IMG/VR virus record: IMGVR_UViG_3300033145_000777
Coordinates: 1 to 64,000 of that record
DNA: 64,000 nt
Reading direction: 5' to 3' (one strand)
Source: a virus
Under the pieces are notes generated by a model. The model was not told the origin of the DNA. It saw nothing but the letters and a program-made list of their open reading frames with translations, and did not search any database. A program made the position numbers and the translations under genes. Below, piece after piece: positions 1-64,000 of the stretch; positions within the stretch are counted from its first letter, which is position 1, and every line of letters starts with the position of its first letter.

Positions 1-232
1 TGCAAGGAAGAAGCTTCTGGATAGCAATATGGTTGATCTACGGAAGATCGCAAAATCACAGGACCTGTCCAATTACTCTAGCCTAAAGAAGACAGAGCTA
101 GTAGAGGCAATCCTTGCCGCTGATAACCCAGAGGTTGAGCCTGAACCCCTTGTCCCTGATGAAGGGATAAAATCAAACCCAGAGGAGGAAGTTGACCCAT
201 TACTCCAGGAAGACAGCTCAAAGAAGGAATAA
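1..232 (+). CDS. Rho-N/HeH-like domain protein, 5' truncated by the window
   Basis: LRKIAKSQDLSNYSSLKKTELVEAI matches the Rho termination factor N-terminal/HeH pattern often found after phage capsid genes. The frame is open back to the window start. Confidence 0.6.
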   Translation, partial: ARKKLLDSNMVDLRKIAKSQDLSNYSSLKKTELVEAILAADNPEVEPEPLVPDEGIKSNPEEEVDPLLQEDSSKKE

Positions 233-270
233 AGGTCTTCGTTGGGATCCCCACTACTTAAATAAAACCT

Positions 271-969
271 ATGATAAGAATAATCAAGGGGATAACTACG
301 AAACCGTTAAGGGTTTGCCGAACATGTGGTCTGGAAGCTTTTACTGAGGAAGATTTGGTAAACTTTACGAAAGAAAAACAACTCCCACATGGAAGAGGAA
401 ATCAGTGTACTAAATGCAATAATGAATATCGGAGACGAAGGTATATCCCTAGACCACCAAAATCAAAATCAAACCTACCTTATCTAAGAAAATGCAAACG
501 TTGTGGTATTGAAGCACAGACATCAGAAGACTTGAGGAAATTTATACCTCATAAAGACTGCCTTCATGGAAGACAGAATATTTGCAGAATTTGTTGGAAT
601 AGGGATCGTGCTAAGGGCGGGATATATTACGAAGCTGGGTCGAGACGATCCAAAAAATGGGCTAAAGATAACCCTGAAAGGGTTAAACAGATAAAGAAGA
701 AACATAGGATGAAAATGGTTACGATTATGGGTAAACAAGTTGCTTTTGAGGAGAATCCTAGGACTAATATTTGCTCTAAATGTGGTAAGAGATACCCTGA
801 AGAGCTGAGAAGTCAAACAACCATACATCATCTAAAATATGATCTCGAAGAGCCATTAGCTAACACGATAGAACTATGTCGTTCCTGTCACTCAAAGGAA
901 CACTCCAGAATGGCAAAAAAGGCGATAGAAATATGCAGAAAAATGGGCGTAGACTTAAATCTGGCTTAA
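271..969 (+). CDS. HNH-type endonuclease with repeated CxxC zinc motifs
   Basis: C-terminal TIHHLKYD...NTIELCRSCHSKEH HNH motif; two N-terminal CxxC...CxxC repeats. Confidence 0.75.
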   Translation: MIRIIKGITTKPLRVCRTCGLEAFTEEDLVNFTKEKQLPHGRGNQCTKCNNEYRRRRYIPRPPKSKSNLPYLRKCKRCGIEAQTSEDLRKFIPHKDCLHGRQNICRICWNRDRAKGGIYYEAGSRRSKKWAKDNPERVKQIKKKHRMKMVTIMGKQVAFEENPRTNICSKCGKRYPEELRSQTTIHHLKYDLEEPLANTIELCRSCHSKEHSRMAKKAIEICRKMGVDLNLA

Positions 970-1646
970 AGGTCATGGTCGGAATTCCGTGGCTTGCTGA
1001 TAGGGACATCTTCAGTGAATATCTTCCTAGTGCAATAGAGCACGTTGAGCGAGCAGCTGAGTATGCAGGTGTAGAGATAGAGGTTTTTAAGACAAATCCA
1101 CTTGCAGGTAAGACTCCCCCGAGGGGTAGACCAATTATGACCGCGATCACCTTGAAGCTTAATGAGATCGTTGAAGAGTTCATGAAGTCTGGTTATCCTT
1201 TTCTTTGGATTATTGATGCCGACGTCGAGGTTCCATTACACAGCCTAAAGGAATTGTTATTACTGGACGCAGATGTGGCTACTGGAGTGTACTTGTACAA
1301 GAATAATCCAGAAGGTCTCGTAATAGTTGGCGGGATTAACTACAAGCACACTATATGGCACCTGAAGCTAAATGAGGTAAGAGGTAAAATATTCGGTGAG
1401 AAGGAACAGGTTCAAGCAGGTAATGGCTGTCTCCTAGTTAGGAGAAGAGTGTTCGAGAAGCATTTCCCTACTGTCCCTCCTATACGTTTCAAGGCTCCGA
1501 TGGGTGCTCCAGGTAGTGACATCCTGTTCTTCAGGGAGGCTCAGGCTCTGGGCTTTAAGACAAGGCTGCATGGTGGAGTCCTCTGCGGACATCTGCCAGC
1601 GTCTCCGTTGAAGAGGCTTGAAGCATATCTGGAGGAAACGAAATGA
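876..1646 (+). CDS. GT-A fold glycosyltransferase (true start probably near ATG 975)
   Basis: LWIIDADV DxD motif, AGNGCLLVRRRVF, GSDILFF, LCGH. Confidence 0.75.
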   Translation: MSFLSLKGTLQNGKKGDRNMQKNGRRLKSGLKVMVGIPWLADRDIFSEYLPSAIEHVERAAEYAGVEIEVFKTNPLAGKTPPRGRPIMTAITLKLNEIVEEFMKSGYPFLWIIDADVEVPLHSLKELLLLDADVATGVYLYKNNPEGLVIVGGINYKHTIWHLKLNEVRGKIFGEKEQVQAGNGCLLVRRRVFEKHFPTVPPIRFKAPMGAPGSDILFFREAQALGFKTRLHGGVLCGHLPASPLKRLEAYLEETK

Positions 1647-1840
1647 AGATAAAAAATGCTGAAGATGGAGTTAATTATTATCTAGAAGTTTCAGATGAAG
1701 AATACGAGAAACTTCAACCATTCTTAAACCGATATGGTTTATTGGATAGGGTTCCAAAAAACATACCTAAACCCATTGAGGTTTTCGATTGGATGTTCCC
1801 TGAATTAATAGCTTCAGATAACAAGGGGATTACAAAATGA
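1643..1840 (+). CDS. hypothetical protein
   Basis: Overlapping start/stop with both neighbours. Confidence 0.5.
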   Translation: MKIKNAEDGVNYYLEVSDEEYEKLQPFLNRYGLLDRVPKNIPKPIEVFDWMFPELIASDNKGITK

Positions 1841-3285
1841 ATGTTAGTGTAATAATACCGCACTTTCAAAAACAGAAGGCGTTCCTAGACACGGCTCCTC
1901 GTCTACTCAGTCAGTTAGAGGAAGGGGATGAGGTGATAGTAGTGGATGATTGGAGTCCAGATGGATTCAACCTTGTCACTCCAAAACTGAGGATAGTTAG
2001 ACCCAAGAAGAACATCAATCACATTTACAGGCTTTCAACGTTGAGAAACCTCGGACTAGAGGAAGCCGTGAATGATACCTGTATAATCCTAGACCCTGAT
2101 TGCAAGATTGATTGGGACTTCATAGAGAAGGTGAAGAAAAGCTTCAACCCAGCCTGTGTATATGGTGGAAGGATAGATTTCCAACGAGAAGATGGTGGAG
2201 TTGACCCTGACCCAAGGACAATTAGAGGGTATCCGCTTGGGTGGATGATCTGGGGAGGATGCATGGTTTTCAGCAAGTCAAGAACCAAATTGGCACAGGT
2301 TAATGGTCAATGGTTCTCTGAAGAGTTCAATAATAGATGGGGAGTTGAGGATAACGATTTTGCTAACAGGTGCTATCACTCAGGCATGGTTTTGGTGTAC
2401 GCAAAGGAATTGAGTTGTCTACACCTATACCATGAAAGGAGTTTCGTTGGAGCCCACATAAACCAGGGAATTGCAGCAAATAACTTGAGGGACTATACGA
2501 CAAGTCTCAACCAAGTATCTGACTACAAGCCCAGAGTAGGGGTGTTGGTTGTCACTATGATGAGACCAGCTTTCCTCGAACAGTGTCTATACAGTTTAGC
2601 TAGGGTCAAAATTCCGATCAAGATATACCTCGTGAATCAGGGAGACAAGTCCGACGAGACTATGGCTGTGATAAATAAGTGGCGTCAGAAGTGGTCTGTA
2701 ACGTACAAGGAAAACGATTCCATCGAGGGATTAGCAGCTATGAAGCGGTGGGGTATGCAACTCATGAAGACTGAGGGCATGGAATACACTGTGATCATAG
2801 ATGATGACGTCTGCCTAATCGGGAACTGCCTAGAGAACCTAGTTCAGATCGCGGATATGAACCCACATCTACATAGCATCTCCGGGTGGCTAGATGAGGG
2901 CGTATCAAAACGGATGCTAGGAGGAAACAGCATTACAGTTCCTGAAGGCGTCAGTTATCCTCGAATGAAAATCATACCGGGGTTGCAAGAGGTTGAGTGG
3001 GTTGGAGGAGGATTCACATTACACAGACTAGACCCGATGGTGCTCCATGACCCAGCCTACCTCATCGGATTAGAGGACTTTGACTACTCAAAAGAATTGA
3101 AGAGAAGAGGTCTAAGATGTGCAGTATTCGGAGGTGCTGGAGCACTGCATAAACTTCTGATTAAAGATGGTCAAGCACAAAGACAGGGAGCAAAAGGGAA
3201 ATACCTAGCAATACGGATGGATAGGAAAAGGATTCGGCATAGCCAAGAACATTTCGAAGAAAAATGGGGATTCGAGGTCGTTTAA
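1837..3285 (+). CDS. two-domain GT2 family glycosyltransferase
   Basis: VSVIIP, VIVVDDWS, LDPD, WGVEDNDF; second domain with VIIDDD and LEDFDYS. Confidence 0.85.
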   Translation: MNVSVIIPHFQKQKAFLDTAPRLLSQLEEGDEVIVVDDWSPDGFNLVTPKLRIVRPKKNINHIYRLSTLRNLGLEEAVNDTCIILDPDCKIDWDFIEKVKKSFNPACVYGGRIDFQREDGGVDPDPRTIRGYPLGWMIWGGCMVFSKSRTKLAQVNGQWFSEEFNNRWGVEDNDFANRCYHSGMVLVYAKELSCLHLYHERSFVGAHINQGIAANNLRDYTTSLNQVSDYKPRVGVLVVTMMRPAFLEQCLYSLARVKIPIKIYLVNQGDKSDETMAVINKWRQKWSVTYKENDSIEGLAAMKRWGMQLMKTEGMEYTVIIDDDVCLIGNCLENLVQIADMNPHLHSISGWLDEGVSKRMLGGNSITVPEGVSYPRMKIIPGLQEVEWVGGGFTLHRLDPMVLHDPAYLIGLEDFDYSKELKRRGLRCAVFGGAGALHKLLIKDGQAQRQGAKGKYLAIRMDRKRIRHSQEHFEEKWGFEVV

Positions 3286-3288
3286 TCA

Positions 3289-4293
3289 ATGGTAAATATT
3301 CTATTTCTAAGGAGAAACACAGAGGACTTAACGGGTGCTTTAAAGAATTATCATCAGTTCTGTCTCGAAGTAGCTAAGATCGCTGAATGCAAATTCGCAG
3401 GAGAGGGCTGGCCGCTTCACATCAAGGGTGAACCCATAGATAAAACAGTCAAAAGGTTATACGGGGATGATTCACCAGATTGGGTTATAGATAGTGATCT
3501 CGGTGGATTCAAACCAGTACATAACAGGAGCTACAGGTTTGGGGCATTCATAAGTGATCTTCATGGCAAATACAGTTACGAAATCCATTCACCAGGAGGA
3601 TTCATAAACCTAATAAAATACGCAGGGTACGACGCTGTGTTCTCAAAGTACAGGTTCATCTTTGGTCGTGGAGTACTCCCCCATATATTCGTTCAGAGGT
3701 TAGGGAAAACCTTGGTCTTCTTGCCTTGGAGTGCAGGGTATGATGAGTTCCAACCAGAAGCAATGAAGATGTTTGATGTGGCTTTCCTCGGCTCAGTTGG
3801 AGGAGTCTACGATTTTAGAAACATGTTGAAGAATCAGTTAGCTGGGTTCTGTAAAGCGAATAACTTGAGACTGATATGGAAGGAACCAGTGAACAAGTCT
3901 CTATGGGATATTAAAAATATTGACTACTCTAGAAGCGCAAAACACTTCTACGGGTCAAGGTACGCTGAAATCTTGAATCACAGCAGGTCCCTAATCCTCG
4001 GATGTAGCACCTACAAATACCCACTACTCAAGCTCTTTGAAGGTTTAGCTGCTGGGTGTCTCGTTATGAGCACGAGACCAAGCTCCGCAGAGGAACTAGG
4101 CTTCGTTGACGGCGAGACCTATGTTGAGGTAGACAAAAACAACTGGAAGAAGAAACTTGTATACTACAGTATACACAAAGACGAGGCTGACAGGATAGCA
4201 TTGAACGGTAGGAAACTATTCGAGGAGAGGCATACTAGGGAGATCAGGGCCCGCGAGTTTGTTGCTGTACTGGAGGGCTTTAACGATGATTGA
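3289..4293 (+). CDS. GT-B glycosyltransferase (CgeB / Glyco_trans_1_2-like)
   Basis: DVAFLGS, KLFEGLAAGCLVMS, IALNGRKLFEERHT C-terminus. Confidence 0.8.
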   Translation: MVNILFLRRNTEDLTGALKNYHQFCLEVAKIAECKFAGEGWPLHIKGEPIDKTVKRLYGDDSPDWVIDSDLGGFKPVHNRSYRFGAFISDLHGKYSYEIHSPGGFINLIKYAGYDAVFSKYRFIFGRGVLPHIFVQRLGKTLVFLPWSAGYDEFQPEAMKMFDVAFLGSVGGVYDFRNMLKNQLAGFCKANNLRLIWKEPVNKSLWDIKNIDYSRSAKHFYGSRYAEILNHSRSLILGCSTYKYPLLKLFEGLAAGCLVMSTRPSSAEELGFVDGETYVEVDKNNWKKKLVYYSIHKDEADRIALNGRKLFEERHTREIRAREFVAVLEGFNDD

Positions 4294-5110
4294 AGGAGTA
4301 AAATTCCAGAGCAACATAGTTAATCCAGTTATGACGGTTGTAGTGCCTGTGAGGAATCTGGGAGGAGCAAGGCTATTCAACTGCCTAACCTCATTGAAAC
4401 AACAGACTCTGAAAGACGTCGAGCTTATCATTGCAGACTACGGTTCCTCTTCTGAAGGATTCAAAGGCTTGATGGCTATTGCTAACCAATTCGACTGTAC
4501 GGTGTACAGATGTGAGACTAATTTCGTTTGGAGTCTATCAATAGCGAGGAACATCGGCATAAGGTTAGCTCTAGGAAAATACGTTGCAACAGTAGATGCA
4601 GATGTTCTATTAGAGCCCAAGGTGTTAGAAACTACACTGGAAACCCATAGCAGAAGAGAAAGATCCATCATAGTGAGCACAGTACATTATCTCCCAAAAC
4701 TAGACCTAGATGACATCAAACTCCCTAGAGACTTTCCCAAGTTTGCAAAAATCGGTAAAAACCCAGGATGGGGCTTTGGGGCATTCATGTCCACCTCAAG
4801 GAGTTGGTGGCATAAGGTCAGAGGGTTTAATGAGAAGATGAAGGGATGGGGTGCTGAGGATGATGAAATTCTCTTTAGGGCTAAACTAGATAAGCGTCAG
4901 AAAATAATGATCCAAGAACTAGATGGATTCACTCTGTCAAAGGTGTATCATCAGTATCATCCGAAGCCTTGGCTTGTAAAGTCTGGTCAGATGACGATTC
5001 AGGCTCACGATAAATTCGCTGCTGCAAACACACATCTGTACAGGAAAACTTACAGGGGAGGAATCATAAAAAACGATGAAAAGACATGGGGTGGCAGAGA
5101 TGAAGATTAG
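4259..5110 (+). CDS. GT2 glycosyltransferase with GT7C-like C-terminal motif
   Basis: TVVVPVRN, IADYGS, ARNIG, VDADV, GFNEKMKGWGAEDDE. Confidence 0.85.
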   Translation: MLLYWRALTMIEGVKFQSNIVNPVMTVVVPVRNLGGARLFNCLTSLKQQTLKDVELIIADYGSSSEGFKGLMAIANQFDCTVYRCETNFVWSLSIARNIGIRLALGKYVATVDADVLLEPKVLETTLETHSRRERSIIVSTVHYLPKLDLDDIKLPRDFPKFAKIGKNPGWGFGAFMSTSRSWWHKVRGFNEKMKGWGAEDDEILFRAKLDKRQKIMIQELDGFTLSKVYHQYHPKPWLVKSGQMTIQAHDKFAAANTHLYRKTYRGGIIKNDEKTWGGRDED

Positions 5111-5972
5111 CTCAAGTATCATGTGTTGGAATGAGTCAAAAACTATTGACCTTGCTCTAAAGAGCTTAGTAGGGTTCGCAGACGAGGTTATGGTTACTGA
5201 CACTGGTAGCATTGATGGAACCCAGAAACTGGCTGAAGAGTGGATGCAAATCCTTGACCTAAGTGGTGAGGTGAGAACCATCAAACCGAAAGGAGGTGAT
5301 GATCTCATGAATGTGAGACTAGCTGCTTGGATGGCATGTTCAGGAGATTGGGTTCTTATGCACGATGCTCAGTTGGTTCTATCAAACGCATTGAAGGATG
5401 AGATGAAACACCATGCAAAGAATTACGGCAAATATTCCTTAGATGTTAAAAGTTTGAACCTGATGGGTGACTATGAACATTTCTTCAGTAACCGACAATT
5501 TATGGCATATCATAGAATCTTCTCACAGAGGAACCATGAATACGAGTTTGCCTATAAGACAAGACCACACTTCATCGGTGCTCATAGACCAGCTACACAC
5601 CACGCATTCAACCTAAGCCGTGTTCGACCTGCATGGAGGAGTTGGTATCGAGGAGAGCCTTTTGATAGAAGGTCCTACAAGACAGGTCAAAAGGTTGGCG
5701 CAGGCAATTATAACCGACAGTATCAGTGGCTTAAAACCAGCGAAGATCAATCTCTGATTGAGCACACCGAAAGGACTGAAGGCTTGTCCTTGGAGGATGT
5801 GAGGGAGATAGCTCCAAGTTGGTATCTGAGGCAGTTACAGACTGAAGCAACACCACTCCCACCCTCGCTTAGGAGTACACTAGCTGAGGTCTTGAAGAAG
5901 GAGTTAGAGAACCCCAGGTACAAGCTTGAAAAGAGTAACGGAGAGATTTACGGTAGGTGGCCTGAACTGTGA
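5076..5972 (+). CDS. GT2 glycosyltransferase
   Basis: IMCWNES, DEVMVTDTGSIDGT, DWVLMHDA. Confidence 0.8.
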   Translation: MKRHGVAEMKISSSIMCWNESKTIDLALKSLVGFADEVMVTDTGSIDGTQKLAEEWMQILDLSGEVRTIKPKGGDDLMNVRLAAWMACSGDWVLMHDAQLVLSNALKDEMKHHAKNYGKYSLDVKSLNLMGDYEHFFSNRQFMAYHRIFSQRNHEYEFAYKTRPHFIGAHRPATHHAFNLSRVRPAWRSWYRGEPFDRRSYKTGQKVGAGNYNRQYQWLKTSEDQSLIEHTERTEGLSLEDVREIAPSWYLRQLQTEATPLPPSLRSTLAEVLKKELENPRYKLEKSNGEIYGRWPEL

Positions 5973-6616
5973 AAGCAATCATTCTAGCAGCTGGAGAAAC
6001 CAAAACCAGTTATGGCTTCCCACCTGACTCTAAACCGAAGTGTCTATTCCACGTTGATGGAAAGGTGCTTCTCAAAGGAATCGTTGACTCTCTGAGAGAG
6101 GGTGGAGTATCGGACATCAGTATAGTTGTTGGGTACAAGAATAGACAGATTTGGACATTTGATAAAGAGCACGATCTTGGTCTTAAATTTATTTATAACC
6201 CCCGCTGGGAAGTAGATGCCGTACATTCTCTCATTATTGGGTTAGAAGGTGTCGAGGATGATGTTCTGATCATGTACAGTGACATCAGATTCGAGCCCTC
6301 ATTGGTTGAAGCCTTCTTAAAATCAGATAAGCCAATCACTTTGGCGACGGTGGTTCCGGTTATTAAACCAGACGGCTACGGGTTTGCTGGGATCCTCAGG
6401 GTATCCAAGGACATGATAAATATCTTCCAAATACCCTACCCTAGGCAACCAAATCAAGTGCAGGGAATTAGACTAGCCCACTTCATTACTCATGAAGCAA
6501 TACGCCCACACTCAAAAGAGAGGGAAGGTCAAGTCAAGGTCATACAATGGGCGGTACCCATCTCTGACACCGACTATTATAACATGACAGACGAACACAG
6601 GAGATTGTCAAATTGA
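5969..6616 (+). CDS. NTP transferase (LicC-like phosphocholine/sugar-phosphate nucleotidyltransferase)
   Basis: MKAIILAAG, KPKCL, IVVGYK, YSD. Confidence 0.8.
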   Translation: MKAIILAAGETKTSYGFPPDSKPKCLFHVDGKVLLKGIVDSLREGGVSDISIVVGYKNRQIWTFDKEHDLGLKFIYNPRWEVDAVHSLIIGLEGVEDDVLIMYSDIRFEPSLVEAFLKSDKPITLATVVPVIKPDGYGFAGILRVSKDMINIFQIPYPRQPNQVQGIRLAHFITHEAIRPHSKEREGQVKVIQWAVPISDTDYYNMTDEHRRLSN

Positions 6617-7293
6617 CAATAGGGTATTCGTTCTTCGTTGGAGACCTGTTCCACGTTGGACATTTGAACCAGATCGAGCTAGGAAAGAAGGAATGCGACT
6701 ACTTGATAGTAGGCATTCTCTCAGATGAGGCTGTCGAGTCTTACAAAAGGAAACCAGTCATACCGCTGTTTGAACGGGTTAGAATATTCAAAGCCCTTAG
6801 AGGAGTGGACTTGGTTGTTGTCCAGAATGAAAAAGACCCCACAAGCACCTTGCAGAGCCTGTTCGATATGGGTATAAAGGTGGACGTTCTACTTCATGGA
6901 GATGATTGGTGCGACGTACCTGGGAAAGGCTGGATAGAGCTACATGGAGGGAAGATGGTGCAGCCACCGTATTACCCTGATCAATCAACGTCTAGAATCA
7001 TCGAACAGATCAAGGGGATTAAGATAATGAATTGTGATCTTTGCGACGAGATGGGGAATAATAATAAACCAGCAACTAAAGGAGATAGTTTCATCTGTTG
7101 GGGAAAACTTAAAACCCCAATAATCGAGTCATTCGACGGAAAGGAACATAAAAACACCCACAGTCTTTGCTTTAACACACCGAAAAAAGGACACGTTCAT
7201 TTATTCATAAACCTACTAGATGCTGGTGTTTTAACACAAGCTATGGGTGAAATTGTCGAAGATGGTGTGAGAGACATCTTTCATAAACTATGA
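6613..7293 (+). CDS. HxGH cytidylyltransferase (TagD/RfaE-II-like) with C-terminal extension
   Basis: DLFHVGHLN, LIVGILSD, YKRKP, HGDDW, STSRII. Confidence 0.85.
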   Translation: MTIGYSFFVGDLFHVGHLNQIELGKKECDYLIVGILSDEAVESYKRKPVIPLFERVRIFKALRGVDLVVVQNEKDPTSTLQSLFDMGIKVDVLLHGDDWCDVPGKGWIELHGGKMVQPPYYPDQSTSRIIEQIKGIKIMNCDLCDEMGNNNKPATKGDSFICWGKLKTPIIESFDGKEHKNTHSLCFNTPKKGHVHLFINLLDAGVLTQAMGEIVEDGVRDIFHKL

Positions 7294-7313
7294 TACTTTA
7301 AGGAGAAAAGAAA

Positions 7314-7658
7314 ATGAACATCGTTGAAACCATTTGGTGGGTACTGATCGCGTACACCACGTTCATCAGAATGAAGTACCTCTGGCTAGGAAACAAGGTC
7401 AGAAGAACCAAGTCCACTGAGTCCATATCCACCAAAGCGATCCTGCATACTCATATCGAGTACTGGATTATGTTCGCGCACAACCTGAACATCTCGGACT
7501 TGAAAGACCAGATATTCTGGGGGTTCGGTATCTTCACGACGATGTTCACAGTAGTAATGCTTTGGAGGCACCGCGAAGACCAAGAGGACAACCTCAGGCA
7601 ATGGCTATGGAAGGGACTTCTCGGTAAACTCAAGAATGAAGGAGGAATACTAGGATGA
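7314..7658 (+). CDS. small membrane protein, PQ-loop/SemiSWEET-like
   Basis: Hydrophobic segments with RRTKSTESIS resembling the PQ-loop motif. Confidence 0.45.
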   Translation: MNIVETIWWVLIAYTTFIRMKYLWLGNKVRRTKSTESISTKAILHTHIEYWIMFAHNLNISDLKDQIFWGFGIFTTMFTVVMLWRHREDQEDNLRQWLWKGLLGKLKNEGGILG

Positions 7659-8485
7659 ATTATCAAGACTTTTTCGGAGTACGAGGGTTCCACTCCCTCG
7701 TATTCGGCTTAACTAATCAATGCAACCTGCACTGTGAGAAATGCAGCGGGATGTTCAACTTCCCCATTGACCCAGAATCACCATACCCAAACAGAAGGAC
7801 TTCATGGCAGCTCCCTGTGAGTGACGTTGAAACATTCTGTGAAAAATTCAAAGGAATAGGGGAGGAAAACAACCATCGTCTAACTGGAGGAGAACCAACT
7901 GCTATTGCACCTGAGCTATTCGAGGAGATAGTTGAGGTCCTCCACTCATACGGAAGGCGCGTCACCATCATAACAAACGGGTTCGGGTTGATGGACATAG
8001 ACCATGCTACTCTGAACCAGATAAGCACGATCTTCTTGAACGATCATGGCATAAACCATGAACACGTTGAGAATTGCGTCAAGTACTTGAAACCCTTCTA
8101 CAAGGGAGCCATAGGAAGGGACTCGAACACCTACCACTTCGATCTATGGAAAGCAAAGGACGATCAATCGAATAAAGGTAAGAAGTGTGGTATGTGGATG
8201 ACCTTACCGACTCTGCTTAGAGGAGTGTTCTATCCATGCTGTAATATGCCTCTCATAGGGGAGTTCGACCAGAACCCGGACATCCACAACAGCTTCATGT
8301 CTGCTGGATGGGCTCTCAATGATGTGGATATAGTTCATAACTTGAGGAATTGGCGTAAGACCATTCCAAGATACGCTGTAGATCAGTGCATGGATAATTG
8401 TTGGCAACCTAACCCCAGTGTAGGTGGACGCTTCGACATAACCTCCAAACCCAACGACGTCATTAAAAGAGGGACACTGGAATGA
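7655..8485 (+). CDS. radical SAM protein with Cys-containing C-terminal domain
   Basis: CNLHCEKC, LTGGEP, ITNG, C-terminal YPCC and CMDNC. Confidence 0.85.
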   Translation: MNYQDFFGVRGFHSLVFGLTNQCNLHCEKCSGMFNFPIDPESPYPNRRTSWQLPVSDVETFCEKFKGIGEENNHRLTGGEPTAIAPELFEEIVEVLHSYGRRVTIITNGFGLMDIDHATLNQISTIFLNDHGINHEHVENCVKYLKPFYKGAIGRDSNTYHFDLWKAKDDQSNKGKKCGMWMTLPTLLRGVFYPCCNMPLIGEFDQNPDIHNSFMSAGWALNDVDIVHNLRNWRKTIPRYAVDQCMDNCWQPNPSVGGRFDITSKPNDVIKRGTLE

Positions 8486-8808
8486 ATTTTGATGAATTAA
8501 GTAGCGAACTTAATACCATAATTGATGGTCTGGTTGGTCCTAACAACGAAGTGGAACCTCCTTATGATGCTTTACGTAGATGGCAAACAAAATTTAACCT
8601 GTTTTCTACAGATGTAGAGTCTAAGAAAACCAGCCCTGTAATGATTATTAACCTAAAGGATATGGAAGACGGGTTAGCGGTTTACTTAAAACTTCTTAAT
8701 GAAGTTGAACGGTTTGGGGTTTCAAGAGACTCGTGTACATTTACATGGATTGATGATAATTCAAAGCAGACAGTAAACGGCCTAAAAGACGGAAGGAAAC
8801 AGGTTTGA
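8482..8808 (+). CDS. hypothetical protein
   Basis: Translationally coupled ORF. Confidence 0.45.
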   Translation: MNFDELSSELNTIIDGLVGPNNEVEPPYDALRRWQTKFNLFSTDVESKKTSPVMIINLKDMEDGLAVYLKLLNEVERFGVSRDSCTFTWIDDNSKQTVNGLKDGRKQV

Positions 8809-9809
8809 AGGTTCTATTCACTACAGTAAATCGGTTGAACCTAGTCTGCATGGACTTCTTAGCTCAACTGGAGCTAGAGTTTGGAGAAATCACTGAATGT
8901 AAATGGGCTGGTCAAGGACACCCCTTATTCCGTGAGGGTGAGAACATGAGTCAAACGGTGAGTCGAGTAATGCCTGACGCTGATTGGGTTATTACGTGTG
9001 GTAGACCACCTGAAATCGTCAAGGGTAAGCGTAGCTACAAGGTTGCATTGGTTGTAGGCGATCTACATGGTAACTCCGTTCTTGGAGTAAACATGATGGG
9101 CTTCATAAATCACATCAACAACGCTGGTCTAGACGCAGTTCTATTGATGTACACCCAGATCGCTAAACCCAAAGGTCCACCACCGAAAGGCTTCACACCC
9201 AGGATATTCCTTGAAAGGTTGACTATGCCGATATTCCACATGCCGCCAAGTATCAACCCTGAGCTGTTCAAGCCAATAGATAAGCAAAAGGAACACGACG
9301 TCGCGTTCTTAGCTTCTCACTGGCCGTCAGTCTATCCCTTCAGACACAGGATATGGAATGGACTCAGACCACTGGCTGAAGAACATGGCTGGAAAATAAT
9401 AATGAGGGCTAGACCACAAGGTGACTCACTCAAAAGAAACATTGACCAGTACATCGAGAACGGGTTCATAGTAGGTCCCAAATACGCTGAAACTCTTGCA
9501 TTAACCAAGGTCTTCATATTCGGGCTAGGGCAATTCAAGTACCCCACTACCAAGTTCGCTGAAGGAATGGCGAGTAGAACCTGCATTATGACTGACCCAT
9601 GCTTAACGGCTGAGGAGCTTCATTTTATCCCAGATTGGAACTTTGTCAATATAACGCCCAAAAACTGGAAAGAAAAACTGGTTTATTACGTTAAAAATGA
9701 CGGGGAAAGGGAGGAAATTACTCAAAACGGGTATAATACCTTTTTGAAGTATCATACAAACGAGGTTAGAGCCAAGCAGTTACAAGGGTTCTTGGAGGAA
9801 CACCGATGA
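8805..9809 (+). CDS. GT-B glycosyltransferase (CgeB-like), paralog of 3289..4293
   Basis: Same length (334 aa) and shared motifs: ECKWAGQGHPL, DLHG, DVAFL, YPFR, KYP, NWKEKLVYY. Confidence 0.8.
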   Translation: MKVLFTTVNRLNLVCMDFLAQLELEFGEITECKWAGQGHPLFREGENMSQTVSRVMPDADWVITCGRPPEIVKGKRSYKVALVVGDLHGNSVLGVNMMGFINHINNAGLDAVLLMYTQIAKPKGPPPKGFTPRIFLERLTMPIFHMPPSINPELFKPIDKQKEHDVAFLASHWPSVYPFRHRIWNGLRPLAEEHGWKIIMRARPQGDSLKRNIDQYIENGFIVGPKYAETLALTKVFIFGLGQFKYPTTKFAEGMASRTCIMTDPCLTAEELHFIPDWNFVNITPKNWKEKLVYYVKNDGEREEITQNGYNTFLKYHTNEVRAKQLQGFLEEHR

Positions 9810-10402
9810 AGCTGAGTTTTGATCGTCCTGTTTTCCTCGGAGCTCACCCTGATGATAACTGCATTGGTGCAGGAGGGATCATGTCCAGGCTTAGGGGCTC
9901 AGAGTTTCACTGCTACACATTCTCATGTAATAACCAATTAAGGGAGTTTGAATGGGTGACAGCAATGGATTACCTTCAGCCAACCTCTAGTAAATTACTC
10001 CAGCTCAAAGGAGACGCATTGCCGGATCATCGTTACGAGATTAGAAAAGTGCTAGAGGAAATCAAAGACCTGATTGACCCCGACGTCGTTTTCACGCACA
10101 GTCTGAATAGCGTTCATCAAAGTCACATAGCTCTCGTTGAGGAAACTGAGAGGATAATGAGGAACGTCACGATACTCGGACACGCTGGGGTAAAATCAGG
10201 ACCCAGGTTCGTACCCAACTTTTTCATTGAACTAAGCAGGGAAGAACTTGATGAGAAACTGAAACTAATCAAGTTTCATAAGTCTGAAGGGAAGAAATAT
10301 TTCACTCAGCCCGACCTCATTGAAGCAGTGGCTAGGTACACTGGTGGAAGAATAGGCGTAGAGTACGCGGAAGGATTCGACGTCCTTAGAATAAAGGTGT
10401 AA
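9806..10402 (+). CDS. PIG-L/LmbE family deacetylase
   Basis: GAHPDD, PDVVFTH, HQSH, YAEGF. Confidence 0.85.
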   Translation: MKLSFDRPVFLGAHPDDNCIGAGGIMSRLRGSEFHCYTFSCNNQLREFEWVTAMDYLQPTSSKLLQLKGDALPDHRYEIRKVLEEIKDLIDPDVVFTHSLNSVHQSHIALVEETERIMRNVTILGHAGVKSGPRFVPNFFIELSREELDEKLKLIKFHKSEGKKYFTQPDLIEAVARYTGGRIGVEYAEGFDVLRIKV

Positions 10403-10405
10403 GAT

Positions 10406-11440
10406 ATGAAAAAAACAAAACCCCGTGATCTGGAAGAGATAGAGAAATTCAACCTAAGACCCTACAGGGAGTGCATCATCACAAAAGGCGAGAACGTGAC
10501 CATACATCCCTCGGCTACTCTTGGAGGAGCAGGGTTCACTTGGGCAAGAAAAGAGGATGGAAGTATCGTCCAGGCACACAACCTTGGAGAAATCATCATC
10601 GAGGACAACGTTAGAATCGGTGAGCACTGCACCATCAGAAGGGCAACCCTCCCAGACAAAGCCACAATCATCGGAAAGGGCTCTGTTCTCATCAGCTACG
10701 TGAACGTAGGGCATAACTGCATTATCGGTAAAAACACGTTCTTAGGACCCCACGTATGCTTGAATGGAAGCGTCAACATTGGAGAAGGTTGCTGGATAGC
10801 TGCACACGCTGTAATCCATCAAGGAGTCATCATAGGAAAAGGTGCAATAGTAGGGCTTGGGGCAGTAGTAACAAAAGATGTCCCACCCGGAACCACAGTA
10901 GCAGGAGCACCAGCTATACCCCCCAAGTTCTCTGGGAACTACATTCCCCTCTATCTCCAATATGGCAAAAACCTCGAACTCGGAAAGTTCAACCACATCC
11001 ACGAGGGAGTACAAATTGGGGATGACGTTACGATCAGAAGCTACGTTGAGCTCAGACCACACACCATCATTGGAAACCGTGTGTATCTGGACTCTGGGGT
11101 AAAGACTTCTGGCCAGTGCAGGATTGGAGACGATGTCACCCTGAGGTATGATAGCATTATCGCCAAGGGCTGTGTGATTGAGGACAATGTTTTCATAAGC
11201 CCCCAGCTAATGACTGAGAACGTTAGCCACAAAGGAGATGAAGTAGGCGGTGCTCACATCGGTACTGGAGAATGGGACTACTCCACTCCGTATAGGGTGT
11301 TCATTGGTACAAACGTCACCTTAGCAGCTGGGATCGAGATATGTTCAGGAGCCATCATTGGGTCTAAAGCCAACGTCAGAAAGAGCATACTGGAGCCCGG
11401 AGTATACGTCGGGAATCCAGCTAGGAGGCTAGAGCGATGA
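10406..11440 (+). CDS. left-handed beta-helix acyltransferase (LpxD-like, two hexapeptide domains)
   Basis: Hexapeptide repeats, [32 protein letters not shown]. Confidence 0.85.
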
Positions 11441-11910
11441 TAGGTCCACAACACCAAGTAGAAGGAAGGTATTTGGACGTCAAGTTCTATAAACCATACG
11501 CAGTTGTTTATCCGGGTGTAGAAATTGGTGCGGGAACCAAAATCGGTGAGTATGTCCGTATTGGACACAACTGTAAGATTGGGAAGAACTGCACCATCAT
11601 GTACTCAGTCAAGTTCAGCAAAGACGTCACTATCGAGGATGATGTCTTCATAGGACCCGGCGTATTATTTGCCAATGACAAGTACCCACCCACCAAAGTA
11701 AGCAAGGGAGCAACTGTCAAGAAAGGAGCAATAATAGGCATCGGCTGTATACTGGCTCCCGGCGTCGTAGTGGGTGAGAGGGCTGTAGTCGGGGCAGGTA
11801 CAACAATAAACAAGGACGTCCCAGATGGAAAGGTTATTGTAACCAAATCCACCTATCAAGTTTTATACACAAGAGAGGAATACGATTTGAAACAGAGGGA
11901 ACATACATGA
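11437..11910 (+). CDS. hexapeptide N-acetyltransferase (WbpD/WxcM-like)
   Basis: [19 protein letters not shown] and hexapeptide repeats. Confidence 0.85.
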
Positions 11911-12647
11911 GAATTTTTTGTTCGGGCTCATCAGGATTCATTGCTAAGAGCCTGATTCCACACCTAGAGACACTTCACGAGGTTATCGGTTTTGACCTTG
12001 AGGATGGTAATGATCTGCTGGATGCAGAAATGGTGATTGAAGCCACCCGTGGCTGTGACGCTATAATCCATCTAGGGGCTATAGCTGAAATTCCATACTG
12101 TGAAGAACACCCCAATCTGGCAGTGAACGTGAATATACTTGGCACCATGAACATAGTACAAGCTGCTAACTTGCATAAGATTCCAATGGTTTTCGCATCT
12201 ACGTTTGCAGCTGAGAACCCCAAGAGTGTCTATGGTCTCACGAAGAGGCTGGGGGAGAAAATAATCATAAGGGCTGGAGGAGTTGTGCTCAGATTAGCCA
12301 ATGTTTACGGTGGGGAAGGATACCTCAAGAAGAAGAATGCTCTGGCGAACTTTGTGAATGTGAGGAACGATGGTGAGAGAGCAACAATCCACGGAGACGG
12401 CTCCGCCAAGAGGGACTTTATAGAAATAAGTGATGTCTGTGAGGCATTCGCTCGTGCCATTGGAGCAGAGCCTGGGATCTACAGAATCTGTACAGATAAA
12501 TTTACCACCATCAAGGAGCTTGCTGATCTCATCGAGGTAGAGTATGAACTAGTTCCAAGGGAGAAACCCGTTGAACTGGACGCATCATTAAAAGGTTGGG
12601 AGCCAAAAGTATCTCTTAGAAAAGGACTTGAACAATTTGCACGTTAA
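11907..12647 (+). CDS. NAD-dependent epimerase/dehydratase
   Basis: SGSSGFIA, YGLTK (YxxxK), LRLANVYG, RDFI. Confidence 0.9.
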   Translation: MRIFCSGSSGFIAKSLIPHLETLHEVIGFDLEDGNDLLDAEMVIEATRGCDAIIHLGAIAEIPYCEEHPNLAVNVNILGTMNIVQAANLHKIPMVFASTFAAENPKSVYGLTKRLGEKIIIRAGGVVLRLANVYGGEGYLKKKNALANFVNVRNDGERATIHGDGSAKRDFIEISDVCEAFARAIGAEPGIYRICTDKFTTIKELADLIEVEYELVPREKPVELDASLKGWEPKVSLRKGLEQFAR

Positions 12648-13737
12648 AGTAGCTAGACCAGTAGTTGGAGAAGAGGAGATCAAAGCCGTAACTGAGGTGC
12701 TTATGAGCGAGTACTATGTTTCAGGTCCCCGAGTCAAGAAATTCGAGGAATCCTTTGCAAAGTACATTGGCACAGAAGAGGCAGTAGGCGTTGACACAGG
12801 CACAGACGCAATTAGGCTCACATTACAAGCCCTCGGGATAGGGAAAGGAGACGAGGTGATAGTCCCAGCTTTGACGTTCTTCGCAACTGCATCAGCTGTT
12901 TTGATGGCGGGAGGTACACCCATATTCGCTGATATAGACCCAGAGACATACAACATAGACATCAAGGACGTCCATAGGAAGATCACAGGAAAAACTAAGG
13001 CAGTTATCCCCGTCCATTACTTCGGGCATCCAGCTGACTTGGATAAGCTACCTAGAGATGTGATAATCATCGAGGATGCAGCTCAGGCTCATGGAGCTGA
13101 GTATAAGGGCAAGAAGGTTGGTGGACTCTCTAAGGCCGGGTGCTGGAGCATGTACGCTACAAAGAATATGACGGTGGCAACTGAGGGAGGTATGATCACC
13201 ACCAATGACCATGAATTAGCTGCTACCCTTAGGACTCTTCGTAGTCACGGGATGATGGGTAGGAATGACCATGTTATGTTGAACGGTAATAACCGTATGA
13301 ACGAGATAGCAGGTGCAATAGGACAAGTCCAACTTCCATCCTTAGATTACTGGAACAGGATAAGAGCCCATTGGAGCTCACTTCTAAGGTATGAGCTTCG
13401 AAACGTACCTTGGCTGAAGATACCGCCTGTCAAGGACTATTGCACACAACATGCTTGGTTCTGGTGCTGTGTCGAGGTTGATGAGGAACGGCTTGGAATG
13501 TCCACCGATGATCTGAGGAAACGTTTGATGGAGGAAGGCGTTGAGACCCGTCATAGATATGTTGAGCCACTTTACAAGCAACCTGTCTTATACCAGTTCC
13601 TAGACCTGCATGACTACTCAAGTGATTTCTGTCCAGTAGCTGAAAAGGTAGCAGGAAAGCTAATTGGACTCCCCAACCATCCACTGCTAACCTTAGAGGA
13701 AATAAACTATGTCAAGGATACCATCTACTCTATCTGA
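12628..13737 (+). CDS. DegT/DnrJ/EryC1/StrS aminotransferase
   Basis: GDEVIVPALTF, IEDAAQAHGA, SMYATKN, EGGMITTND. Confidence 0.92.
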   Translation: MNNLHVKVARPVVGEEEIKAVTEVLMSEYYVSGPRVKKFEESFAKYIGTEEAVGVDTGTDAIRLTLQALGIGKGDEVIVPALTFFATASAVLMAGGTPIFADIDPETYNIDIKDVHRKITGKTKAVIPVHYFGHPADLDKLPRDVIIIEDAAQAHGAEYKGKKVGGLSKAGCWSMYATKNMTVATEGGMITTNDHELAATLRTLRSHGMMGRNDHVMLNGNNRMNEIAGAIGQVQLPSLDYWNRIRAHWSSLLRYELRNVPWLKIPPVKDYCTQHAWFWCCVEVDEERLGMSTDDLRKRLMEEGVETRHRYVEPLYKQPVLYQFLDLHDYSSDFCPVAEKVAGKLIGLPNHPLLTLEEINYVKDTIYSI

Positions 13738-13888
13738 TCTTCAAGGTCTTGATGAGGTAGAGTTTCACCACATGATAGAATGTAGGAGATGTGGCATGAA
13801 GTTCAACTCAAAAGATGAGGAGTGTCGTATGTGTGGCTGGAAGATAACCTATATGGGTGCTATCCAGCATACCCACGGAGCTTAGACC

Positions 13889-14155
13889 TTGAAAACCATC
13901 CTTGGCATCCCATGTTTTGGATGCAGGGATATAGACAAATGTGGCTCTAAAAACGAGACAAACCCTGAAAACTGTATTAAGCTCACTAACTGGCTTCATG
14001 AAAACATACATGGTACTGAACCAGTAAAGCCTGATGAACCACCTCAGAAAGATGTAAACGGCTTACATATATGCCATGTTTGTGGAAAAGAACTCCCCTC
14101 AGAGAGAGGGATGAAAATACATATTACCAGAATTCATAATAAACCTAAATCTTAA
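13889..14155 (+). CDS. C2H2 zinc-finger protein
   Basis: CHVCGKELPSERGMKIHITRIH. Confidence 0.65.
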   Translation: MKTILGIPCFGCRDIDKCGSKNETNPENCIKLTNWLHENIHGTEPVKPDEPPQKDVNGLHICHVCGKELPSERGMKIHITRIHNKPKS

Positions 14156-14203
14156 TAGTCGATAGAATCATTATCACAATCATATACTGTCAGTAATCTG
14201 TTT

Positions 14204-14509
14204 TTGGGGTTGAACAACACGGGCGAAAATGAGGGTAACGGGGGCTTCATTCATGAAGCTGATTGCGTAAGAATTTCAGGTAAAATAAACTTAGCTCTAT
14301 TCGGGGTTGATGGTCGAGGAGGGATGGAGGCAGACATAAAGACGATTCTGCAGAAGACCAGCTTCCTTGAGAAAGAGGTTCAGAACGGTGGCAAAATGAA
14401 ACTTGAAGAGGAGAAACTGGATGTCACTCGTTTCGGAATCAAAATCGGTTTTCTCTCTGGCCTGATAGGTGCTTTGGCTGCACTGGCTATAGCTTATTTC
14501 ACTAGATAA
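14204..14509 (+). CDS. small protein with C-terminal transmembrane helix
   Basis: IGFLSGLIGALAALAIAYF hydrophobic tail. Confidence 0.5.
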   Translation: MGLNNTGENEGNGGFIHEADCVRISGKINLALFGVDGRGGMEADIKTILQKTSFLEKEVQNGGKMKLEEEKLDVTRFGIKIGFLSGLIGALAALAIAYFTR

Positions 14510-14520
14510 CCACGCCAGCT

Positions 14521-14574
14521 TTTAGTCCATAAACTTTATTAAAGTATTCTGCATAGTTAGTTTGACCCAAAATG
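14521..14574 (+). promoter_or_regulatory. 54-bp promoter cassette copy 1 (BRE/TATA ... GACCCAAAATG)
   Basis: tttagtccataaactttattaaag...tttgacccaaaATG; opens a 41-aa ORF at 14572..14697. Confidence 0.8.
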
Positions 14575-16807
14575 CAACATAAAATCCTTACAGGTGAAGT
14601 TAGGTTCACTTCTGATGGCAGGTTTATTAGTGCTGAAGAACAGATGCAAATCTTTAGAGAGGAGCGAGAAACACAAGAACAAGAGGAGGAACCCTGATGA
14701 ACGACGAAGCCAAAGGGAAGCTAATAGAAATGCACAAACTAGCAGCTGAGGCTCTGCAAAGAGATCATCTTAACATCTATTGGGTAATAATCGGGAACAT
14801 GAAAGAAGCTCATAAAGATGAGAGGGGTTTCTAATGAGTTCACCCCTTCTATTCCTAGTTGGGGTCTGTGTTTCAGTCATAGTTCTAGCCTTTGTCGTCA
14901 CTGTGATTCAAGAAATCTATAATTACAAAGACCTTCAGGAACGCCTCAAGAAGGAACGTGAGAGGAAAGCAGAAAAGGAGAAACATAACAATGACTGAGC
15001 CTTGGCACAAACTCCCAATTAGAGAAATGAGGCCAGATTATTTTTATTCATGGATCAAGTGCGCTGATTGTGGGGCTAAGTATTATTACAAGGGTACTTG
15101 GAGTAACTCTCATAGTTGCCCTAAATGTGGAGTAAGCCATGAAGATCACTATAATTGTCGAGTCATAGGTGGCAGATTCAACCCGAAGAAATACGTTTAC
15201 CCACAATTCAAGGAAGGATCACGTTGAGTTGTATTTGGCATAAGTTCAACCGCAACAAGACCGCTAGGAAAAAACAGTGTTACTATGAGTGGCACTGCCT
15301 CGTATGCTGGTTAAGAATCTTATTCAGCATCATCAGAACGGGTGTAAAACACCGTTTGAGGAATCCCAAGAAGGAGAATGATTAATTTGGGATCACATCA
15401 AAAATCTGCGTGTCTTGGGCACATATCGGAGAGGAAAGGGGAGAAACCAGGTGAATGGAATGGTGAGCTAGTTACAGCTTGCCCCTGCTATAAACAAGAA
15501 TTATGTAAACAGCTGGAACTTTCAAGGAAGGAAAAACAATGACTAAACGAGAGGGATTATACGAAGCGTATCATTCAAATATGACACCGGGCTGGAAGAA
15601 GCCAAGTATTCTCAGACAAATCAAAGCCATAGACGAGAAAAACGATAAGAGGGTCAATGACGCCCTAGACTTGTTAACTACATTTGAGGAAAATGGTGAC
15701 TGGCTCAACGATGAGACAAGACCCATTTCAATGACACAGTTCTACGAGATCATGGAGGCATTAAAATGAGTCATACTGAGGGAGTTCGTGTAGGTAATCA
15801 GCAGGAGATGGAGTTTGAACCAGAGTTCTGTAAAGGATGTCAAAGACCTTATTGTTCAGGTCCATGCCTAAGTCTCAGGAATAAATGGATGAACACTGAG
15901 GAGCAGATCGAGGAGGCAGAACAATGATTAAAACTTGGGAACTATGGCTTTTGTTCGGGTTCGTTGTGCTGTATAGCTGGTTGATTCATAAAATTAATGG
16001 AACAAAAACTCAGTTTAAGGGGAATAAAACATTGAGCGATGTTGATGTACCTCAGAAACATTCTGGAAAATTCATCTGCATGGGGTGTGTGAACAAAGGC
16101 ATAGCAAGATTCCATGATAAACCAGGTCTCTGTTTTGACTGTATCGCGGAGTTAATGGGAATTAAACCCTTCCCCCATACAGGAGTGCTAAAACATTGAG
16201 CGAGAAAAAGGGACACCATACTCATGAGGCTTGGTTCAAGATCACTGATGTTACAAGCAGCTCTACAAGCACAGAGAGGTTTGCATCAGCTCAGGGGTTG
16301 ACCGCTGAAGAGACGATTGATATGCTCAGAAAGGTCAAGGAGATGATGAAAGAATGAGTGATTCTGGATCAAAAACTATCAAAGAATGGGAAATTCAAAT
16401 ACGGTTTTATGGGGAAGAGGAGATGGCTAAACACATTAGGAGTCATCAAGATAATATGGGTGTAAACACATCCCGCAATAACTTCAAACAGAGATGGGTT
16501 AAACTTATAGAAATTGATAATACCTCCCCTCGCCCCAGACCCAACACCCCACCCGGAGGTATGTAGGGTGCCGTGGATGAAGCCGATTTGTGGGCGGAAA
16601 GATGCTGATAATAATAGGGTTGGTTGTTATTGGAGGGATATGGTTTTTGTCAAATGGATACAGGAGTATGATGGGTGGGCTAAGGACAAGTTTCATCGGG
16701 GTCAGTATTGGGAGGCTAAGTACAGGTGCAAGAAGTGTGGGAACACGAGGATAGCGGTGAAGATGCGTACAAATAGGCAGCTGAGGAACGCGGGGATCAT
16801 AAAATGA
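14572..16807 (+). other. run of small, coupled hypothetical ORFs, several with CxxC zinc ribbons or a TM helix
   Basis: Abutting or overlapping start/stop codons (14572..14697, 14697..14834, ~14991..15227, 15539..15769, 15924..16199, 16354..16566). Confidence 0.5.
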
Positions 16808-16918
16808 CTGAGTATGTGTCGAAGTGCCTGTTAAGGAAGAAGGACTATGATCATTATAAACGGGGCAAATGCAATAAGCAGGGAAACACGCTGCAGCATC
16901 ACATCGAGGGAACCATAA

Positions 16919-17845
16919 ATGACGGGTAAAGTTAGAGTCAGATTAATAGACGCTGACCAGAAGGAGAAAGAGAAGGGCTTTCCGAACCTTGCTTTGATGA
17001 AAATTAGTTCATATTATAAAACCGAAGGAGCTGAGGTAGGGTTCAACGTAGCAGATCCGAACCTAGTCTATATCAGTGTTGTATTCGAAGAGAACTTGGA
17101 ACAAGCCAGAGGGATCGCTACCTATTACCCAGAAGCAGAGGTGTTCCTAGGAGGTCCCGCACTGGAGATTCCTAACACTCTACCCCCCGAGATAGAGAAA
17201 TGTATGCCTGACTATGAGTTATATGGGAGTGATTATAGCATGGGATTCACTACTCGGGGATGTATCAGAAAGTGCCCGTTCTGCATAGTCCATAAGGTGG
17301 AGCCGGAGTTCAAATACCATAAGCACCCTCGCGTGTTCCATCACCCGGATCATAAGAAAATAGTGTTCCTTGACAACAACTTCTTAGCGTGCTCTAATCG
17401 ACTGGAGACCATCCAGTATATCTTGGACCACGACATCAAGGCGTGTTTCAATCAAGGCTTGGACGCACGGCTAATAGATGAGGAGGTGGCGGTCAAGCTC
17501 GCGTCGATGAAGCTCTATAACCTGCACTTCACATTCAGAACGATCTACGTGGCCTGGGATTTGATGGATAGCCAAGATGGTGTGTTGAAGGGAATACAGA
17601 ACCTAATAGATGCAGGGGTAAATCCGAACAACATCAAGGTCTATGTGCTGACTCTCTTCAACACCACCTTCGAAGAGGATAAGTACCGGGTAGAGAAGCT
17701 GTTGAAAATGGGCGTCGAACCCTATATCATGAGGTATAATGGGGATAAGTCCAGCAAGGATGTTAACCAACTTGCAAGGTGGTGCGCGAGGCATCTGTAT
17801 CGGGTATGCAAGTTCGAGGATTATGATCCTAGGAATCACAGGTGA
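16919..17845 (+). CDS. radical SAM protein (phage-type, FPNLALMK N-terminus)
   Basis: TTRGCIRKCPFC, FLDNNFLA, FNQGLDARL. Confidence 0.85.
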   Translation: MTGKVRVRLIDADQKEKEKGFPNLALMKISSYYKTEGAEVGFNVADPNLVYISVVFEENLEQARGIATYYPEAEVFLGGPALEIPNTLPPEIEKCMPDYELYGSDYSMGFTTRGCIRKCPFCIVHKVEPEFKYHKHPRVFHHPDHKKIVFLDNNFLACSNRLETIQYILDHDIKACFNQGLDARLIDEEVAVKLASMKLYNLHFTFRTIYVAWDLMDSQDGVLKGIQNLIDAGVNPNNIKVYVLTLFNTTFEEDKYRVEKLLKMGVEPYIMRYNGDKSSKDVNQLARWCARHLYRVCKFEDYDPRNHR

Positions 17846-17849
17846 TTAA

Positions 17850-20222
17850 ATGAGCAAAAGTATTCCAAACGGTAAACTAGAGGAACTGGAGAAGACCTGG
17901 GCGAAAGCCCGTGACCTAGTCAAGGACATCAGTGAAGACATATCTGCTAATGAAAGCCAACTGCTTGACTTAGTAACACAGAAGGTAGCTCTTGACACCA
18001 TAGATGAAAAGGCACTAGGAGACTTTGCTAAAACCCCGTACTTGATTATGCCTAAAGGGAAGAACGAGGCTTGGATCATAGTACCACGGTTCGTTGACTT
18101 TCACGTAGGGTGGCTGGAGAGACAGACATCCAGCTATAATGTGTTCATAGTAAACCAGTACATTGACATGATCTCTCCCCTACCTCATGACATCAAAGCC
18201 AGAGTAAGCATCGAGCCATATCTCGAAAAAGCAATACTCCAGCAACGACCAGGTAAGGTAGGTATCCTCGAAATAAACCCACTTGACTATGAACGGGCTA
18301 AGGAGAAGTACAAGAACAGTCTAGGCAACCGAGTTTCTGGCCGTGAGGATCAGATATACCTCAAGAAAGGAAAAGAGTTTTCGTTACTAGCTGAACTCAT
18401 CAGAGATGGTATGCTTCCGTTTGAACCCAAGCCTGTTGCAGAAGATGATCTCAGACCTGAAAATGAATGGGGCAATAAAATCAAGCTCCGAGAGTACCAA
18501 GAGCGTGCCTTTGATTCATTCATACAGTATGGTGCGGTTGGGATCTATTGGGCTCCTGGGGCAGGGAAAACCTTTGTTTCAATAGAAACGGGGAACCGTG
18601 TGATGGGTGATAAACTTGTAGTAGTCCCTCAGTTGACTTTGAAGGAGCAATGGGAAGAACGTATTAAGGAATATGCGGTAAGTCCAGGAGAGTGGGAAGT
18701 TCAGACATATCAGTACATCACCCACAAGCATAACTATGACAGATTTGCGAAACGGGAATGGAAAATTATCTTCTATGATGAGTGTTTCCCTTACTATGAT
18801 CAAATCTATACAGAATACGGCCAAATACCGATAGGATGGTTGGTTGAAAACAAAATACAATGTAAGGTTTGGAGTTATAATTTTACTAATAACCAATTAG
18901 AGTTAAAACCCATTACTTTCTTCTATCGAAAACACGCGAGTTCCGTTTTAGAGATAGAGACAGAAAACTCAATAATTCACCCAACTAAAACACATAATAT
19001 ATATACACCTGAAGGAAATCACTTACCTGCTAACGAGCTGAAGCTACTTGATGAAACAATATATCTGCGAAATATGTGGACGGAAATTCAAAAACCATCA
19101 CGCCCTCAATGGCCACAAAATGCACCACAAACACCCGGATCACAACGAGAAGTTAAACAAGAAAATAGCGGAAGAAGGATTACATTGGAGCAAGACAAAC
19201 CCAGATGCTTGGGAGAAATTCAAAAAAGACTTATCAAATTCACGCATGAGAGAGAACAATCCATACTGGAAAGGAGGGGCTCATCAGCAAACGTGGGCGC
19301 GAATAGCATACGAGGATTATCTTTATCCCAAGGAATGTATGACTTGTCACGGGAGGTCGGGTGCAACACAGATAGATATTCACCACAAGAATGGAGATCG
19401 AAAAAACAACTCGAAAGAGAATCTTATGGTTTTATGCCGTTCTTGTCACGAAAGTCTACACCGCGGGGATGGTCACACTATACAACAGTGGATAACATTA
19501 GAGGAATTCGAGAACTTACGCTTAATGATCCCAGAGTCTATGATCTTGAAGTAGCGGATAATCATAACTATTTCATTAATGGTGTTTTAGTATCGAACTG
19601 CCACCACCTCCCAGCAAACACGTTTAGCAAACTGGCCGTATTCAAGACAGATTACAGGATAGGGTTGTCAGCGAGTCCATACCGCGAGGACGGGCGCACT
19701 GAGTACATCTTTGCGTTAACAGGGTTCCCCATAGGGTTGAGGTGGCGTGAGCTCATCAGTCTTGGCGCAGTTGGTGAACCTGACGTCAAGGTGTATCTCT
19801 ATTCTACTGAGTTTAGGAAAAGGGCTGACCTAGACAATTTGATAAAGACGCGAAGCGGTAAGATTCTAGTCTTCTGTGACTCAGTACCCACAGGTAATAC
19901 CCTAGCCAAAGCTTTCGGCGTTCCCTTCGTGTACGGGAAGACGAGGAATAGGCTGGAAATTGTAAGGGATAATCGTGTCGTGTTGATCAGCCGAGTAGGG
20001 GATGAAGGCATGTCTATTCCTGATCTGGATACCGTTATTGAGTATGATTTCCTTTACGGTAGCCGACGTCAAGAAACCCAACGTGCAGGTAGGCTTATGC
20101 ACAACAAGAAAGGTGGTGAGCATATCATAATGATGACTGAGGTTGAGCTAAGTAAGTATGAGAAGCGGCTGTATGGGTTGGAGGAGCAGGGTTTTAACAT
20201 CAGGTTCGAGAGGAGAGCATAA
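17850..20222 (+). CDS. XPB/Rad25-like superfamily 2 helicase containing an intein
   Basis: LREYQ, APGAGKT, DE|CHH split by the intein, GLSASPYREDG, DEGMSIPD, QRAGRL. Confidence 0.9.
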   Translation: MSKSIPNGKLEELEKTWAKARDLVKDISEDISANESQLLDLVTQKVALDTIDEKALGDFAKTPYLIMPKGKNEAWIIVPRFVDFHVGWLERQTSSYNVFIVNQYIDMISPLPHDIKARVSIEPYLEKAILQQRPGKVGILEINPLDYERAKEKYKNSLGNRVSGREDQIYLKKGKEFSLLAELIRDGMLPFEPKPVAEDDLRPENEWGNKIKLREYQERAFDSFIQYGAVGIYWAPGAGKTFVSIETGNRVMGDKLVVVPQLTLKEQWEERIKEYAVSPGEWEVQTYQYITHKHNYDRFAKREWKIIFYDECFPYYDQIYTEYGQIPIGWLVENKIQCKVWSYNFTNNQLELKPITFFYRKHASSVLEIETENSIIHPTKTHNIYTPEGNHLPANELKLLDETIYLRNMWTEIQKPSRPQWPQNAPQTPGSQREVKQENSGRRITLEQDKPRCLGEIQKRLIKFTHEREQSILERRGSSANVGANSIRGLSLSQGMYDLSREVGCNTDRYSPQEWRSKKQLERESYGFMPFLSRKSTPRGWSHYTTVDNIRGIRELTLNDPRVYDLEVADNHNYFINGVLVSNCHHLPANTFSKLAVFKTDYRIGLSASPYREDGRTEYIFALTGFPIGLRWRELISLGAVGEPDVKVYLYSTEFRKRADLDNLIKTRSGKILVFCDSVPTGNTLAKAFGVPFVYGKTRNRLEIVRDNRVVLISRVGDEGMSIPDLDTVIEYDFLYGSRRQETQRAGRLMHNKKGGEHIIMMTEVELSKYEKRLYGLEEQGFNIRFERRA
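18783..19598 (+). mobile_element. intein (272 aa) in helicase motif II
   Basis: Starts CFPYYDQI, block B PTKTHNIY, ends VYDLEVADNHNYFINGVLVSN followed by Cys; excision restores DECHH. Confidence 0.92.
19048..19554 (+). CDS. C2H2 zinc finger + HNH endonuclease nested in the +1 frame of the intein
   Basis: YICEICGRKFKNHHALNGHKMHH, NNPYWKGG, IDIHHKNGDRKNNSKENLMVLCRSCHESLH. Confidence 0.85.
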   Translation: MMKQYICEICGRKFKNHHALNGHKMHHKHPDHNEKLNKKIAEEGLHWSKTNPDAWEKFKKDLSNSRMRENNPYWKGGAHQQTWARIAYEDYLYPKECMTCHGRSGATQIDIHHKNGDRKNNSKENLMVLCRSCHESLHRGDGHTIQQWITLEEFENLRLMIPESMILK

Positions 20223-20232
20223 ACTCCTAACC

Positions 20233-20286
20233 TTTAGCCCATAAACTTTATATAAGTTTCTAGCATAGATAGTTTGACCCAAAATG
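20233..20286 (+). promoter_or_regulatory. promoter cassette copy 2
   Basis: Identical over 54 bp to 56269..56322; ends at the ATG of 20284..20487. Confidence 0.85.
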
Positions 20287-20487
20287 GAAACATCAAAAAA
20301 ACTTCTGGACAACATACCTCCAAGCTGGAAAGGGTTATCACAATCTGAGTTAATGGCTGAGGCAGCTAAAGCACATAAAGCATACAATAAAGCCTGGTCT
20401 GAGGGTAACACCGAGGAAGCAATCAGGAGGAATTATGAGAGTAGGAAACTGGTGGCTCTCTACTTTTCAAACGCCGAAAGCCACTGA
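20284..20487 (+). CDS. hypothetical protein
   Basis: Starts at the cassette ATG. Confidence 0.55.
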   Translation: METSKKLLDNIPPSWKGLSQSELMAEAAKAHKAYNKAWSEGNTEEAIRRNYESRKLVALYFSNAESH

Positions 20488-20560
20488 GTACAAGAAGCGC
20501 AAACCAAAACAGGGTACTGATCTATTAAGTCACATTTTCTATACACCTGGGGCGATCTAA

Positions 20561-20746
20561 ATGACCAGTACTCTAGTCTGTAGACATTGTGGATTTGAGA
20601 CCGAGGCATACGATATGCACATAGGGGGAGGTTATCTTGAAGCGTTTGAATCAGCAAAAGAACATATCAAAAAGAAGCATAAACCTCAATGGAAATATTG
20701 GCTCACTAGAGGTAGTGTAACCCAAGAATGTTTCACGGTCAGATAG
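20561..20746 (+). CDS. small zinc-finger-like protein
   Basis: CRHC...HIKKKH. Confidence 0.45.
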   Translation: MTSTLVCRHCGFETEAYDMHIGGGYLEAFESAKEHIKKKHKPQWKYWLTRGSVTQECFTVR

Positions 20747-20793
20747 GATAATATTAAAACGTGTGTAGTTCTATTATCTCTTGAGAGATTAAT

Positions 20794-21129
20794 TTGGCTT
20801 ACGTTACCTCAGCTCAGGTTCTTGCAATGGTTCATACGAAGCTTACCCCAACTCAGCTAACCGACATGATAGCTAGAGCCGATCAATGGGTGGATGACCA
20901 CGTTGTAGAAGCCGATCTTAATGCTATTCAATTACAGTTGCTGAGTCTAACTAGGTGCATGTACAGGGTTTTGCTTATGGACCCGACGGCTTGGAAGCTT
21001 GGTGAATACTCGCAGGACGCCAAGGTTCAGAAGGAGAACATACTCCATGACCTCGAAGAAATGGTTGACCTCTATAACGGTGTAGGTACTCCTAACTTCA
21101 TAGTGGGACAGGACCCGGTGGACGGATAG
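20794..21129 (+). CDS. head-tail adaptor
   Basis: MAYVT start, ~110 aa, KLGEYS, first gene of the neck module. Confidence 0.65.
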   Translation: MAYVTSAQVLAMVHTKLTPTQLTDMIARADQWVDDHVVEADLNAIQLQLLSLTRCMYRVLLMDPTAWKLGEYSQDAKVQKENILHDLEEMVDLYNGVGTPNFIVGQDPVDG

Positions 21130-21137
21130 GTGTGTAA

Positions 21138-22040
21138 ATGGCTGCAAGCAGGTTCGCCTCGATATTAGCAATGAGAGGTAAACCAGCTGTCATACGACGT
21201 CAAACTGGAACTGAACGAGACTACGGTTCTGATGCTGCTGGTTTCACTTGGACAGATTATCAAAAGACCCTAGTGTTTCAGCCCTCAAGAAGGAAGGGAA
21301 TCACAGAAGTCCTCTTGGATGCTGGAATAATCAAGATGGGAGACGGAAAAATATTCACCCTTGCATCAGACGACATACGGCCAGAAGATAGGGTAATTGT
21401 TGATGGTGGAGAGTACATGGTTCTACCCGGCTTTTCTCCTTGGGATGCTTTAGGGGGTACCCTCTTTCGTGCAGCTGATGTGAAACGGGTGTATGATTCA
21501 GTTTCAGCAACCTTCTCAGGAGTAACGAACATATTCACAGAGGACTTTGCAGATGTATTAGCTTGGACTGTTAAAACTGGTGTCTGGACTAACCCCGCTG
21601 GTGAATACAAGTGCGTCTCCGGGGTTGGTGTTGACGGTATCTCGGTAGCAGGTACGTTAACGTGGACTGACTACATAGCTCAGACAGATGGACGAGTAGA
21701 CGCAGGAGACATCGGTAAAGCAGGGCTCGTCTTCAGGTACTCTGGAGCAGGGGCAGACATCCTAGCATATAGCTTAATGATTGACCCCACCAACGACAAA
21801 GTCACACTTGAGCTCCTATCAGGAGCAACATGGACTACACTACTCGAAGCAGATATGAACATCGAGACTGATACAGACTACGAAATCAGAGTACATTGTT
21901 TCAGCCACTTCATTCTCTGCTTTGTTGGAGGCAACTTCATATTCAGTCTCTCTGAAGCAGAGATATTGGAAGGACAAATAGGTCTACGAAGTGAGGACGG
22001 GACAGCATTCTTTGACGATGTGGATATATGGACGGAGTAA
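21138..22040 (+). CDS. head-closure protein fused to a ConA-like/DUF1080-type beta-sandwich domain
   Basis: N-terminal IRPEDRVIVDGGEY; C-terminal WTDY, AGLVFRY, GQIGL, AFFDDV. Confidence 0.6.
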   Translation: MAASRFASILAMRGKPAVIRRQTGTERDYGSDAAGFTWTDYQKTLVFQPSRRKGITEVLLDAGIIKMGDGKIFTLASDDIRPEDRVIVDGGEYMVLPGFSPWDALGGTLFRAADVKRVYDSVSATFSGVTNIFTEDFADVLAWTVKTGVWTNPAGEYKCVSGVGVDGISVAGTLTWTDYIAQTDGRVDAGDIGKAGLVFRYSGAGADILAYSLMIDPTNDKVTLELLSGATWTTLLEADMNIETDTDYEIRVHCFSHFILCFVGGNFIFSLSEAEILEGQIGLRSEDGTAFFDDVDIWTE

Positions 22041-22046
22041 TGAACA

Positions 22047-22511
22047 ATGGTTAGCACCTTAGAAACTGTACTGGAAACCATAATCGCACAGCTCAAGGCA
22101 GACGTTGGAGTTATAGCAGTTCTACCCCCAGGAACAGGAGCAGAAATCCCTGTATTCCACGCCAGACAGAAACGTAAAGACGTCTTTCCACGGATCACAG
22201 TGATGGATATAGCAGTAAGAAGTGAGGTATCCGGGCTCGATGATGGTTTTGACGGAACTTACGTCTATCAATGGGAAAAAGCGTTGATTCAGATCGACTG
22301 CTACAGCTCAAGGGACTCAACTGAACGTGATAGGGTGTGGATGGCAGCTAAGACATGTCTGTTAAAGAGGGCTGTTAAGGTCACTCTTAGACGGGCTGGA
22401 ATAATCTATATTCACGAACCCATGTCAATTAATGTGGATTCACTTCAAGCAGCCCCGGCTGAGTATAGAAAAATGATGACTTATTCGGTGTTCTGGTTTA
22501 GTAGAGCATAG
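22047..22511 (+). CDS. tail terminator
   Basis: FPRITV, IQIDCYS; position just before the tail tube gene. Confidence 0.65.
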   Translation: MVSTLETVLETIIAQLKADVGVIAVLPPGTGAEIPVFHARQKRKDVFPRITVMDIAVRSEVSGLDDGFDGTYVYQWEKALIQIDCYSSRDSTERDRVWMAAKTCLLKRAVKVTLRRAGIIYIHEPMSINVDSLQAAPAEYRKMMTYSVFWFSRA

Positions 22512-22558
22512 CCTTAAATGTTCTCTTAATCATATTCAAGATTAGAGGTTAATTATAG

Positions 22559-22987
22559 ATGGCAGAGATTTACGTGGGCAAAGACGTCACTGTTGAAATC
22601 TGGAACGCCGGTGAAACCGAACAATTCACAGTTACTGTTGCTCAGGAAGTAATATTCAACCCTGCCCAAGCTATCGAAGGCATTGACGGGCTAGGAAGCG
22701 ACCTAATACAAGTGTGGGCTGCTGGCCTGAAAACTTTTGAAGGGACATTGTCTCAGCTAATGGTTGACGCAAGCAACCAGCTTTGGCTACTTGCCCCATT
22801 CCAAACATGCCTTACAGAATACGTTATGAAACTCATTTGGGATGATACCTGTGTACCAGTGCAGACGATCACGATAACGCTTACGGGAGTAATCTTCCCA
22901 AGGGGTGCAATTCCTTCCCCGAAGAACGCAGCGGTCATCCTCGAAATGCCGTTCAGGGCTAAGAATGCAACCATCGTAACAACTTAG
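22559..22987 (+). CDS. major tail tube protein
   Basis: YVGKDV, GLKTFEGTL, ITLTGV; synteny. Confidence 0.65.
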   Translation: MAEIYVGKDVTVEIWNAGETEQFTVTVAQEVIFNPAQAIEGIDGLGSDLIQVWAAGLKTFEGTLSQLMVDASNQLWLLAPFQTCLTEYVMKLIWDDTCVPVQTITITLTGVIFPRGAIPSPKNAAVILEMPFRAKNATIVTT

Positions 22988-23000
22988 GCTTGGTGAATCA

Positions 23001-23450
23001 ATGGGGAAAATAACAAGAGCTATGGTGCTGCAAGGCACTGAACTCCGTCACGTTGTTGACATTCCACAATGGAATAAAGAGGCAACTCTCACCGTTAAAC
23101 CTATCACCGATGGTCAGTTCATGGAGATACAGGCTAAGATGTTCGAAGGCGTCGAGCTTGGTGAAGACAATGAACCATTCAAAGGCATGACCATGACTGA
23201 GATTTCTCAAAGAGAGAAAAATGTCAGGAGACAAGCCGTAGCATTCGCATTATCAATAGATGGTGAGGAATGGGCACCAGAAGATGTAGCTCTCCTACCT
23301 CCAGGTGCAGTTGATGCCCTGTATAATGATGTCGCTCTGATTTCGGGTTTTCCAAAGGGGCGTCGAGCCCAGGCTCCGCCTTTAGAGGAATTGGACGAGG
23401 TGGAACAACTGGAGCCTTCAGAGGAACCGGAGTCTCTGCTGACGAAATAA
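23001..23450 (+). CDS. tail assembly chaperone (G-like)
   Basis: Lies between tube and tape measure genes; contains slippery G GGT TTT at 23345..23351. Confidence 0.7.
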   Translation: MGKITRAMVLQGTELRHVVDIPQWNKEATLTVKPITDGQFMEIQAKMFEGVELGEDNEPFKGMTMTEISQREKNVRRQAVAFALSIDGEEWAPEDVALLPPGAVDALYNDVALISGFPKGRRAQAPPLEELDEVEQLEPSEEPESLLTK

Positions 23451-23740
23451 CCACTTTCCTTAACATTTATGGCTATGGTCTGCATATTCTACATCAGAGA
23501 GGATACAAGCTAATCACTGGTAGAATCTTAGATATGACACCCTTACAAAGCAGAGTGATAATAGCACTAGGCAGGTGGGTGTTAGGACAAGTCTCAGAAC
23601 CTTCAAAGCAGGAAAGTGAGATGACTGATGATGAGAAATACGCCAAACGAATCAGGGAAAAATGGACTGCAGGTAAAAGAGTGTCCACTTTCGGAGACCT
23701 CGCGCGTGTTCTCAGACCAACACCGAAGAAGAAAAGGTGA
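23345..23740 (+). CDS. -1 frameshift extension of the tail chaperone (GT-like)
   Basis: The -1 frame is open from 23330 to TGA 23740 and includes the 23534..23740 ORF. Confidence 0.65.
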   Translation, partial: GFSKGASSPGSAFRGIGRGGTTGAFRGTGVSADEITTFLNIYGYGLHILHQRGYKLITGRILDMTPLQSRVIIALGRWVLGQVSEPSKQESEMTDDEKYAKRIREKWTAGKRVSTFGDLARVLRPTPKKKR

Positions 23741-24118
23741 GTGTGTTTGGCTACTGTAACACTTTCCGGGTTCAACGTTTTCACACAGTATCTAGGTAAA
23801 CTACAAGATTCACTTGATAGCATTGCAGCTGCTGCTGTTAGAGAGGTTGCTGAGAGTATTCGTGATGATGCAAAGGAATGGGTAAGAGTTGATACTGGTA
23901 GCCTAAGAAAGAGCATCAGGGTTCAAAACCGCAGACTCTCAGGAGGGTTTCACACCATCGGAGTATCAGCTGGTGGGTACGTCACAAACCCAAAAACAGG
24001 AAGAAAGGTAGACTATGCCTTATATGTAGAGGCAGACTATCCATTCTTGAGACCTGCTGTGATGGCACATGCAATGGACTTAGTTGCCGCAATGAAATGG
24101 AGGATGAGCAATGTCTGA
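23741..24118 (+). CDS. HK97 gp10-like tail completion protein
   Basis: RVDTGSLRKSI, YALYVE, PFLRPA. Confidence 0.8.
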   Translation: MCLATVTLSGFNVFTQYLGKLQDSLDSIAAAAVREVAESIRDDAKEWVRVDTGSLRKSIRVQNRRLSGGFHTIGVSAGGYVTNPKTGRKVDYALYVEADYPFLRPAVMAHAMDLVAAMKWRMSNV

Positions 24119-27100
24119 AGTATTTAGTATTGTAGCATACGTTAAAGCCCGTGTAGATGAGGCTAAGAGGGATTTTGCAACATTTCAAAAATCAGTTGAC
24201 GACAGCAAACAAAGCCTAGATAATTTGGGAACAGCAGGTGACGTTGCAGCTGGGATCCTCATTCAACAATTCAGTCAGAACGTAGTCAGGGCATTCGAGA
24301 CATTTGGAAGAGTCACTGTAGACTCGTTTGCAGATTTTGAGACAGCAACTGCACGTATCATAGCCACAACTGGAGCAACAGGAGATGAGCTGATAGAGCT
24401 CACAAGCATTATTGAAGAATCGGCTATGACACTTGGAACCGATTTCGGTGTAGGTGCAGCAAGTGCAATGAGTGGGCTTGAGTCTTTGGTTAAGGCAGGA
24501 TTAGACCCAGCAACTGAAGCAACCCAAGCACTGGAAGGAGTCTTACAACTAGCCACGATTGAGCAGATGAACACAGCATCTGCCGCTAACATGGTTATAG
24601 CTGCAATGACTCAGTATGGTCTAAAGGCAAAGGATACCACCAGAATAGTTGACGGGTTCGTTCAAGCATCAGCAGCTGGAATTGACACTGCAGCAGGATA
24701 TGCTAGTGGTCTCGCAAACGTAGGAGCAACGGCAGCCTCAATGGGGTTCAGCATGGAAGAGACATTGGCTACCCTAGTCCAAATAGACGCTTCCCAGAAA
24801 GATGCACGAAGATCAGGAACATTCCTTAACAGGATGCTTATTGACCTAGCATCCAAATCAAAAGACGCAGGACTGGAAATCTACAACGCAGACGGCTCAA
24901 TGCGATCTATGGATGATATTATCACTGAGCTAAGGGTCAAGATTCAAGGATTCGGCAACGATCAAGCAGCAGTAAACGAATGGCTAGGACAATTCCAGTC
25001 ACTCTCACAGAGAGCCATACTCTCCCTAGTAAACTACGATGGAACAATAGAAGACACCCAGATCAAACTCCAAGGTATGTCAGGTGCCCAGGAAACAGCT
25101 AACGTAATTCTAGACACCTACGCTGGTCGCCTTGCTGTAGCTGATGCAAAACAGGAAAGTGCAGCTATTGGGATGGGTGAAGTAACCTCTGAATTGAGTA
25201 TAATGAGTGCAGAGTTCATGGCGTCCCTTGGACCCGTAGGTCTCTTAGCAGACTCCCTTGGCCCACCTATGCTTAGTGGAGCAATGCAGGGCGTTACAAT
25301 GGTCTTCGTTCCACAGCTGATTAAAACCCTCGGGCAAATGGTAGCCCAGATGGGTTTAGCAACAACCGCATCCACCATCCTTGGAGGTGCAATGAACATC
25401 ATGACAGGTCCCATAGGGTGGATTACCCTTGCGGTGGGAGCCCTAGCTTTGGCTTGGAGTAATGATTGGGGAGGCATACAGGAAAAGACAGGTGCTGTGA
25501 TTGACTTCATTATGGAGAAGATTGCTTGGGTCACTGATGGGATCTCTTGGTTTGGAGACTCTGTTAGAGGAATACTCAAATGGGTTGGAGATGGATGGAC
25601 GGCATTAAATGACACTATCGGTGAGCAACTAGGTAGTCAAGTCGTACTTGTTGAATCAGCTCTTGACGATGAGCTGAATGCAATAGAAGATAGCTATGCT
25701 GACCAGGTTAGTTTAATCAAAGAATCCTATGTAGAAAGACTATCAGATATAGATGCAGCATTAGCGGGTCAACTCAACGTCTCTGAGTCACACTATGAGG
25801 ACTTGAAGAGACTGGCAGAAGAAGCTCATGAAACAGCGTTAACTGATTTACAGGAGCATTGGGTAGACCAGATTGATGAAACAGCTGAAGGCTGGGAAAG
25901 CGTAGTTGAGGAATACGAGAGCCATTACGCTGATATAATTAATGAAACAACCGAAAGCTATAGCAACCTGCTTTCTGAAACCGAGACATTCTATGATGAT
26001 ATGCTTGCAGAGCAGAATGCGTTCCTAGTTGCAATAAGGGAAGGTCGAAACCGTGATCTTGATGACCTTGAACTCAATTTCCTGTTAGAAAAGAAGAAAC
26101 TCGAAAACCAGCTTGAAAAGAAGAAAATCTCAAAATTCGAATATGAGAAAGATATGGAGAAGCTGGAGAAAGACTACCGGGAGAAGAGGGCAGAAATCAG
26201 GGATGATTACCGCATACAGGAACTGCAGGCGGAAGAAACCTTCAGGACTGAGGAGGAACGCATTAACTCTGAGAGAGCCGATGCCCTTGAAACCATTGAA
26301 AAGGATAAGGCAGATGAGTTAGAGCGTATCAACGAAGAACAGAACGCAGCCATTCAACTGATTAGAGACGCGGAAGCCGAGCTTGCAGAGCAACATGCAA
26401 AGGAGTTAGAACAGCTTGCACTAGATCATGCAGCTGAACAAGCCCTAATTACATTAGAGGCTAATCGAGAACAGCAAAGGCTCACATTAGCGAACCAAGA
26501 AACACTCAAGAGGTTAGAAACAAAGCTTTACACCGACCTCGAAACAGCTGAGGAGGAGCATAAAACAGTTGTCACTGACACATGGACGGACATGTGGGAT
26601 GACCAGATGCAAACAACTAGAGACGCCACTAATGACATTGAAACAAACGTAGCTAACATGGATTCAGCCCTAGCCACCTCGATAGAAGGTCTTAGAGATT
26701 GGGCTTCAGACGTCGTTGATGCAGCAAAAAGTGCATATAATAAGGCTAAGGATTGGTGGGACAAAATCTCACGCGGAAATAAAAGCAGTGGAGGCGGCGG
26801 AGGCTCGCGTGATGGAGATGACACCGTAGTTACTGCCCCTGATCTTGATGCTGGAGACACATCACCTTCCACAGAAGGACCATGGGGTGGTAGCGAAAGA
26901 TTTGCGCTTGCCGAGGGCTTTGAGGGATGGGTTGATAAACCCACTAACTTCCTTGCAGGTGAGGCAGGACCCGAATACGTAAGCGTCACGCCCTCAGGAG
27001 CTTCCCGCCAGATTGCTGGCAAGACCACGATCATACATGGTCCTCTTCTTACCATTGAAGGAAGTGCTGATGAGAAGACAGCCAAGCTCGCAGCTAAACT

Positions 27101-27128
27101 TATTATGAGTGAACTGAGGAAATATTGA
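24111..27128 (+). CDS. tail tape measure protein (TP901-type core)
   Basis: 1005 aa, Ala-rich helical; IYNADGSMRSM, GPIGWI, coiled coil, LAGEAGPEYV. Confidence 0.9.
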   Translation: MSEVFSIVAYVKARVDEAKRDFATFQKSVDDSKQSLDNLGTAGDVAAGILIQQFSQNVVRAFETFGRVTVDSFADFETATARIIATTGATGDELIELTSIIEESAMTLGTDFGVGAASAMSGLESLVKAGLDPATEATQALEGVLQLATIEQMNTASAANMVIAAMTQYGLKAKDTTRIVDGFVQASAAGIDTAAGYASGLANVGATAASMGFSMEETLATLVQIDASQKDARRSGTFLNRMLIDLASKSKDAGLEIYNADGSMRSMDDIITELRVKIQGFGNDQAAVNEWLGQFQSLSQRAILSLVNYDGTIEDTQIKLQGMSGAQETANVILDTYAGRLAVADAKQESAAIGMGEVTSELSIMSAEFMASLGPVGLLADSLGPPMLSGAMQGVTMVFVPQLIKTLGQMVAQMGLATTASTILGGAMNIMTGPIGWITLAVGALALAWSNDWGGIQEKTGAVIDFIMEKIAWVTDGISWFGDSVRGILKWVGDGWTALNDTIGEQLGSQVVLVESALDDELNAIEDSYADQVSLIKESYVERLSDIDAALAGQLNVSESHYEDLKRLAEEAHETALTDLQEHWVDQIDETAEGWESVVEEYESHYADIINETTESYSNLLSETETFYDDMLAEQNAFLVAIREGRNRDLDDLELNFLLEKKKLENQLEKKKISKFEYEKDMEKLEKDYREKRAEIRDDYRIQELQAEETFRTEEERINSERADALETIEKDKADELERINEEQNAAIQLIRDAEAELAEQHAKELEQLALDHAAEQALITLEANREQQRLTLANQETLKRLETKLYTDLETAEEEHKTVVTDTWTDMWDDQMQTTRDATNDIETNVANMDSALATSIEGLRDWASDVVDAAKSAYNKAKDWWDKISRGNKSSGGGGGSRDGDDTVVTAPDLDAGDTSPSTEGPWGGSERFALAEGFEGWVDKPTNFLAGEAGPEYVSVTPSGASRQIAGKTTIIHGPLLTIEGSADEKTAKLAAKLIMSELRKY

Positions 27129-27200
27129 TACATAGATATTCTTGGAATCGTAAACCATATAGCATCCACCTGCATCTATATTTTAAGAGGATAATCTGTT

Positions 27201-28817
27201 ATGGGGTTTCCAGTAGGTCAACCAATATCAGTTAGGTATCATCACGGAACATCAGGAGTAACGCTTCTATGTAGAATAGCCGATGAATCAGACGGCGTGT
27301 TTGGGGCTGAACTCACTATGACTGAGAACGCCGCTTTCCTGGCTGCCGGGTGGCCAGGAGTATATGAGACCATTTTCACACCTGATGCGGTGGGTAACTG
27401 GAAGGCGTACCTCAAATACGGTCCATACCGGATAGGTCAGCAATTCTTCCGGGTTGGGGAAGGTGATGGTTTACCTTTCACAGCGACAGCGAGTAGCACA
27501 ACGACCCTGACGGATGCAGACCTACTTGATGTTGCGAATAACTACATTGGTCAGTACGCGGTTCCCCTCAGCGGGAACATGGCTGGGCAGGGCAGACTCA
27601 TCACCGAGTATAACGATACAAACATGATCACTGTCTCACCTGCTTGGGCGGAAGACCCCGGCTCAGTGGACTTTGAGATAAGACCCACCCCATTAGGGTC
27701 ACTGCTTGGTGTTACACCCGGTTCTTGGTATGATGGGACGGCGCAGCAAAGCCTCGCAGATATGCCTGTCGTACAAGTTACCATGACGGTGCAGAAGGAA
27801 TCAAGAGTAGATCAAGCAAGTATGGTTGTAGCAACTTTGTCTCTCCACAACCTTAGAACTGATTCAGATAAAATACTGCAACCTGAATACTCAGGGTTTG
27901 TTATTTACATCCAACGTTTCAGACCAGGAACTGATGCAGATTGGACTAACGTAGTTGCAGGAGGTGCATTAACTGGGGTTGCAGGATACGCTTATTATGA
28001 TTATCACTTCCCTACCGCTAGTTGGAAGGATGGAGATTTAATCAGATATGCAATACAAGACGGTCAAATAGAAATTCCTGCTGGAAGTGGACAAACATTC
28101 TTTGTACCATATTTATTCGATTACGGTGTAATCGGTGGAACCAGCGCTCTTATTGAGATGAGTGGGCATCCTTTCCTCGGGGAATCAGATGATGCCACGG
28201 TTAACACCCTTACCTGTGCGGAGCTTACGGCTACTGCGGAGATGTATGTGGGTCAGATGCTTGTCCCGTTGGATGGTGCCTGTGTGCAGCAGGGACGGCT
28301 GATAATTGACTTCGATGAAACCACCGATGTTTTAACGGTGATGCCTGATTGGCCCAGTGACCCTGATGCAGTAGATGATATACGGTTCACGATTATTCCC
28401 TCCCCGGTTAACGCCCTTATGGTAGCGGGTAAAGGACTTGAAGCAATCTTTGACATCGTTGACGACGTACCTGTTCTTGTCAGAGTAGGTGGGATTCATG
28501 ATCAAAGTGACGCTGCGGGCACAGAGGATGATCTTGTTAAATATGATGCTCCTGGAGGGAACTGGAACCCAACCAAGTTCCTCATCGATCTCACAGAGAT
28601 GGCGGCTGTTGATGACTTGGATGTAAAGGTGTACTACCGCATGACTGCGTTGGGTAACTATATCTTGGAGACCGATGAGAACTTCATTAACGCACAAACC
28701 ATAGACTGCAAAGTGTTCGATCTGCAACCTAACAGGTTCGGCATGAAGATTACGACTACTCAAAACGCGGGAGTGGCAAGGGATTGGGATTGGGAAATGT
28801 ACTCGGAGGAATCATAG
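27201..28817 (+). CDS. virion structural protein with a duplicated internal domain
   Basis: Two copies of TLT...Y(I/V)GQ..VPL.G...QGRLI......TV.P.W..DP; acidic, beta-rich. Confidence 0.6.
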   Translation: MGFPVGQPISVRYHHGTSGVTLLCRIADESDGVFGAELTMTENAAFLAAGWPGVYETIFTPDAVGNWKAYLKYGPYRIGQQFFRVGEGDGLPFTATASSTTTLTDADLLDVANNYIGQYAVPLSGNMAGQGRLITEYNDTNMITVSPAWAEDPGSVDFEIRPTPLGSLLGVTPGSWYDGTAQQSLADMPVVQVTMTVQKESRVDQASMVVATLSLHNLRTDSDKILQPEYSGFVIYIQRFRPGTDADWTNVVAGGALTGVAGYAYYDYHFPTASWKDGDLIRYAIQDGQIEIPAGSGQTFFVPYLFDYGVIGGTSALIEMSGHPFLGESDDATVNTLTCAELTATAEMYVGQMLVPLDGACVQQGRLIIDFDETTDVLTVMPDWPSDPDAVDDIRFTIIPSPVNALMVAGKGLEAIFDIVDDVPVLVRVGGIHDQSDAAGTEDDLVKYDAPGGNWNPTKFLIDLTEMAAVDDLDVKVYYRMTALGNYILETDENFINAQTIDCKVFDLQPNRFGMKITTTQNAGVARDWDWEMYSEES

Positions 28818-29540
28818 ATGTCATCTTCAATAAGTAGACAGAACAAGAAACTGTTAAAACAACTTGCGCCAGGGGCTCACCGGGAGAAAGTTTACCCATA
28901 CGACACCCTCGGAGGCATAATTGTATGCGGGAACACGGTATGGGGTGACACCGTAAGCATTGTGCCAGTTGACGGCTTACTCGCTGGCTATGGATGGGAA
29001 GTGGGAGGTGACCCGTTACCATATCATATCGTAGGGTTTGACATAGTTAGTAAGTCTAACCCAACGGTTCAATATGTATTGAATTTTATCAGACTCGTTA
29101 AAACTAGTGCTCAAGTACTTAACGTAGACAGTGGCTTAGGTGAGGCACCTGCTGACCGTATCTACGTTCCACTCACCGGAGGCTTTGAGGTTGATGATTG
29201 GGTGTGGGTTGTTGCTGATGATGAACTCGGAGGAGAACTCAGCCAGATTGACTCCATTGATCCAGATAACTATCTGGACATGGATGGTGACCTCGCGGCT
29301 CTCTATGCAACAGCTGAGAACGCGGTGGTGTACCTCGTGAGGAGGCTCACTTATGAAGGACAGTATCGAAGTATCTGGACGAGTTTCAGTGCAGCTAGTA
29401 CAAAGGAAATGCAACATGTAACCCTCCACGCCGGTAGGGAGATGGAGGCAGGTGATGATTTGATTGCAAGGGGTATTAGCAGTGAAGCTGGTACGCCTGA
29501 GGTGTACGTCACTGTTGTATATGATGATCAAGCGGAGTAG
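28818..29540 (+). CDS. putative tail protein
   Basis: Position; acidic beta-rich composition. Confidence 0.5.
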   Translation: MSSSISRQNKKLLKQLAPGAHREKVYPYDTLGGIIVCGNTVWGDTVSIVPVDGLLAGYGWEVGGDPLPYHIVGFDIVSKSNPTVQYVLNFIRLVKTSAQVLNVDSGLGEAPADRIYVPLTGGFEVDDWVWVVADDELGGELSQIDSIDPDNYLDMDGDLAALYATAENAVVYLVRRLTYEGQYRSIWTSFSAASTKEMQHVTLHAGREMEAGDDLIARGISSEAGTPEVYVTVVYDDQAE

Positions 29541-29551
29541 GTGGTGAGAAG

Positions 29552-29797
29552 ATGAGTATAATAGATTTTAAACAGATCGCGGCGGAGGCACTCATTGTCA
29601 GTAAGGAGCTTCGGCGGCTTGGCACTGAGATGCGTGTGTTCTGCACCAAAGTTGTGAACATTGAGGCTGAGGATAAGGATGGGGTTGAGACTGTGTTGAA
29701 ACCCGAGGAGATGAAGACACGGTACATGGAGCTTCGGGCGCAGATTGCGGCGATTGAGTTCCCAACCAAAGTCACACCACCGGAGGTTGACCCATAA
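29552..29797 (+). CDS. hypothetical protein
   Basis: GGTG SD; coupled to the next gene. Confidence 0.5.
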   Translation: MSIIDFKQIAAEALIVSKELRRLGTEMRVFCTKVVNIEAEDKDGVETVLKPEEMKTRYMELRAQIAAIEFPTKVTPPEVDP

Positions 29798-31206
29798 TGG
29801 TGCTTGAAGAACATCTTGTCTGTGACCTCAGGATGAACGAAGGCAGCGGCACAGTCACCCGTGATCGGAGTGGGAATGATGCTAAGGGAACCTTCGGGGC
29901 AGGAGGCGAGGCTCCGTCATGGGCTGACGGAAAATGGGGTATAGGAAAAGCTCTATCCTTTGATGGTGGAGACATCCTCACAGTTAATGACTTAATCACA
30001 TTACTTGCTGCCGTGGAATCTGGGGCTATTGAGGCATGGGCGAAAATTGACACCGACGCAGGAGCCAATGAGACTATATTCAGCGTGTCAAGGAACGTAA
30101 ACGCCACTCTAACTGAACTACTAGTCCTATATAATACAGGTGGGGCTACCGATAACTTCATAATAGTGTTAAGAGTGGACGGGACAACTCAATGGTCGGC
30201 AGCGAGTGCCGTAGGTACTGTTGACCCGTATATTGGAGAATATGTTCACTTGGTTTTAACTCAAGATGGGATTGAGCCCACTTTGTCTATTAACGGGAAC
30301 TTATCTCCGTTGATTTTTAGTGATGAGACTGATAAAACAGCGTGGTTTAAGGCATTGATAACGGATGCCGCCAGCCCATCTGATGTGGCTACTGTTGGGG
30401 CGGTTATAAGAAATGGCGCCAAATCAATACACCTCACTGGTGATGTTCAGGTTCTCCGGGTCTATGATGCTGTGCCTTCTCCTCAGCAAGTTCGGGCGTT
30501 GTATGCGGAGGGACTCATTAAGCTCCGTGATGGTAGGGTGTTGGATATGCCTTTCAACGAAGGCTCAGGAACCGTGACAAGGGATAGAAGCCCATCAGAC
30601 ATTCAGGGTGTTTTGACTCCGGGGGCAGGAGGATGGGTAGAAGGAAGAAACGGGAGGCAGGCGATTGATTTCGATGGCGCCGATACTAGGGTGAATTGTG
30701 GGAATCCGTCCTCTGTTGACAACATCTTTGATGGTGGTGGTTCGCTTAGTGTGTGGATTAACCCAGACTCAGATGGAGAAGCAGGATCAGGGAGAATATT
30801 CGATAAACGAGATCCGGGGTGGCTATGTCTTGTCAAATCCGAAGCTGGTGGAAAAGTTGAGGTTAGGCTACATCAGGACTTTGATATAACTGACGGGGTG
30901 TGGGACACAACATTCCCAATAGTTGTGATTGGAGAAGACACCCATTTGGTGATAACTTACGACAGCATGGATGTTGGAAATGACCCGATTTTCTACATAA
31001 ACGGAGTGTCATACACTGTAGACAATGGAATAACAGAGACAACCACTCCCGAGGGTTCTAGTGCGGATGACAGCACAAAGAGCCTTGGATTAGGTGGGAG
31101 GACAACTGGAACTAATGTTTTCGATGGCAAAATCGACTCACCCCTTCTTTATAAAAGAATTCTTTCTCCAAGAGAAGTTCGTGAACTGTACGAGGCGACA
31201 AAGTAA
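29797..31206 (+). CDS. tandem LamG/ConA-like domain protein (putative adhesin)
   Basis: Two repeats of (M/F)NEGSGTVTRDRS...FDG...W...HLV.T...Y..(L)S..(Q/E)VR.LY. Confidence 0.85.
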   Translation: MVLEEHLVCDLRMNEGSGTVTRDRSGNDAKGTFGAGGEAPSWADGKWGIGKALSFDGGDILTVNDLITLLAAVESGAIEAWAKIDTDAGANETIFSVSRNVNATLTELLVLYNTGGATDNFIIVLRVDGTTQWSAASAVGTVDPYIGEYVHLVLTQDGIEPTLSINGNLSPLIFSDETDKTAWFKALITDAASPSDVATVGAVIRNGAKSIHLTGDVQVLRVYDAVPSPQQVRALYAEGLIKLRDGRVLDMPFNEGSGTVTRDRSPSDIQGVLTPGAGGWVEGRNGRQAIDFDGADTRVNCGNPSSVDNIFDGGGSLSVWINPDSDGEAGSGRIFDKRDPGWLCLVKSEAGGKVEVRLHQDFDITDGVWDTTFPIVVIGEDTHLVITYDSMDVGNDPIFYINGVSYTVDNGITETTTPEGSSADDSTKSLGLGGRTTGTNVFDGKIDSPLLYKRILSPREVRELYEATK

Positions 31207-31470
31207 TGAGTTTCTTTGATACGTTTATCGCACCAAAACCGCTTAAAGACCAGCAACGGATTGTAAACTGGCCACCGTCAATGGAGTTAGAGACTGTTAA
31301 GCACGATCAGGACTTAAGTATCCTGAAACATGATATAGTGTTGGTGATACCTGAATGACTTTAACAGTTCACATACGAGACGACGACCTTCAATGTTTGG
31401 AATAGGAAGAGAGTTCCGTGAGAGGTATGTGCAGAGATTAAATTCATAGTCAAAAAGGAGAAAAGAAACA

Positions 31471-33246
31471 ATGGGTCGGCTGTCGAGTAACGTTATATCA
31501 GGACCCGGTACTTGGGGTATGACTACAGACCACTCAATCATCATGAACGTTATCCCGCAGGATCACATAGCAGACGCGAACCTTTGGTATGGCAGAGTAG
31601 TGGTAACAGACTTAGATGACGTTCAACATGACTTGACCCCCATGAACCTCAGCTCAAGCGACGTCCTGAAGCTGAACCTAGATCACCTGAAAGCAGATGA
31701 CTTTTACTTCTCCTTCGAGGACTACGCTGGTGACAAAAGAGATTGGCTGGAAAGAGGTTGTATGGTCGAGATATTCATCGACAGGTTCACTCCTGCAACT
31801 ACGTTGAGACTCTATGGGATGGTCGAGCTGGTAAATGAAACATGGCCGTTACCATCCACCGTCATAGTCACAGCTACTGGACGAGATAAATTCAGCATAT
31901 ATTTAGATAGAGTAATAACTGAAACATACCTAGATAAAGAGGTCAGCGTTATCGTAAAAGACCTGTTAACATTATATGCTCCAGAGATTGACCAAACGAA
32001 TATAGATGTAACGACGACAACTCTTGATGACGCCAGATTCCCATATCGTCCTCTAAAGGAAGTATTAAACTACCTAGCCACGGTCAGCGGGTTCACATAT
32101 CGCTGTGACCCATCTCTTAACTTCTACTGGAAGAAAACGAAAACCGAGGACACTTTCATAACCTATCTCAACACGGACATGGATGCAACCCCAGATAAAA
32201 TATCAAGCCTCTACCCAATCAAAAACAGGGTATATGTGTTAGGCGGTGACTACATGGAGGTAGATCAGGAGTCTACTACAGTTGCTGCAACGAAGAACAC
32301 AAAAGACTTCTGGTACGCCCAAAGATTTACCCCAGAACGCTCCAGCCTTAATCAAGTAAGTCTCCACCTAAAGAGAACAGGTGATCCAGATAACCTAGAG
32401 GGAGAGATAAGAAGCGATGACCCAGGCAATGGACCCTCCGAGGTTCTAGGAACTTTCACGATAGACGCAGATTTCATTGGCACAACTGCAACATGGAGAC
32501 CTACCCGAGTTGACGCCGATCTTCGTGTAGGCTTCGATTATTGGATTGTCTTGAGGAAAACCGGAGATGCTGCTAATAACTATGAATGGTCAGATGATAA
32601 CAACAACACTGGTGTAAACGCAAACTCAGGTAACGGTGTCGCTGGAAACTGGATCGTACAGGCTGCAAGCTACCTATTTGCCTTCAAAACACATTACTCT
32701 GTTCCAGTAATAGCTGTGAAACAGGACTACGACTCAGGGGAGAAGTACATAATATGGCGAGAACACGTTCACAGGGATGAAGCCATAGCATCACGGGCAG
32801 TAGCTAAACAGACAGCACAGGCATTACTCGATGAACTTGTAGACGAAACCCCTAGCATAAAATCATTGAACACCATAGACCAGGACACTGTCCCTGATCA
32901 AGGTAAACTAATCACCCTCGACTTGGAGCCTCTCAAAATAGACATGGTTCAATACCAAGTGAGACAGGTATCATTCGTCTTCAAGGGCGGTCAGGTAGGC
33001 ACTCACTATATGGATGTTTTCCTCGGAAGATCATCAGAGGAATTAGATGAATGGCTTAACAGGCTACGACTCGACATAGACCGGATCAGCATCGGCTCCT
33101 TCGGAGTTGAAGAGGGACTTGTCCCAATGGTTGAGGCTATAGGCCCCGACGAGGCAACAGCAGGAGACTCCCTCAACCTCACAGTAGTTGCTTCAGGGGC
33201 GTTTGAAATTGGCAGTGCTCGCATAGATTTCAGTGACATCTCATAG
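31471..33246 (+). CDS. baseplate hub / tail tip protein
   Basis: VTATGRD, IKNRVYVLGG, AQRFTP; position. Confidence 0.65.
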   Translation: MGRLSSNVISGPGTWGMTTDHSIIMNVIPQDHIADANLWYGRVVVTDLDDVQHDLTPMNLSSSDVLKLNLDHLKADDFYFSFEDYAGDKRDWLERGCMVEIFIDRFTPATTLRLYGMVELVNETWPLPSTVIVTATGRDKFSIYLDRVITETYLDKEVSVIVKDLLTLYAPEIDQTNIDVTTTTLDDARFPYRPLKEVLNYLATVSGFTYRCDPSLNFYWKKTKTEDTFITYLNTDMDATPDKISSLYPIKNRVYVLGGDYMEVDQESTTVAATKNTKDFWYAQRFTPERSSLNQVSLHLKRTGDPDNLEGEIRSDDPGNGPSEVLGTFTIDADFIGTTATWRPTRVDADLRVGFDYWIVLRKTGDAANNYEWSDDNNNTGVNANSGNGVAGNWIVQAASYLFAFKTHYSVPVIAVKQDYDSGEKYIIWREHVHRDEAIASRAVAKQTAQALLDELVDETPSIKSLNTIDQDTVPDQGKLITLDLEPLKIDMVQYQVRQVSFVFKGGQVGTHYMDVFLGRSSEELDEWLNRLRLDIDRISIGSFGVEEGLVPMVEAIGPDEATAGDSLNLTVVASGAFEIGSARIDFSDIS

Positions 33247-33297
33247 ACTTCTCGGATATAGGATAATTTTTTATATTGTCAAATTTATGTTTAAATA

Positions 33298-34065
33298 ATG
33301 GCGAGAGATCCCAAAGGTAGATTTGTTAAAGGTCATATTCCTTGGATCAAGGGTAGAAAGGCGTCTGAGGAAACTAAGCAGAAACTTGTTGAAAGCCACA
33401 AGGGGCAGGTTCCTTGGAATAAGGGTGTAACAGGCTATACTACTTCATGGAAGGGTCGGAAACATTCTGAAGAAACTAAGCAAATATTGAAAGAAACCCG
33501 TAAGAGGCAGATATTCACTGACGAAACTCGGAAGAAAATGAGTGACACGAAGAAAAGAATGGGGAATGAACCTTTACTGAATCACATTAAAGAACACGGT
33601 TCATGGAATAAGGGCTTGACCAAGGAAACGGATGACCGGGTAAAAAAATACGGGGAGTCTCAGAAGGGTAAGGTCATTTCTGAGGAGACTAGGCAGAAAA
33701 ATCGTGAGGCCAGAATGAAACAGCGACTACCCAAAAAAGATACCTCTATTGAACTTGCCTTACAAAGGGGACTTGATGTGGTAGGCATTAACTATGACAC
33801 CCATCTTCCAGTCTGTGGTATATGTCAACCTGATATAGTTTTTCCTGAAATGAAACTCGCAGTTTTTGCTGATGGGGATTACTGGCATAACCTTCCCGGA
33901 AAAAGAGAAAAAGACTTAAAACAAAACCAAGTTTTGAAGGAGAACGGCTGGACAGTTCTCCGTTTCTGGGGACGTGAGATAAATTCTGATATAGAGGGTT
34001 GTGTTAATAAGATTAGGAAACATATAGGCTTTCTCATCAGGGTAGACAAGGACATGATGAAATGA
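33298..34065 (+). CDS. free-standing homing endonuclease: NUMOD3 repeats + Vsr/DUF559-like nuclease
   Basis: PWNKG and SEETKQK repeats; PDIVF...AVFADGDYWH; GWTVLRFWG. Confidence 0.85.
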   Translation: MARDPKGRFVKGHIPWIKGRKASEETKQKLVESHKGQVPWNKGVTGYTTSWKGRKHSEETKQILKETRKRQIFTDETRKKMSDTKKRMGNEPLLNHIKEHGSWNKGLTKETDDRVKKYGESQKGKVISEETRQKNREARMKQRLPKKDTSIELALQRGLDVVGINYDTHLPVCGICQPDIVFPEMKLAVFADGDYWHNLPGKREKDLKQNQVLKENGWTVLRFWGREINSDIEGCVNKIRKHIGFLIRVDKDMMK

Positions 34066-35585
34066 AGATAAAAGATAAAGTCAAGATGCGGGGACGATGT
34101 CGTTTCACGATAAGAGACGCCGAGACGGGAGAGATCGTTGAGCAGACTCCTTGGAGAGATAACCTAGTCACGGATGTCGGAGAAGAAATGTACGCCCAAT
34201 TAATGAAGGGAGACACAATAGACCCATGCAATTACTGCGCCGTAGGCGATGATAACACACCAGCCGCCGAAGCCGACACAGTTCTAGGCTCTGAGCTAGG
34301 ACGACTTGAGGTAACGGAAATAACCATCGCAGGCTCCGTTGTCACTTACAGCACATTCTTCGGGTCAGGCGACGCCAATGGTTGTTATGATGAGTTAACT
34401 GAATGTCTAACTGAGGGTGGCTGGAAATACATTAAAGATGTTCAAAAAGGAGAACAAATATTAACCTTAAATGAACAAGGATGCCTGGAGTATCAACCTA
34501 ACCTAAAAACCCATAAATATTCACACTCAGGAATCATGTATTCCTTACAGCGTCCTGGACGATTCAATCTTCTTATTACCCCAAAACACTGGTTAATCGT
34601 AAAGAATCATTCATGGCATGACCATATGAGAAGGTCAAAAATATTAACAGGGAGACAATGGCACCATGATTTATTTAAACCTGTAATGACCGAAAACTGT
34701 CTTCATGGAAAATGGGATATGATTAAATCAGGAGAATGGCATGGGGAAGAACCAGAGACCATTACTATTCCGGCTTTAAAATACAAAATGCAGGCGTGGA
34801 AAACAAAATATATAAAAGAGAAACCTGAAAGAAAATTTAAAACATCCCCCTTCCTAAAGCTGACGGCTTGGTATCTTTCAGAAGGTTCAGTTGATTATGG
34901 TACGACCGGTAATCCTAATAGAACTAAAATTAGTCAAATAAAAAAGGAAGAAAACCGACAAGAAATTGTTGAATTGTGTAAAGAATTAAAACTAAATTAC
35001 TCAATAAACAAAAAAGGAATTAACATAAATGATAACCAGATAGCTACTTACTTTACCGCTTTTGGAAAAAACGCCCTGGAAAAAAGATCACCCTTATACA
35101 TTAAACGATTATCCCAAAAACTAATTCAAGAGTTCCTCCACACATATATGAAGGGGGATGGCAATCTCAAAAAGAACTATCTTTTCACTTCATCACCGGC
35201 AATGAGAGATGATCTCCAAGAACTAGGCATCAAAGCAGGATATGGTGCAGACTATACTGCATACATATCTTCAAACAGCTTTTCTGAAAAAGAAAAATAT
35301 ACAATTCGATTATTAAAAGGAAAATCACACTTAGCTATTGGGCGTGGACACTCTTTAAAACCCGTGCCTTTTTCAGGGTTTGTATATTGTTTAGAGGTGC
35401 CTAACCATGTTTTTCTAGTTAGACGAGAAGGAAAAACGGTGTTTTGTGGAAACACATGGTGGGAAGTAGGTATGCTTAACGCAGCGGTAGGTGGAGTCCT
35501 AATTGCTCGTACCGTTCTAGGAGGCGCACAGGTAAAAAACGCAGCGAACACAGTGACGATAGATTATGAGCTTTCTGTTACTTGA
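34062..35585 (+). CDS. tail/baseplate protein (~150 aa mature) interrupted by an intein
   Basis: Exteins NLVTDVG...AVGDDNTPAAEADTVLGSE...DANG|TWWEVGMLNAAVGGVLIART...IDYELSV, typical of phage tail-collar-type proteins. Confidence 0.75.
   Translation: MKIKDKVKMRGRCRFTIRDAETGEIVEQTPWRDNLVTDVGEEMYAQLMKGDTIDPCNYCAVGDDNTPAAEADTVLGSELGRLEVTEITIAGSVVTYSTFFGSGDANGCYDELTECLTEGGWKYIKDVQKGEQILTLNEQGCLEYQPNLKTHKYSHSGIMYSLQRPGRFNLLITPKHWLIVKNHSWHDHMRRSKILTGRQWHHDLFKPVMTENCLHGKWDMIKSGEWHGEEPETITIPALKYKMQAWKTKYIKEKPERKFKTSPFLKLTAWYLSEGSVDYGTTGNPNRTKISQIKKEENRQEIVELCKELKLNYSINKKGININDNQIATYFTAFGKNALEKRSPLYIKRLSQKLIQEFLHTYMKGDGNLKKNYLFTSSPAMRDDLQELGIKAGYGADYTAYISSNSFSEKEKYTIRLLKGKSHLAIGRGHSLKPVPFSGFVYCLEVPNHVFLVRREGKTVFCGNTWWEVGMLNAAVGGVLIARTVLGGAQVKNAANTVTIDYELSVT
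34383..35453 (+). mobile_element. intein (357 aa) with LAGLIDADG-type domain
   Basis: CYDELTECLTEGGWK start, ITPKH block B, WYLSEGS and YMKGDG motifs, VYCLEVPNHVFLVRREGKTVFCGN followed by Thr. Confidence 0.9.
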
Positions 35586-35598
35586 GGTTGATTTGATA

Positions 35599-35697
35599 AT
35601 GATAGTCGATACAGATAAAGAGAACAACGCATATTCTAATTTGGTGACGCTGTGTCCGAGGTGTCATGGGTTAGACATAGGAAAATCAATAAGTTGA
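35599..35697 (+). pseudogene. HNH endonuclease C-terminal remnant
   Basis: Translates to MIVDTDKENNAYSNLVTLCPRCHGLDIGKSIS. Confidence 0.55.
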
Positions 35698-35708
35698 GTG
35701 TGGTTTAG

Positions 35709-36074
35709 ATGGCTGAGAAAATAGGTGAACCAATTCCTCGGGAACTCTGGGATCTTCTGGAATTAAACCTTAAGATACGCGACGAAGAGTATCAGATTAA
35801 AGGCTGGAGGGCAGCTGTTTTCCGTGAGTTTCTGATAAACGGTGCAGCCATGACCCCTGACGGGGTACATAGTTTTATCGCTGCAAACGGTATGTTCAAA
35901 ATTGACTCTAAAACTGTGATTGAGTTCCTATTCAAACAAGAAGAAGAGGGGATGCTCACAAGCCGTAGAGAACCCAGCGCAAAAACTCCGCATAAATCTA
36001 GACTGGTTTTTGTTTCAGCGTTTCACCCAGAGATGATTCAGTATCAAATGATAAAACACAAGGAGGAGAACTAA
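35709..36074 (+). CDS. hypothetical protein, possibly winged helix
   Basis: 121 aa; pattern only weakly wHTH-like. Confidence 0.45.
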   Translation: MAEKIGEPIPRELWDLLELNLKIRDEEYQIKGWRAAVFREFLINGAAMTPDGVHSFIAANGMFKIDSKTVIEFLFKQEEEGMLTSRREPSAKTPHKSRLVFVSAFHPEMIQYQMIKHKEEN

Positions 36075-36075
36075 G

Positions 36076-36726
36076 CTGCCAGGACAAAAGTGGATTACTG
36101 GAGATGTTATTACCTTCGCTCGTATGAATCAGAAAACCCTCATAGTTCAAGCTGCAGAGCCCACAATTATGTATGTGGGCATGTGCTGGTTTGATGTAGA
36201 TGATGATAGATTGAAGGAGAGGAATGCAGCTAACGCTGCATGGATAGAACGCCCAGGCGTCACTCTGACAGCTACTATCTCGGGTCTTTGGACTTTTGAC
36301 CGTGGGGCTGCTGTCCCATTCGCTGTGGATGCAGCGAGCCTGAAGGTTACGAACCTTGACGCTGACAAGGTAGATGGACAGCACAGAGTTCTTAACATTA
36401 ATGCTGACCATGACCATGAGGGCGCAGGTGCAGAGGGCGGAACCCTTGACGTTGCCGCTATTGCCTCAGGGATCCTTAGTGTGGCGAGGGGAGGAACAGC
36501 ACTCGCCGCGTATGCACAGGGAGGAATACTATACATTTCAGGTGCAAACACCCTCTCAAGGTTAGCCCCAGCCGCAGCTAACCGGGTGTTGAGATCAACT
36601 GGAGCGAATGCACTTGAGTTCGGAGTCCTTGTTACAGCAGACATTCCCACCCTCACTATAGCCAAACTCTCAGATCACAACAAAGCAAACCATGATTCAC
36701 TGTTGATTTATGCGAGGTATGCTTAA
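36076..36726 (+). CDS. tail fibre protein (proposed CTG start at 36076)
   Basis: KWITGDVITFARMN anchor motif, NLDADKVDGQH, SGILSVARGGT, Gly/Ala-rich; AGGAGG at 36061. Confidence 0.7.
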   Translation: MPGQKWITGDVITFARMNQKTLIVQAAEPTIMYVGMCWFDVDDDRLKERNAANAAWIERPGVTLTATISGLWTFDRGAAVPFAVDAASLKVTNLDADKVDGQHRVLNINADHDHEGAGAEGGTLDVAAIASGILSVARGGTALAAYAQGGILYISGANTLSRLAPAAANRVLRSTGANALEFGVLVTADIPTLTIAKLSDHNKANHDSLLIYARYA

Positions 36727-36741
36727 GAGGACTTGAATAGT

Positions 36742-37170
36742 ATGCCGTTTGTCTGGACCCAGAACATCGCAGTCGATGCCCTAATAGAAGCAGCTGACGT
36801 CAATGAGGTCAAAACCAACCTTGATTCCATTTACACAGCCTTGGGGATCACTAGAGGGGGATGTGGGGCTGGAGGAGGATGGGTTGAACTCCCCGTAGGA
36901 GTTGGTGACTTGATTGAGTCAGCTGACTTTCAGGAGATGAGGGATGTCACTGACTTTGCCTACGACAACAGGTGTCCCTCTTTTGATGCCGCTGATTTTG
37001 GGTCTGATGAGGCAGTGCATGATGAAGGCGTCGATGTTGGAGATAACACGGGTTATAATAGTGACGACGACTCAAGCTATGACGATAATGATCACGGCAC
37101 TTATGAGTCAGGACACGATACAAGCGTTAATGATTACGATGACGACTCATTTAATGATATAAACGTGTAA
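36742..37170 (+). CDS. Asp/Asn-repeat protein 1, putative radical SAM substrate
   Basis: MPFVWTQNIAVDALI N-terminal motif, present twice in degenerate form; Cys followed by 16 tetrapeptides, 11 ending in D/N. Confidence 0.7.
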   Translation: MPFVWTQNIAVDALIEAADVNEVKTNLDSIYTALGITRGGCGAGGGWVELPVGVGDLIESADFQEMRDVTDFAYDNRCPSFDAADFGSDEAVHDEGVDVGDNTGYNSDDDSSYDDNDHGTYESGHDTSVNDYDDDSFNDINV

Positions 37171-37185
37171 GGTGGAAATGAAAAA

Positions 37186-37482
37186 ATGCCGTTTGTTTGG
37201 GTGCAGAACATCGCCGTAGACGCATTAATCGACTCAGCTGACTTGGCGGAGATTCGAACTAATGTAGATTGGGTGGAAGATAACAAATGTGCTGCCCATG
37301 ATACAGGGCATGATTTAACAAATCATGGTCCCGTTGATAATGGGGATGATGCACCCGTGAACGTCGGAGAAGATGGCACCTATGACTCTGGAGATAATGA
37401 CGGATATGATGGCACAAAAAACGCTGGTGCTAACTCTGGGGAAGATGGCAGTTACAATAATGGAGACAACAACGTCGTTTAG
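37186..37482 (+). CDS. Asp/Asn-repeat protein 2, putative radical SAM substrate
   Basis: MPFVWVQNIAVDALI motif; Cys followed by 15 tetrapeptides, 14 ending in D/N. Confidence 0.72.
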   Translation: MPFVWVQNIAVDALIDSADLAEIRTNVDWVEDNKCAAHDTGHDLTNHGPVDNGDDAPVNVGEDGTYDSGDNDGYDGTKNAGANSGEDGSYNNGDNNVV

Positions 37483-37494
37483 AAGGTAAATAAA

Positions 37495-38811
37495 ATGAGT
37501 CTTGTAGCAGCAGAAATGTTAACCACGGGTACATGCCCTTTCAACTGTTCATATTGCTATATTCCTAAAACGGAGTATATGAAGGAAATACACGCCAAGC
37601 TAGTTGAGCATCTTCAAAACGGGAACTACATTGAGTTACTGAAAAAAGTCTATGGTGAAAACCTTACTCATTTAGGGCTCTGGGGTACAGAACCTACGCT
37701 CACAATACCACTGATTGCTGATCTTTTACCAGCACTGTTAAATGAGTTTCCTCTTCTGAAGGAGATAAAGTTTTCAACAGCTATGATTTCAGACCCTTTG
37801 ATTATAGCGAACTTTGCTAAAGCATTATCTAAAACAGGAGTTAAGATTAACCTCAGCGTTCAGATGTCTCTTGATGGTCCCTCATGGATTACTGATAAAA
37901 ATAGGATGCGTGGAGCCGCTGCTCTTGTCCCTAAGAATCTATATGCTCTTGTTAGGATTCTGAATGATCATGACCTCAATGAAACAACAGTCGAGTTCCG
38001 ATGGAAGGCAACTCATAGCATCGAAACAATCAAAATATTTGCTAATAGTAAAAAAAGGATTCACGAGTATCTTGGCTTCTTTGAGTCTATACGTCGCCGC
38101 TTCAACAAGATCAATAAAAACAAAAACATGAAACTTGTCTCAACCTCGGCTCCGACAACTCTCGTAGTACCAGGAAAATACACCAGCACAGATGGTAAAA
38201 TATTCGCAAAATACCTAAAGACCCTCCACAAAGCAGACTATGAATCCACTTATAGTAGTCGGCTGAATAAAATCTTCAAGTATGGAAGGGATATAGACAA
38301 AAGGAGAATGTTTACATGTAGTGGTGGTGACTCCAATCTCGGCATAGCCCCAGGTCGGATACACATCTGTCACCGCACCTTCTACCTAGACGATGACAAA
38401 TACATTCAATCAGTCTTAGCATCTGAAAGCTCAGTTGGCGACGTAGAAAATTGGGACATATCCCTTTTCCGTAAAGGTACAATAGATTTTGTGAGGGACA
38501 ACTACATTGTTCCCGTCTCTGACCTACCTCGGTTCCTATACGTGATGCGTGGCTATCATGATTTCTGGCGGCTACAACTTGGGCATGTAAGAGCTATGTT
38601 GATAGAGTTAGCACTCGCTGGTCAAGCAGATGAAGTATATATAGACGATGAGGAACTAGCCTCTCTGTTCTGTCTTTTTATGGAAACAGCCTTAACCTGT
38701 CCGATGGAGAACTTGTTAAATACCGGGTCTATCCACCTTCAAACTGTATCCTTGATAAGGCTGTTTGCAAACGGAGCTTTCCAAGAACTCCTAAAGGAGG
38801 CACAACGATGA
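37495..38811 (+). CDS. radical SAM protein with partial SPASM/twitch domain
   Basis: CPFNCSYC, WGTEP, SLDG, CSGG...ICHR, CPMEN. Confidence 0.88.
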   Translation: MSLVAAEMLTTGTCPFNCSYCYIPKTEYMKEIHAKLVEHLQNGNYIELLKKVYGENLTHLGLWGTEPTLTIPLIADLLPALLNEFPLLKEIKFSTAMISDPLIIANFAKALSKTGVKINLSVQMSLDGPSWITDKNRMRGAAALVPKNLYALVRILNDHDLNETTVEFRWKATHSIETIKIFANSKKRIHEYLGFFESIRRRFNKINKNKNMKLVSTSAPTTLVVPGKYTSTDGKIFAKYLKTLHKADYESTYSSRLNKIFKYGRDIDKRRMFTCSGGDSNLGIAPGRIHICHRTFYLDDDKYIQSVLASESSVGDVENWDISLFRKGTIDFVRDNYIVPVSDLPRFLYVMRGYHDFWRLQLGHVRAMLIELALAGQADEVYIDDEELASLFCLFMETALTCPMENLLNTGSIHLQTVSLIRLFANGAFQELLKEAQR

Positions 38812-40121
38812 GTTATCAACAAGAAAACGATACCCTAATCACCTCTCTATTTGAGCGAACATTCTTCGAGTCATGGAACGCGAACCCCCCGGAACTCTCA
38901 AACTTCCATAGGGTCGAGTTTATACTTAACTACAAATGCAACCTTGCTTGCAAATATTGCTATGTAACCCATTATGGGGATGAACTTTATCCTCCAGAAC
39001 TCTATAAAGATGAAGCACAAGTGCTAAATAACCTAGAGATGGTGCTTGATTGGTTTATAGAAAACAATTATGCTCCAGAAATAGAGGTATTCTCAGGAGA
39101 AGCACTCATTCAAGATATAGGCTATAAAGCCTTGAATATGATTCTTGATAAATTTGAAGGAAAGATCAAGACCCGTATTATCATCCCGACAAACTACACC
39201 TTCATTCTTTCAAAAACGCTAACCAAACAAGTTGAGACGCTCTTAAACCGAGGTAAAAAAATAGGGATACCCATTTTTCTGAGTGCTTCATTTGATGGAA
39301 AATATTGCGAGGCTAATCGTCCCTTCCAGCCTGGAGTTAAAGACTTGCGTGATGATGATTATTATGATAAGTGCTTTGCCTTCATTAAGAAATGGGGCTT
39401 CGGGTTCCACCCAATGATTTACTCTGAAAAAATTAGAAACTGGAAGGATAATTTCCTTTGGTTCCAAGAGATGCTTAAAAAACATAACATCCCTTGGTAT
39501 AGGATATACCTCTTATCCGTCCGTAATGCTGAGTGGAGTATTCAACAAACCCGTGATTTTCACGATTTTATTGAGTTTCTAATAAAATGGGTCTATGATA
39601 ATCCATGCAACAAAGACCCTAAGAAATACCTAGATTTTCTATTCAAAAAGCGTGGATTCAATATCCTCAATGGTCCTCTTTCTACTGTAGGCAGAGGAAT
39701 TGGGTGTTCCCTTCAGTCACAGTTATTTTTACGGCTGGGTGACTTAGCTATTGTTCCATGTCATAGAACTAGCTACGAGCACTTGATCTTAGGACACCTA
39801 AAAGTGGAGGACAACAAAATCGCAGGGATCTCCGCAAAGAACCCAGAGTTAGCAGTAACCAAACACTCGTTTAGTGCAAAAATGTTTCCTTATTGTGAGA
39901 CCTGTCTTATCCGTGAACTTTGCAGCTTCGGGTGCTTGGGAGCGCAGATTGAGACAACAGGTGATTTATTCACGCCCATTCCCACCGTTTGTCGTCAGCA
40001 ACACGCTAAAATAAGGAGCATGATTAAAACCTATCAGGAACTTAATATGCTTGATTTAATTCTCAGTAATCTTAGCACTGAGAAAGTGTACGCAATCAAA
40101 AAATTGGTTGAAATAATATGA
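38808..40121 (+). CDS. radical SAM/SPASM peptide-maturase-like protein
   Basis: CNLACKYC, FSGE, SFDG, GC...PCHR...CETCLIRELCSFGC...C. Confidence 0.9.
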   Translation: MSYQQENDTLITSLFERTFFESWNANPPELSNFHRVEFILNYKCNLACKYCYVTHYGDELYPPELYKDEAQVLNNLEMVLDWFIENNYAPEIEVFSGEALIQDIGYKALNMILDKFEGKIKTRIIIPTNYTFILSKTLTKQVETLLNRGKKIGIPIFLSASFDGKYCEANRPFQPGVKDLRDDDYYDKCFAFIKKWGFGFHPMIYSEKIRNWKDNFLWFQEMLKKHNIPWYRIYLLSVRNAEWSIQQTRDFHDFIEFLIKWVYDNPCNKDPKKYLDFLFKKRGFNILNGPLSTVGRGIGCSLQSQLFLRLGDLAIVPCHRTSYEHLILGHLKVEDNKIAGISAKNPELAVTKHSFSAKMFPYCETCLIRELCSFGCLGAQIETTGDLFTPIPTVCRQQHAKIRSMIKTYQELNMLDLILSNLSTEKVYAIKKLVEII

Positions 40122-40678
40122 GTGAACAGAAAAACCCACAAGAGATGTTTGATGAAAAGATAGAGACAATCGAAAAGATCATGGAACATAAAACAGATTT
40201 CACACAAACCTACGGTAATAAAGGAAGTGACATGATCATAGCCGCTTTCGACATTATGCGCGTCCAGTTTAGTGCTGCCATTCAACTGGAAACCTTGGAA
40301 GAGTCAGCCAAACTCGCAGTACAAGAGAAAACAGAGGTAGTTGAAAAAGCGTTAAAACTAATGCTCGACGTAGCCCTCTACAGGCCGATAACCAAAATAG
40401 TTCGTCACCTATCCCTTGAAGTCACAGAGTTTGCCAAAAACTGGAATGATCAAGTCCCTCAATGTCCAAATATAGCACAAAAGATCGCGGTTCTATCACG
40501 CATCGTGTCATCCCAGAAAACTATGGATGATACTATCCAGATCACAAAGAAGTTGCTGGAGAAGCTACAACGAGAAATGAGCAGACGCCCGGTAGCCTAT
40601 GAGCTTTCTAAGCACTACCTTGAAAGCACAGACTTTTCAATCAAGAGACGAAATGAAAAACAAAAGGAGGTGAAGTGA
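40118..40678 (+). CDS. helical hypothetical protein coupled to the radical SAM pair
   Basis: ATGA overlap with 38808..40121. Confidence 0.55.
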   Translation: MSEQKNPQEMFDEKIETIEKIMEHKTDFTQTYGNKGSDMIIAAFDIMRVQFSAAIQLETLEESAKLAVQEKTEVVEKALKLMLDVALYRPITKIVRHLSLEVTEFAKNWNDQVPQCPNIAQKIAVLSRIVSSQKTMDDTIQITKKLLEKLQREMSRRPVAYELSKHYLESTDFSIKRRNEKQKEVK

Positions 40679-40908
40679 TGAAAGTACACATTGATCGGAT
40701 TCGTTTGCTTGAAGACTTCGTACACGTAAAATATTCGTTAAACGAAAGCACTGTTGTTGGCTCTGTAAGAATACCTGCCGCAGGGTTTCAGGAAGAGTGG
40801 ATTCCAGCAGCGATTAAGCGAGACCTTCTGCTAAAAGAAGAAGAACGTGGGATCATAGAAGACCTAGTTCAGACGCTCGAAGGTCAGGAAATAGACATCC
40901 CCGAGTAG
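40675..40908 (+). CDS. hypothetical protein
   Basis: GGAGG SD; last gene of the late run. Confidence 0.5.
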   Translation: MMKVHIDRIRLLEDFVHVKYSLNESTVVGSVRIPAAGFQEEWIPAAIKRDLLLKEEERGIIEDLVQTLEGQEIDIPE

Positions 40909-40924
40909 TGGATTAAAGAACAAC

Positions 40925-40978
40925 TTTAGTCCATAAACTTTATATAAGTATTTGGGAAAGAAAGTACGACTCAAAATG
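40925..40978 (+). promoter_or_regulatory. promoter cassette copy 3
   Basis: tttagtccataaactttatataag...gactcaaaATG. Confidence 0.8.
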
Positions 40979-41278
40979 CAAAAGAATAAAAACAGGATAG
41001 CAGAGCCTAAAGGATTTATAAAACAGATAGAGTTCACGGCAATTCTTATCGGAGTAGTACTCCTACTAGGAAGCTACCTCGTTCTTCTGTACACCTTCAT
41101 GAGTGCATGGTTTAGCCCAATAAAAACTGTGGTCGTTCACATTAACCAGCTGGGAGAAGCACTACCGGAGCTTATATTCCTAACACTGACCTTTCCATGT
41201 GTATGTTATTTACTCGCTCGACTTAAATGGAGTAATAAAACCAAACGTATATGGATTGACGTTAAACCATCAGAATAG
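40976..41278 (+). CDS. two-TM membrane protein
   Basis: Two hydrophobic segments; start reassigned to the cassette ATG. Confidence 0.55.
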   Translation: MQKNKNRIAEPKGFIKQIEFTAILIGVVLLLGSYLVLLYTFMSAWFSPIKTVVVHINQLGEALPELIFLTLTFPCVCYLLARLKWSNKTKRIWIDVKPSE

Positions 41279-41364
41279 AGTAATATAAAAAATAGCCAAC
41301 CCTCTCTAGTACAGTAGTAACGAAAGCATTATTAACCCATATTATAACCGTTATAAGGATTAAA

Positions 41365-41541
41365 ATGTCGGAAGATAAAGCGTTGATTCAAGTCTCCGTT
41401 GAACTCCGTGATACCCTGAAATCACAAAGAAGGATAAAGCCCGATGGTGAACTTGAAACCATCGAGGAAGTCCTTCACAGGAAAACTATGGAGAAAGGGC
41501 TAGACTTGAGAGGCAGGAAGATAGGTCACGATGAGAGGTAA
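41365..41541 (+). CDS. ribbon-helix-helix-like small protein (58 aa)
   Basis: IQVSVELRDTLKS...ETIEEVL; not in the supplied ORF list. Confidence 0.6.
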   Translation: MSEDKALIQVSVELRDTLKSQRRIKPDGELETIEEVLHRKTMEKGLDLRGRKIGHDER

Positions 41542-41848
41542 GAACGAGGATTCAGCCATAGAACAATTTGAAGCAGAGGGATATGACGTTATCAAGGTAG
41601 GGATTCCAGACCTCATTCTACTCAAAGAAGGCAAAATCAGATTTATAGAAATCAAGACAACTGGTAAGCTGAAACGCGATCAGAAAAGAACCCATGAACT
41701 TTTCAGAAAACACAATATTTCTGTCGAGGTATTTCGCTTAGGAGAACAACCAAGTACAAATATTAGAATCTCCGTTGAGCTTCGTGATACCCTGAAATCA
41801 CAGAGAAGGATAAAGCCCGATGGTGAACTTGAAACCATCGAGGAAGTC
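41393..41848 (+). repeat. 80-bp direct repeat (41393..41472 and 41769..41848)
   Basis: 77/80 identical; all three differences are at synonymous third positions. Confidence 0.9.
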
Positions 41849-41902
41849 TTACTAAGACTTACCCGTGAGGCTGACATTGATCTAAAGGAGAGGATAGAGT
41901 AA
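41531..41902 (+). CDS. PD-(D/E)xK nuclease (VRR-NUC/resolvase-like) fused to an RHH-like domain
   Basis: GIPDLILLKEGKIRFIEIK...Q; C-terminus duplicates the upstream small protein. Confidence 0.75.
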   Translation: MRGKNEDSAIEQFEAEGYDVIKVGIPDLILLKEGKIRFIEIKTTGKLKRDQKRTHELFRKHNISVEVFRLGEQPSTNIRISVELRDTLKSQRRIKPDGELETIEEVLLRLTREADIDLKERIE

Positions 41903-41904
41903 CC

Positions 41905-42318
41905 TTGACGGTGATAACGTTATCATGGAAACCTGAAACAACCTTTCCTGAGCTTGCTGAGGGCTTGATCAATGAGTTTGAGAGACAAGCACTCACAAAG
42001 GAGGACATATTGTTTGCTTTCATGGCAATTAGATCAGCAGCATCTCGGATAGGATTGGACGTTGCGGGTGACGAAGAAGAGCCTCCTACGCCAGCAAGAC
42101 CAGAAGACGCTCCACCACTACCTCATGGAGACGCAAGCACAGTGTTGCTGAAAGCAGCTGAGATAACCATGTCTGCTGTTGGGATTGTGCAGAACCAGAC
42201 TGATTGGTTACATGAGAGACAGGAAATTACATCTCAAGCAATCGAGGCGATCAACGCTGACTTAGATTTAATAGCTAACGCAGTGGTTCAACTTGGAGGT
42301 GCTCTCCCTGCAAGATAG
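41905..42318 (+). CDS. hypothetical protein
   Basis: ORF with GGAG SD. Confidence 0.45.
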   Translation: MTVITLSWKPETTFPELAEGLINEFERQALTKEDILFAFMAIRSAASRIGLDVAGDEEEPPTPARPEDAPPLPHGDASTVLLKAAEITMSAVGIVQNQTDWLHERQEITSQAIEAINADLDLIANAVVQLGGALPAR

Positions 42319-43321
42319 AAATAGAATTAAGGTTCTAAGTATGAACCTATTGAAAGTTTCGGCAGGTGTTGAACCAGACTCTAGGCTTGTCGCCCTGTTC
42401 AAGAACAACCCAAACACAGAATCGGAAGTCAAGGTAAACATCGGTGACTGCGGCGAGCTTACCGTTGTTCACGGTGGGAACATCGTGGCTTCAGCTAAGA
42501 AAGCTGGAGTGAAAGAGATGTGGGTTGATGTAGAGTTACGGTCAGAGGGTTGGGTTGACTTCAAAATGCTAGTTGGTAAGGCATACGATGGAACTGAGCT
42601 TGACCAGGAACTTCTACACCCAGACTTCGCTCAATGGCATGTAACTAGGTCAACAGGAAAGAGGCTAAGGGAACTCCTACAGGACCTTGGTGACATCAAC
42701 GGGAAAACTATCTTAGTGCAAAACTGTGGAATCGGTTTCTTCTGCCATGAACTCGTGAAACGAGGAGCAACAGTAATCGGCTTAGACCCGTCTCTACATA
42801 AAATCAATGCAGCTAAACACCTCTCCAAGGTCTACGAAATGCCGAAAGACAACCCCACCTTCAAACACGGTAGCCTGTTGACTCATGGAACTGAGGACAA
42901 GTATTACGCTATTTTCTGGCAAGGTGGATACTGGACTACGTTGTTATCTAAAATAGATAACAGGCTTTTCCCCAACCAGTACATAGCTTTGGATTTGCTT
43001 GGAAACTACACAAACAGGCTATACGTTGAGCTAGAGCCAGGGGTACTAAGCAGGGAGATGAGCGACCCCTCGTTACCAGTTAGGACTTCTAAATGGGAGT
43101 CTTGGAAGGTAATATCCATCGCTGATTGGCCGCTTCTCAGGTACTTGAAGAGGGCTGAGGTATCAGCATGGGTGCGTCTTCTCGAAATTCTACGGCTGAG
43201 AAAGCGTGAAGACCTTGATCTAGTTAAGGCTGAGACCTGTTCAAAGTGTGGTAAACCAATGAGGTTCAATCCTTGCGGCGGGTTTTGGTGGTGCGTCTGT
43301 CAACAGGAGAGATCACAATGA
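42293..43321 (+). CDS. class I SAM methyltransferase-like protein with degenerate ParB-like N-terminus and C-terminal zinc ribbon
   Basis: GKTILVQNCGIGFFCHELVKRGATVIGLD; CSKC...CVC. Confidence 0.6.
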   Translation: MEVLSLQDRNRIKVLSMNLLKVSAGVEPDSRLVALFKNNPNTESEVKVNIGDCGELTVVHGGNIVASAKKAGVKEMWVDVELRSEGWVDFKMLVGKAYDGTELDQELLHPDFAQWHVTRSTGKRLRELLQDLGDINGKTILVQNCGIGFFCHELVKRGATVIGLDPSLHKINAAKHLSKVYEMPKDNPTFKHGSLLTHGTEDKYYAIFWQGGYWTTLLSKIDNRLFPNQYIALDLLGNYTNRLYVELEPGVLSREMSDPSLPVRTSKWESWKVISIADWPLLRYLKRAEVSAWVRLLEILRLRKREDLDLVKAETCSKCGKPMRFNPCGGFWWCVCQQERSQ

Positions 43322-44255
43322 AAACTCTAGACGACATTAGAGCGAGGATGACGAAGCAAGAGAAGGATGCCGGAGATAGTATTATGTGGCAAGCTAGTGG
43401 TCATCATCCCCTTTGTATCTACCTTGTAGAGTCCTACACAAAAGGACACGAGGATCAAGTAGACGAACTCACAGAAGAGAACGTTATCAAAGAGATGGCG
43501 GGCTACATGCCATTCGCGGTTGGTAAAGCAGAAGATGAACGAGGTATCAGTGCAAGTCGTAGCATTTGGAAATACGAACAATGGCTATGGGTTCTGGAGG
43601 ACCCACTCGCTGATGAGATTGGTGACTTCGATGACTACGGCATGACCCATCTTCTAACCATTGCTGAGAAGTACAAACTATCAACCAAGGATGACCCATG
43701 ATGACTGAGATGATTGTTTGCCCATCCAAACTTGGGAACAAGACACGAGAAGAATGTAATGGGTGTCAATGGTGTAGTCTGGGGGATTGTCCTCCAGGGG
43801 CGTACTTTGTAAGGAACGAGGAGGGAGACAGGAAGCTCTTTGAGGATTATCTGTATGATCCCACGAGTATCGCTGATGAAAATGGACGCTGGAAGGTTGT
43901 GTTCAATGTTAGTGAAATCACTCTAGAGGAGCTGAAGGCGAAACTGGAAGGTATGTTCGGGTTGACTACCTGTAGTCGAGAAGGACTCTGGATATATGAC
44001 CTTGATAAACAAGAAGAAGAGACACAGCCAAATTATGACGGGGTGAGTGCTTTTGTTGGGATTCGACGGATGGTTGAAGAAAGGTTTTCCGAACATGAGA
44101 TCACAGGAGAAGGAGATTCCAAAGATTGGAAACTATACGCAGACGGCGATCTAGTGGCACATGGTTCAAGAGAGTCTGCGGCTTTCAGCTGGACACTGAT
44201 AGCAAAAGAGGTCAAGCAGATATACGATCTCATTAAGGACAAGGAGGTATCCTGA
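43318..44255 (+). other. two hypothetical proteins (43318..43701 and 43698..44255)
   Basis: Coupled ORFs. Confidence 0.5.
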
Positions 44256-45040
44256 TGGCAAAAAAGCTCCAGTTGAGGAAAGCTAAAGGCAGGATGTTCA
44301 CCACGCCTGACTGGACTTGTACTTTCTGGCAAGGTTGTTCACACCACTGCATCTATTGCTGTTCTATGTTGATGGGTATCGGTCATAAATTCAGGATGAT
44401 GGTGGACTTTAGCACCCTCAAGGACTTAGAGGTACGGGACTGTATAATCTACGTGAACAGTGCTCATGACACCTTCAGCAGGAAGCAGCTGGGAACTGAG
44501 AACGTTAACAAAATTCAGCAAGGCACAGATGTTCCCGTTGAGTGGATAAGGGACATGTTCGAATACATTACTAGGCAGGACCCTAGCATAACTTGGATGT
44601 TTGTCACAAAGAACCCCGCCGGGTATCTTGGATGGCTAAAGGAGCTAACTGAATTGAAGGATCGGGTGATCTTGGGTGCAACCATTGAAACAAACAGGTC
44701 TATGATCATGTACAGTCAAGCTATCAAGCCCCAGGTGAGGGCTTGGGTTCTGCACCACCTATCCCAGAAGCTTGGCTTCAAAACCTTGGTAAGCATTGAG
44801 CCTATGTTCAAGTTTGACCTTGAACTGTTCTCATCATGGATTAGTAGAATCCATCCAATGGTTGTGGAAATTGGGTTAGATGGTTGGGAGCATAAGCACA
44901 AGAAAAGCTTACCTCAACCTGACTTGGATGACTATCGGCAACTGAAGGAAATGTTAGATAGTATTGGGATCAAGGTGATCGAGAAGCCTAGTATTGATGC
45001 GTGGTTCGTAAGTGAGGCATTAAATAAGGTAACTGGTTGA
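44255..45040 (+). CDS. DUF5131 (phage Gp37/Gp68) radical-SAM-like protein
   Basis: GCSHHCIYC, FVTKNP, LGATIETN, VSIEP. Confidence 0.8.
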   Translation: MAKKLQLRKAKGRMFTTPDWTCTFWQGCSHHCIYCCSMLMGIGHKFRMMVDFSTLKDLEVRDCIIYVNSAHDTFSRKQLGTENVNKIQQGTDVPVEWIRDMFEYITRQDPSITWMFVTKNPAGYLGWLKELTELKDRVILGATIETNRSMIMYSQAIKPQVRAWVLHHLSQKLGFKTLVSIEPMFKFDLELFSSWISRIHPMVVEIGLDGWEHKHKKSLPQPDLDDYRQLKEMLDSIGIKVIEKPSIDAWFVSEALNKVTG

Positions 45041-45260
45041 ATAGATAATGCCTAGATCATTGAACCACAAAATCAACTGTAAGATTCAGAAGTACAGGCT
45101 ACATAGAAACCCAGAGATGTACTGCAGGAGGTCTCCAACTGGTATCAGAAACACTGGTGTAAAGAAGTGCATCGGTTGTCCTATGGCTACTGTTGACACT
45201 AAATATGGGACTACTCCATATTTTAGCATAAAACAGTTGAAGGGTCTTAAGACCTGAATA

Positions 45261-45314
45261 TTTCATCCATAAAATTTTTATAAGCCTAAAGGTTAGATGT
45301 ATTGACCCAAAATG
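45261..45314 (+). promoter_or_regulatory. promoter cassette copy 4 (variant B)
   Basis: catccataaaatttttataag...attgacccaaaATG. Confidence 0.7.
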
Positions 45315-46518
45315 GAACCCCAAGTAACAGCAACCTGTGAGGCTATAGACTGTCATAAGAATACAGACGGAAAATGTACAACCACGCCTCACATTAACGC
45401 TAAAGGAATCTGCGTCTCCTTGCTGACAAGCATGGGATCCATTCGAGAAGCCTTCCCAGAAATGGATTTGTCTTAAAATGTGTTCGCAAAAATCATTAGA
45501 TAAAGTGAAGGCAGTTACTGAGATTCATTACAAAGCTAGAGGTAAAGATGGACGGATGATCCTGCTTGTCCATTCAGTAAGAAAGCAATGGGCTTCGAAG
45601 CTCTACGGGAGTGTACTTTAAGGACCTCAGTTTCTCAGGTTAAGGGGAAGCAGAGGTTGGCTCCAGCGCATTGTTTTCCACGAATATATATAACTGCATT
45701 CCATGATTGTCCTTATTACAAGGAGGGAAATAAATGAGTGAATCTTGTTTAGTTCAGAAGGTTGATCTTTTAGGTGTAGCGTGGCCTGTTTGGGTTTGTA
45801 AGAACACTGGAGTAGAGTACGGGACTCCTGAATGTGCTAACGTTATGATTTTTGGTGAGTGTAATCCAAGGGAGCCTGAATATTATCATCGTAGGATGAA
45901 ACTGAAGTACCGGAAAACTCACCCTGATCAGGTTACTATGAATGGTAACAATCTACGTGAGATATTCTGGGGAAATTCACAAAAAAAAATCGAGGTTGAG
46001 CTGAAATGAGTAACTATGATAAGATGAAAGCCTTCGAGAAAGCCGCTGAGAGAGAAGGATTCAACACTGATCGGGTGTACGATAAAGACGTTGGGATAGC
46101 TGTAGTCTTCAAGGCTCCTCACACCCATAAAAAGGAGATTAAATAGGATGCCTCATGTGTATGAATGCGCGCGTTGTGGTGGCCTGATGTTGAACAAGGG
46201 AATGACTCTCCACCTCTCCCGCATCCACGGGATCACTGATGACGTCGCAGGGGTAGTTGATGATAGCCTCGACATCAAGATAGATCACCTAGACGTTCCC
46301 TTTGGCTCCGCTGGGTTAACCTATAAACTCGGTTCCGTTGTAGCTAAGTGGATGTTTGAGGTTGGAGGAGATCACTCGACAAAGTTTATCCGGGGTAACA
46401 TTATCCTGTATCGGCTGTGGGTGAATGAACGGGTGAGGACGGTCAACAATAGACCAGGGGTTGATGTGAGGGCTCCAACATACCTAGAGAACTACCTAAA
46501 AAATGAGGGGAAAATGGA

Positions 46519-46899
46519 ATGAAACAAAAAATTAATCTCGGTCACATTGTTAAAGCTATAAATCGACCACTAATCATCATCCCGACTACTGACCCACATC
46601 CTCAACATGGTTGGCGTTCATGGGTAGAAATGGAAAATCCATCTGTGATTCATCTTGGAGACCCTAGTGATTTAGCCCATGAATTAGTACATGTACTGCA
46701 TTTTTCATTGGGTTGGGACTATGATAAAGCCTCAGAAATCATCGGAGTCTCATTTGAAGATGCACACAGAGCCTTTTTTGGAGAAAACGAGGAAATGGGT
46801 GAGGATGAAGAGGATTTCGCGGAAATGATGGCTCCCTATTTCGCAGAATCTATAATAAACGACCAAAACATGAGGGGAAAATGGAACAATGACACTTGA
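46519..46899 (+). CDS. HExxH metallopeptidase-like protein
   Basis: LAHELVH with downstream EEDFAE. Confidence 0.55.
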   Translation: MKQKINLGHIVKAINRPLIIIPTTDPHPQHGWRSWVEMENPSVIHLGDPSDLAHELVHVLHFSLGWDYDKASEIIGVSFEDAHRAFFGENEEMGEDEEDFAEMMAPYFAESIINDQNMRGKWNNDT

Positions 46900-47623
46900 A
46901 CAAGATTGGATAAGAGTAAAGGAAGCCTTTCTTAAACTAAGAAATGATAGTTGGGCTCCTAAGATGTTTCTTTTCGCAAGAATAGAACACATGAGGAAGG
47001 CCAATAATAAGGGAATAGATTTCGCTATTAGAAGATTAAAGGCATCGGATGAATACAGGGGTAGAATAAAACTGTACGGTGGTCCATCAGGGTCTTATCC
47101 TCGTTATCCATTACGGTGTTATACTCCTTTAGTTAAAATGGAGCAAGTTTTTTCATTGATCGGTATTCCAGAACTTAATATCCGTAAAAATGGAGGTACT
47201 AAGGTAAAATGAAACAGATGGATTTAATGGGTAAAGAGATGCCGGAGGAACTTACAAGAGATGGTCCTACTCCAAATGTGATCCTTCACGTTATAATTCC
47301 TGAGATGTGGTGTGAAGGAGATCTTACGCCTCATGGTAAAGTACCTTTGCCGTGTGATAAACCAAAGAACTTTGGTGAGGATGGTCAGTGTCGAGAATGT
47401 TATCTCGAATACTTGGAAGATCCTGAACGAGAGGATGATATGTACTGCACATCCATTAAAGGAGAGTGTTGACGGATAAATAGAATTGAAGAACTGAAAT
47501 CAAACCTTGACCTGGTTAACCAAAAACTTAGGAATAATCTATCACCTCAACAAAAATCAAGATTGATGAAAGGAAAATATAGGTTGAAAGGGAGAATCGC
47601 AGAGGCAGAATACAACCTAAAAA

Positions 47624-48670
47624 GGGAGAGTAGTTAGGTGAAAAAAACTAGAGCTGGACCACCCAAATGTGAAGTATGCGGGTCAATAATGGAGGCTTGG
47701 ACAAGGAAATACACGAAGGATAATAGCCTTCTATGGGTATGTCCCAAGTTCTGTAACGTCCAGAAAAACGGAGGCACTTAAGTGATTATTCCAAAAGAAA
47801 TCCATGAAGCTACATGCAAACGAATTACCAGAGAGTTCCTTGAAAAAAATCACCCAAACTTGATGAAAGCTCTTGATAAGATCGGTAAATCTGACCATAA
47901 AAGGGAGAGAACTTATGTAAAATGAATTACTTTCAACCATACGGTGCAGGGGTAGACAGTAAAGCATTAAAAATAATCATACTTAATCAAGATAACTTTG
48001 ATACACCCGATTATCTAAACAATCCAATAGAATCTGTATTCGTAGACCCAGGAGCAGAGATGCCGGGAACAGTTGAGGATGTTCACGCTATGAATGAAAA
48101 GGACTGGAATATACGGATATTGAAACCAGATAACAAGGGATTCGATAACATTTACGATTTTTATTGGGCTGAAAAAATGGTTCCAATGTATAAGTTCCGT
48201 AGTTGCACCCATAAATTCAAACAACGACCACAGAGGAAATACTATAAGCAGTTTGAACCTTATACGCTTTTCATCGGGTTTGACTACTCGGAACGTCATA
48301 GGGTTATTGAGGAATCAAAGCTCAAGAAGGAGTTTTATAAGTATCCACTTGTTGATATGAAAATCACTAGGAAACGGTCAAAAAAGATTATTGAGGAATA
48401 TGGAGAAACCGTGCCTCCTAAATCGGGGTGCTTTTTCTGTATCTATCAGAGCCGTGAATCTTGGTATGCTTTGATGAGGGATTATCCTGTTCTGTTCTGG
48501 AAATCAGTGGCCTTGGAGGAAAACTGTGAAAAGATGAATCTCAGGGCGAAAGGAACCTTGAGAGGTCTGTATCCTCCACCAGCTACTTTTCAAGAAGTTG
48601 ATATGGGTTGTAGACAATGTATGTTTGGGTTAGATCCAAACATCCGTAAAAGGGGAGAGTAGTTAGGTGA
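47624..48670 (+). repeat. 18-bp exact direct repeat (47624..47641 and 48653..48670)
   Basis: GGGAGAGTAGTTAGGTGA on both sides of the PAPS-reductase-like module. Confidence 0.8.
47922..48662 (+). CDS. PAPS reductase / PP-loop family protein
   Basis: YGAGVDS, VDPGAE, RSCTHKFK, IGFDYSE, YPL, KSGCFFC. Confidence 0.8.
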   Translation: MNYFQPYGAGVDSKALKIIILNQDNFDTPDYLNNPIESVFVDPGAEMPGTVEDVHAMNEKDWNIRILKPDNKGFDNIYDFYWAEKMVPMYKFRSCTHKFKQRPQRKYYKQFEPYTLFIGFDYSERHRVIEESKLKKEFYKYPLVDMKITRKRSKKIIEEYGETVPPKSGCFFCIYQSRESWYALMRDYPVLFWKSVALEENCEKMNLRAKGTLRGLYPPPATFQEVDMGCRQCMFGLDPNIRKRGE

Positions 48671-49263
48671 TGCAGGAAATTGACCCAAGAGTAGAAGCTC
48701 GTATGGATGATCCGAATGCTCCAACACTCAAGTCGAAGTACATTATGAGTCTTGTTGTTATTGCTAAACCTAAGACATGGATATACGCTATCCTGACCAA
48801 GGATACTCATGACATCATGGGGAAGGTGAGGTGGTATGGTATGACTTACATCTTTGAACCCAACAATGACCCAAGATATGTTGACAGGTTCTATGAGAGT
48901 TGCTTGAGGGCTATCGCTGACTTTATCCATGACTTGAAGGAAGAAAGAAAAGAAGCCAAGAAAAGGAGAGAGATTCGGAGGAGTAATGATGACATGGTAT
49001 GAGACAATTTTTTATGCTTGCCTGTATGCTTGGGTTGGGCTTGGGTTTGGTTTCTGGTTGAGGCGTGTCTGGGATTACAATAAAGAGGAGGAGAAGAACC
49101 ATGAAAACTGATCGCCTCAAGACACATTCAGACCAATATACCTATCCTAACTCATCGAAACATCAGTTATCAAATCAACCATTTTTACTGCTCTATTTAA
49201 ACAATTAAACCGTATTACGGGTTTCACTCAACTATGACCCCCTGAAATCAAAGTTCTTATATA

Positions 49264-49292
49264 ATATCATGCATGAATATCATGCATATCAT
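49264..49292 (+). promoter_or_regulatory. tandem operator-like repeats next to a TATA box
   Basis: ATATCATGCAT twice plus a partial third copy, directly after TTATATAA. Confidence 0.55.
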
Positions 49293-49315
49293 ACACGTTC
49301 CTCATGTGGTTTACT

Positions 49316-49453
49316 ATGGTGAAAACAATTAGAATTGAAAACATTCCCGACATTCTATATGAAAGGCTCGTAGAACTCAAAAAACAGCATAAAGTTAAGA
49401 GGTGGATTGATTTTCTTTGGATAGTAGAGAAAGTGATGGAAAAATACGAGTAA
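49316..49453 (+). CDS. RHH-like small regulator (45 aa)
   Basis: MVKTIRIENIPDILYERLVELKKQHKVKRWIDFL; not in the supplied ORF list. Confidence 0.55.
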   Translation: MVKTIRIENIPDILYERLVELKKQHKVKRWIDFLWIVEKVMEKYE

Positions 49454-50358
49454 TCGAGTACCCAGCAAAAATCATAGGATTCGATAAACACGGTTTTCTA
49501 AAAGTAGAAAGGGAGTATCAAAAAACTTTCTTTGATAACCCTTCTCTGCTGTTTGATGGAGCTATTGCTATACACTCTGAAATACCTGTTCCGTTGTCTC
49601 AATTCAGAATTGACCTTCTATTCAAGGACATTGAAAATAACTTTCTGTTAATAGAACTTAAAATATGCAATGATCAGCAATCTTTTGAGGCTGTTAAGAC
49701 AAATGGTCTCAATCAGATTGGTAGATACCTGAATAAGATTGATGACTTCAACGCTTTATTTAATGTGCATGTTACTGTAATTCCTTACCTTGTAATAATA
49801 TCAAAATGCAACCAAGTTATGGTTCATGAAGGAAAAAACCATAAACCAAAAAAGCATCATATTAATCAAGAAGCATATCTTGAATGGAACACAAAAAAAT
49901 ATCACAAAAATGGAGAATTAGTAATACTTGATGGGTTAATCACAAAACAGAAGAAAAAACTCAGAAACCTAAAACGACTAATCAAAAAGACAGAGACAAG
50001 AGCCTTAAGGTTAACAGAAATTGAGGAACTAAAAATAGAGAAACTGAAAAACTCTAGTGACGGGTTTATTGTAGATTTAATAGAGAAAATTGACAAAGGA
50101 GAAGATATACTTCTCTCTACTGCTACTGGAAAAAACATAAACGTTGTTAAAAACCTGTTATCACAGGCAGGAATACCTTATCTTTCTGAATCCAAAACAG
50201 GGTACAATTTTAATGATCCTGAGTTAAACGAAAACAACGTTGTTCACTTCTTCTTTTCATACATTAACTTGCCCTCTATTGTATTACCCATTCTTGAATC
50301 AGTATCCAATCTAAGATATTTTAGTTTCAATAATACAAGGGAAATACTACAAGCCTGA
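49417..50358 (+). CDS. NucS-like PD-(D/E)xK endonuclease with coiled coil
   Basis: SEIPV...RIDLLFKD..N.LLIELK...QIGRY; visibly AT-rich. Confidence 0.65.
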   Translation: MDSRESDGKIRVIEYPAKIIGFDKHGFLKVEREYQKTFFDNPSLLFDGAIAIHSEIPVPLSQFRIDLLFKDIENNFLLIELKICNDQQSFEAVKTNGLNQIGRYLNKIDDFNALFNVHVTVIPYLVIISKCNQVMVHEGKNHKPKKHHINQEAYLEWNTKKYHKNGELVILDGLITKQKKKLRNLKRLIKKTETRALRLTEIEELKIEKLKNSSDGFIVDLIEKIDKGEDILLSTATGKNINVVKNLLSQAGIPYLSESKTGYNFNDPELNENNVVHFFFSYINLPSIVLPILESVSNLRYFSFNNTREILQA

Positions 50359-50362
50359 TTAT

Positions 50363-50416
50363 TTCAGTCCCTAAATCTTTTATATGGTTCAAGGTAATAA
50401 GTACTGACTCAAAATG
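50363..50416 (+). promoter_or_regulatory. promoter cassette copy 5 (variant B)
   Basis: cagtccctaaatcttttatatggttcaag...ctgactcaaaATG. Confidence 0.8.
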
Positions 50417-53037
50417 GTAGATATAAGGAAAGACTACATAGGAACCTTGACTCAACATGTTCCTAATGGTGAGGACATATTTCATGGTGTTCTCTGTGAT
50501 ACTGCATTCAACAAAAGGGAAGCAATAGCAAACCTTGCATATTTATTCAACGAGTTCCTTCCAGACTCAATCGGAGTTGTGACTGTTGTACAGGAATCCC
50601 TGATGGAGGAGGGACTTAAGCGAAACTGCTCAAATTGTGGACACTTTGACTGTAACAACGACAAGGAGTACGAACATGAGTACCCAGAGGGAAGCGCGGG
50701 AAAATGTGGACACCCTGAAGGCTTGGATCACATCGAGGACGGCGATACTATTTGGAGTGAGCTTCAGTGCAGTGTGTTCATAGCAGATGAAATGCTAGTG
50801 GAGTTCGCTCAAGAAGCGCGCAAGAGGACAGAGTATCAGAGGAGTCATTAGATGGAAAGCTTAACTCGCCCTGAACTGATGCGCCTAACAGTGCTTTATA
50901 GCAACTATGTTATGGAGTACCCAGATACTCATGGACCCGGATGCTACCCTGTCTGTGTGCAAGAGTTCTACATGAACGAGTATCAAGACCTCTTAGCTGA
51001 GGCTGAGAATAAAGGCTGTGAGGGGTGCGGGATGCTACCCGATAAACCTAAGGCATGTTGGGTTGGTTGCCCAGGATTAGAGGTGTCAAAGAGTGAATGA
51101 TGTAAGGATCATCAAAACCTATGACCGTAAAGTGGGGAAACTCATTTTCAAGGGAAAGCATAGGCACAATGAGCTTGTGCCAGAGGTGGCTTTCATCCAA
51201 GATGGATCAGACCATGATGAAGCTCCATACATTCTGTATGGCCGGGATCATGATAACTACCACTTAGCGACACCTGCGAACCTTGGACGGTTAGCCAACC
51301 TCCGAGTGCTTGATGAGGAGATTGAGCAGATTAAAAAGAAAATGGAAATCATCATCTCAGGTATGACTGACCCAATCTACGCTGAAAGCTACTGGAAACA
51401 CGCAACCCCTGAGGTGCTGTAAATAATGAAGTGTCATGAAGAGTTAAAGAAAATGCCTGATACAAGGCACCTTATCAAGAAAGGCGACACTGCATACGCA
51501 TTATTCTTCCCCTGCCATAACTGGTTTAAAGGAGAAGTTCTTGAAAACGAGGAGGGGCTCTATATTGTCTGTGAAACAGATGGAGAAGAGATCGTATCTG
51601 TAGGGTATATAGAGAATGCGTATCACGCTATACTAGCAACCCCAGAGCCGATCTAATTGAATGGTGCGCGTCTGTATCTGAAACTCATCGCTTCATTGGA
51701 TAGAATGGAAAAACTTTGCAGGGATCATGATAGCTACTCGAAGGATATGGTCTTAGATACTTATCGATTTCAATTAGAGGAAGAACTTGATACAACGAGG
51801 ATAGAAACTCCTTTAGTCCAACTCTCAAGCAGTTGGATCGAGGTAGGTCCTTTTCGTTTTCATCTAAGCTCCTGTAATGAAGACCATTATTTCCGTACAT
51901 AACCCCTTTTATTTCAACCCATAAATCTTTTATATGGTTCAAGTTTAGATATATTGACCCAAATTGGAAAAAGTAGTAACCAAAACTAGAAGCCCAGAAC
52001 TCATTATGACTGATTGCCCACAGAACCCTGAGGGCTTCAAGTTTGAGGACTGTAAGACTTGTCCCATGTGTGTGAGCTGGAAAAAGCTTTATGGAGACAC
52101 ATTCGAGGTTGTGTGCAAGAACCTCACTGAAAAGGAGATCAAGTTGCTCCCTGAACCATCAAAAGATGTGGAGTACGAATCAGCATGGTAGAACTTAGCG
52201 TAAGAACGGAAAACCTGGAAGACCTGATTGAGTTTGTACAACACCACCTCATAGAAAAACTACGAGAAGGATACACATCTGGTTATGAGGGTGGCAAACT
52301 TTGGTGGGATTTGAAAAAGGAGGGAGACAGAATAATGAAGTTTACTGAAGTAGAGAAAATGGAAAACGGGGCAATCCTGACTTTCAAGAGACACTTGACT
52401 GAGGGTGAGGTAGGCCCCGATGATGATCACATACCTTACGGTCTCAGTATGGGTGGAAAAGGGTTCTACGTCATGTTGGATGGGAAGACCTACCTCATGA
52501 CTTGGAAGGATTTTGTTGAAGGCGCGTACTTACAGCTGAGGAAGGATCATCCACGATGAGCTTTGATCATAGATTCGGACTCGGTATTGGAGGGAGCTAC
52601 GAGGACCCGTACATACCGCCTTGTTGTGATGACTGTGCCGAAGACTGTGACCCGAATTATCCCTGCAAGACCATGATGGACTTCAACAAAAATCAAGCAG
52701 AAAACATGCCTGTTCAGGAACCTCCAGTACCTGAAGATCGTGGCCTGGATGAACGGTGGGAGGGAGAGATATAATGACTTGGACGAGACACAAAGATATG
52801 GAAGGAGGAGCAGTAAAGAGGTGGCTTCATAACCCGGAAGTGGGGGTCATCTCAGTTGTCACAGGAAATGACGATTACAAACTGAAAAGCATAGACGGGG
52901 AAATCAGATATGTGTTCAACGACAGATGCTTCTCAATTCCCTGTACTCTAAGAGTAGTCGCTAAGATGCCTGACTCCGAGATTATCAAGGTAGCTGAGAG
53001 AAGTCACAAGGAAATAATAGCCTTAATTGTGGAGTAA
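50414..53037 (+). other. two cassette-driven runs of small hypothetical ORFs, many Cys-rich
   Basis: Coupled ORFs 50414..50851, 50852..51100, 51093..51422, 51426..51656, 51657..51902, 51964..52191, 52185..52559, 52556..52774, ~52774..53037. Confidence 0.55.
51913..51966 (+). promoter_or_regulatory. promoter cassette copy 6 (variant B, TTG start)
   Basis: caacccataaatcttttatatggttcaag...ttgacccaaaTTG; preceded by an oligo-T tract. Confidence 0.8.
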
Positions 53038-53206
53038 CCCTGACTATGCCTTATCACCCTAAGATTCATAGATGCGTCGATGATGATCATCAACAGGTGT
53101 GTTATTGGGCTGAGAACTACAAGGGAGTAATTTACTGCTCCAAATTCTGTGGCGATGTTATGCAGCCAGCTAAACTACGATGGTGCTCAGGGTTTAAAGA
53201 AACCTG

Positions 53207-53260
53207 ATTCAGTCCCTAAATCTTTTATATGCTCAAGGTAAGGTAGTACTGACCTAAATG
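53207..53260 (+). promoter_or_regulatory. promoter cassette copy 7 (variant B)
   Basis: cagtccctaaatcttttatatgctcaag...ctgacctaaATG. Confidence 0.8.
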
Positions 53261-53283
53261 GTAATAAAAAATCAAAACATATT

Positions 53284-54048
53284 ATGGGAGGAAGCTCAGT
53301 GAGCTTCTTTGAATACTGTAATCTCAAGGAGTTCGGGATGCTAATGGATTGTGTTCGATCTGTTATTGAGCAACCCGTTATGACGATAAACGAGGAAGGA
53401 ATACACTGCATGGGTATGGACCCTAGCCACGTAGCTATGATGGAGTTTAAACTTCCAGCAACAGCATTCACCAAATTCCAGCCCTTCGGTGAGGACGTTC
53501 TATGGGATATTGACTCGATGAAGAGAAAGCTGTTCAAGAAAGCCAAGATCACTGAAACCCTCACATTCAGGAACCTGATCACTAAAAAGGTGTTGGAATG
53601 GACGAGGAGTGAGCAACACCTCAACAGGGTCAAGCGTTTCCCATACATTGACCCACTTAAAGAGGAGGTGCCCTCACCGAAGATTAGATGGCAAGGCATA
53701 GTGAGGATTGCTTCAACCCCTTTAATCACAGCACTAGAAGACTTCGATGAACACGTATTCTTTTCGCTGGACAAAGATGTCTTCAGCTTATCCGAGCTAA
53801 CCGATGTGTCTGAGGATGAAACGCCTTGGGATAAGGATAACAACTCAATCCTCGAAATGACTCAACTAACTGAAGAACCTGTAAAGTCTGCGTACAGTGC
53901 TGTGTTTCTGCTCGATATAATGAGACCTCTAAGAAAAGTAGCTGAGGTGGTCAAGCTCTCATTCACAACTAGTATGCCTACGCTAATAGAAGCTGAGCTC
54001 CCCCAAGGAACGATAAAGTACTGGCTGGCTCCATGTATAGGACTATGA
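53284..54048 (+). CDS. pcn: PCNA DNA sliding clamp (start probably GTG 53299)
   Basis: GMDPSHVAMMEFKLPATAF, VKSAYS..FL, IKYWLAP; ~250 aa. Confidence 0.88.
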   Translation: MGGSSVSFFEYCNLKEFGMLMDCVRSVIEQPVMTINEEGIHCMGMDPSHVAMMEFKLPATAFTKFQPFGEDVLWDIDSMKRKLFKKAKITETLTFRNLITKKVLEWTRSEQHLNRVKRFPYIDPLKEEVPSPKIRWQGIVRIASTPLITALEDFDEHVFFSLDKDVFSLSELTDVSEDETPWDKDNNSILEMTQLTEEPVKSAYSAVFLLDIMRPLRKVAEVVKLSFTTSMPTLIEAELPQGTIKYWLAPCIGL

Positions 54049-54389
54049 CTAAAATGATTTCAAAGAAAAAACTGATGGAAGGAACAATCGAGGAAAAAGT
54101 CCTGTATCTCAGGACCCCATACAATAGACTGAATCCACTACATGAGGCAGAAATGCTTCAAGAGATCATGGATACAGTGCCTGAGGTAAAGACTCAGAGA
54201 GACCTTGCAAAATACCTGAACTGGCCGGAATCAACGATCAGTATCCACATCAAGATACTGAAGCACCTTGACCCTGCGATCAAGAAACACCTCAACGAAA
54301 CGGTTGAGACGCCCACAGCCTACACACTCTACGCAATATCGAAACTACCAAAACCTGAACAACTAGCCGCTTATGATGCTAGGACATAA
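54045..54389 (+). CDS. ParB/KorB-type helix-turn-helix protein
   Basis: LNPLHEA...TQRDLAKYLNWPESTIS. Confidence 0.65.
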   Translation: MTKMISKKKLMEGTIEEKVLYLRTPYNRLNPLHEAEMLQEIMDTVPEVKTQRDLAKYLNWPESTISIHIKILKHLDPAIKKHLNETVETPTAYTLYAISKLPKPEQLAAYDART

Positions 54390-54393
54390 ATGA

Positions 54394-54834
54394 TTGATGC
54401 TTATGGATGCTATTGATCGCTATGAAAACCTCATCAGCAAGGTTCTGGGGGTAATTCATAGTAACAAGCATAGTATGGACACGCAGGTCCTCATGGTTAT
54501 GAAAACAACTGTGCGTCAAGCAATGAAGGATTACCTGTTTGAGAACAGAAACCCCTTTGAGGTTGACTACCAGGGCAAGATAGATGCGGTGGACTTAATT
54601 TTTAATGTACTCAAAGAACACGAAAAGAACCTAGATACCCTGATTAATAACCTTGATAATACAACCTCTGGGATTGACAAATTGACAATCAACCAAGCCG
54701 TCAGGGATCGAGTCCGGGTTGGAGCCGTTCATAGGGTCACAATTAAAGAATTTGAAACAGGGACTTGGCTGATAAAGGACGTATATCTTAGAAAAGATGG
54801 ATCAGTAGGGGCTGTATCCCTGTCTGTACAATGA
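54394..54834 (+). CDS. hypothetical protein
   Basis: ORF in the same run. Confidence 0.45.
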   Translation: MMLMDAIDRYENLISKVLGVIHSNKHSMDTQVLMVMKTTVRQAMKDYLFENRNPFEVDYQGKIDAVDLIFNVLKEHEKNLDTLINNLDNTTSGIDKLTINQAVRDRVRVGAVHRVTIKEFETGTWLIKDVYLRKDGSVGAVSLSVQ

Positions 54835-55508
54835 GGAGGAATGAAAAATGCCTGAAATTGATCTTGGGTTCTGCCCACGATGTAAAAGCGATTGGCCGAT
54901 GATGACAAGGGTTGTCTATGGTGTGAAGTTCTGTCACCTTTGTTCCTTTGAAGTGGAAGAGAATCGTCATGAGCGTGAACGATGGGTACAGTGGGCTAAG
55001 GACTACGCAAAGGAGAAATGAAAATGGCTGACATAATTATTGATTATAAAGGAAACTGTCCCAACTGCGATAGGTCAGACTTTGAGGTTGTCGATGAGTT
55101 TGGAGAGGAACTTCAATGGATCAAATGTCGTTATTGTAGCGAACCCATTCACACTGAAAACGGAAAGATTGTGGAGGAATGAATGATGCCGTCGCCAGCT
55201 CAGTTACGAAACAAAAGGATAAAGAAACTCGTAGAATATGGTAAGGAGTCAGGGCTCCTAGAAAATTGGGTGAACATCTATGATAGCCTGTTCACGAAAG
55301 CGAAGAAGCTGTATCCGACAGTTGCAAGAAACACACTTCAGACGTATGCTAGAGCAGCGTACAGTATTCTTGAATCTGAACGAAACCCATAATCTTAATT
55401 CCAACCATGACAAATAATAGATAGCCCGGTAGCAAAAGGGATTCTCCGTGTTTGCCATTTGGGTCACTACCGGGTGACTTCAATTTGGGATCTAAATAAC
55501 CGACCAAC

Positions 55509-55562
55509 TTTTGCCCATAAACTTTATATAAGTATTCTGTACAAGAAGGTATGGAACCAAAT
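55509..55562 (+). promoter_or_regulatory. promoter cassette copy 8, lacking the terminal ATG
   Basis: tttgcccataaactttatataag...gaaccaaataa. Confidence 0.75.
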
Positions 55563-56170
55563 AACCACCTGAAGGGGAAACCCCTCTCATGGATGGCTTG
55601 GTTCTGGGATGGAAACATCTCATAGGGCGAGCACATTCCTGAAAGTTCACCTCCTTAGGGAAGTCTTGGAAACATGGCAAAGATGGAATTGAATTAATTA
55701 AGCTGATTGATTCTGCTCTTCCCTTCATACTCCCTATATGGGCTCCGAGTCGCTCAAAAAATGGGAAGGTGGTATCCCGCCTTCTCCGGTTAGAGCACCA
55801 GAACGCAAATGCTTCTGGAGGTCCACTCAAAGGTGCTAAAAGCATCCAAAACCTGAGAGTGAGAACGTCTAAGTCAGAATGGATGCTGGCTTAGAAGGTG
55901 CATGAGGATTGCGAACCGTCTCCTCCTCGGGTGCCAATTCACGCTTCCTGCCAGAGGAATACCGACCAGCTTCGGCTGTTAGGGTAACTGGCATCTCCCC
56001 CTTGGTGGAATCGGGGGGAGATTTACTATCCAACAGGAATGGATACGGAGTCACGGGTGACTCTGTCTCAATGTGAGTAAACAAAAAACCCAGTAGGGGT
56101 GGTTCCTGCCACTCCTACGAACTTTAATCTCCCCCAAGAGCGAGAAGAGGAACTCGGTAAAATACCTCAT
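55560..56170 (+). ncRNA. candidate large structured non-coding RNA
   Basis: No + strand ORF of 60 aa or more; roughly ten stem-loops, including GAAA and cUUCGg tetraloops; promoter upstream, tRNA downstream. Confidence 0.6.
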
Positions 56171-56174
56171 TATT

Positions 56175-56259
56175 GTCCGGTTCGCCTAATCTGGTGGGGC
56201 AGTAGTCTTGAAAACTACTGAGCTTGCTCATACAGGTTCAAATCCTGTACCGGACGCCA
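56175..56259 (+). tRNA. tRNA-Ser(TGA) with encoded CCA
   Basis: Acceptor GTCCGGT/ACCGGAC, anticodon arm GTAGT-CTTGAAA-ACTAC, long variable arm, T arm ACAGG-TTCAAAT-CCTGT, G discriminator. Confidence 0.93.
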
Positions 56260-56271
56260 ACTTTTTATTTT
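56260..56271 (+). terminator. oligo-T archaeal-type terminator
   Basis: CTTTTTATTTT directly after the tRNA. Confidence 0.5.
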
Positions 56272-56322
56272 AGCCCATAAACTTTATATAAGTTTCTAGC
56301 ATAGATAGTTTGACCCAAAATG
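56269..56322 (+). promoter_or_regulatory. promoter cassette copy 9
   Basis: Identical to 20233..20286. Confidence 0.85.
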
Positions 56323-56733
56323 CCAATCATCATTCCCATCATTGAAGGCGAGGTATACTGCGACGGCATGATATGCGTGAGTGCATACAAGAACATCGAG
56401 AAAAGAAAGGCTTGTCCTGACCGGAACACAGGAATGCTCTGTGGCGGTAAAATGAGGGACGTCTATAAGGATGAGGTAGATGTAGAGATTGAATCTTATC
56501 CTGATCTCAACGTCAACATTCACAGGAAAATTAGGTTAGTTAGGTCTGAGGGAAGTTTCGAGGTTCTGTTTAATTACTCAGTACATTGGGATAAGGATGA
56601 TGGCATGTTGACTGGCTCTATTTCAAGTTTCATGGAAAGAACTGATACCTTAGACGAGGCTATCGCTCTGGTTGATACTATGACTGATCAGGTTAAAGTA
56701 CGAGCAGTTCGATCCCGTAAAGCAGGAATATAA
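56320..56733 (+). CDS. hypothetical protein
   Basis: Starts at the cassette ATG. Confidence 0.55.
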   Translation: MPIIIPIIEGEVYCDGMICVSAYKNIEKRKACPDRNTGMLCGGKMRDVYKDEVDVEIESYPDLNVNIHRKIRLVRSEGSFEVLFNYSVHWDKDDGMLTGSISSFMERTDTLDEAIALVDTMTDQVKVRAVRSRKAGI

Positions 56734-56736
56734 ATC

Positions 56737-56790
56737 TTTAGCCCATAAACTTTATTAAAGTATCATGCATAGTTAGTTTGACCCAAAATG
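56737..56790 (+). promoter_or_regulatory. promoter cassette copy 10
   Basis: Three mismatches to copy 1. Confidence 0.85.
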
Positions 56791-57036
56791 GTAAAACAAA
56801 TCAATTTCCAAGGTAAGCTGGTTAAAACCTTCGAGATTTTGGTTCCTTCGAGGTCTCGCCCAGGCATGGTTGCCCATAAAGTGGTGAAAGACATTCAAGG
56901 AAAATGGTCATGCAGTTGCGAGGCGTTCCGCTACTCAAAACACAACACACATCCCCAAGATTGGTGCAAGGACGGAGAAAAAGCCTGTATTCACATCAAG
57001 AGAGGTAAGAAGGCATTCGAGGTGGTTCAATGGTAA
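56788..57036 (+). CDS. SWIM zinc-finger protein
   Basis: WSCSCEAF...CIHI. Confidence 0.7.
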   Translation: MVKQINFQGKLVKTFEILVPSRSRPGMVAHKVVKDIQGKWSCSCEAFRYSKHNTHPQDWCKDGEKACIHIKRGKKAFEVVQW

Positions 57037-57833
57037 GAGTCAGTCTAATTAGGATCAAGGTAGACAAGAACCCTCCCCATAAAGAATGGTTGAATGAGAA
57101 GGTCTGTGAGATGACGCTCAGTGATGGAGAGTACATGAAGTTGCGCGCGGAGATACGAGGCATTAACAGCATCTACGCTGGTGGCAAGCAGAACAGGCGA
57201 TACAAGCTGGTGGAAATATAATGAACACCTACCAGAGACGCATACGCCTGAGCCTACCACAAGAACGAGTAATCGTCAGGAATGGGCTACAGATAAACGG
57301 AGTTCGAGTAAGGACCCCGAAACTTGAGACTCATCCCAGCTTATGGTTGCATATCCTGTTCAAAGAGGGAGCACAATGAGTAAACCAATTAAGATGACTT
57401 GGAAGATTAACACGAAAGGGTTGATTCGGGAAATCATGAATAACCCGAACACGCTCATCCTAAAGCAACCGCTTCAAATCCTGCATCAGCTACTCCTGGA
57501 AACTGGAAAGAGAGCCTTAGAACTGGACGATCCTAAGATGAATTGCTGGATGCTTCGGCTCGGCCTGTACTCGATAGGCGATCCTGAGAGTCCGGACTTC
57601 AACCCTGAGGTCGTAGCTGAATATCTTAAGGAACACGAACAATGAGCAAGCGCGCGCGAGACAAGACCTGTAGTAGATGCGGTAAACCATTCAAACCCAT
57701 CAAGATAGGTGTTCATATCTGCTTGGAATGTCTGAAAAAACGCGAAGGGAAAATTTGTGACAAAAATGGTAACTGATATATGCCAAGCCAACTTCCCTAT
57801 ACATGGTGACTGAGGCTGAGGAGGTCTGGTCCA

Positions 57834-58508
57834 ATGATAATGGTAGCGCATCAACCCAATTTTATTCCCTACTTGCCTTTCATCCATAAAGTCGCAAGGG
57901 CTGACGTCTTTGTGGTTTTAGATCAAGTTCAATACCCGAAGAACAATTTTGTGAACAGGGTTAAGATTAGGACTTCTAAAGGGGAAGAGTGGCTTACCGT
58001 CCCTGTGAGAAGAGACAAAACCGACAAGAGAATACTTGCAGTCAAGCTTCCTGAGAATCATAGGTGGAGAACTAAGATGTTCAAAACCTTGGCACAGAAC
58101 TATGGAAGATCACCTTTCTGGTCACACTATCTAGACATTATTAGAGAACTCGTGTATCAGGAGACTGATGAATTAGTCGAGTACAACATGAATTGGTTGA
58201 CTTGGATTCTCAAGGAGCTCGACATTAACACAAAAATTGTGATACAGAGCCAATTAGGACAGGTCGTAGCAAGAAAATCTGTGCTACTTGCCCAACTAAC
58301 GAAAGAGGTAGGGTGTGATACCTATCTATCTGGTCTTGGAGGAACAGGCTATCTTAAAGAAGAACTGTTCACTGAACAAGGGATCAAGCTTGAATACACG
58401 AATTTCATCCACCCTGTCTACGAACAAGCATATAAGCCGTTTATCTATGGTATGTCCGTATTAGACGCATTGCTCAATGAAGGACCCAACTTGAGGTTCA
58501 TATTATGA
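57834..58508 (+). CDS. WbqC-like family protein
   Basis: HQPNFIPY, DVFVVLDQVQY, NRVKI, WLTVPV, YLSGLGG, SVLDALLNEGP. Confidence 0.9.
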   Translation: MIMVAHQPNFIPYLPFIHKVARADVFVVLDQVQYPKNNFVNRVKIRTSKGEEWLTVPVRRDKTDKRILAVKLPENHRWRTKMFKTLAQNYGRSPFWSHYLDIIRELVYQETDELVEYNMNWLTWILKELDINTKIVIQSQLGQVVARKSVLLAQLTKEVGCDTYLSGLGGTGYLKEELFTEQGIKLEYTNFIHPVYEQAYKPFIYGMSVLDALLNEGPNLRFIL

Positions 58509-58669
58509 GTACAGTAAAGGAACTTACCAGGAAAACCGTCAAGGTCTCAGACATAATCCCGTATGATGAGAACGTGAAAAAGCACCCACCTAAACAGGTC
58601 GAGGGTATAGTAAAATCAATGGATATTCATGGATCAAGCAATAAACAAGGAGCCCATGACGGTTATTGA
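58505..58669 (+). pseudogene. ParB N-terminal fragment
   Basis: KVSDIIPYDENVKKHPPKQVEGIVKSMDIHG, then the pattern is lost and a stop follows. Confidence 0.55.
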
Positions 58670-58991
58670 ACCATCTCACATTAGGGACTTTACGTATATA
58701 GATGACGTCGTTATGGCTTGTATAGCAGCTTCACAGCTGAAAGGATTCAACGTATTCAACGTCGCATCAGGTACACCAACGTCCATTAGCGCCCTCGTAC
58801 AGCTTATCCAAGGAATCTTCGACTACAAGATTGAGGTTACTAGAATCCCTGAACGAGGAATTGATAACCTTACTAACAGGAGCATTTCGATTAAAAAAAT
58901 TAGACCCATTTGGGTTCCGGTTTACACGCTTTATGAAGGACTCAGTAAACTCAAACCTCAACTAATACAAAATAGTTCCGCTAACAGTTAA
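58629..58991 (+). pseudogene. C-terminal fragment of an NAD-dependent epimerase
   Basis: RDFTYIDDVV, VFNVASG, W.P...L.EGL; no GxxGxxG or YxxxK. Confidence 0.7.
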
Positions 58992-59244
58992 CTTTTATTT
59001 GCTCCCCCCTACCTCAAAGTATGTCATACGATACAAAACTACTCAAGTTTGACTATACATTCGTCACATGCAAGGGAGGAAAAGAGATCGAAGTAGCTGA
59101 GGGTGAGGAACCTAGAACCCAGACAGCCGATGAGGAAGCCACAGCCGTCTGCTCAGAGATGGGTAAACGAGGCTACAAGGTTATTCGCTGTTTTGTCAGA
59201 GCCGATGGTGTCAATCACATCGTAATGGAAAAACAATACAGATA

Positions 59245-59298
59245 ATTCAACCCATAAATCTTTTATATGTTCAAGTTAAGATGTATTGACCCAAAATG
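59245..59298 (+). promoter_or_regulatory. promoter cassette copy 11 (variant B)
   Basis: caacccataaatcttttatatgttcaag...attgacccaaaATG. Confidence 0.8.
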
Positions 59299-59973
59299 TC
59301 TAATACAGGCAAATATATCACTCAAAACGGTTATAATTACTATCCACTGGTGTCTGCACTTCAAAAGGACATCAGAAGAGGGAATGAACGACAAGCAGTT
59401 TTCTGGGCTCTTGAGCTTCAAACCTACAAACCGTATCTTCTCTGGAGTAGGTTGATCATCATCGCTTCTGAGGACATAGGACCCGCAAACAACAACATGG
59501 CGATTCTTATTGATATTCTCCATAAACGGTATCAGGAACACGCAAAGAAGAGGGGAGAAAGCAAGGGACTATTCCTCATCCACGCGGTTCTAGCATTGTG
59601 CAGGAGCCCCAAATCAAGGGAAGTGGATGAACTACTCTGTATCACCCTCCCAGAGGTAGGTATGGGGATTAATCTCCCAGCGATCCCTGACTACGCTTGT
59701 GACATGCACACTAGGACAGGGAAGGCGATGGGACGAGGGATCGAGCACTTCTACAAGCATGGAGCAGTAATCAGCCCGACCAGTTTCCCCCCAAGGGAGG
59801 GAGAACCAGATTGGCACTCTCCATACACTGCTGAGGTTGCAGCATTCGAGGATCGACCTGATGTTAAGGAATACTTCAAAAGTCTGAAATATCCTTCAAA
59901 GAAAAAGGTAAAAGTCACGGAGAAAAAGGTCAATAACACCCTTGACGACATTTTAAACCCAAAGGAGGACTGA
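59296..59973 (+). CDS. RarA/MgsA C-terminal-like protein without an ATPase domain
   Basis: SALQKDIRRG, WSRLIIIASEDIG, SPKSRE, PDYACDMHT. Confidence 0.75.
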   Translation: MSNTGKYITQNGYNYYPLVSALQKDIRRGNERQAVFWALELQTYKPYLLWSRLIIIASEDIGPANNNMAILIDILHKRYQEHAKKRGESKGLFLIHAVLALCRSPKSREVDELLCITLPEVGMGINLPAIPDYACDMHTRTGKAMGRGIEHFYKHGAVISPTSFPPREGEPDWHSPYTAEVAAFEDRPDVKEYFKSLKYPSKKKVKVTEKKVNNTLDDILNPKED

Positions 59974-59976
59974 GAG

Positions 59977-60417
59977 ATGCAGAAACTAGAAAACATACAA
60001 GTACACGGCATCCCCCTCACCTTAGAAGACGTTGACGACGAGAACAAAACCTATGGTGGAGTCAACAAGACTTGGAGGGAGATGATGGAAAGATGGATCA
60101 AGTGGCTCCAAGAATCAGAAGCCGTGAAATCACAGGTACATAAAATTAAACGCATGGAGATAGGCTCCATTGCCCACTTCTACCTCAAGGCCAGTATGAA
60201 TCCGTTTTTCTGCACTGAGTACAAGAAAACGACTTGTCTCGATCACTGCGAAAATAGTTGTTCCATGTGGAATAGACCGGATAACTGCTGCACCGCTGAA
60301 GCAATCGGTGAATACGAGGGAGAATTGGAGAATAGCAGAGATATGGCACTTGATACCATGCACGTTTTGAGGCTGTACTTTAAACCTGAACTCCCCTTAC
60401 AGGAGGCTCCACAATGA
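59977..60417 (+). CDS. Cys-rich hypothetical protein
   Basis: FFC...C..C..C...CC. Confidence 0.5.
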   Translation: MQKLENIQVHGIPLTLEDVDDENKTYGGVNKTWREMMERWIKWLQESEAVKSQVHKIKRMEIGSIAHFYLKASMNPFFCTEYKKTTCLDHCENSCSMWNRPDNCCTAEAIGEYEGELENSRDMALDTMHVLRLYFKPELPLQEAPQ

Positions 60418-60601
60418 CTGATACTGTGAAACGGTTTGAACACTGGAATGAAGTTGAGACCTATCTCGATGAAAACTCAGAAAAAGTCATTTATTGGCTA
60501 GGTGACTCTCAGGCAAAGAACGAGATAGTTCTCAAGAGAAACAGGGTTAATCGAGGCGATCCTGATTGGGATTGGCTTGTAATCTGGCGAGGTGTTGAAC
60601 T

Positions 60602-61477
60602 ATGAGTGCCGATAACGAGTTCAGTATCATGGAGAAGCGTGATGAGGAACAGATTCTTGCAGAATTAGCAGGACAGGTTATCGAGGAATACTTCTACATC
60701 TCGCCTAAAGGAAAGCTAGTTATCAGTTACACCGGGGTCAAAGAGATCAGCCGGGAGTATGGTAACAATGACGCTGACTTTGTGGAAATGAAAGAAACAG
60801 ATACGGCTTGGATCATTGTCTGCAAAGCCACGGATACTGAGAGAAACATAACCAGAGGAGGGATAAGCACTCAGAACAAACTGGAGAAGGTCTACAAGTA
60901 CACAGGTTCAGGAGATAGCCGAAAAAGAGAGAAGGATGATCAAGGGAACGACATCTACACGCTTCAACCAGATGAGTTCTGTATCCAGAAGGCTTTCAGC
61001 AAGTCCCAGAGGAACGCCTTGAATGCAATACTGCCTGTGACCATTATCACTAAGGCAGCCGAGGCATGGAGGGAACAACATAAAGGAGGAGGCGGAGGAG
61101 GCACCAACAATACACAGAAAAAAGGACCTCAAACACGTAGAAAAGCAGACTCTGAATTTAACATCACAGACTTCATGGAGCCAGCAGAGCTCAGAACACC
61201 TGAGATTATACTCCTTGATGAACTCAAAAAAGGTGAGGGTAATTGGGATCAAGTGGAGAAATTGACGAGGGATTGGATGATGATGGCGAACCTGAACCCA
61301 GAGAACTTCAAATTTGAGGTTGATAACATGAAGTTCACGGTAGCTCCCAAGATGTTGGTTTCAACAGAGATGAAGCCCATACTGGAAGGGATTATGGCTT
61401 TCGGTGGATTCGTACCCACTAAGATCAAGAAGGTGAATGGTTGGAGGATGAACAAATCGGCGGTGACAGGGAAATGA
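60602..61477 (+). CDS. putative ssDNA-annealing protein (Rad52/Sak-like)
   Basis: ISYTGV, VCKATD, KAFSKSQRNAL, then a Gly-rich linker; family assignment is tentative. Confidence 0.45.
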   Translation: MSADNEFSIMEKRDEEQILAELAGQVIEEYFYISPKGKLVISYTGVKEISREYGNNDADFVEMKETDTAWIIVCKATDTERNITRGGISTQNKLEKVYKYTGSGDSRKREKDDQGNDIYTLQPDEFCIQKAFSKSQRNALNAILPVTIITKAAEAWREQHKGGGGGGTNNTQKKGPQTRRKADSEFNITDFMEPAELRTPEIILLDELKKGEGNWDQVEKLTRDWMMMANLNPENFKFEVDNMKFTVAPKMLVSTEMKPILEGIMAFGGFVPTKIKKVNGWRMNKSAVTGK

Positions 61478-62508
61478 TCGAGCCAGAAACTCCAATGGAG
61501 CAATGTCCTAAATGCGAGCAAAAAGCACTAAGGACAGATGAAGCTCCTGACCTTGAACTTGAGCTAGAGTACGGGGAACCCTACACAAAATACACTCAGA
61601 CTTGCAGCTTCTGTAACTATGAGAGCCAGCACTCGGAGGTGACAGGGGAATGATGCTCTGGGAAATCTGTCAACTCTGCGGAAAGCAGAGAAAAATAGAA
61701 ACCAACGACCCACCCAAGCGTACCCTTTCGGGACATATCTGGAAAACTTACAAGTTGGGTGAGTTCGATATTGAACATCCCTACGAGGGTTATGAGATCA
61801 ATATCTGCGGGAACTGTCTAGACGACCTGCCGTTTGAGGTTGATAGTTACCTAGTCAGCAACACAGAGAAAGCACACGACATTCACTATCATTGGGACGA
61901 GCTTAAGGAAAGAATCCTCAAATCCCTCAATACAAAAGGAACTGGCGTTGATGGATGCTTTAACACTGTCAAGCTAGAGCTTGATTGCCGCCCAGAAGCG
62001 AAGAAGGTTTTGTTCACATTCATTAACCATGATGGGAAAGTTATTCACGGCATTGCCGATGAGTTAGTAATGACAAAAGAGAGTCCTCGATCATGATTAA
62101 GTCTCCTGCTGGGGAAAACGTCTTAGCACTCCCACATGGGAAGATAGAAAAACACATGCGCCTCAGAATCAAGTATATGAACCCTAGTGCGTTAAAAAGA
62201 AACAAAAACGTAATTGACCAGGCCAGATCATTCCCTGAACGACACCGTAGTATGGGGTTCGCTACTTTACCTGATGACCTTATGGACATCGCTTATAATC
62301 TCATCAAAGAACGATTGGAGGAATTGTGATGATAACTCATGATAAGCAGTTAGAAGCAATAAAAGCTGCTGCACAAGACTTGGTGAATAAACATGAGAGT
62401 GCCTGGTGTAACTCTATAGAGTGCTCAGAGTGTCCGTTTAACGTAATAGACCACACCGATGACATACAGTGCGGGATTCTGATAATTCAGAATAATCTTG
62501 GTTCCTGA
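61475..62508 (+). other. run of small hypothetical ORFs with CxxC motifs
   Basis: Coupled ORFs ending at 61653, 62096, 62329 and 62508. Confidence 0.5.
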
Positions 62509-62554
62509 GCGCAAAGCATAAATTCAGACTCTGCCCTTTTTTACTTGAGCAAAC

Positions 62555-62878
62555 ATGTCTATCTACATTCTGATAGCTTATACAAGCGTATTCCTGAGCT
62601 ATTGCCTCCACATGGCGGTTATTATGCTCGGAAGAATAGTTGAACTGAATGTGCTCGCGCTCCTGATCGCTATGATTGGCGTCATGGCGGCTGCGCTGGC
62701 ACTAATTACCATCAGCAACCCGCCAGCTCCCCCTTACAGCGTTTCCCTTCAATTCCGTCAGGTTAGGATCAAGCTTGGGATCACTGGAAACATTACAGCA
62801 ATCGACAACAACTATCATGTTGGAAACGGTACAACTGTTGAAGTCGGGTATCTACTGCCCCTTGAATTACATGTCTAG
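62555..62878 (+). CDS. membrane protein
   Basis: Two N-terminal hydrophobic helices. Confidence 0.5.
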   Translation: MSIYILIAYTSVFLSYCLHMAVIMLGRIVELNVLALLIAMIGVMAAALALITISNPPAPPYSVSLQFRQVRIKLGITGNITAIDNNYHVGNGTTVEVGYLLPLELHV

Positions 62879-62995
62879 TGAATTTAGACATCATAAAGGA
62901 TGCAGAAAGATTACAAGTAAACAAGTAAACAACTTGAACGGAGCAGAAGAAAACGAGGGAGTGATCGGGCTCCCACCCTTTTTTATTAAAATAAC

Positions 62996-63049
62996 TTTAG
63001 CCCATAAACTTTATATAAGGTTCTAGCATAGTAAGTTTGACCTAAAATG
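62996..63049 (+). promoter_or_regulatory. promoter cassette copy 12
   Basis: tttagcccataaactttatataag...tttgacctaaaATG; preceded by a hairpin and T tract. Confidence 0.85.
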
Positions 63050-63211
63050 GTAAACCAAACCATTCAGACAGTAGCTGGGGAAGCTACCTTCGTTAAAACC
63101 CTAACCGACAGTGAGCTCTGGGCTGGAGACTACAGCACCAGAAACGGGTATTGGGTAATCCACCGAGGAGCAGAACACCACGTATACAAGGTATACCCGG
63201 AGGCAGCCTAG

Positions 63212-63532
63212 ATGGTCAACCCAGACGGTTCACCCCAATACACAGGAGAGAACCCTGAAAAGATGAAGAACTACGTTGTAAAAATCATGTTGGATGTACA
63301 CAGCGTAATGAAGCCAGTTCAGAAAAGGGTAGGGGCAGTGAGGTTCATACATGGAGCAGCTGATCTACTAAGCACACTTCAGCAGGAAGGCTACTCGGAA
63401 GAAACAATCAAGAACATGGAGATTTTCGAAATCACCAAGGTCAAACTAGCATGGGAATCCATCGAGGCACATTTTGAGCAACCAGCACCAAAGAACTATG
63501 AGCCAATCTTAGGTTACATGGAGAAAGCCTAG
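63212..63532 (+). CDS. hypothetical protein
   Basis: GGAGG SD. Confidence 0.5.
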   Translation: MVNPDGSPQYTGENPEKMKNYVVKIMLDVHSVMKPVQKRVGAVRFIHGAADLLSTLQQEGYSEETIKNMEIFEITKVKLAWESIEAHFEQPAPKNYEPILGYMEKA

Positions 63533-63708
63533 ATGAAATTAGATGTAGATACCTTCATCGGGATAGATGGAAAACCCTACATCCACATCTACAAGAAAGG
63601 CGTTCACGCCTTCACAAGTATCCGAGTTACACTACATGATGACGGTGACATCTCCGCTTCACATAGCTCAAAGAAAACGTGGAGAGAATGGGCAAAGGAT
63701 GACCCCTG

Positions 63709-64000
63709 ATGCCAAACAAGATGACGGCAACACAGCTTACAGCATTTTACCAGGAGGTTTTACCTGATCTCAACAAAAACCAGAAAGCTGTCTACGAGGT
63801 GTTCACAGAGAACCTCAGCATGACTTTCACAAACAGAGAGCTTGCTGATGAACTATGCTGGGAAATCAACTCTATAACGGGTCGAACAAACGAGTTATGT
63901 GGAAAAAGTAATCATTATCCAATGAGCGTCCCGGTACTCGTAATCGTGGGGAAAAGAAAATCAATCAGGCATAAGCTAAGGGAGTATTCATTGTCTTCAG
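63709..64000 (+). CDS. winged-helix protein, 3' truncated by the window
   Basis: QKAVYEVF...TNRELADELCWEINSITGRTNEL. Confidence 0.6.
   Translation, partial: MPNKMTATQLTAFYQEVLPDLNKNQKAVYEVFTENLSMTFTNRELADELCWEINSITGRTNELCGKSNHYPMSVPVLVIVGKRKSIRHKLREYSLSS

Follow-up and report, generated by a model that had tools for sequence, protein, structure and literature searches.

What two radical SAM enzymes encoded at the end of a viral tail gene block act on, and whether their product becomes part of the virion, is the question raised by a short gene cluster of an uncultured tailed virus in the window analysed here, the 64,000 nucleotides of IMG/VR record IMGVR_UViG_3300033145_000777. The genes of the cluster are collected in Table 1; a literature search found no paper on this cassette.

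Table 1. Features of the repeat protein and radical SAM cassette and its borders, with positions in the window.
Feature	Position	Strand	Remark
200-aa ORF, presumed distal tail/fibre protein	36124..36726	+	label from position only
P1, repeat protein 1, 142 aa	36742..37170	+	ATG at 36742; ORF opens with TTG at 36733
P2, repeat protein 2, 98 aa	37186..37482	+	paralogue of P1
rSAM1, radical SAM enzyme, 438 aa	37495..38811	+	PF04055 match
rSAM2, radical SAM/SPASM enzyme, 437 aa	38808..40121	+	invariant cluster Cys
Helper protein, 186 aa, all-alpha	40118..40678	+	conserved across loci
77-aa ORF, outside the conserved cassette	40675..40908	+	window's own locus only
Motif GACYYAAAWTG copy, preceded by TTTATATAAG	40968..40978	+	recurring promoter-type motif

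The cassette closes the structural gene block of the virus. The tail block starts with the tape measure gene (24111-27128) and includes a Laminin_G_3 protein (29797-31206) and a region with tail-fibre PHROG matches (34062-35585). The original prediction placed the cassette directly after the tail fibre; an ORF does adjoin it there, but this 200-aa ORF has no match in any family library or phage record, and it is presumed to be a tail protein from its position. At other loci, the upstream neighbours had tail PHROG matches in 3 of 10 cases, no PHROG match in 6 and matches to families of unknown function only in 1. On the 3' side, the motif GACYYAAAWTG occurs 10 times in the window, where 0.46 copies would be expected, and nowhere between 20286 and 40968; with the copy at 40968 a new gene block opens, and the unit that holds the cassette has its 3' limit there. 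Within this unit, rSAM1, rSAM2, the helper gene and the 77-aa ORF are coupled by 4-nt overlaps. No protease or exporter was detected among 17 neighbouring ORFs (Pfam, E ≤ 0.01-0.1), as had been predicted. The viral genome also carries a glycosylation island and a further radical SAM gene (16919-17845).

The predicted kinship of P1 and P2 is borne out: BLASTP aligns the two paralogues with an E value of 8e-15, and both have the N-terminal sequence MPFVWxQNIAVDALIxxAD. P1 consists of an N-terminal domain (residues 1-79), a junction cysteine, Cys78, and a 64-residue core with period 4 (36976-37167). In P2, a single N-terminal unit (residues 1-34) leads up to Cys35 (37288-37290) at the junction, and the core that follows has 63 residues (37291-37479). 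The predicted counts of tetrads ending in Asp or Asn were confirmed: 14 of the 15 that follow the junction Cys in P2, a score matched, in any phase, by 1 of 200,000 composition-preserving shuffles, and 11 of 16 in P1, matched by 3,107 of 200,000. A near-invariant D-N-x-Cys junction closes the N-terminal domain of the substrates. In P1 and P2 it reads C-X3-D, once per protein, a pattern that is not strict, since C-V-T-D-K stands in this place in many homologues. Both proteins are strongly acidic. A search of NCBIfam at E ≤ 0.1 gave no family for them or for the helper.

The same periodicity is seen family-wide. Across 88 cores (8,488 residues), the repeat is strictly of period 4, with the consensus [S/T/G/A]-[T/G/S]-[Y/H/V/D]-[D/N/Y] and Cys sometimes in the fourth position. 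A cyclic model of period 4 gains 0.372 nat per residue, and period 8 fits slightly better still (0.402), whereas period 5 gives -0.018 and period 3, at -0.029, is a poorer fit than no period at all; the Ser/Thr autocorrelation in the cores rises from 0.08 at lag 2 to 1.83 at lag 4. TRF found no DNA tandem repeat at a score of at least 30, which indicates that the period is held by selection at the protein level. All 130 Cys residues within the 88 cores occupy the Asp/Asn position, where Cys accounts for about 6% of residues family-wide. The proposed substitution of Asx for Cys thus holds in the form of interchange at one ladder position, and P1 and P2, each with a single ladder Cys at the ladder head, have, as predicted, too few for a thioether ladder. 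The longest homologous cores exceed 300 residues.

The N-terminal part of these proteins, originally taken for a leader peptide, is better described as a domain. In an AlphaFold2 (AF2) model of P1, residues 1-80 have pLDDT values of 78-93 and form two strand-plus-helix units, of which P2 has one, whereas the core (residues 80-142) is modelled as disordered with pLDDT below 50, which leaves a fibre fold without support. A P1-type domain with its core also lies at the C-terminus of P0261, a protein of 960 aa, behind galactose-binding-like repeats, and the P1-type protein of another locus (L012) carries a Laminin_G_3 insert. The predicted folding of about 80 residues, together with their presence in larger lectin-type proteins, suggests a protein domain rather than a RiPP leader. 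A profile of this P1/P2-type region matches 625 representative proteins at E ≤ 0.001.

Alignment of rSAM2 homologues yielded 65 related loci, 47 viral and 18 in MAGs, of which 57 are distinct. Across these loci, the genes either follow the order substrate-substrate-rSAM1-rSAM2-helper or are rearranged together as one block. With the window's own locus included, substrates were detected in 56 of 66 loci (jackhmmer), P1 homologues in 31 and P2 homologues in 35 (BLASTP), rSAM1 in 64 (BLASTP) and the helper in 57 (jackhmmer). Among the 58 distinct loci, 10 lacked a substrate under translation table 11. Six of these end, with the contig, at the first rSAM gene; one (L031) encodes two substrates when TAG is read as Gln; and two (L057 and L061) have HxsA3/A4-type repeat proteins in place of P1/P2-type substrates. 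Only L037, with readable flanks, has the enzymes and no repeat protein, so the predicted association survives the neighbourhood comparison. The set is a widely conserved substrate-plus-enzyme cassette with co-inherited enzymes.

By their sequences, both enzymes belong to the radical SAM superfamily PF04055, rSAM1 with 33.4 bits and rSAM2, whose 24.5 bits fall below the cut-off of 29.5, by its motif cysteines. Of 46 sequences, 45 retain the CxxxCxxC motif of rSAM1 (residues 14-21; 37534-37557), and three further cysteines (C275, C292 and C402), present in all 46, suggest one auxiliary cluster. In rSAM2, the motif (residues 44-51; 38937-38960) is kept in 47 of 47 sequences, and the same holds for the seven SPASM cysteines C300, C318, C363, C366, C372, C376 and C395 (39705-39992), a pattern expected to bind two auxiliary 4Fe-4S clusters, in agreement with the prediction that one of two coupled enzymes has a full SPASM set; the SPASM model TIGR04085 gives 23.8 bits, below its 27-bit cut-off. 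Because the cluster motifs begin at residues 14 and 44, neither enzyme has room for an N-terminal RRE. The best, weak curated matches of the two are peptide or protein maturases (PapB, QhpD, nif11 and AmcB), but neither reaches a curated family cut-off in NCBIfam, and both lie so far below that their chemistry is not readable from family membership. In a FastTree phylogeny of 93 sequences, the rSAM1 and rSAM2 paralogues form two separate clades; rSAM2 has 552 homologues at E ≤ 0.001. The two enzymes are deeply diverged from each other and inherited together.

Two accessory ORFs had been predicted behind the enzymes, and both exist. The conserved one, the helper, is modelled by AF2 as seven helices (pLDDT 92.6), has no fold or family match, and ends in a conserved C-terminal motif, PPAFELSxHYL; five loci have two copies, one behind each rSAM gene. 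The 77-aa ORF, in contrast, was found in 1 of the 66 loci, the window's own, and has no family match.

By gene context, the closest known system is HXS: in three CPR loci (L057, L061 and L065), the enzyme pair and the helper lie directly behind HxsA3/A4-type proteins, inside genuine HXS clusters whose HxsB proteins score 476-514 bits (cut-off 370). Li et al. (Nat Commun 2026, PMC13128918; NCBIfam TIGR03976-03979) describe HXS as a host defence in which a repeat protein, HxsA, blocks the entry of phage DNA. Two radical SAM enzymes, HxsB and HxsC, mature HxsA together with HxsD, a small protein; the same source gives experimental support for this maturation, proposes that HxsA binds DNA through basic repeats, and places 99.7% of the systems in Pseudomonadota. 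The architecture is shared: in HXS as in the cassette, one operon encodes a repeat protein, a pair of radical SAM enzymes and a small partner without enzymatic function, and the HXS substrate stays a protein, as that of the cassette would. The components themselves differ: rSAM1 and rSAM2 score 21.1 and 20.7 bits with the HxsB model TIGR03978 (cut-off 370), rSAM1 scores 13.5 bits with the HxsC model TIGR03977 (cut-off 267.9), and the helper has no HxsD match. The cassette substrates are acidic ladders of period 4 without a signal peptide or peptidoglycan-binding domain, whereas HXS has the period-3 HxS repeat. Unlike HXS, which is reported as a host defence, the cassette is viral and linked to the tail.

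Other radical SAM systems resemble the cassette in single traits. In the CXXX-repeat system, the ladder is likewise of period 4 with a key residue in every fourth position, the one that Cys and Asx share family-wide here. However, its targets have Cys at every fourth residue, unlike P1 and P2 with their single ladder Cys, and the present cassette has two enzymes and a helper. Its maturase family (TIGR04115) was rejected, with 12.6 and 16.4 bits for the two enzymes against a cut-off of 350, and the TIGR04119 domain at 16.4 bits against 150. As a lead, the weak Atlas neighbours of P1 include viral clusters in which 23-25% of the members have the CXXX-target family PF27846. Triceptides are three-residue cyclophanes formed when a dedicated rSAM/SPASM enzyme cross-links an Aromatic-X-X motif. 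The substrates are repetitive and rich in aromatics in both cases, and the tetrad here is readable as [Y/H]-[D/N]-[S/T]-x, but the aromatic is often replaced by Val or Asp, and the +2 residue is not coupled to it (Ser fraction 0.36 after position-3 aromatics against 0.45 after V/I/L). The triceptide synthase models all stay far under their cut-offs (AmcB 26.7 bits, YhhB 18.9 and 23.5, GrrM 19.7, FxsB 14.3). QhpD, a Cys-to-Asp/Glu thioether enzyme related to PapB, is among the top three curated matches of rSAM2. PapB itself, a ranthipeptide maturase (PMC9413430), is the best curated match of both enzymes, and the C-X3-D junction of P1 and P2 fits it. The PapB family (NF047865) was nevertheless rejected, with 45.7 bits for rSAM1 and 36.5 for rSAM2 against 340; several C-X3-D/E motifs and an RRE would be expected, compared with one such motif per protein and no RRE here, and one Cys per core allows at most one PapB-type link. 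A precedent for a SPASM enzyme acting on a whole repeat-rich protein is CrpC of Methanococcus voltae, which is reported to install ranthionine cross-links on the protein CrpA (PMC13692751). According to the same account, CrpA is Cys-rich, CrpC has a predicted RRE and the system is cellular, in each respect unlike ours; TIGR04463 gives rSAM1 25.7 bits (cut-off 525).

Overall, the enzymes are likely to have P1 and P2 as their substrates. Each substrate would start with a folded domain, built from a single strand-plus-helix unit or from two, and continue through the junction Cys into a C-terminal tetrad ladder. The two enzymes and the helper would abstract hydrogen atoms at sites along the ladder and introduce covalent modifications there, with the helper as the putative counterpart of HxsD in its role for HxsC. 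As for the chemistry, our first guess would be cross-links within the chain that start from the junction Cys and extend down the ladder position; our second would be patterned epimerisation.

Where the product acts is less clear-cut, and we lean, with modest confidence, towards its being part of the virion. By analogy, the presence of the pair inside HXS defence clusters and the role of HxsA as an exported effector would point equally to a non-structural effector. The modified repeat proteins would then be a viral counterpart of HXS acting at infection time, for example, a superinfection exclusion or envelope factor that blocks the entry of competitors' DNA or counters a host HXS-like barrier. 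Besides the three CPR loci and the reported block of phage DNA entry by a radical-SAM-matured repeat protein (PMC13128918), the lack of any virion family match for P1 and P2 is compatible with this role; the same lack in the upstream 200-aa ORF counts against a virion part. Yet, P1 and P2 have, on reading of their sequences, neither a signal peptide nor a membrane anchor, unlike HxsA3/A4-type proteins; their acidity contrasts with the basic repeats described for HxsA; the cassette ends a structural block, not an early or accessory one; and the fusions are to lectin-type domains typical of receptor-binding proteins. We therefore regard an effector role as unlikely, if still worth serious attention.

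A classical RiPP, in which a host protease removes the leader and frees the modified core as a small bioactive peptide, appears improbable. The leader-like N-terminus, repetitive core and rSAM/SPASM enzymes do have the layout of a RiPP cluster, and the top-scoring, if weak, enzyme matches fall among RiPP maturases, but the lack of a nearby protease or exporter in the Pfam searches, the enzymes without RRE, the all-alpha helper without a fold match, an N-terminal part that is predicted to fold and also terminates a 960-aa protein, and cores of up to more than 300 residues all speak against it. The repeat proteins are very improbable as an unmodified fibre or spike, such as an Asn/Asp-ladder beta-helix, with the enzymes acting on a sugar, a nucleotide or another protein: the slightly better fit of period 8 is reminiscent of phage spike beta-helices with their octapeptide repeats, and the genome has its glycosylation island and additional radical SAM gene, but the repeat proteins co-occur near-obligately and are permuted as a block with both enzymes in more than 50 distinct loci, the enzymes, one with SPASM, resemble peptide and protein maturases and in cells stand behind HxsA-type repeat proteins, and no fold is predicted for the core by itself.

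The interpretation originally offered is thus partly supported, and a tail-linked, uncleaved product is plausible. We favour, if by no means firmly, the explanation that this conserved cassette, placed where the tail block ends on its 3' side, serves protein maturation and modifies a tail-associated repeat protein. Given that no protease or exporter is found nearby and that the N-terminal domain occurs in lectin-bearing proteins, the modified product would remain on its domain and may be mounted on the viral tail as a distal appendage.

The window is the initial 64 kb of an IMG/VR virus record of 81,182 bp, which has direct terminal repeats and is rated complete; all genes of interest lie on the + strand. 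All elements listed in the original prediction, which proposed a radical SAM maturation system acting on a pair of period-4 repeat proteins, were found in this sequence (see table). The two repeat proteins, P1 and P2, are paralogues (E 8e-15). In P2, 14 of the 15 tetrads after the junction Cys terminate in D or N, a level that a single one of 200,000 shuffled cores matched in any phase; in P1, 11 of the 16 tetrads do so, a count equalled in 3,107 of 200,000 shuffles. TRF detected no tandem repeat in the cassette DNA, so the period is kept at the protein level and does not reflect recent slippage. The four genes after P2 are tightly packed, with 4-nt overlaps between rSAM1 and rSAM2, between rSAM2 and the 186-aa ORF (hereafter, the helper), and between the latter and the 77-aa ORF.

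Coordinates of the cassette and of the tail genes that precede it in the window
Feature	Position	Strand	Remarks
Tape-measure gene	24111-27128	+	20 tail PHROG matches
Laminin_G_3 protein	29797-31206	+	family match
NUMOD3 plus Vsr/DUF559-type endonuclease	33298-34065	+	between tail genes
507-aa tail-type protein	34062-35585	+	N-terminus: tail-fibre and unknown-function PHROG matches
200-aa ORF	36124-36726	+	directly 5' of cassette
P1	36742-37170	+	repeat protein, 142 aa, ATG start
P2	37186-37482	+	repeat protein, 98 aa
rSAM1	37495-38811	+	radical SAM enzyme
rSAM2	38808-40121	+	radical SAM enzyme, SPASM type
Helper	40118-40678	+	186 aa
77-aa ORF	40675-40908	+	

The tape-measure gene is followed by large unannotated ORFs. 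The 507-aa tail-type protein seems to carry an intein, because its middle part has a weak Hint match together with matches to PHROGs annotated as ribonucleotide reductase and PhoH-like protein. The 200-aa ORF had no match in the Pfam, NCBIfam or PHROG libraries, nor by tblastn against phage records. The motif GACYYAAAWTG occurs in 10 + strand copies in the window (14564-63049), compared to 0.46 expected, and every copy provides a start codon. This motif is absent from 20286-40968, and one copy, preceded by TTTATATAAG, stands at 40968, just 3' of the 77-aa ORF; the cassette therefore forms the 3' end of the structural-gene block. Scans for sigma-70 promoters and terminators yielded no excess over shuffles. 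Beyond this motif copy, a 58-aa ORF (41365-41541) and the C-terminus of a VRR-NUC ORF (41531-41902) have a duplicated, roughly 35-residue peptide in common (SVELRDTLKSQRRIKPDGELETIEEVL), and the VRR-NUC gene looks as if it had been inserted with target duplication. A third radical SAM gene (16919-17845; phrog_9298, 220 bits) adjoins the helicase gene and is not part of the cassette.

Both cassette enzymes are distant from described radical SAM families. The Pfam radical SAM model is passed by rSAM1 (33.4 bits, cut-off 29.5) and narrowly missed by rSAM2 (24.5), and neither enzyme came near the cut-off of any NCBIfam family: the top match of both, PapB, scored 45.7 and 36.5 bits (cut-off 340), with 21.1 and 20.7 for HxsB (cut-off 370) and 12.6 and 16.4 for the CXXX-repeat maturase (cut-off 350). 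A search of the PDB with the rSAM2 profile retrieved only 8vpo and 5wgg (E about 1e-7), through the radical SAM core alone. In alignments of 46 distinct homologues of rSAM1 and 47 of rSAM2, the CxxxCxxC cysteines are retained in 45 and in all 47, respectively; seven more cysteines in the SPASM pattern are present in 47/47 rSAM2 sequences, and three more (C275, C292, C402) in 46/46 rSAM1 sequences. Given this retention of the cluster cysteines, both enzymes look catalytically competent, and rSAM1 probably holds one auxiliary cluster. The cluster motifs begin at residues 14 and 44, which leaves no room for an N-terminal RRE in either enzyme. The two enzymes are barely similar pairwise (E 0.076) but are joined by profile iteration. 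In a midpoint-rooted FastTree phylogeny (93 sequences, 418 columns), judged by topology alone, each enzyme has a clade of its own and the branching of the two is broadly parallel, which we read as an old duplication passed on as a pair.

The helper is predicted to be an all-alpha protein of seven helices (pLDDT 92.6), with a conserved PPAFELSxHYL at the C-terminus. It had no match in Pfam, NCBIfam, PHROGs or the Protein Atlas, and none at E<=0.001 in a Foldseek search of the PDB; a PqqD-like RRE was ruled out by the secondary structure. In five loci (L021, L022, L023, L025, L027), the order is rSAM1-helper-P1-P2-rSAM2-helper, and this pairing of one helper copy with each enzyme suggests that the helper is an enzyme partner. 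A complex prediction for rSAM2, helper and P2 gave a score of 0.00 against a mark of 0.32, which weighs neither way.

The cassette is widespread. Among 2,650 candidates scored, 552 rSAM2 homologues were found at E<=0.001; the 120 matches listed show 49-79% identity, and a few of them bear the names of Parcubacteria, Paceibacterota or Colwellbacteria MAGs. When viral contigs were scanned with a single rSAM2 or P2 sequence, no confirmed relative was returned; with an alignment of 25 rSAM2 homologues as the query, 65 loci were recovered, 47 of them viral and 18 from species-representative genomes. The genome loci carry widely differing MAG labels (Saccharibacteria, Parcubacteria, Omnitrophota, Woesearchaeota, Thermoprotei, Nanohalarchaeota, Halanaerobium and others), and many of these loci are probably binned viruses, given that three MAG contigs are identical to IMG/VR contigs. 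In a BLASTP comparison with every ORF of the 66 loci, the window's own included, rSAM1 was detected in 64, P2-like proteins in 35, P1-like proteins and the helper in 31 each, and the 77-aa protein in one; jackhmmer raised the helper to 57 loci and the substrates to 56, the latter count being possibly inflated by composition. The commonest gene order is P1-P2-rSAM1-rSAM2-helper, with the variant rSAM1-rSAM2-helper-P1-P2 in L016-L019.

Homologues of the enzymes lacking a repeat protein were sought as evidence against the original prediction. Under translation table 11, no substrate was seen in 10 of the 58 distinct loci. Six of these are cut short at the first radical SAM gene; L031 contains a complete cassette when TAG is read as Q; L057 and L061 encode a different, HXS-type repeat protein in place of the P1/P2-type substrate. 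Hence, truncated loci aside, L037 is the only distinct locus left without any repeat protein, and the proposed association stands. L041, in which jackhmmer had flagged a partial substrate ORF with table 11, contains a complete cassette under table 4. Stop reassignment appears to occur in several cassette-bearing viruses: the in-frame stops within rSAM2 are exclusively TAG in L031, L039 and L045 (5, 4 and 7) and exclusively TGA in L040 and L041 (5 and 6). In L031, L041 and L037, the cassette is flanked by genes (3679-4359; 3627-4457 and 8856-10277; 4870-5634, respectively) with ends that, by eye, we take to be the S74 self-cleaving chaperone domain of tail fibres. In GenBank phage records, only remote relatives were found. 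The DNA at 36000-41000 matched none of 50,697 phage records, and tblastn with rSAM2 hit eight records, all from Campylobacter phages, including CP220, CP21, F379 and CJLB-12 to -14, in which a radical SAM gene shows 26% identity over 83% of the rSAM2 length. In the cultured phage CP220, this gene (16347-17450 of the record) lies close to baseplate genes, with no period-4 protein among its neighbours.

The N-terminal part of P1 and P2 had been put forward as a RiPP leader; instead, it behaves as a folded domain. AlphaFold2, run on the P1 alignment, models residues 1-80 with pLDDT 78-93, including helices 17-34 and 60-75, whereas the core falls below 50. Substrate homologues are 98-505 aa long, and the unit has the consensus M-x-F-x-W ... 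E-I-R-x-N-x-D ... D-N-x-C. Its profile matched 625 of 1.84 billion representatives (50% identity clusters) at E<=0.001, 118 of them at <=1e-10; of the best 150 matches, most (135) have fewer than 200 aa, 13 fall within 200-399 aa, and two exceed that range. Three proteins with other architectures stand out: the 960-aa P0261 combines four galactose-binding-like repeats (DUF5000, 72.9 bits; F5_F8_type_C_2) with a C-terminal P1-type domain and core, the secreted protein P0252 carries the unit in triplicate but lacks a core, and in the P1-type protein of L012 (3986-5191), a Laminin_G_3 domain is inserted between its two units. Together with the confident model, these architectures suggest a domain usable in lectin-type, receptor-binding-like proteins. 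A search for longer fused forms by alignment found none at E<=1e-5 among 8,000 scored sequences of 579-2000 aa, a weak result, given that it missed P0261, which the exhaustive search recovered. The P1 model had no match in BFVD at E<=0.001 and, among 48,161 PDB representatives (VIA-align), reached a best Z of 5.4, with generic helical hairpins only. The Protein Atlas gave sub-0.9 leads for P1, with some viral clusters partly carrying the CXXX-target family.

Across 88 cores (8,488 residues), the ladder is made up mainly of S (14%), D (13%), N (11%), Y (11%), T (10%), G (9%), V (6%), A (5%) and H (5%), with only 1.5% C. A cyclic hidden Markov model gained 0.372 nat/residue with a period of 4 and 0.402 with a period of 8, and lost at periods 3 (-0.029) and 5 (-0.018). 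The tetrad is [S/T/G/A]-[T/G/S]-[Y/H/V/D]-[D/N/Y]. All 130 core cysteines were assigned to the D/N position, along a path taken from a model fitted to these very cores, in support of the idea that Asx stands where Cys-ladder proteins have Cys. The tetrad can also be read as [Y/H]-[D/N]-[S/T]-x, reminiscent of HxS and FxS motifs; we do not press this reading because a hidden aromatic-x-Ser cyclophane motif showed no coupling, with Ser at +2 at a frequency of 0.36 after aromatics compared to 0.45 after V/I/L. A strict Cys-X3-Asp thioether at the junction is weakened by C-V-T-D-K variants among the homologues.

In three CPR-labelled contigs (L057, L061, L065), the same enzyme pair and helper follow a repeat protein with another leader, membrane-anchored and with His/Ser-rich repeats, which NCBIfam assigns to HxsA4 (101.4 bits, cut-off 55) or as HxsA3-like, components of the His-Xaa-Ser (HXS) system. 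The upstream enzyme is HxsB (475.9, 514.2 and 499.8 bits, cut-off 370), and a downstream one is HxsC4-like, at 147.9 bits, under its cut-off. The L065 substrate ends in a virus-like D/N/Y period-4 tail, that of L057 in a short one, and that of L061 is pure HxS. The Colwellbacteria-labelled L061 (3173-14889) encodes eight consecutive radical-SAM-like ORFs on either side of a 291-aa protein that is almost entirely HxS repeats; HxsB, an HxsC4-like gene, and the enzyme pair of the window type plus its helper are among them. The HXS-linked pairs nest among viral pairs in the same tree, a topology without support. Published HXS loci are organized as HxsD-HxsB-HxsC-HxsA, with HxsC binding HxsD; a +8 Da change was located on an SHRSS motif, and the system blocks phage DNA entry (PMC13128918). 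Its examples are 99.7% Pseudomonadota, and the accessible portion of that report makes no mention of a second enzyme pair, Patescibacteria, Parcubacteria or tail fibres (PMC13128918).

Judged from synteny alone, P1 and P2 are likely to be the substrates of the enzymes. On balance, we lean towards the interpretation that the cassette modifies them post-translationally and that the products stay on their N-terminal domains as tail-associated proteins. As for the chemistry, our first guess would be intrachain cross-links started at the junction Cys and extended along the ladder position; by analogy with CteB, for which ligation by a substrate Cys has reportedly been described, the junction Cys might complete the three-Cys auxiliary cluster of rSAM1. 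Patterned epimerisation ranks second, as a reaction compatible with the mix of D, N, Y, C and K found at the ladder position, and an HXS-type modification of His/Tyr-x-Ser would come third. Among the alternatives, it is unlikely, despite the shared clusters, that the products are HXS-like effectors and not virion parts; a classical cleaved RiPP is improbable. That P1 and P2 are unmodified fibres and the enzymes unrelated to them is very improbable. Going beyond the tail-associated modification that we favor, we suggest, quite tentatively, that in many uncultured tailed viruses, TAG- and TGA-recoded ones too, a tail appendage has its distal part, made by the ribosome as a four-residue ladder, rebuilt by the two radical SAM enzymes into a non-canonical, covalently stapled or D/L-patterned rod, and that the same pair was drawn into CPR HXS anti-phage clusters.

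Most work on radical SAM maturation concerns small secreted peptides. Maturation of whole proteins is a very recent addition, represented by HxsA in defence (PMC13128918) and CrpA in a methanogen (PMC13692751). Radical SAM maturation of repeat proteins is already known, and what is new is a viral, tail-linked, Asx-ladder form with enzyme families of its own; a literature search found no description of this cassette. Because the ladder has almost no Cys, known thioether chemistry is insufficient, and the acidic Asx/Tyr/His ladder likely calls for a reaction of a new type. The cassette would carry radical SAM chemistry to structural modules of viruses, and at scale (625 substrate-domain clusters and 552 rSAM2 homologues). 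The physical link to HXS clusters offers a concrete, testable handle on the role of the enzyme family, and it is also relevant to the way in which viruses with ultra-small and mostly anaerobic hosts construct or shield the organelles that contact the host. If the tentative rod reading is correct, the rod would represent an enzymatically cured structural protein of a new class, and one maturation machinery would be used by both sides of the virus-host conflict over cell entry.

Follow-up and report, generated by a model that had tools for sequence, protein, structure and literature searches.

A candidate large structured non-coding RNA upstream of the single tRNA gene of an uncultured archaeal-type tailed virus

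The window analysed here comprises 64,000 nucleotides of a virus record with terminal repeats (IMG/VR IMGVR_UViG_3300033145_000777), whose complete genome has 81,182 bp. The source is a tailed virus, uncultured and archaeal-type in its gene expression; it has archaeal-type promoters and a PCNA gene. Positions 55555 to 56174 of the + strand constitute a candidate structured non-coding RNA of ~620 nt, recognized by the absence of open reading frames (ORFs), an excess of folding stability and an excess of hairpins. We estimate at roughly 55% the probability that this stretch is the gene for an orphan large, highly folded non-coding RNA with a 3' end generated by RNase P. According to this proposal, transcription would be driven by one of the 14 standard promoter cassettes of the virus, in a copy that would have lost its start codon, and the transcript would pass through the RNA into the sole tRNA gene, tRNA-Ser(UGA), and stop at the T5AT4 behind it. 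Host RNase P, cutting where the tRNA begins, would then free the RNA with a defined 3' end, and the freed RNA would persist as a stable structured molecule acting in trans during infection. From the sequence alone one can see the promoter cassette, the tRNA, the T tract, a lack of coding capacity and an excess of structure that is specific to one strand. No relative was found, so that the case depends on this one sequence, and the RNA is a well-supported candidate rather than a demonstrated one.

When + strand ORFs of at least 60 amino acids were masked across the 81,182-bp genome, the longest uncovered stretch was 55393-56319 (927 nt, tRNA included), followed by 872 nt at the genome end and then 476 nt. 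The initial annotation had singled out this region as the largest + strand ORF gap of a gene-dense genome, and it ranks first genome-wide. All six frames are closed in 55393-56319 by a mixture of the three types of stop, none of which is alone responsible. Neither Pfam nor PHROGs gave a match for the four longest frame pieces of 55555-56174, and a 117-aa minus-strand ORF has no homologue among 5.8 billion proteins. By its frames, by both family collections and by the protein-homologue search, 55555-56174 is non-coding. Its base composition is more balanced than that of the genome (C 23.7% vs 19.8%, A 27.8% vs 31.9%). In a codon-usage score, the stretch is not sharply set apart from the surrounding regions of small genes.

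The stretch is preceded on the + strand by a BRE/TATA-type promoter cassette (55509-55554) with TTTATATA at 55524-55531. The 20-mer CCCATAAACTTTATATAAGT occurs exactly at 20238, 55514 and 56274, and seven copies within three mismatches are present in the window, compared with none in 100 shuffles. Thirteen of the 14 aligned cassettes of the genome end in GAC[CT][CT]AAA(A)[AT]TG, that is, in a start codon (GACCCAAAATG). The cassette at 55509 has ATA in place of ATG, its last part reading GAACCAAATAAC, and it is indeed the sole cassette without a terminal start codon, as had been proposed. The fixed geometry of the other cassettes places the predicted transcription start at ~55554-55560. The 5' end of the candidate RNA was taken from the cassette, and its 3' end from the presumed RNase P cut at the tRNA's first base. 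The next cassette (56269-56322, + strand) ends in the ATG of the downstream ORF 56320-56733, and together the two cassettes, at 55509 and 56269, form a direct repeat spaced 760 nt that flanks the unit of RNA and tRNA; CCAACTTTT precedes both copies. As an exact pattern, the cassette has no match elsewhere in IMG/VR, and it is absent from five of the nearest terminase relatives.

The tRNA-Ser gene (anticodon UGA, with encoded CCA) occupies 56175-56259 of the + strand and begins directly after the stretch. It was identified by ARAGORN and by the Rfam model RF00005, with 54 bits (gathering score 29) and a cloverleaf with its anticodon, and according to ARAGORN it is the only tRNA gene in the 81-kb genome. 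The oligo-T tract TTTTTATTTT (56262-56271, + strand), a T5AT4 that starts 3 nt past the tRNA, is the first run of at least four T past the promoter and is likely to be the terminator of the unit. No such run occurs in 630 nt, against 1.4 expected, which is not significant by itself, and no TATA-like box was seen by eye in the 60 nt before the tRNA. Since there is no internal T run, a T5AT4 after the tRNA and no TATA box before it, we infer that the candidate RNA and the tRNA are co-transcribed as one unit. Release of the RNA by RNase P, and its subsequent stability, would presumably follow from this arrangement.

Regarding the fold as a whole, the + strand of 55555-56174 has a minimum free energy (MFE) of -225.0 kcal/mol, compared with -190.0 +/- 5.5 in 60 dinucleotide shuffles. 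This corresponds to a z-score of -6.34 that none of the 60 shuffles reached; the - strand has a z-score of -3.10, reached by one of 60. A separate estimate with 20 shuffles per strand gave -5.65 and -3.47 for the + and - strands, respectively. The initial annotation had named a folding energy no better than that of dinucleotide-shuffled controls as one of three outcomes that would speak against its reading, and the + strand outperforms all 60 shuffles. Hairpin counts agree with the fold. Seven hairpin axes have stems of at least nine pairs, G-U pairs allowed, compared with a mean of 0.70 in 500 shuffles, whose maximum is six, so that none reaches seven; among 260 windows of the genome, the two richest in hairpins are both those that overlap the stretch. 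With stems of at least eight pairs, again allowing G-U, the + strand has 19 hairpin entries against 2.5 expected from length, and the - strand has two against 3.1 expected. The 19 entries on one strand and two on the other mean that the helices depend on G-U pairs, which are possible only in RNA of the + strand: a single stem of nine pairs is a perfect DNA palindrome, while the remaining stems rely on G-U pairs and are lost on the opposite strand. The excess of the + over the - strand, both in z-score and in hairpin counts, indicates that the structure is strand-specific and lies at the RNA level. In 300-nt windows the two halves of the stretch have z-scores of -2.40 and -3.26, which puts both at the edge of the background and not far beyond it (92 windows of 300 nt, mean -0.05, sd 1.1, minimum -3.09 in a coding window); the other 62 such windows of 45-64 kb have a minimum of -2.67.

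The robust elements of the predicted fold are ten local hairpins. Only two long-range helices have a high probability, with five to six pairs each, and a 10-nt change in the position of the 5' end alters the long-range pairing, whereas the local hairpins are robust. The seven helices described in the initial annotation were all found in their places, adding up to 59 pairs (53 Watson-Crick and six G-U) without any mismatch; the only correction concerns the helix at 56045-56066, which has nine pairs and not 10. All elements that follow are on the + strand. The 5' part folds into a long hairpin (55554-55604) built from GAACCAA/UUGGUUC, CCA/UGG and UGA/UCA with the tip AGGGG-AAA-CCCCU, at pair probabilities of 0.80-0.96, directly followed by a hairpin with a GAAA (GNRA-type) tetraloop (55605-55622; seven pairs including one G-U, probability 1.00). 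Next come an A+U-rich hairpin with the loop AAGCU (55691-55713; 9-10 pairs, probability 0.98), a hairpin with the loop UAUC (55763-55786; 10 pairs, two of them G-U), the hairpin CCAGAA/UUCUGG (55798-55818; probability 0.98) and a hairpin with the 8-nt loop AAUGGAUG (55868-55895; 10 pairs, one of them G-U). A C(UUCG)G tetraloop hairpin lies at 55967-55978. The region 55993-56135 holds alternative helices, in which GGGGGAGAU(U) at 56014-56023 has two possible partners: AUCUCCCCC at 55993-56001, forming a local hairpin, or AAUCUCCCCC at 56126-56135. The second pairing is the one chosen by the MFE structure and would close around the two hairpins that come next. These two hairpins are at 56045-56066 (one G-U among its nine pairs, 4-nt loop CGGG) and at 56093-56118 (11 pairs, one of them G-U, loop UCCU, probability 1.00).

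The candidate belongs to no catalogued RNA family and is without a detectable relative. The initial annotation had proposed a cmscan search against Rfam; this search, with 4,227 models and both strands of 55540-56176, gave no match at E<=10, and a search of 1,101 nt found no RNA family for the stretch at the same threshold, with RF00005 matching the tRNA gene only. The closest analogues in genomic setting are GOLLD (RF01998) and ROOL (RF03087), large ornate RNAs that are encoded by phages and prophages. Like the candidate, they are viral non-coding RNAs of several hundred nucleotides with a dense fold and a place next to tRNA genes. The annotation had pointed to this neighbourhood, correctly according to 10.1101/2024.12.08.627333, where both RNAs are often near tRNA islands and GOLLD env-38 is downstream of a Met-tRNA. 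The candidate shares with GOLLD a viral genome and a tRNA gene close by; however, it falls short of the GOLLD covariance model both by gathering score and at E<=10 (1,101 nt and 637 nt searched), and the ROOL model does not match it either. It also differs from both in the archaeal-type promoters and PCNA of its virus, which point to another host domain, and in its position upstream of a single tRNA within one predicted unit. The covariance model of the manA RNA (RF01745) was likewise unmatched at E<=10.

The tRNA cluster of phage T4 also contains small stable RNAs, species 1 and 2, which are RNA C and RNA D. They are structured non-tRNA RNAs, co-transcribed with viral tRNAs and released by host tRNA-processing enzymes, as proposed for the candidate; however, they are small, well under 200 nt, whereas the candidate has ~620 nt and accompanies one tRNA only. 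A cellular parallel is found in Methanobacteriales, where the 7S (SRP) RNA gene is reportedly linked to a tRNA-Ser gene, going by a title of Haas et al. 1990 that is cited in PMC3035299. In three of four Methanobacteriaceae genomes searched, an SRP RNA is followed by a same-strand tRNA-Ser with gaps of ~180-370 nt, and these three are all those of the four in which RF01857 found an SRP RNA. The arrangement is similar to the viral one, with a structured non-coding RNA gene just upstream of a same-strand tRNA-Ser, but the anticodon is GCU there and UGA here, and the viral RNA is twice as long. An origin from SRP RNA was rejected: RF01857 has no match in the virus at E<=10, yet it matched 12 of 14 control genomes, and BLAST and nhmmer show likeness within the tRNA only.

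Several other identities were also discarded. RNase P RNA, group I and II introns, tmRNA, rRNA fragments and self-cleaving ribozymes have no Rfam match in the stretch. Regarding a circular archaeal RNA excised at bulge-helix-bulge (BHB) motifs, such motifs are at chance level and the sole flanking pair (55594 with 56259) has arms of three and four pairs. A decayed tRNA array was set aside with the single tRNA seen by ARAGORN and RF00005, and TIGR- or CRISPR-like repeats were not found. Antisense regulation of genes of the same virus was likewise dismissed, with 15 complementary 11-mers against 12 expected.

Searches for relatives covered phages, plasmids, viral metagenomes and genome collections. 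In distant mode, blastn was empty in 50,697 phage records and 72,556 plasmids. IMG/VR searches with the downstream ORF, the large terminase and the capsid protein as queries were empty, and so were exact patterns in IMG/VR for a hairpin, a 35-letter piece of the tRNA and a 21-letter piece that includes the surroundings of the UUCG hairpin. JGI metagenome contigs yielded nothing for 27 letters of the tRNA or for an alignment of the downstream ORF with its one relative. The latter is partial, 80% identical over 93 aa on a 639-bp ENA contig; it matches only the C-terminal part of ORF 56320-56733, and the contig runs away from the RNA. The best relative of the PCNA, among 5.8 billion proteins, is 25% identical. 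A full HMMER search with the terminase found relatives at most 53% identical, and an alignment of 10 terminases (the query and nine relatives) led to 80 loci in IMG/VR (best 43%) and 49 in GTDB (best 41%). BLAST against the complete records behind 50 of these 80 IMG/VR loci gave matches of at most 35 nt; the best, with E 2e-4, is in an A+T-rich part and we take it as chance. A covariance model of 55940-56140 had no hits in 49 of the 80 loci and found its own source with E 1e-65. Among the GTDB loci, the genomes of five of the 49, four Methanobacteriaceae MAGs and one 'Saccharibacteria' MAG, were searched by BLAST and contained nothing of the RNA and tRNA, and RF01959 found no SSU rRNA in three MAGs searched. 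A sequencing-run index listed no RNA run as containing the stretch. The two DNA runs it listed contain 0.04 of the sampled words, and each gave one 151-nt contig matching only 56178-56224, which is inside the tRNA and thus outside the RNA.

The same observations bear on four other readings. Instead of one large RNA, the transcript could give rise by cleavage to a number of small stable RNAs, each of one or two hairpins and made with the tRNA as in T4, a possibility that we consider rather unlikely. It would accord with the ten robust local hairpins, the probable long-range helices being short and dependent on the 5' end, and with the good score that the 3' third reaches alone as a covariance model, which is self-consistency only. 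Cleavage sites are less easily found: no internal tRNA-like element that might guide RNase P or RNase Z was seen, because ARAGORN and RF00005 found one tRNA gene only in the window, BHB-like motifs are at chance (31 vs a mean of 22 in 30 shuffles, range 12-34), and there is neither an internal promoter cassette nor a T tract. The initial annotation had allowed for either a large RNA or a set of small ones. A structured + strand RNA in one unit with tRNA-Ser is consistent with all tests that were run, and the choice between one RNA and several gains no support either way from a long-range fold that varies with the 5' end. About equally improbable in our judgement is a stretch without function of its own: the tRNA transcript would simply have a long leader, or the DNA between two recombining cassettes would be filler that is decaying or newly acquired, and the hairpins would be incidental. 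As a singleton in a singleton virus, the DNA could be recently acquired or decaying, with no relative to show selection on its sequence; the direct repeats of cassette and CCAACTTTT are what would be expected of a segment shuffled by recombination, and the 300-nt z-scores only touch the edge of the background. However, in so tightly packed a genome 620 nt of filler would be the largest gap, its frame pieces are without likeness to any protein family, and a one-strand excess of long G-U hairpins (0 of 500 shuffles; 19 entries vs two) is unexpected in decaying DNA.

Very unlikely, in turn, is an element acting as DNA in the replication module, for instance a replication origin or a recombination site. 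The stretch is within the largest intergenic region, 1.5 kb downstream of the PCNA gene (53284-54048) and near a MgsA-C-like gene, as such an element might be. On the other hand, it has 49% G+C (45% and 43% in its two 1-kb windows) and is not A+T-rich, there are no iterons or repeat families besides the promoter cassettes, the single palindromic stem leaves the rest in need of G-U pairs, and the cumulative GC skew makes no turn at the stretch. An integration module or RNA-handling enzymes nearby were also discounted, as neither integrase, RNA ligase nor reverse transcriptase was found among 29 proteins run through Pfam. The least probable reading is that of one or more small peptides, or of a protein read through an unusual code or frameshifts. 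ATG frames of 24 codons at 55552 and 26 codons at 55902 could be cited in its favour, but in the other cassettes the start codon stands 8 nt farther from the TATA box than the first ATG, which is therefore probably upstream of the transcription start; the second ATG has an AGGUG only 1 nt ahead of it. In addition, all three kinds of stop occur in the frames, and no family or homologue matches.

The virus's internal genes have Shine-Dalgarno sites of the GGAGG(U) type, to which UCACCUCCUUA at 55647-55657 of the + strand is complementary; we take UCACCUCCUUA to resemble the 3' tail of 16S rRNA, the anti-Shine-Dalgarno. The CACCTCCT that UCACCUCCUUA contains is the only copy on the + strand of the genome, and the pairing state of UCACCUCCUUA is ill-defined in the predicted folds. 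Perhaps, as a guess that is much more probably wrong than right, the candidate RNA and the tRNA would together be a translation-directed module. A far more specific and very improbable version is that of a virus-made unit for the takeover of translation, in which the large RNA would display this 11-nt anti-Shine-Dalgarno copy. In that case the RNA would use UCACCUCCUUA to sequester messages led by a Shine-Dalgarno site or to bind to ribosomes, and the virus's cassette-driven leaderless messages would be spared. The remaining probability as to function goes to a role of the GOLLD or ROOL kind.

Large structured non-coding RNAs are rare, and the few viral ones known to us (GOLLD and ROOL) are bacterial and of unexplained function. 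Full-text literature searches brought up no paper on such an RNA from tailed viruses of archaea. Should the takeover of translation prove true, archaeal viruses would gain their first class of large regulatory RNA, and the candidate would offer a new viral route to biased translation. If the RNA itself is real, it would be a large RNA of an archaeal virus with a simple maturation route, composed of a start-less cassette, co-transcription with a tRNA and a cut by RNase P.

Of all parts of the genome that lack a + strand ORF of at least 60 aa, 55393-56319 is the longest, as the initial annotation had described. Each of its six frames is interrupted by stops, and since these are of more than one kind, no single codon reassignment opens a frame. 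Within it, 55555-56174 (+) forms a candidate RNA of about 620 nt, directly 5' of a tRNA-Ser(UGA) gene at 56175-56259. There is no sign of a protein gene here: besides the closed frames, the four longest frame pieces had no match in Pfam or PHROGs, and a search for protein homologues from this stretch found none. In codon usage it scores under the genome median, though not to a distinctive degree. A replication origin is unlikely by look, the stretch being neither A+T-rich nor furnished with iterons.

The folding signal of 55555-56174 is at the RNA level and exceeds chance. The minimum free energy of the + strand is -225.0 kcal/mol, against -190.0 +/- 5.5 in 60 dinucleotide shuffles (z -6.34; 0/60 reach it), so that the fold is better than shuffled controls, the comparison by which the initial annotation had proposed to judge it; z for the - strand is -3.10. 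Separate runs of the folding tool gave -5.65 (+) and -3.47 (-). Hairpins of at least 8 pairs, with G-U allowed, number 19 entries on the + strand, where 2.5 are expected from length, and 2 on the - strand, where 3.1 are expected. G-U pairs become C-A mismatches on the opposite strand or in DNA, and from the + strand excess the helices therefore rely on G-U pairs. Stems of at least 9 pairs form seven axes, compared with 0.70 in 500 shuffles (0/500 reach seven), and of 260 windows across the genome, the two richest in such axes both overlap the candidate. At 300 nt, its halves (z -2.40 and -3.26) stand at the extreme edge of the background, not far beyond it; this background comprises 92 windows of 1-27.6 kb (minimum -3.09, in a coding window of the glycosylation gene block, 7501-7800) and another 62 of 45-64 kb (minimum -2.67). 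The second highest + strand density of short hairpins, 12 entries per 635 nt, occurs at 48800-49400, within an A+T-rich stretch that includes an ORF-free gap of 414 nt (49003-49416); folding energy there is ordinary (z 0.67 and -0.82).

All seven helices named previously are in place, with 59 pairs (53 Watson-Crick and six G-U) and no mismatches. C(UUCG)G and GAAA tetraloops are present, and ten hairpins are predicted with pair probabilities of 0.8-1.0. One fold makes two short long-range helices probable, pairing 55548-55552 with 56162-56166 and 55745-55750 with 56152-56157; both vary with the 5' end chosen for folding, and the former probably falls upstream of the transcript. In addition, GGGGGAGAU at 56014 has two possible partners, the copies of AUCUCCCCC at 55993 and 56127, giving a local hairpin or a helix that encloses the last two hairpins, an alternative that may be a switch or chance.

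The 81,182-bp IMG/VR record, of which the window is bases 1-64000, has a 114-bp direct terminal repeat and belongs to a tailed virus, with a tape-measure protein (PF10145) and a large terminase that has thousands of relatives; solely by their size and place in the genome, we took ORFs 73654-75384 and 78474-79367 for putative portal and capsid genes. Gene expression appears to be of archaeal type: the virus carries a PCNA gene (PF00705), an XPB-type helicase and 14 copies of a promoter cassette whose TTTATATA box lies ~28 nt upstream of the start codon. Internal genes have GGAGG/AGGAG/GAGGT sites, 5 to 9 times enriched upstream of 84 starts. By sequence comparison the virus is an orphan. The closest terminase anywhere is 53% identical, the closest in IMG/VR 43%, and the closest in GTDB genomes 41%, on a 34.6-kb contig that was binned with a Saccharibacteria MAG; identity to Methanobacteriaceae proviruses is near 30%. 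The place of this contig in a 'Candidatus Saccharibacteria' MAG probably reflects the mis-binning of a virus. The nearest long-contig terminase relatives, L091 (GTDB, 34,570 bp) and L003 (IMG/VR, 34,920 bp, with terminal repeats), are 41-43% identical and both about 35 kb, and the promoter cassette is absent from both.

An exact 20-mer is common to the cassettes at 20233, 55509 and 56269, and the 55509 copy is, as claimed earlier, the only one of the 14 lacking the terminal start codon, ending in GAACCAAATAAC versus GACCCAAAATG in other copies. In those copies the distance from TATA box to start codon is 28 nt (27 in two), a geometry that puts the likely transcript start at ~55554-55560, coinciding exactly with the start of the first predicted hairpin. 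T runs of at least four are absent from the following 630 nt (1.4 expected, not significant alone), and TTTTTATTTT starts three bases past the encoded CCA of the tRNA, which is the sole tRNA of the genome. No TATA-like box was seen within 60 nt upstream of the tRNA. The simplest reading is that promoter, 620-nt RNA, tRNA and terminator would be one unit; the layout, with the cassette in front and a T tract behind the tRNA, agrees with the co-transcription proposed in the initial annotation, which itself we infer. RNase P removes tRNA leaders, and its cut at the tRNA 5' end would generate the 3' end of the candidate RNA, a maturation logic like that of the small stable RNAs encoded in the tRNA cluster of phage T4. 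Upstream, the 116-nt spacer between the preceding ORF and the promoter (55393-55508) has a hairpin of 8 pairs between CCCGGTAG at 55434 and CTACCGGG at 55466, and an inverted copy of the conserved cassette end and start codon at 55451-55466 (complement of TGACCCAAATGG), whose ATG opens a 66-codon - strand frame antisense to ORF 55183-55392. If transcribed on the + strand, this spacer would be antisense to the 5' ends of cassette-driven messages.

According to passages in 10.1101/2024.12.08.627333, GOLLD and ROOL are large folded phage RNAs, often near tRNA islands and of unknown function, in agreement with what the initial annotation had said of them. The candidate is closest in kind to these, being large, folded, viral and adjacent to a tRNA, but it is recognized by none of the models that define their membership. 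In Rfam, only the tRNA passes the gathering score; at E<=10, a 1101-nt query gave nothing in the candidate and one meaningless 14.8-bit rdlD match outside it, and 637 nt around the candidate gave no match. The Rfam search that had been proposed thus connects the candidate to no known family, excluding recognizable GOLLD, ROOL, manA, SRP RNA, RNase P RNA, group I/II introns, rRNA pieces and small ribozymes. Excision at BHB motifs was also rejected, these being at chance level. A cellular parallel exists in gene order: Haas and colleagues are said to have reported in 1990 that the SRP RNA gene is linked to a tRNA-Ser gene in Methanobacteriales, where it lies just upstream, as the viral RNA does. 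This order was found in 3/4 Methanobacteriaceae genomes searched, or 3/3 where SRP RNA was found (MAGs L143, L144 and L145), with tRNA-Ser(GCU) 180-370 nt downstream on the same strand. The viral RNA itself bears no resemblance to SRP RNA, and an SRP RNA origin was rejected.

No relatives of the candidate were found by any search route used; a covariance model of its 3' third had 0 matches in 49 terminase-related virus records and recovered its own source at E 1e-65. The ORF downstream of the tRNA (56320-56733) has one close relative, on a 639-bp ENA contig that probably runs away from the candidate RNA, because the protein covers the C-terminal part of the gene. In each of two public DNA runs, of which one carries the label marine sediment metagenome, a single 151-nt contig has a tRNA-Ser identical to the viral one over 47 nt of its 5' half (56178-56224) and then divergent, with the apparent 3' end of another tRNA shortly upstream.

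One hint of function is UCACCUCCUUA at 55647-55657 (+), which would match the 3' tail of 16S rRNA. The GGAGG(U)-type Shine-Dalgarno sites of the internal genes are complementary to it, and the CACCTCCT within it occurs once on the + strand in 81 kb; in three Methanobacteriaceae genomes, this 9-mer occurs several times less often than its reversed control. In the predicted folds UCACCUCCUUA has no defined pairing state, and the complementarity was noticed post hoc; a translation-directed role through UCACCUCCUUA is very improbable. The reading to which we commit is that of a putative stable, trans-acting structured RNA released from the tRNA precursor. The observation behind the initial annotation holds and its interpretation is supported in part, all from one sequence. 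A new and orphan large structured RNA, transcribed together with tRNA-Ser in a virus of archaeal type, is a well-supported candidate. The RNA and tRNA are bracketed by direct repeats, each CCAACTTTT followed by the cassette (55504-55533 and 56257-56293), exactly 760 nt apart. Since these repeats flank it, the arrangement suggests that the unit moved in, or could move, through recombination between cassettes, and the cassettes of this virus may act as recombination points for entire units.
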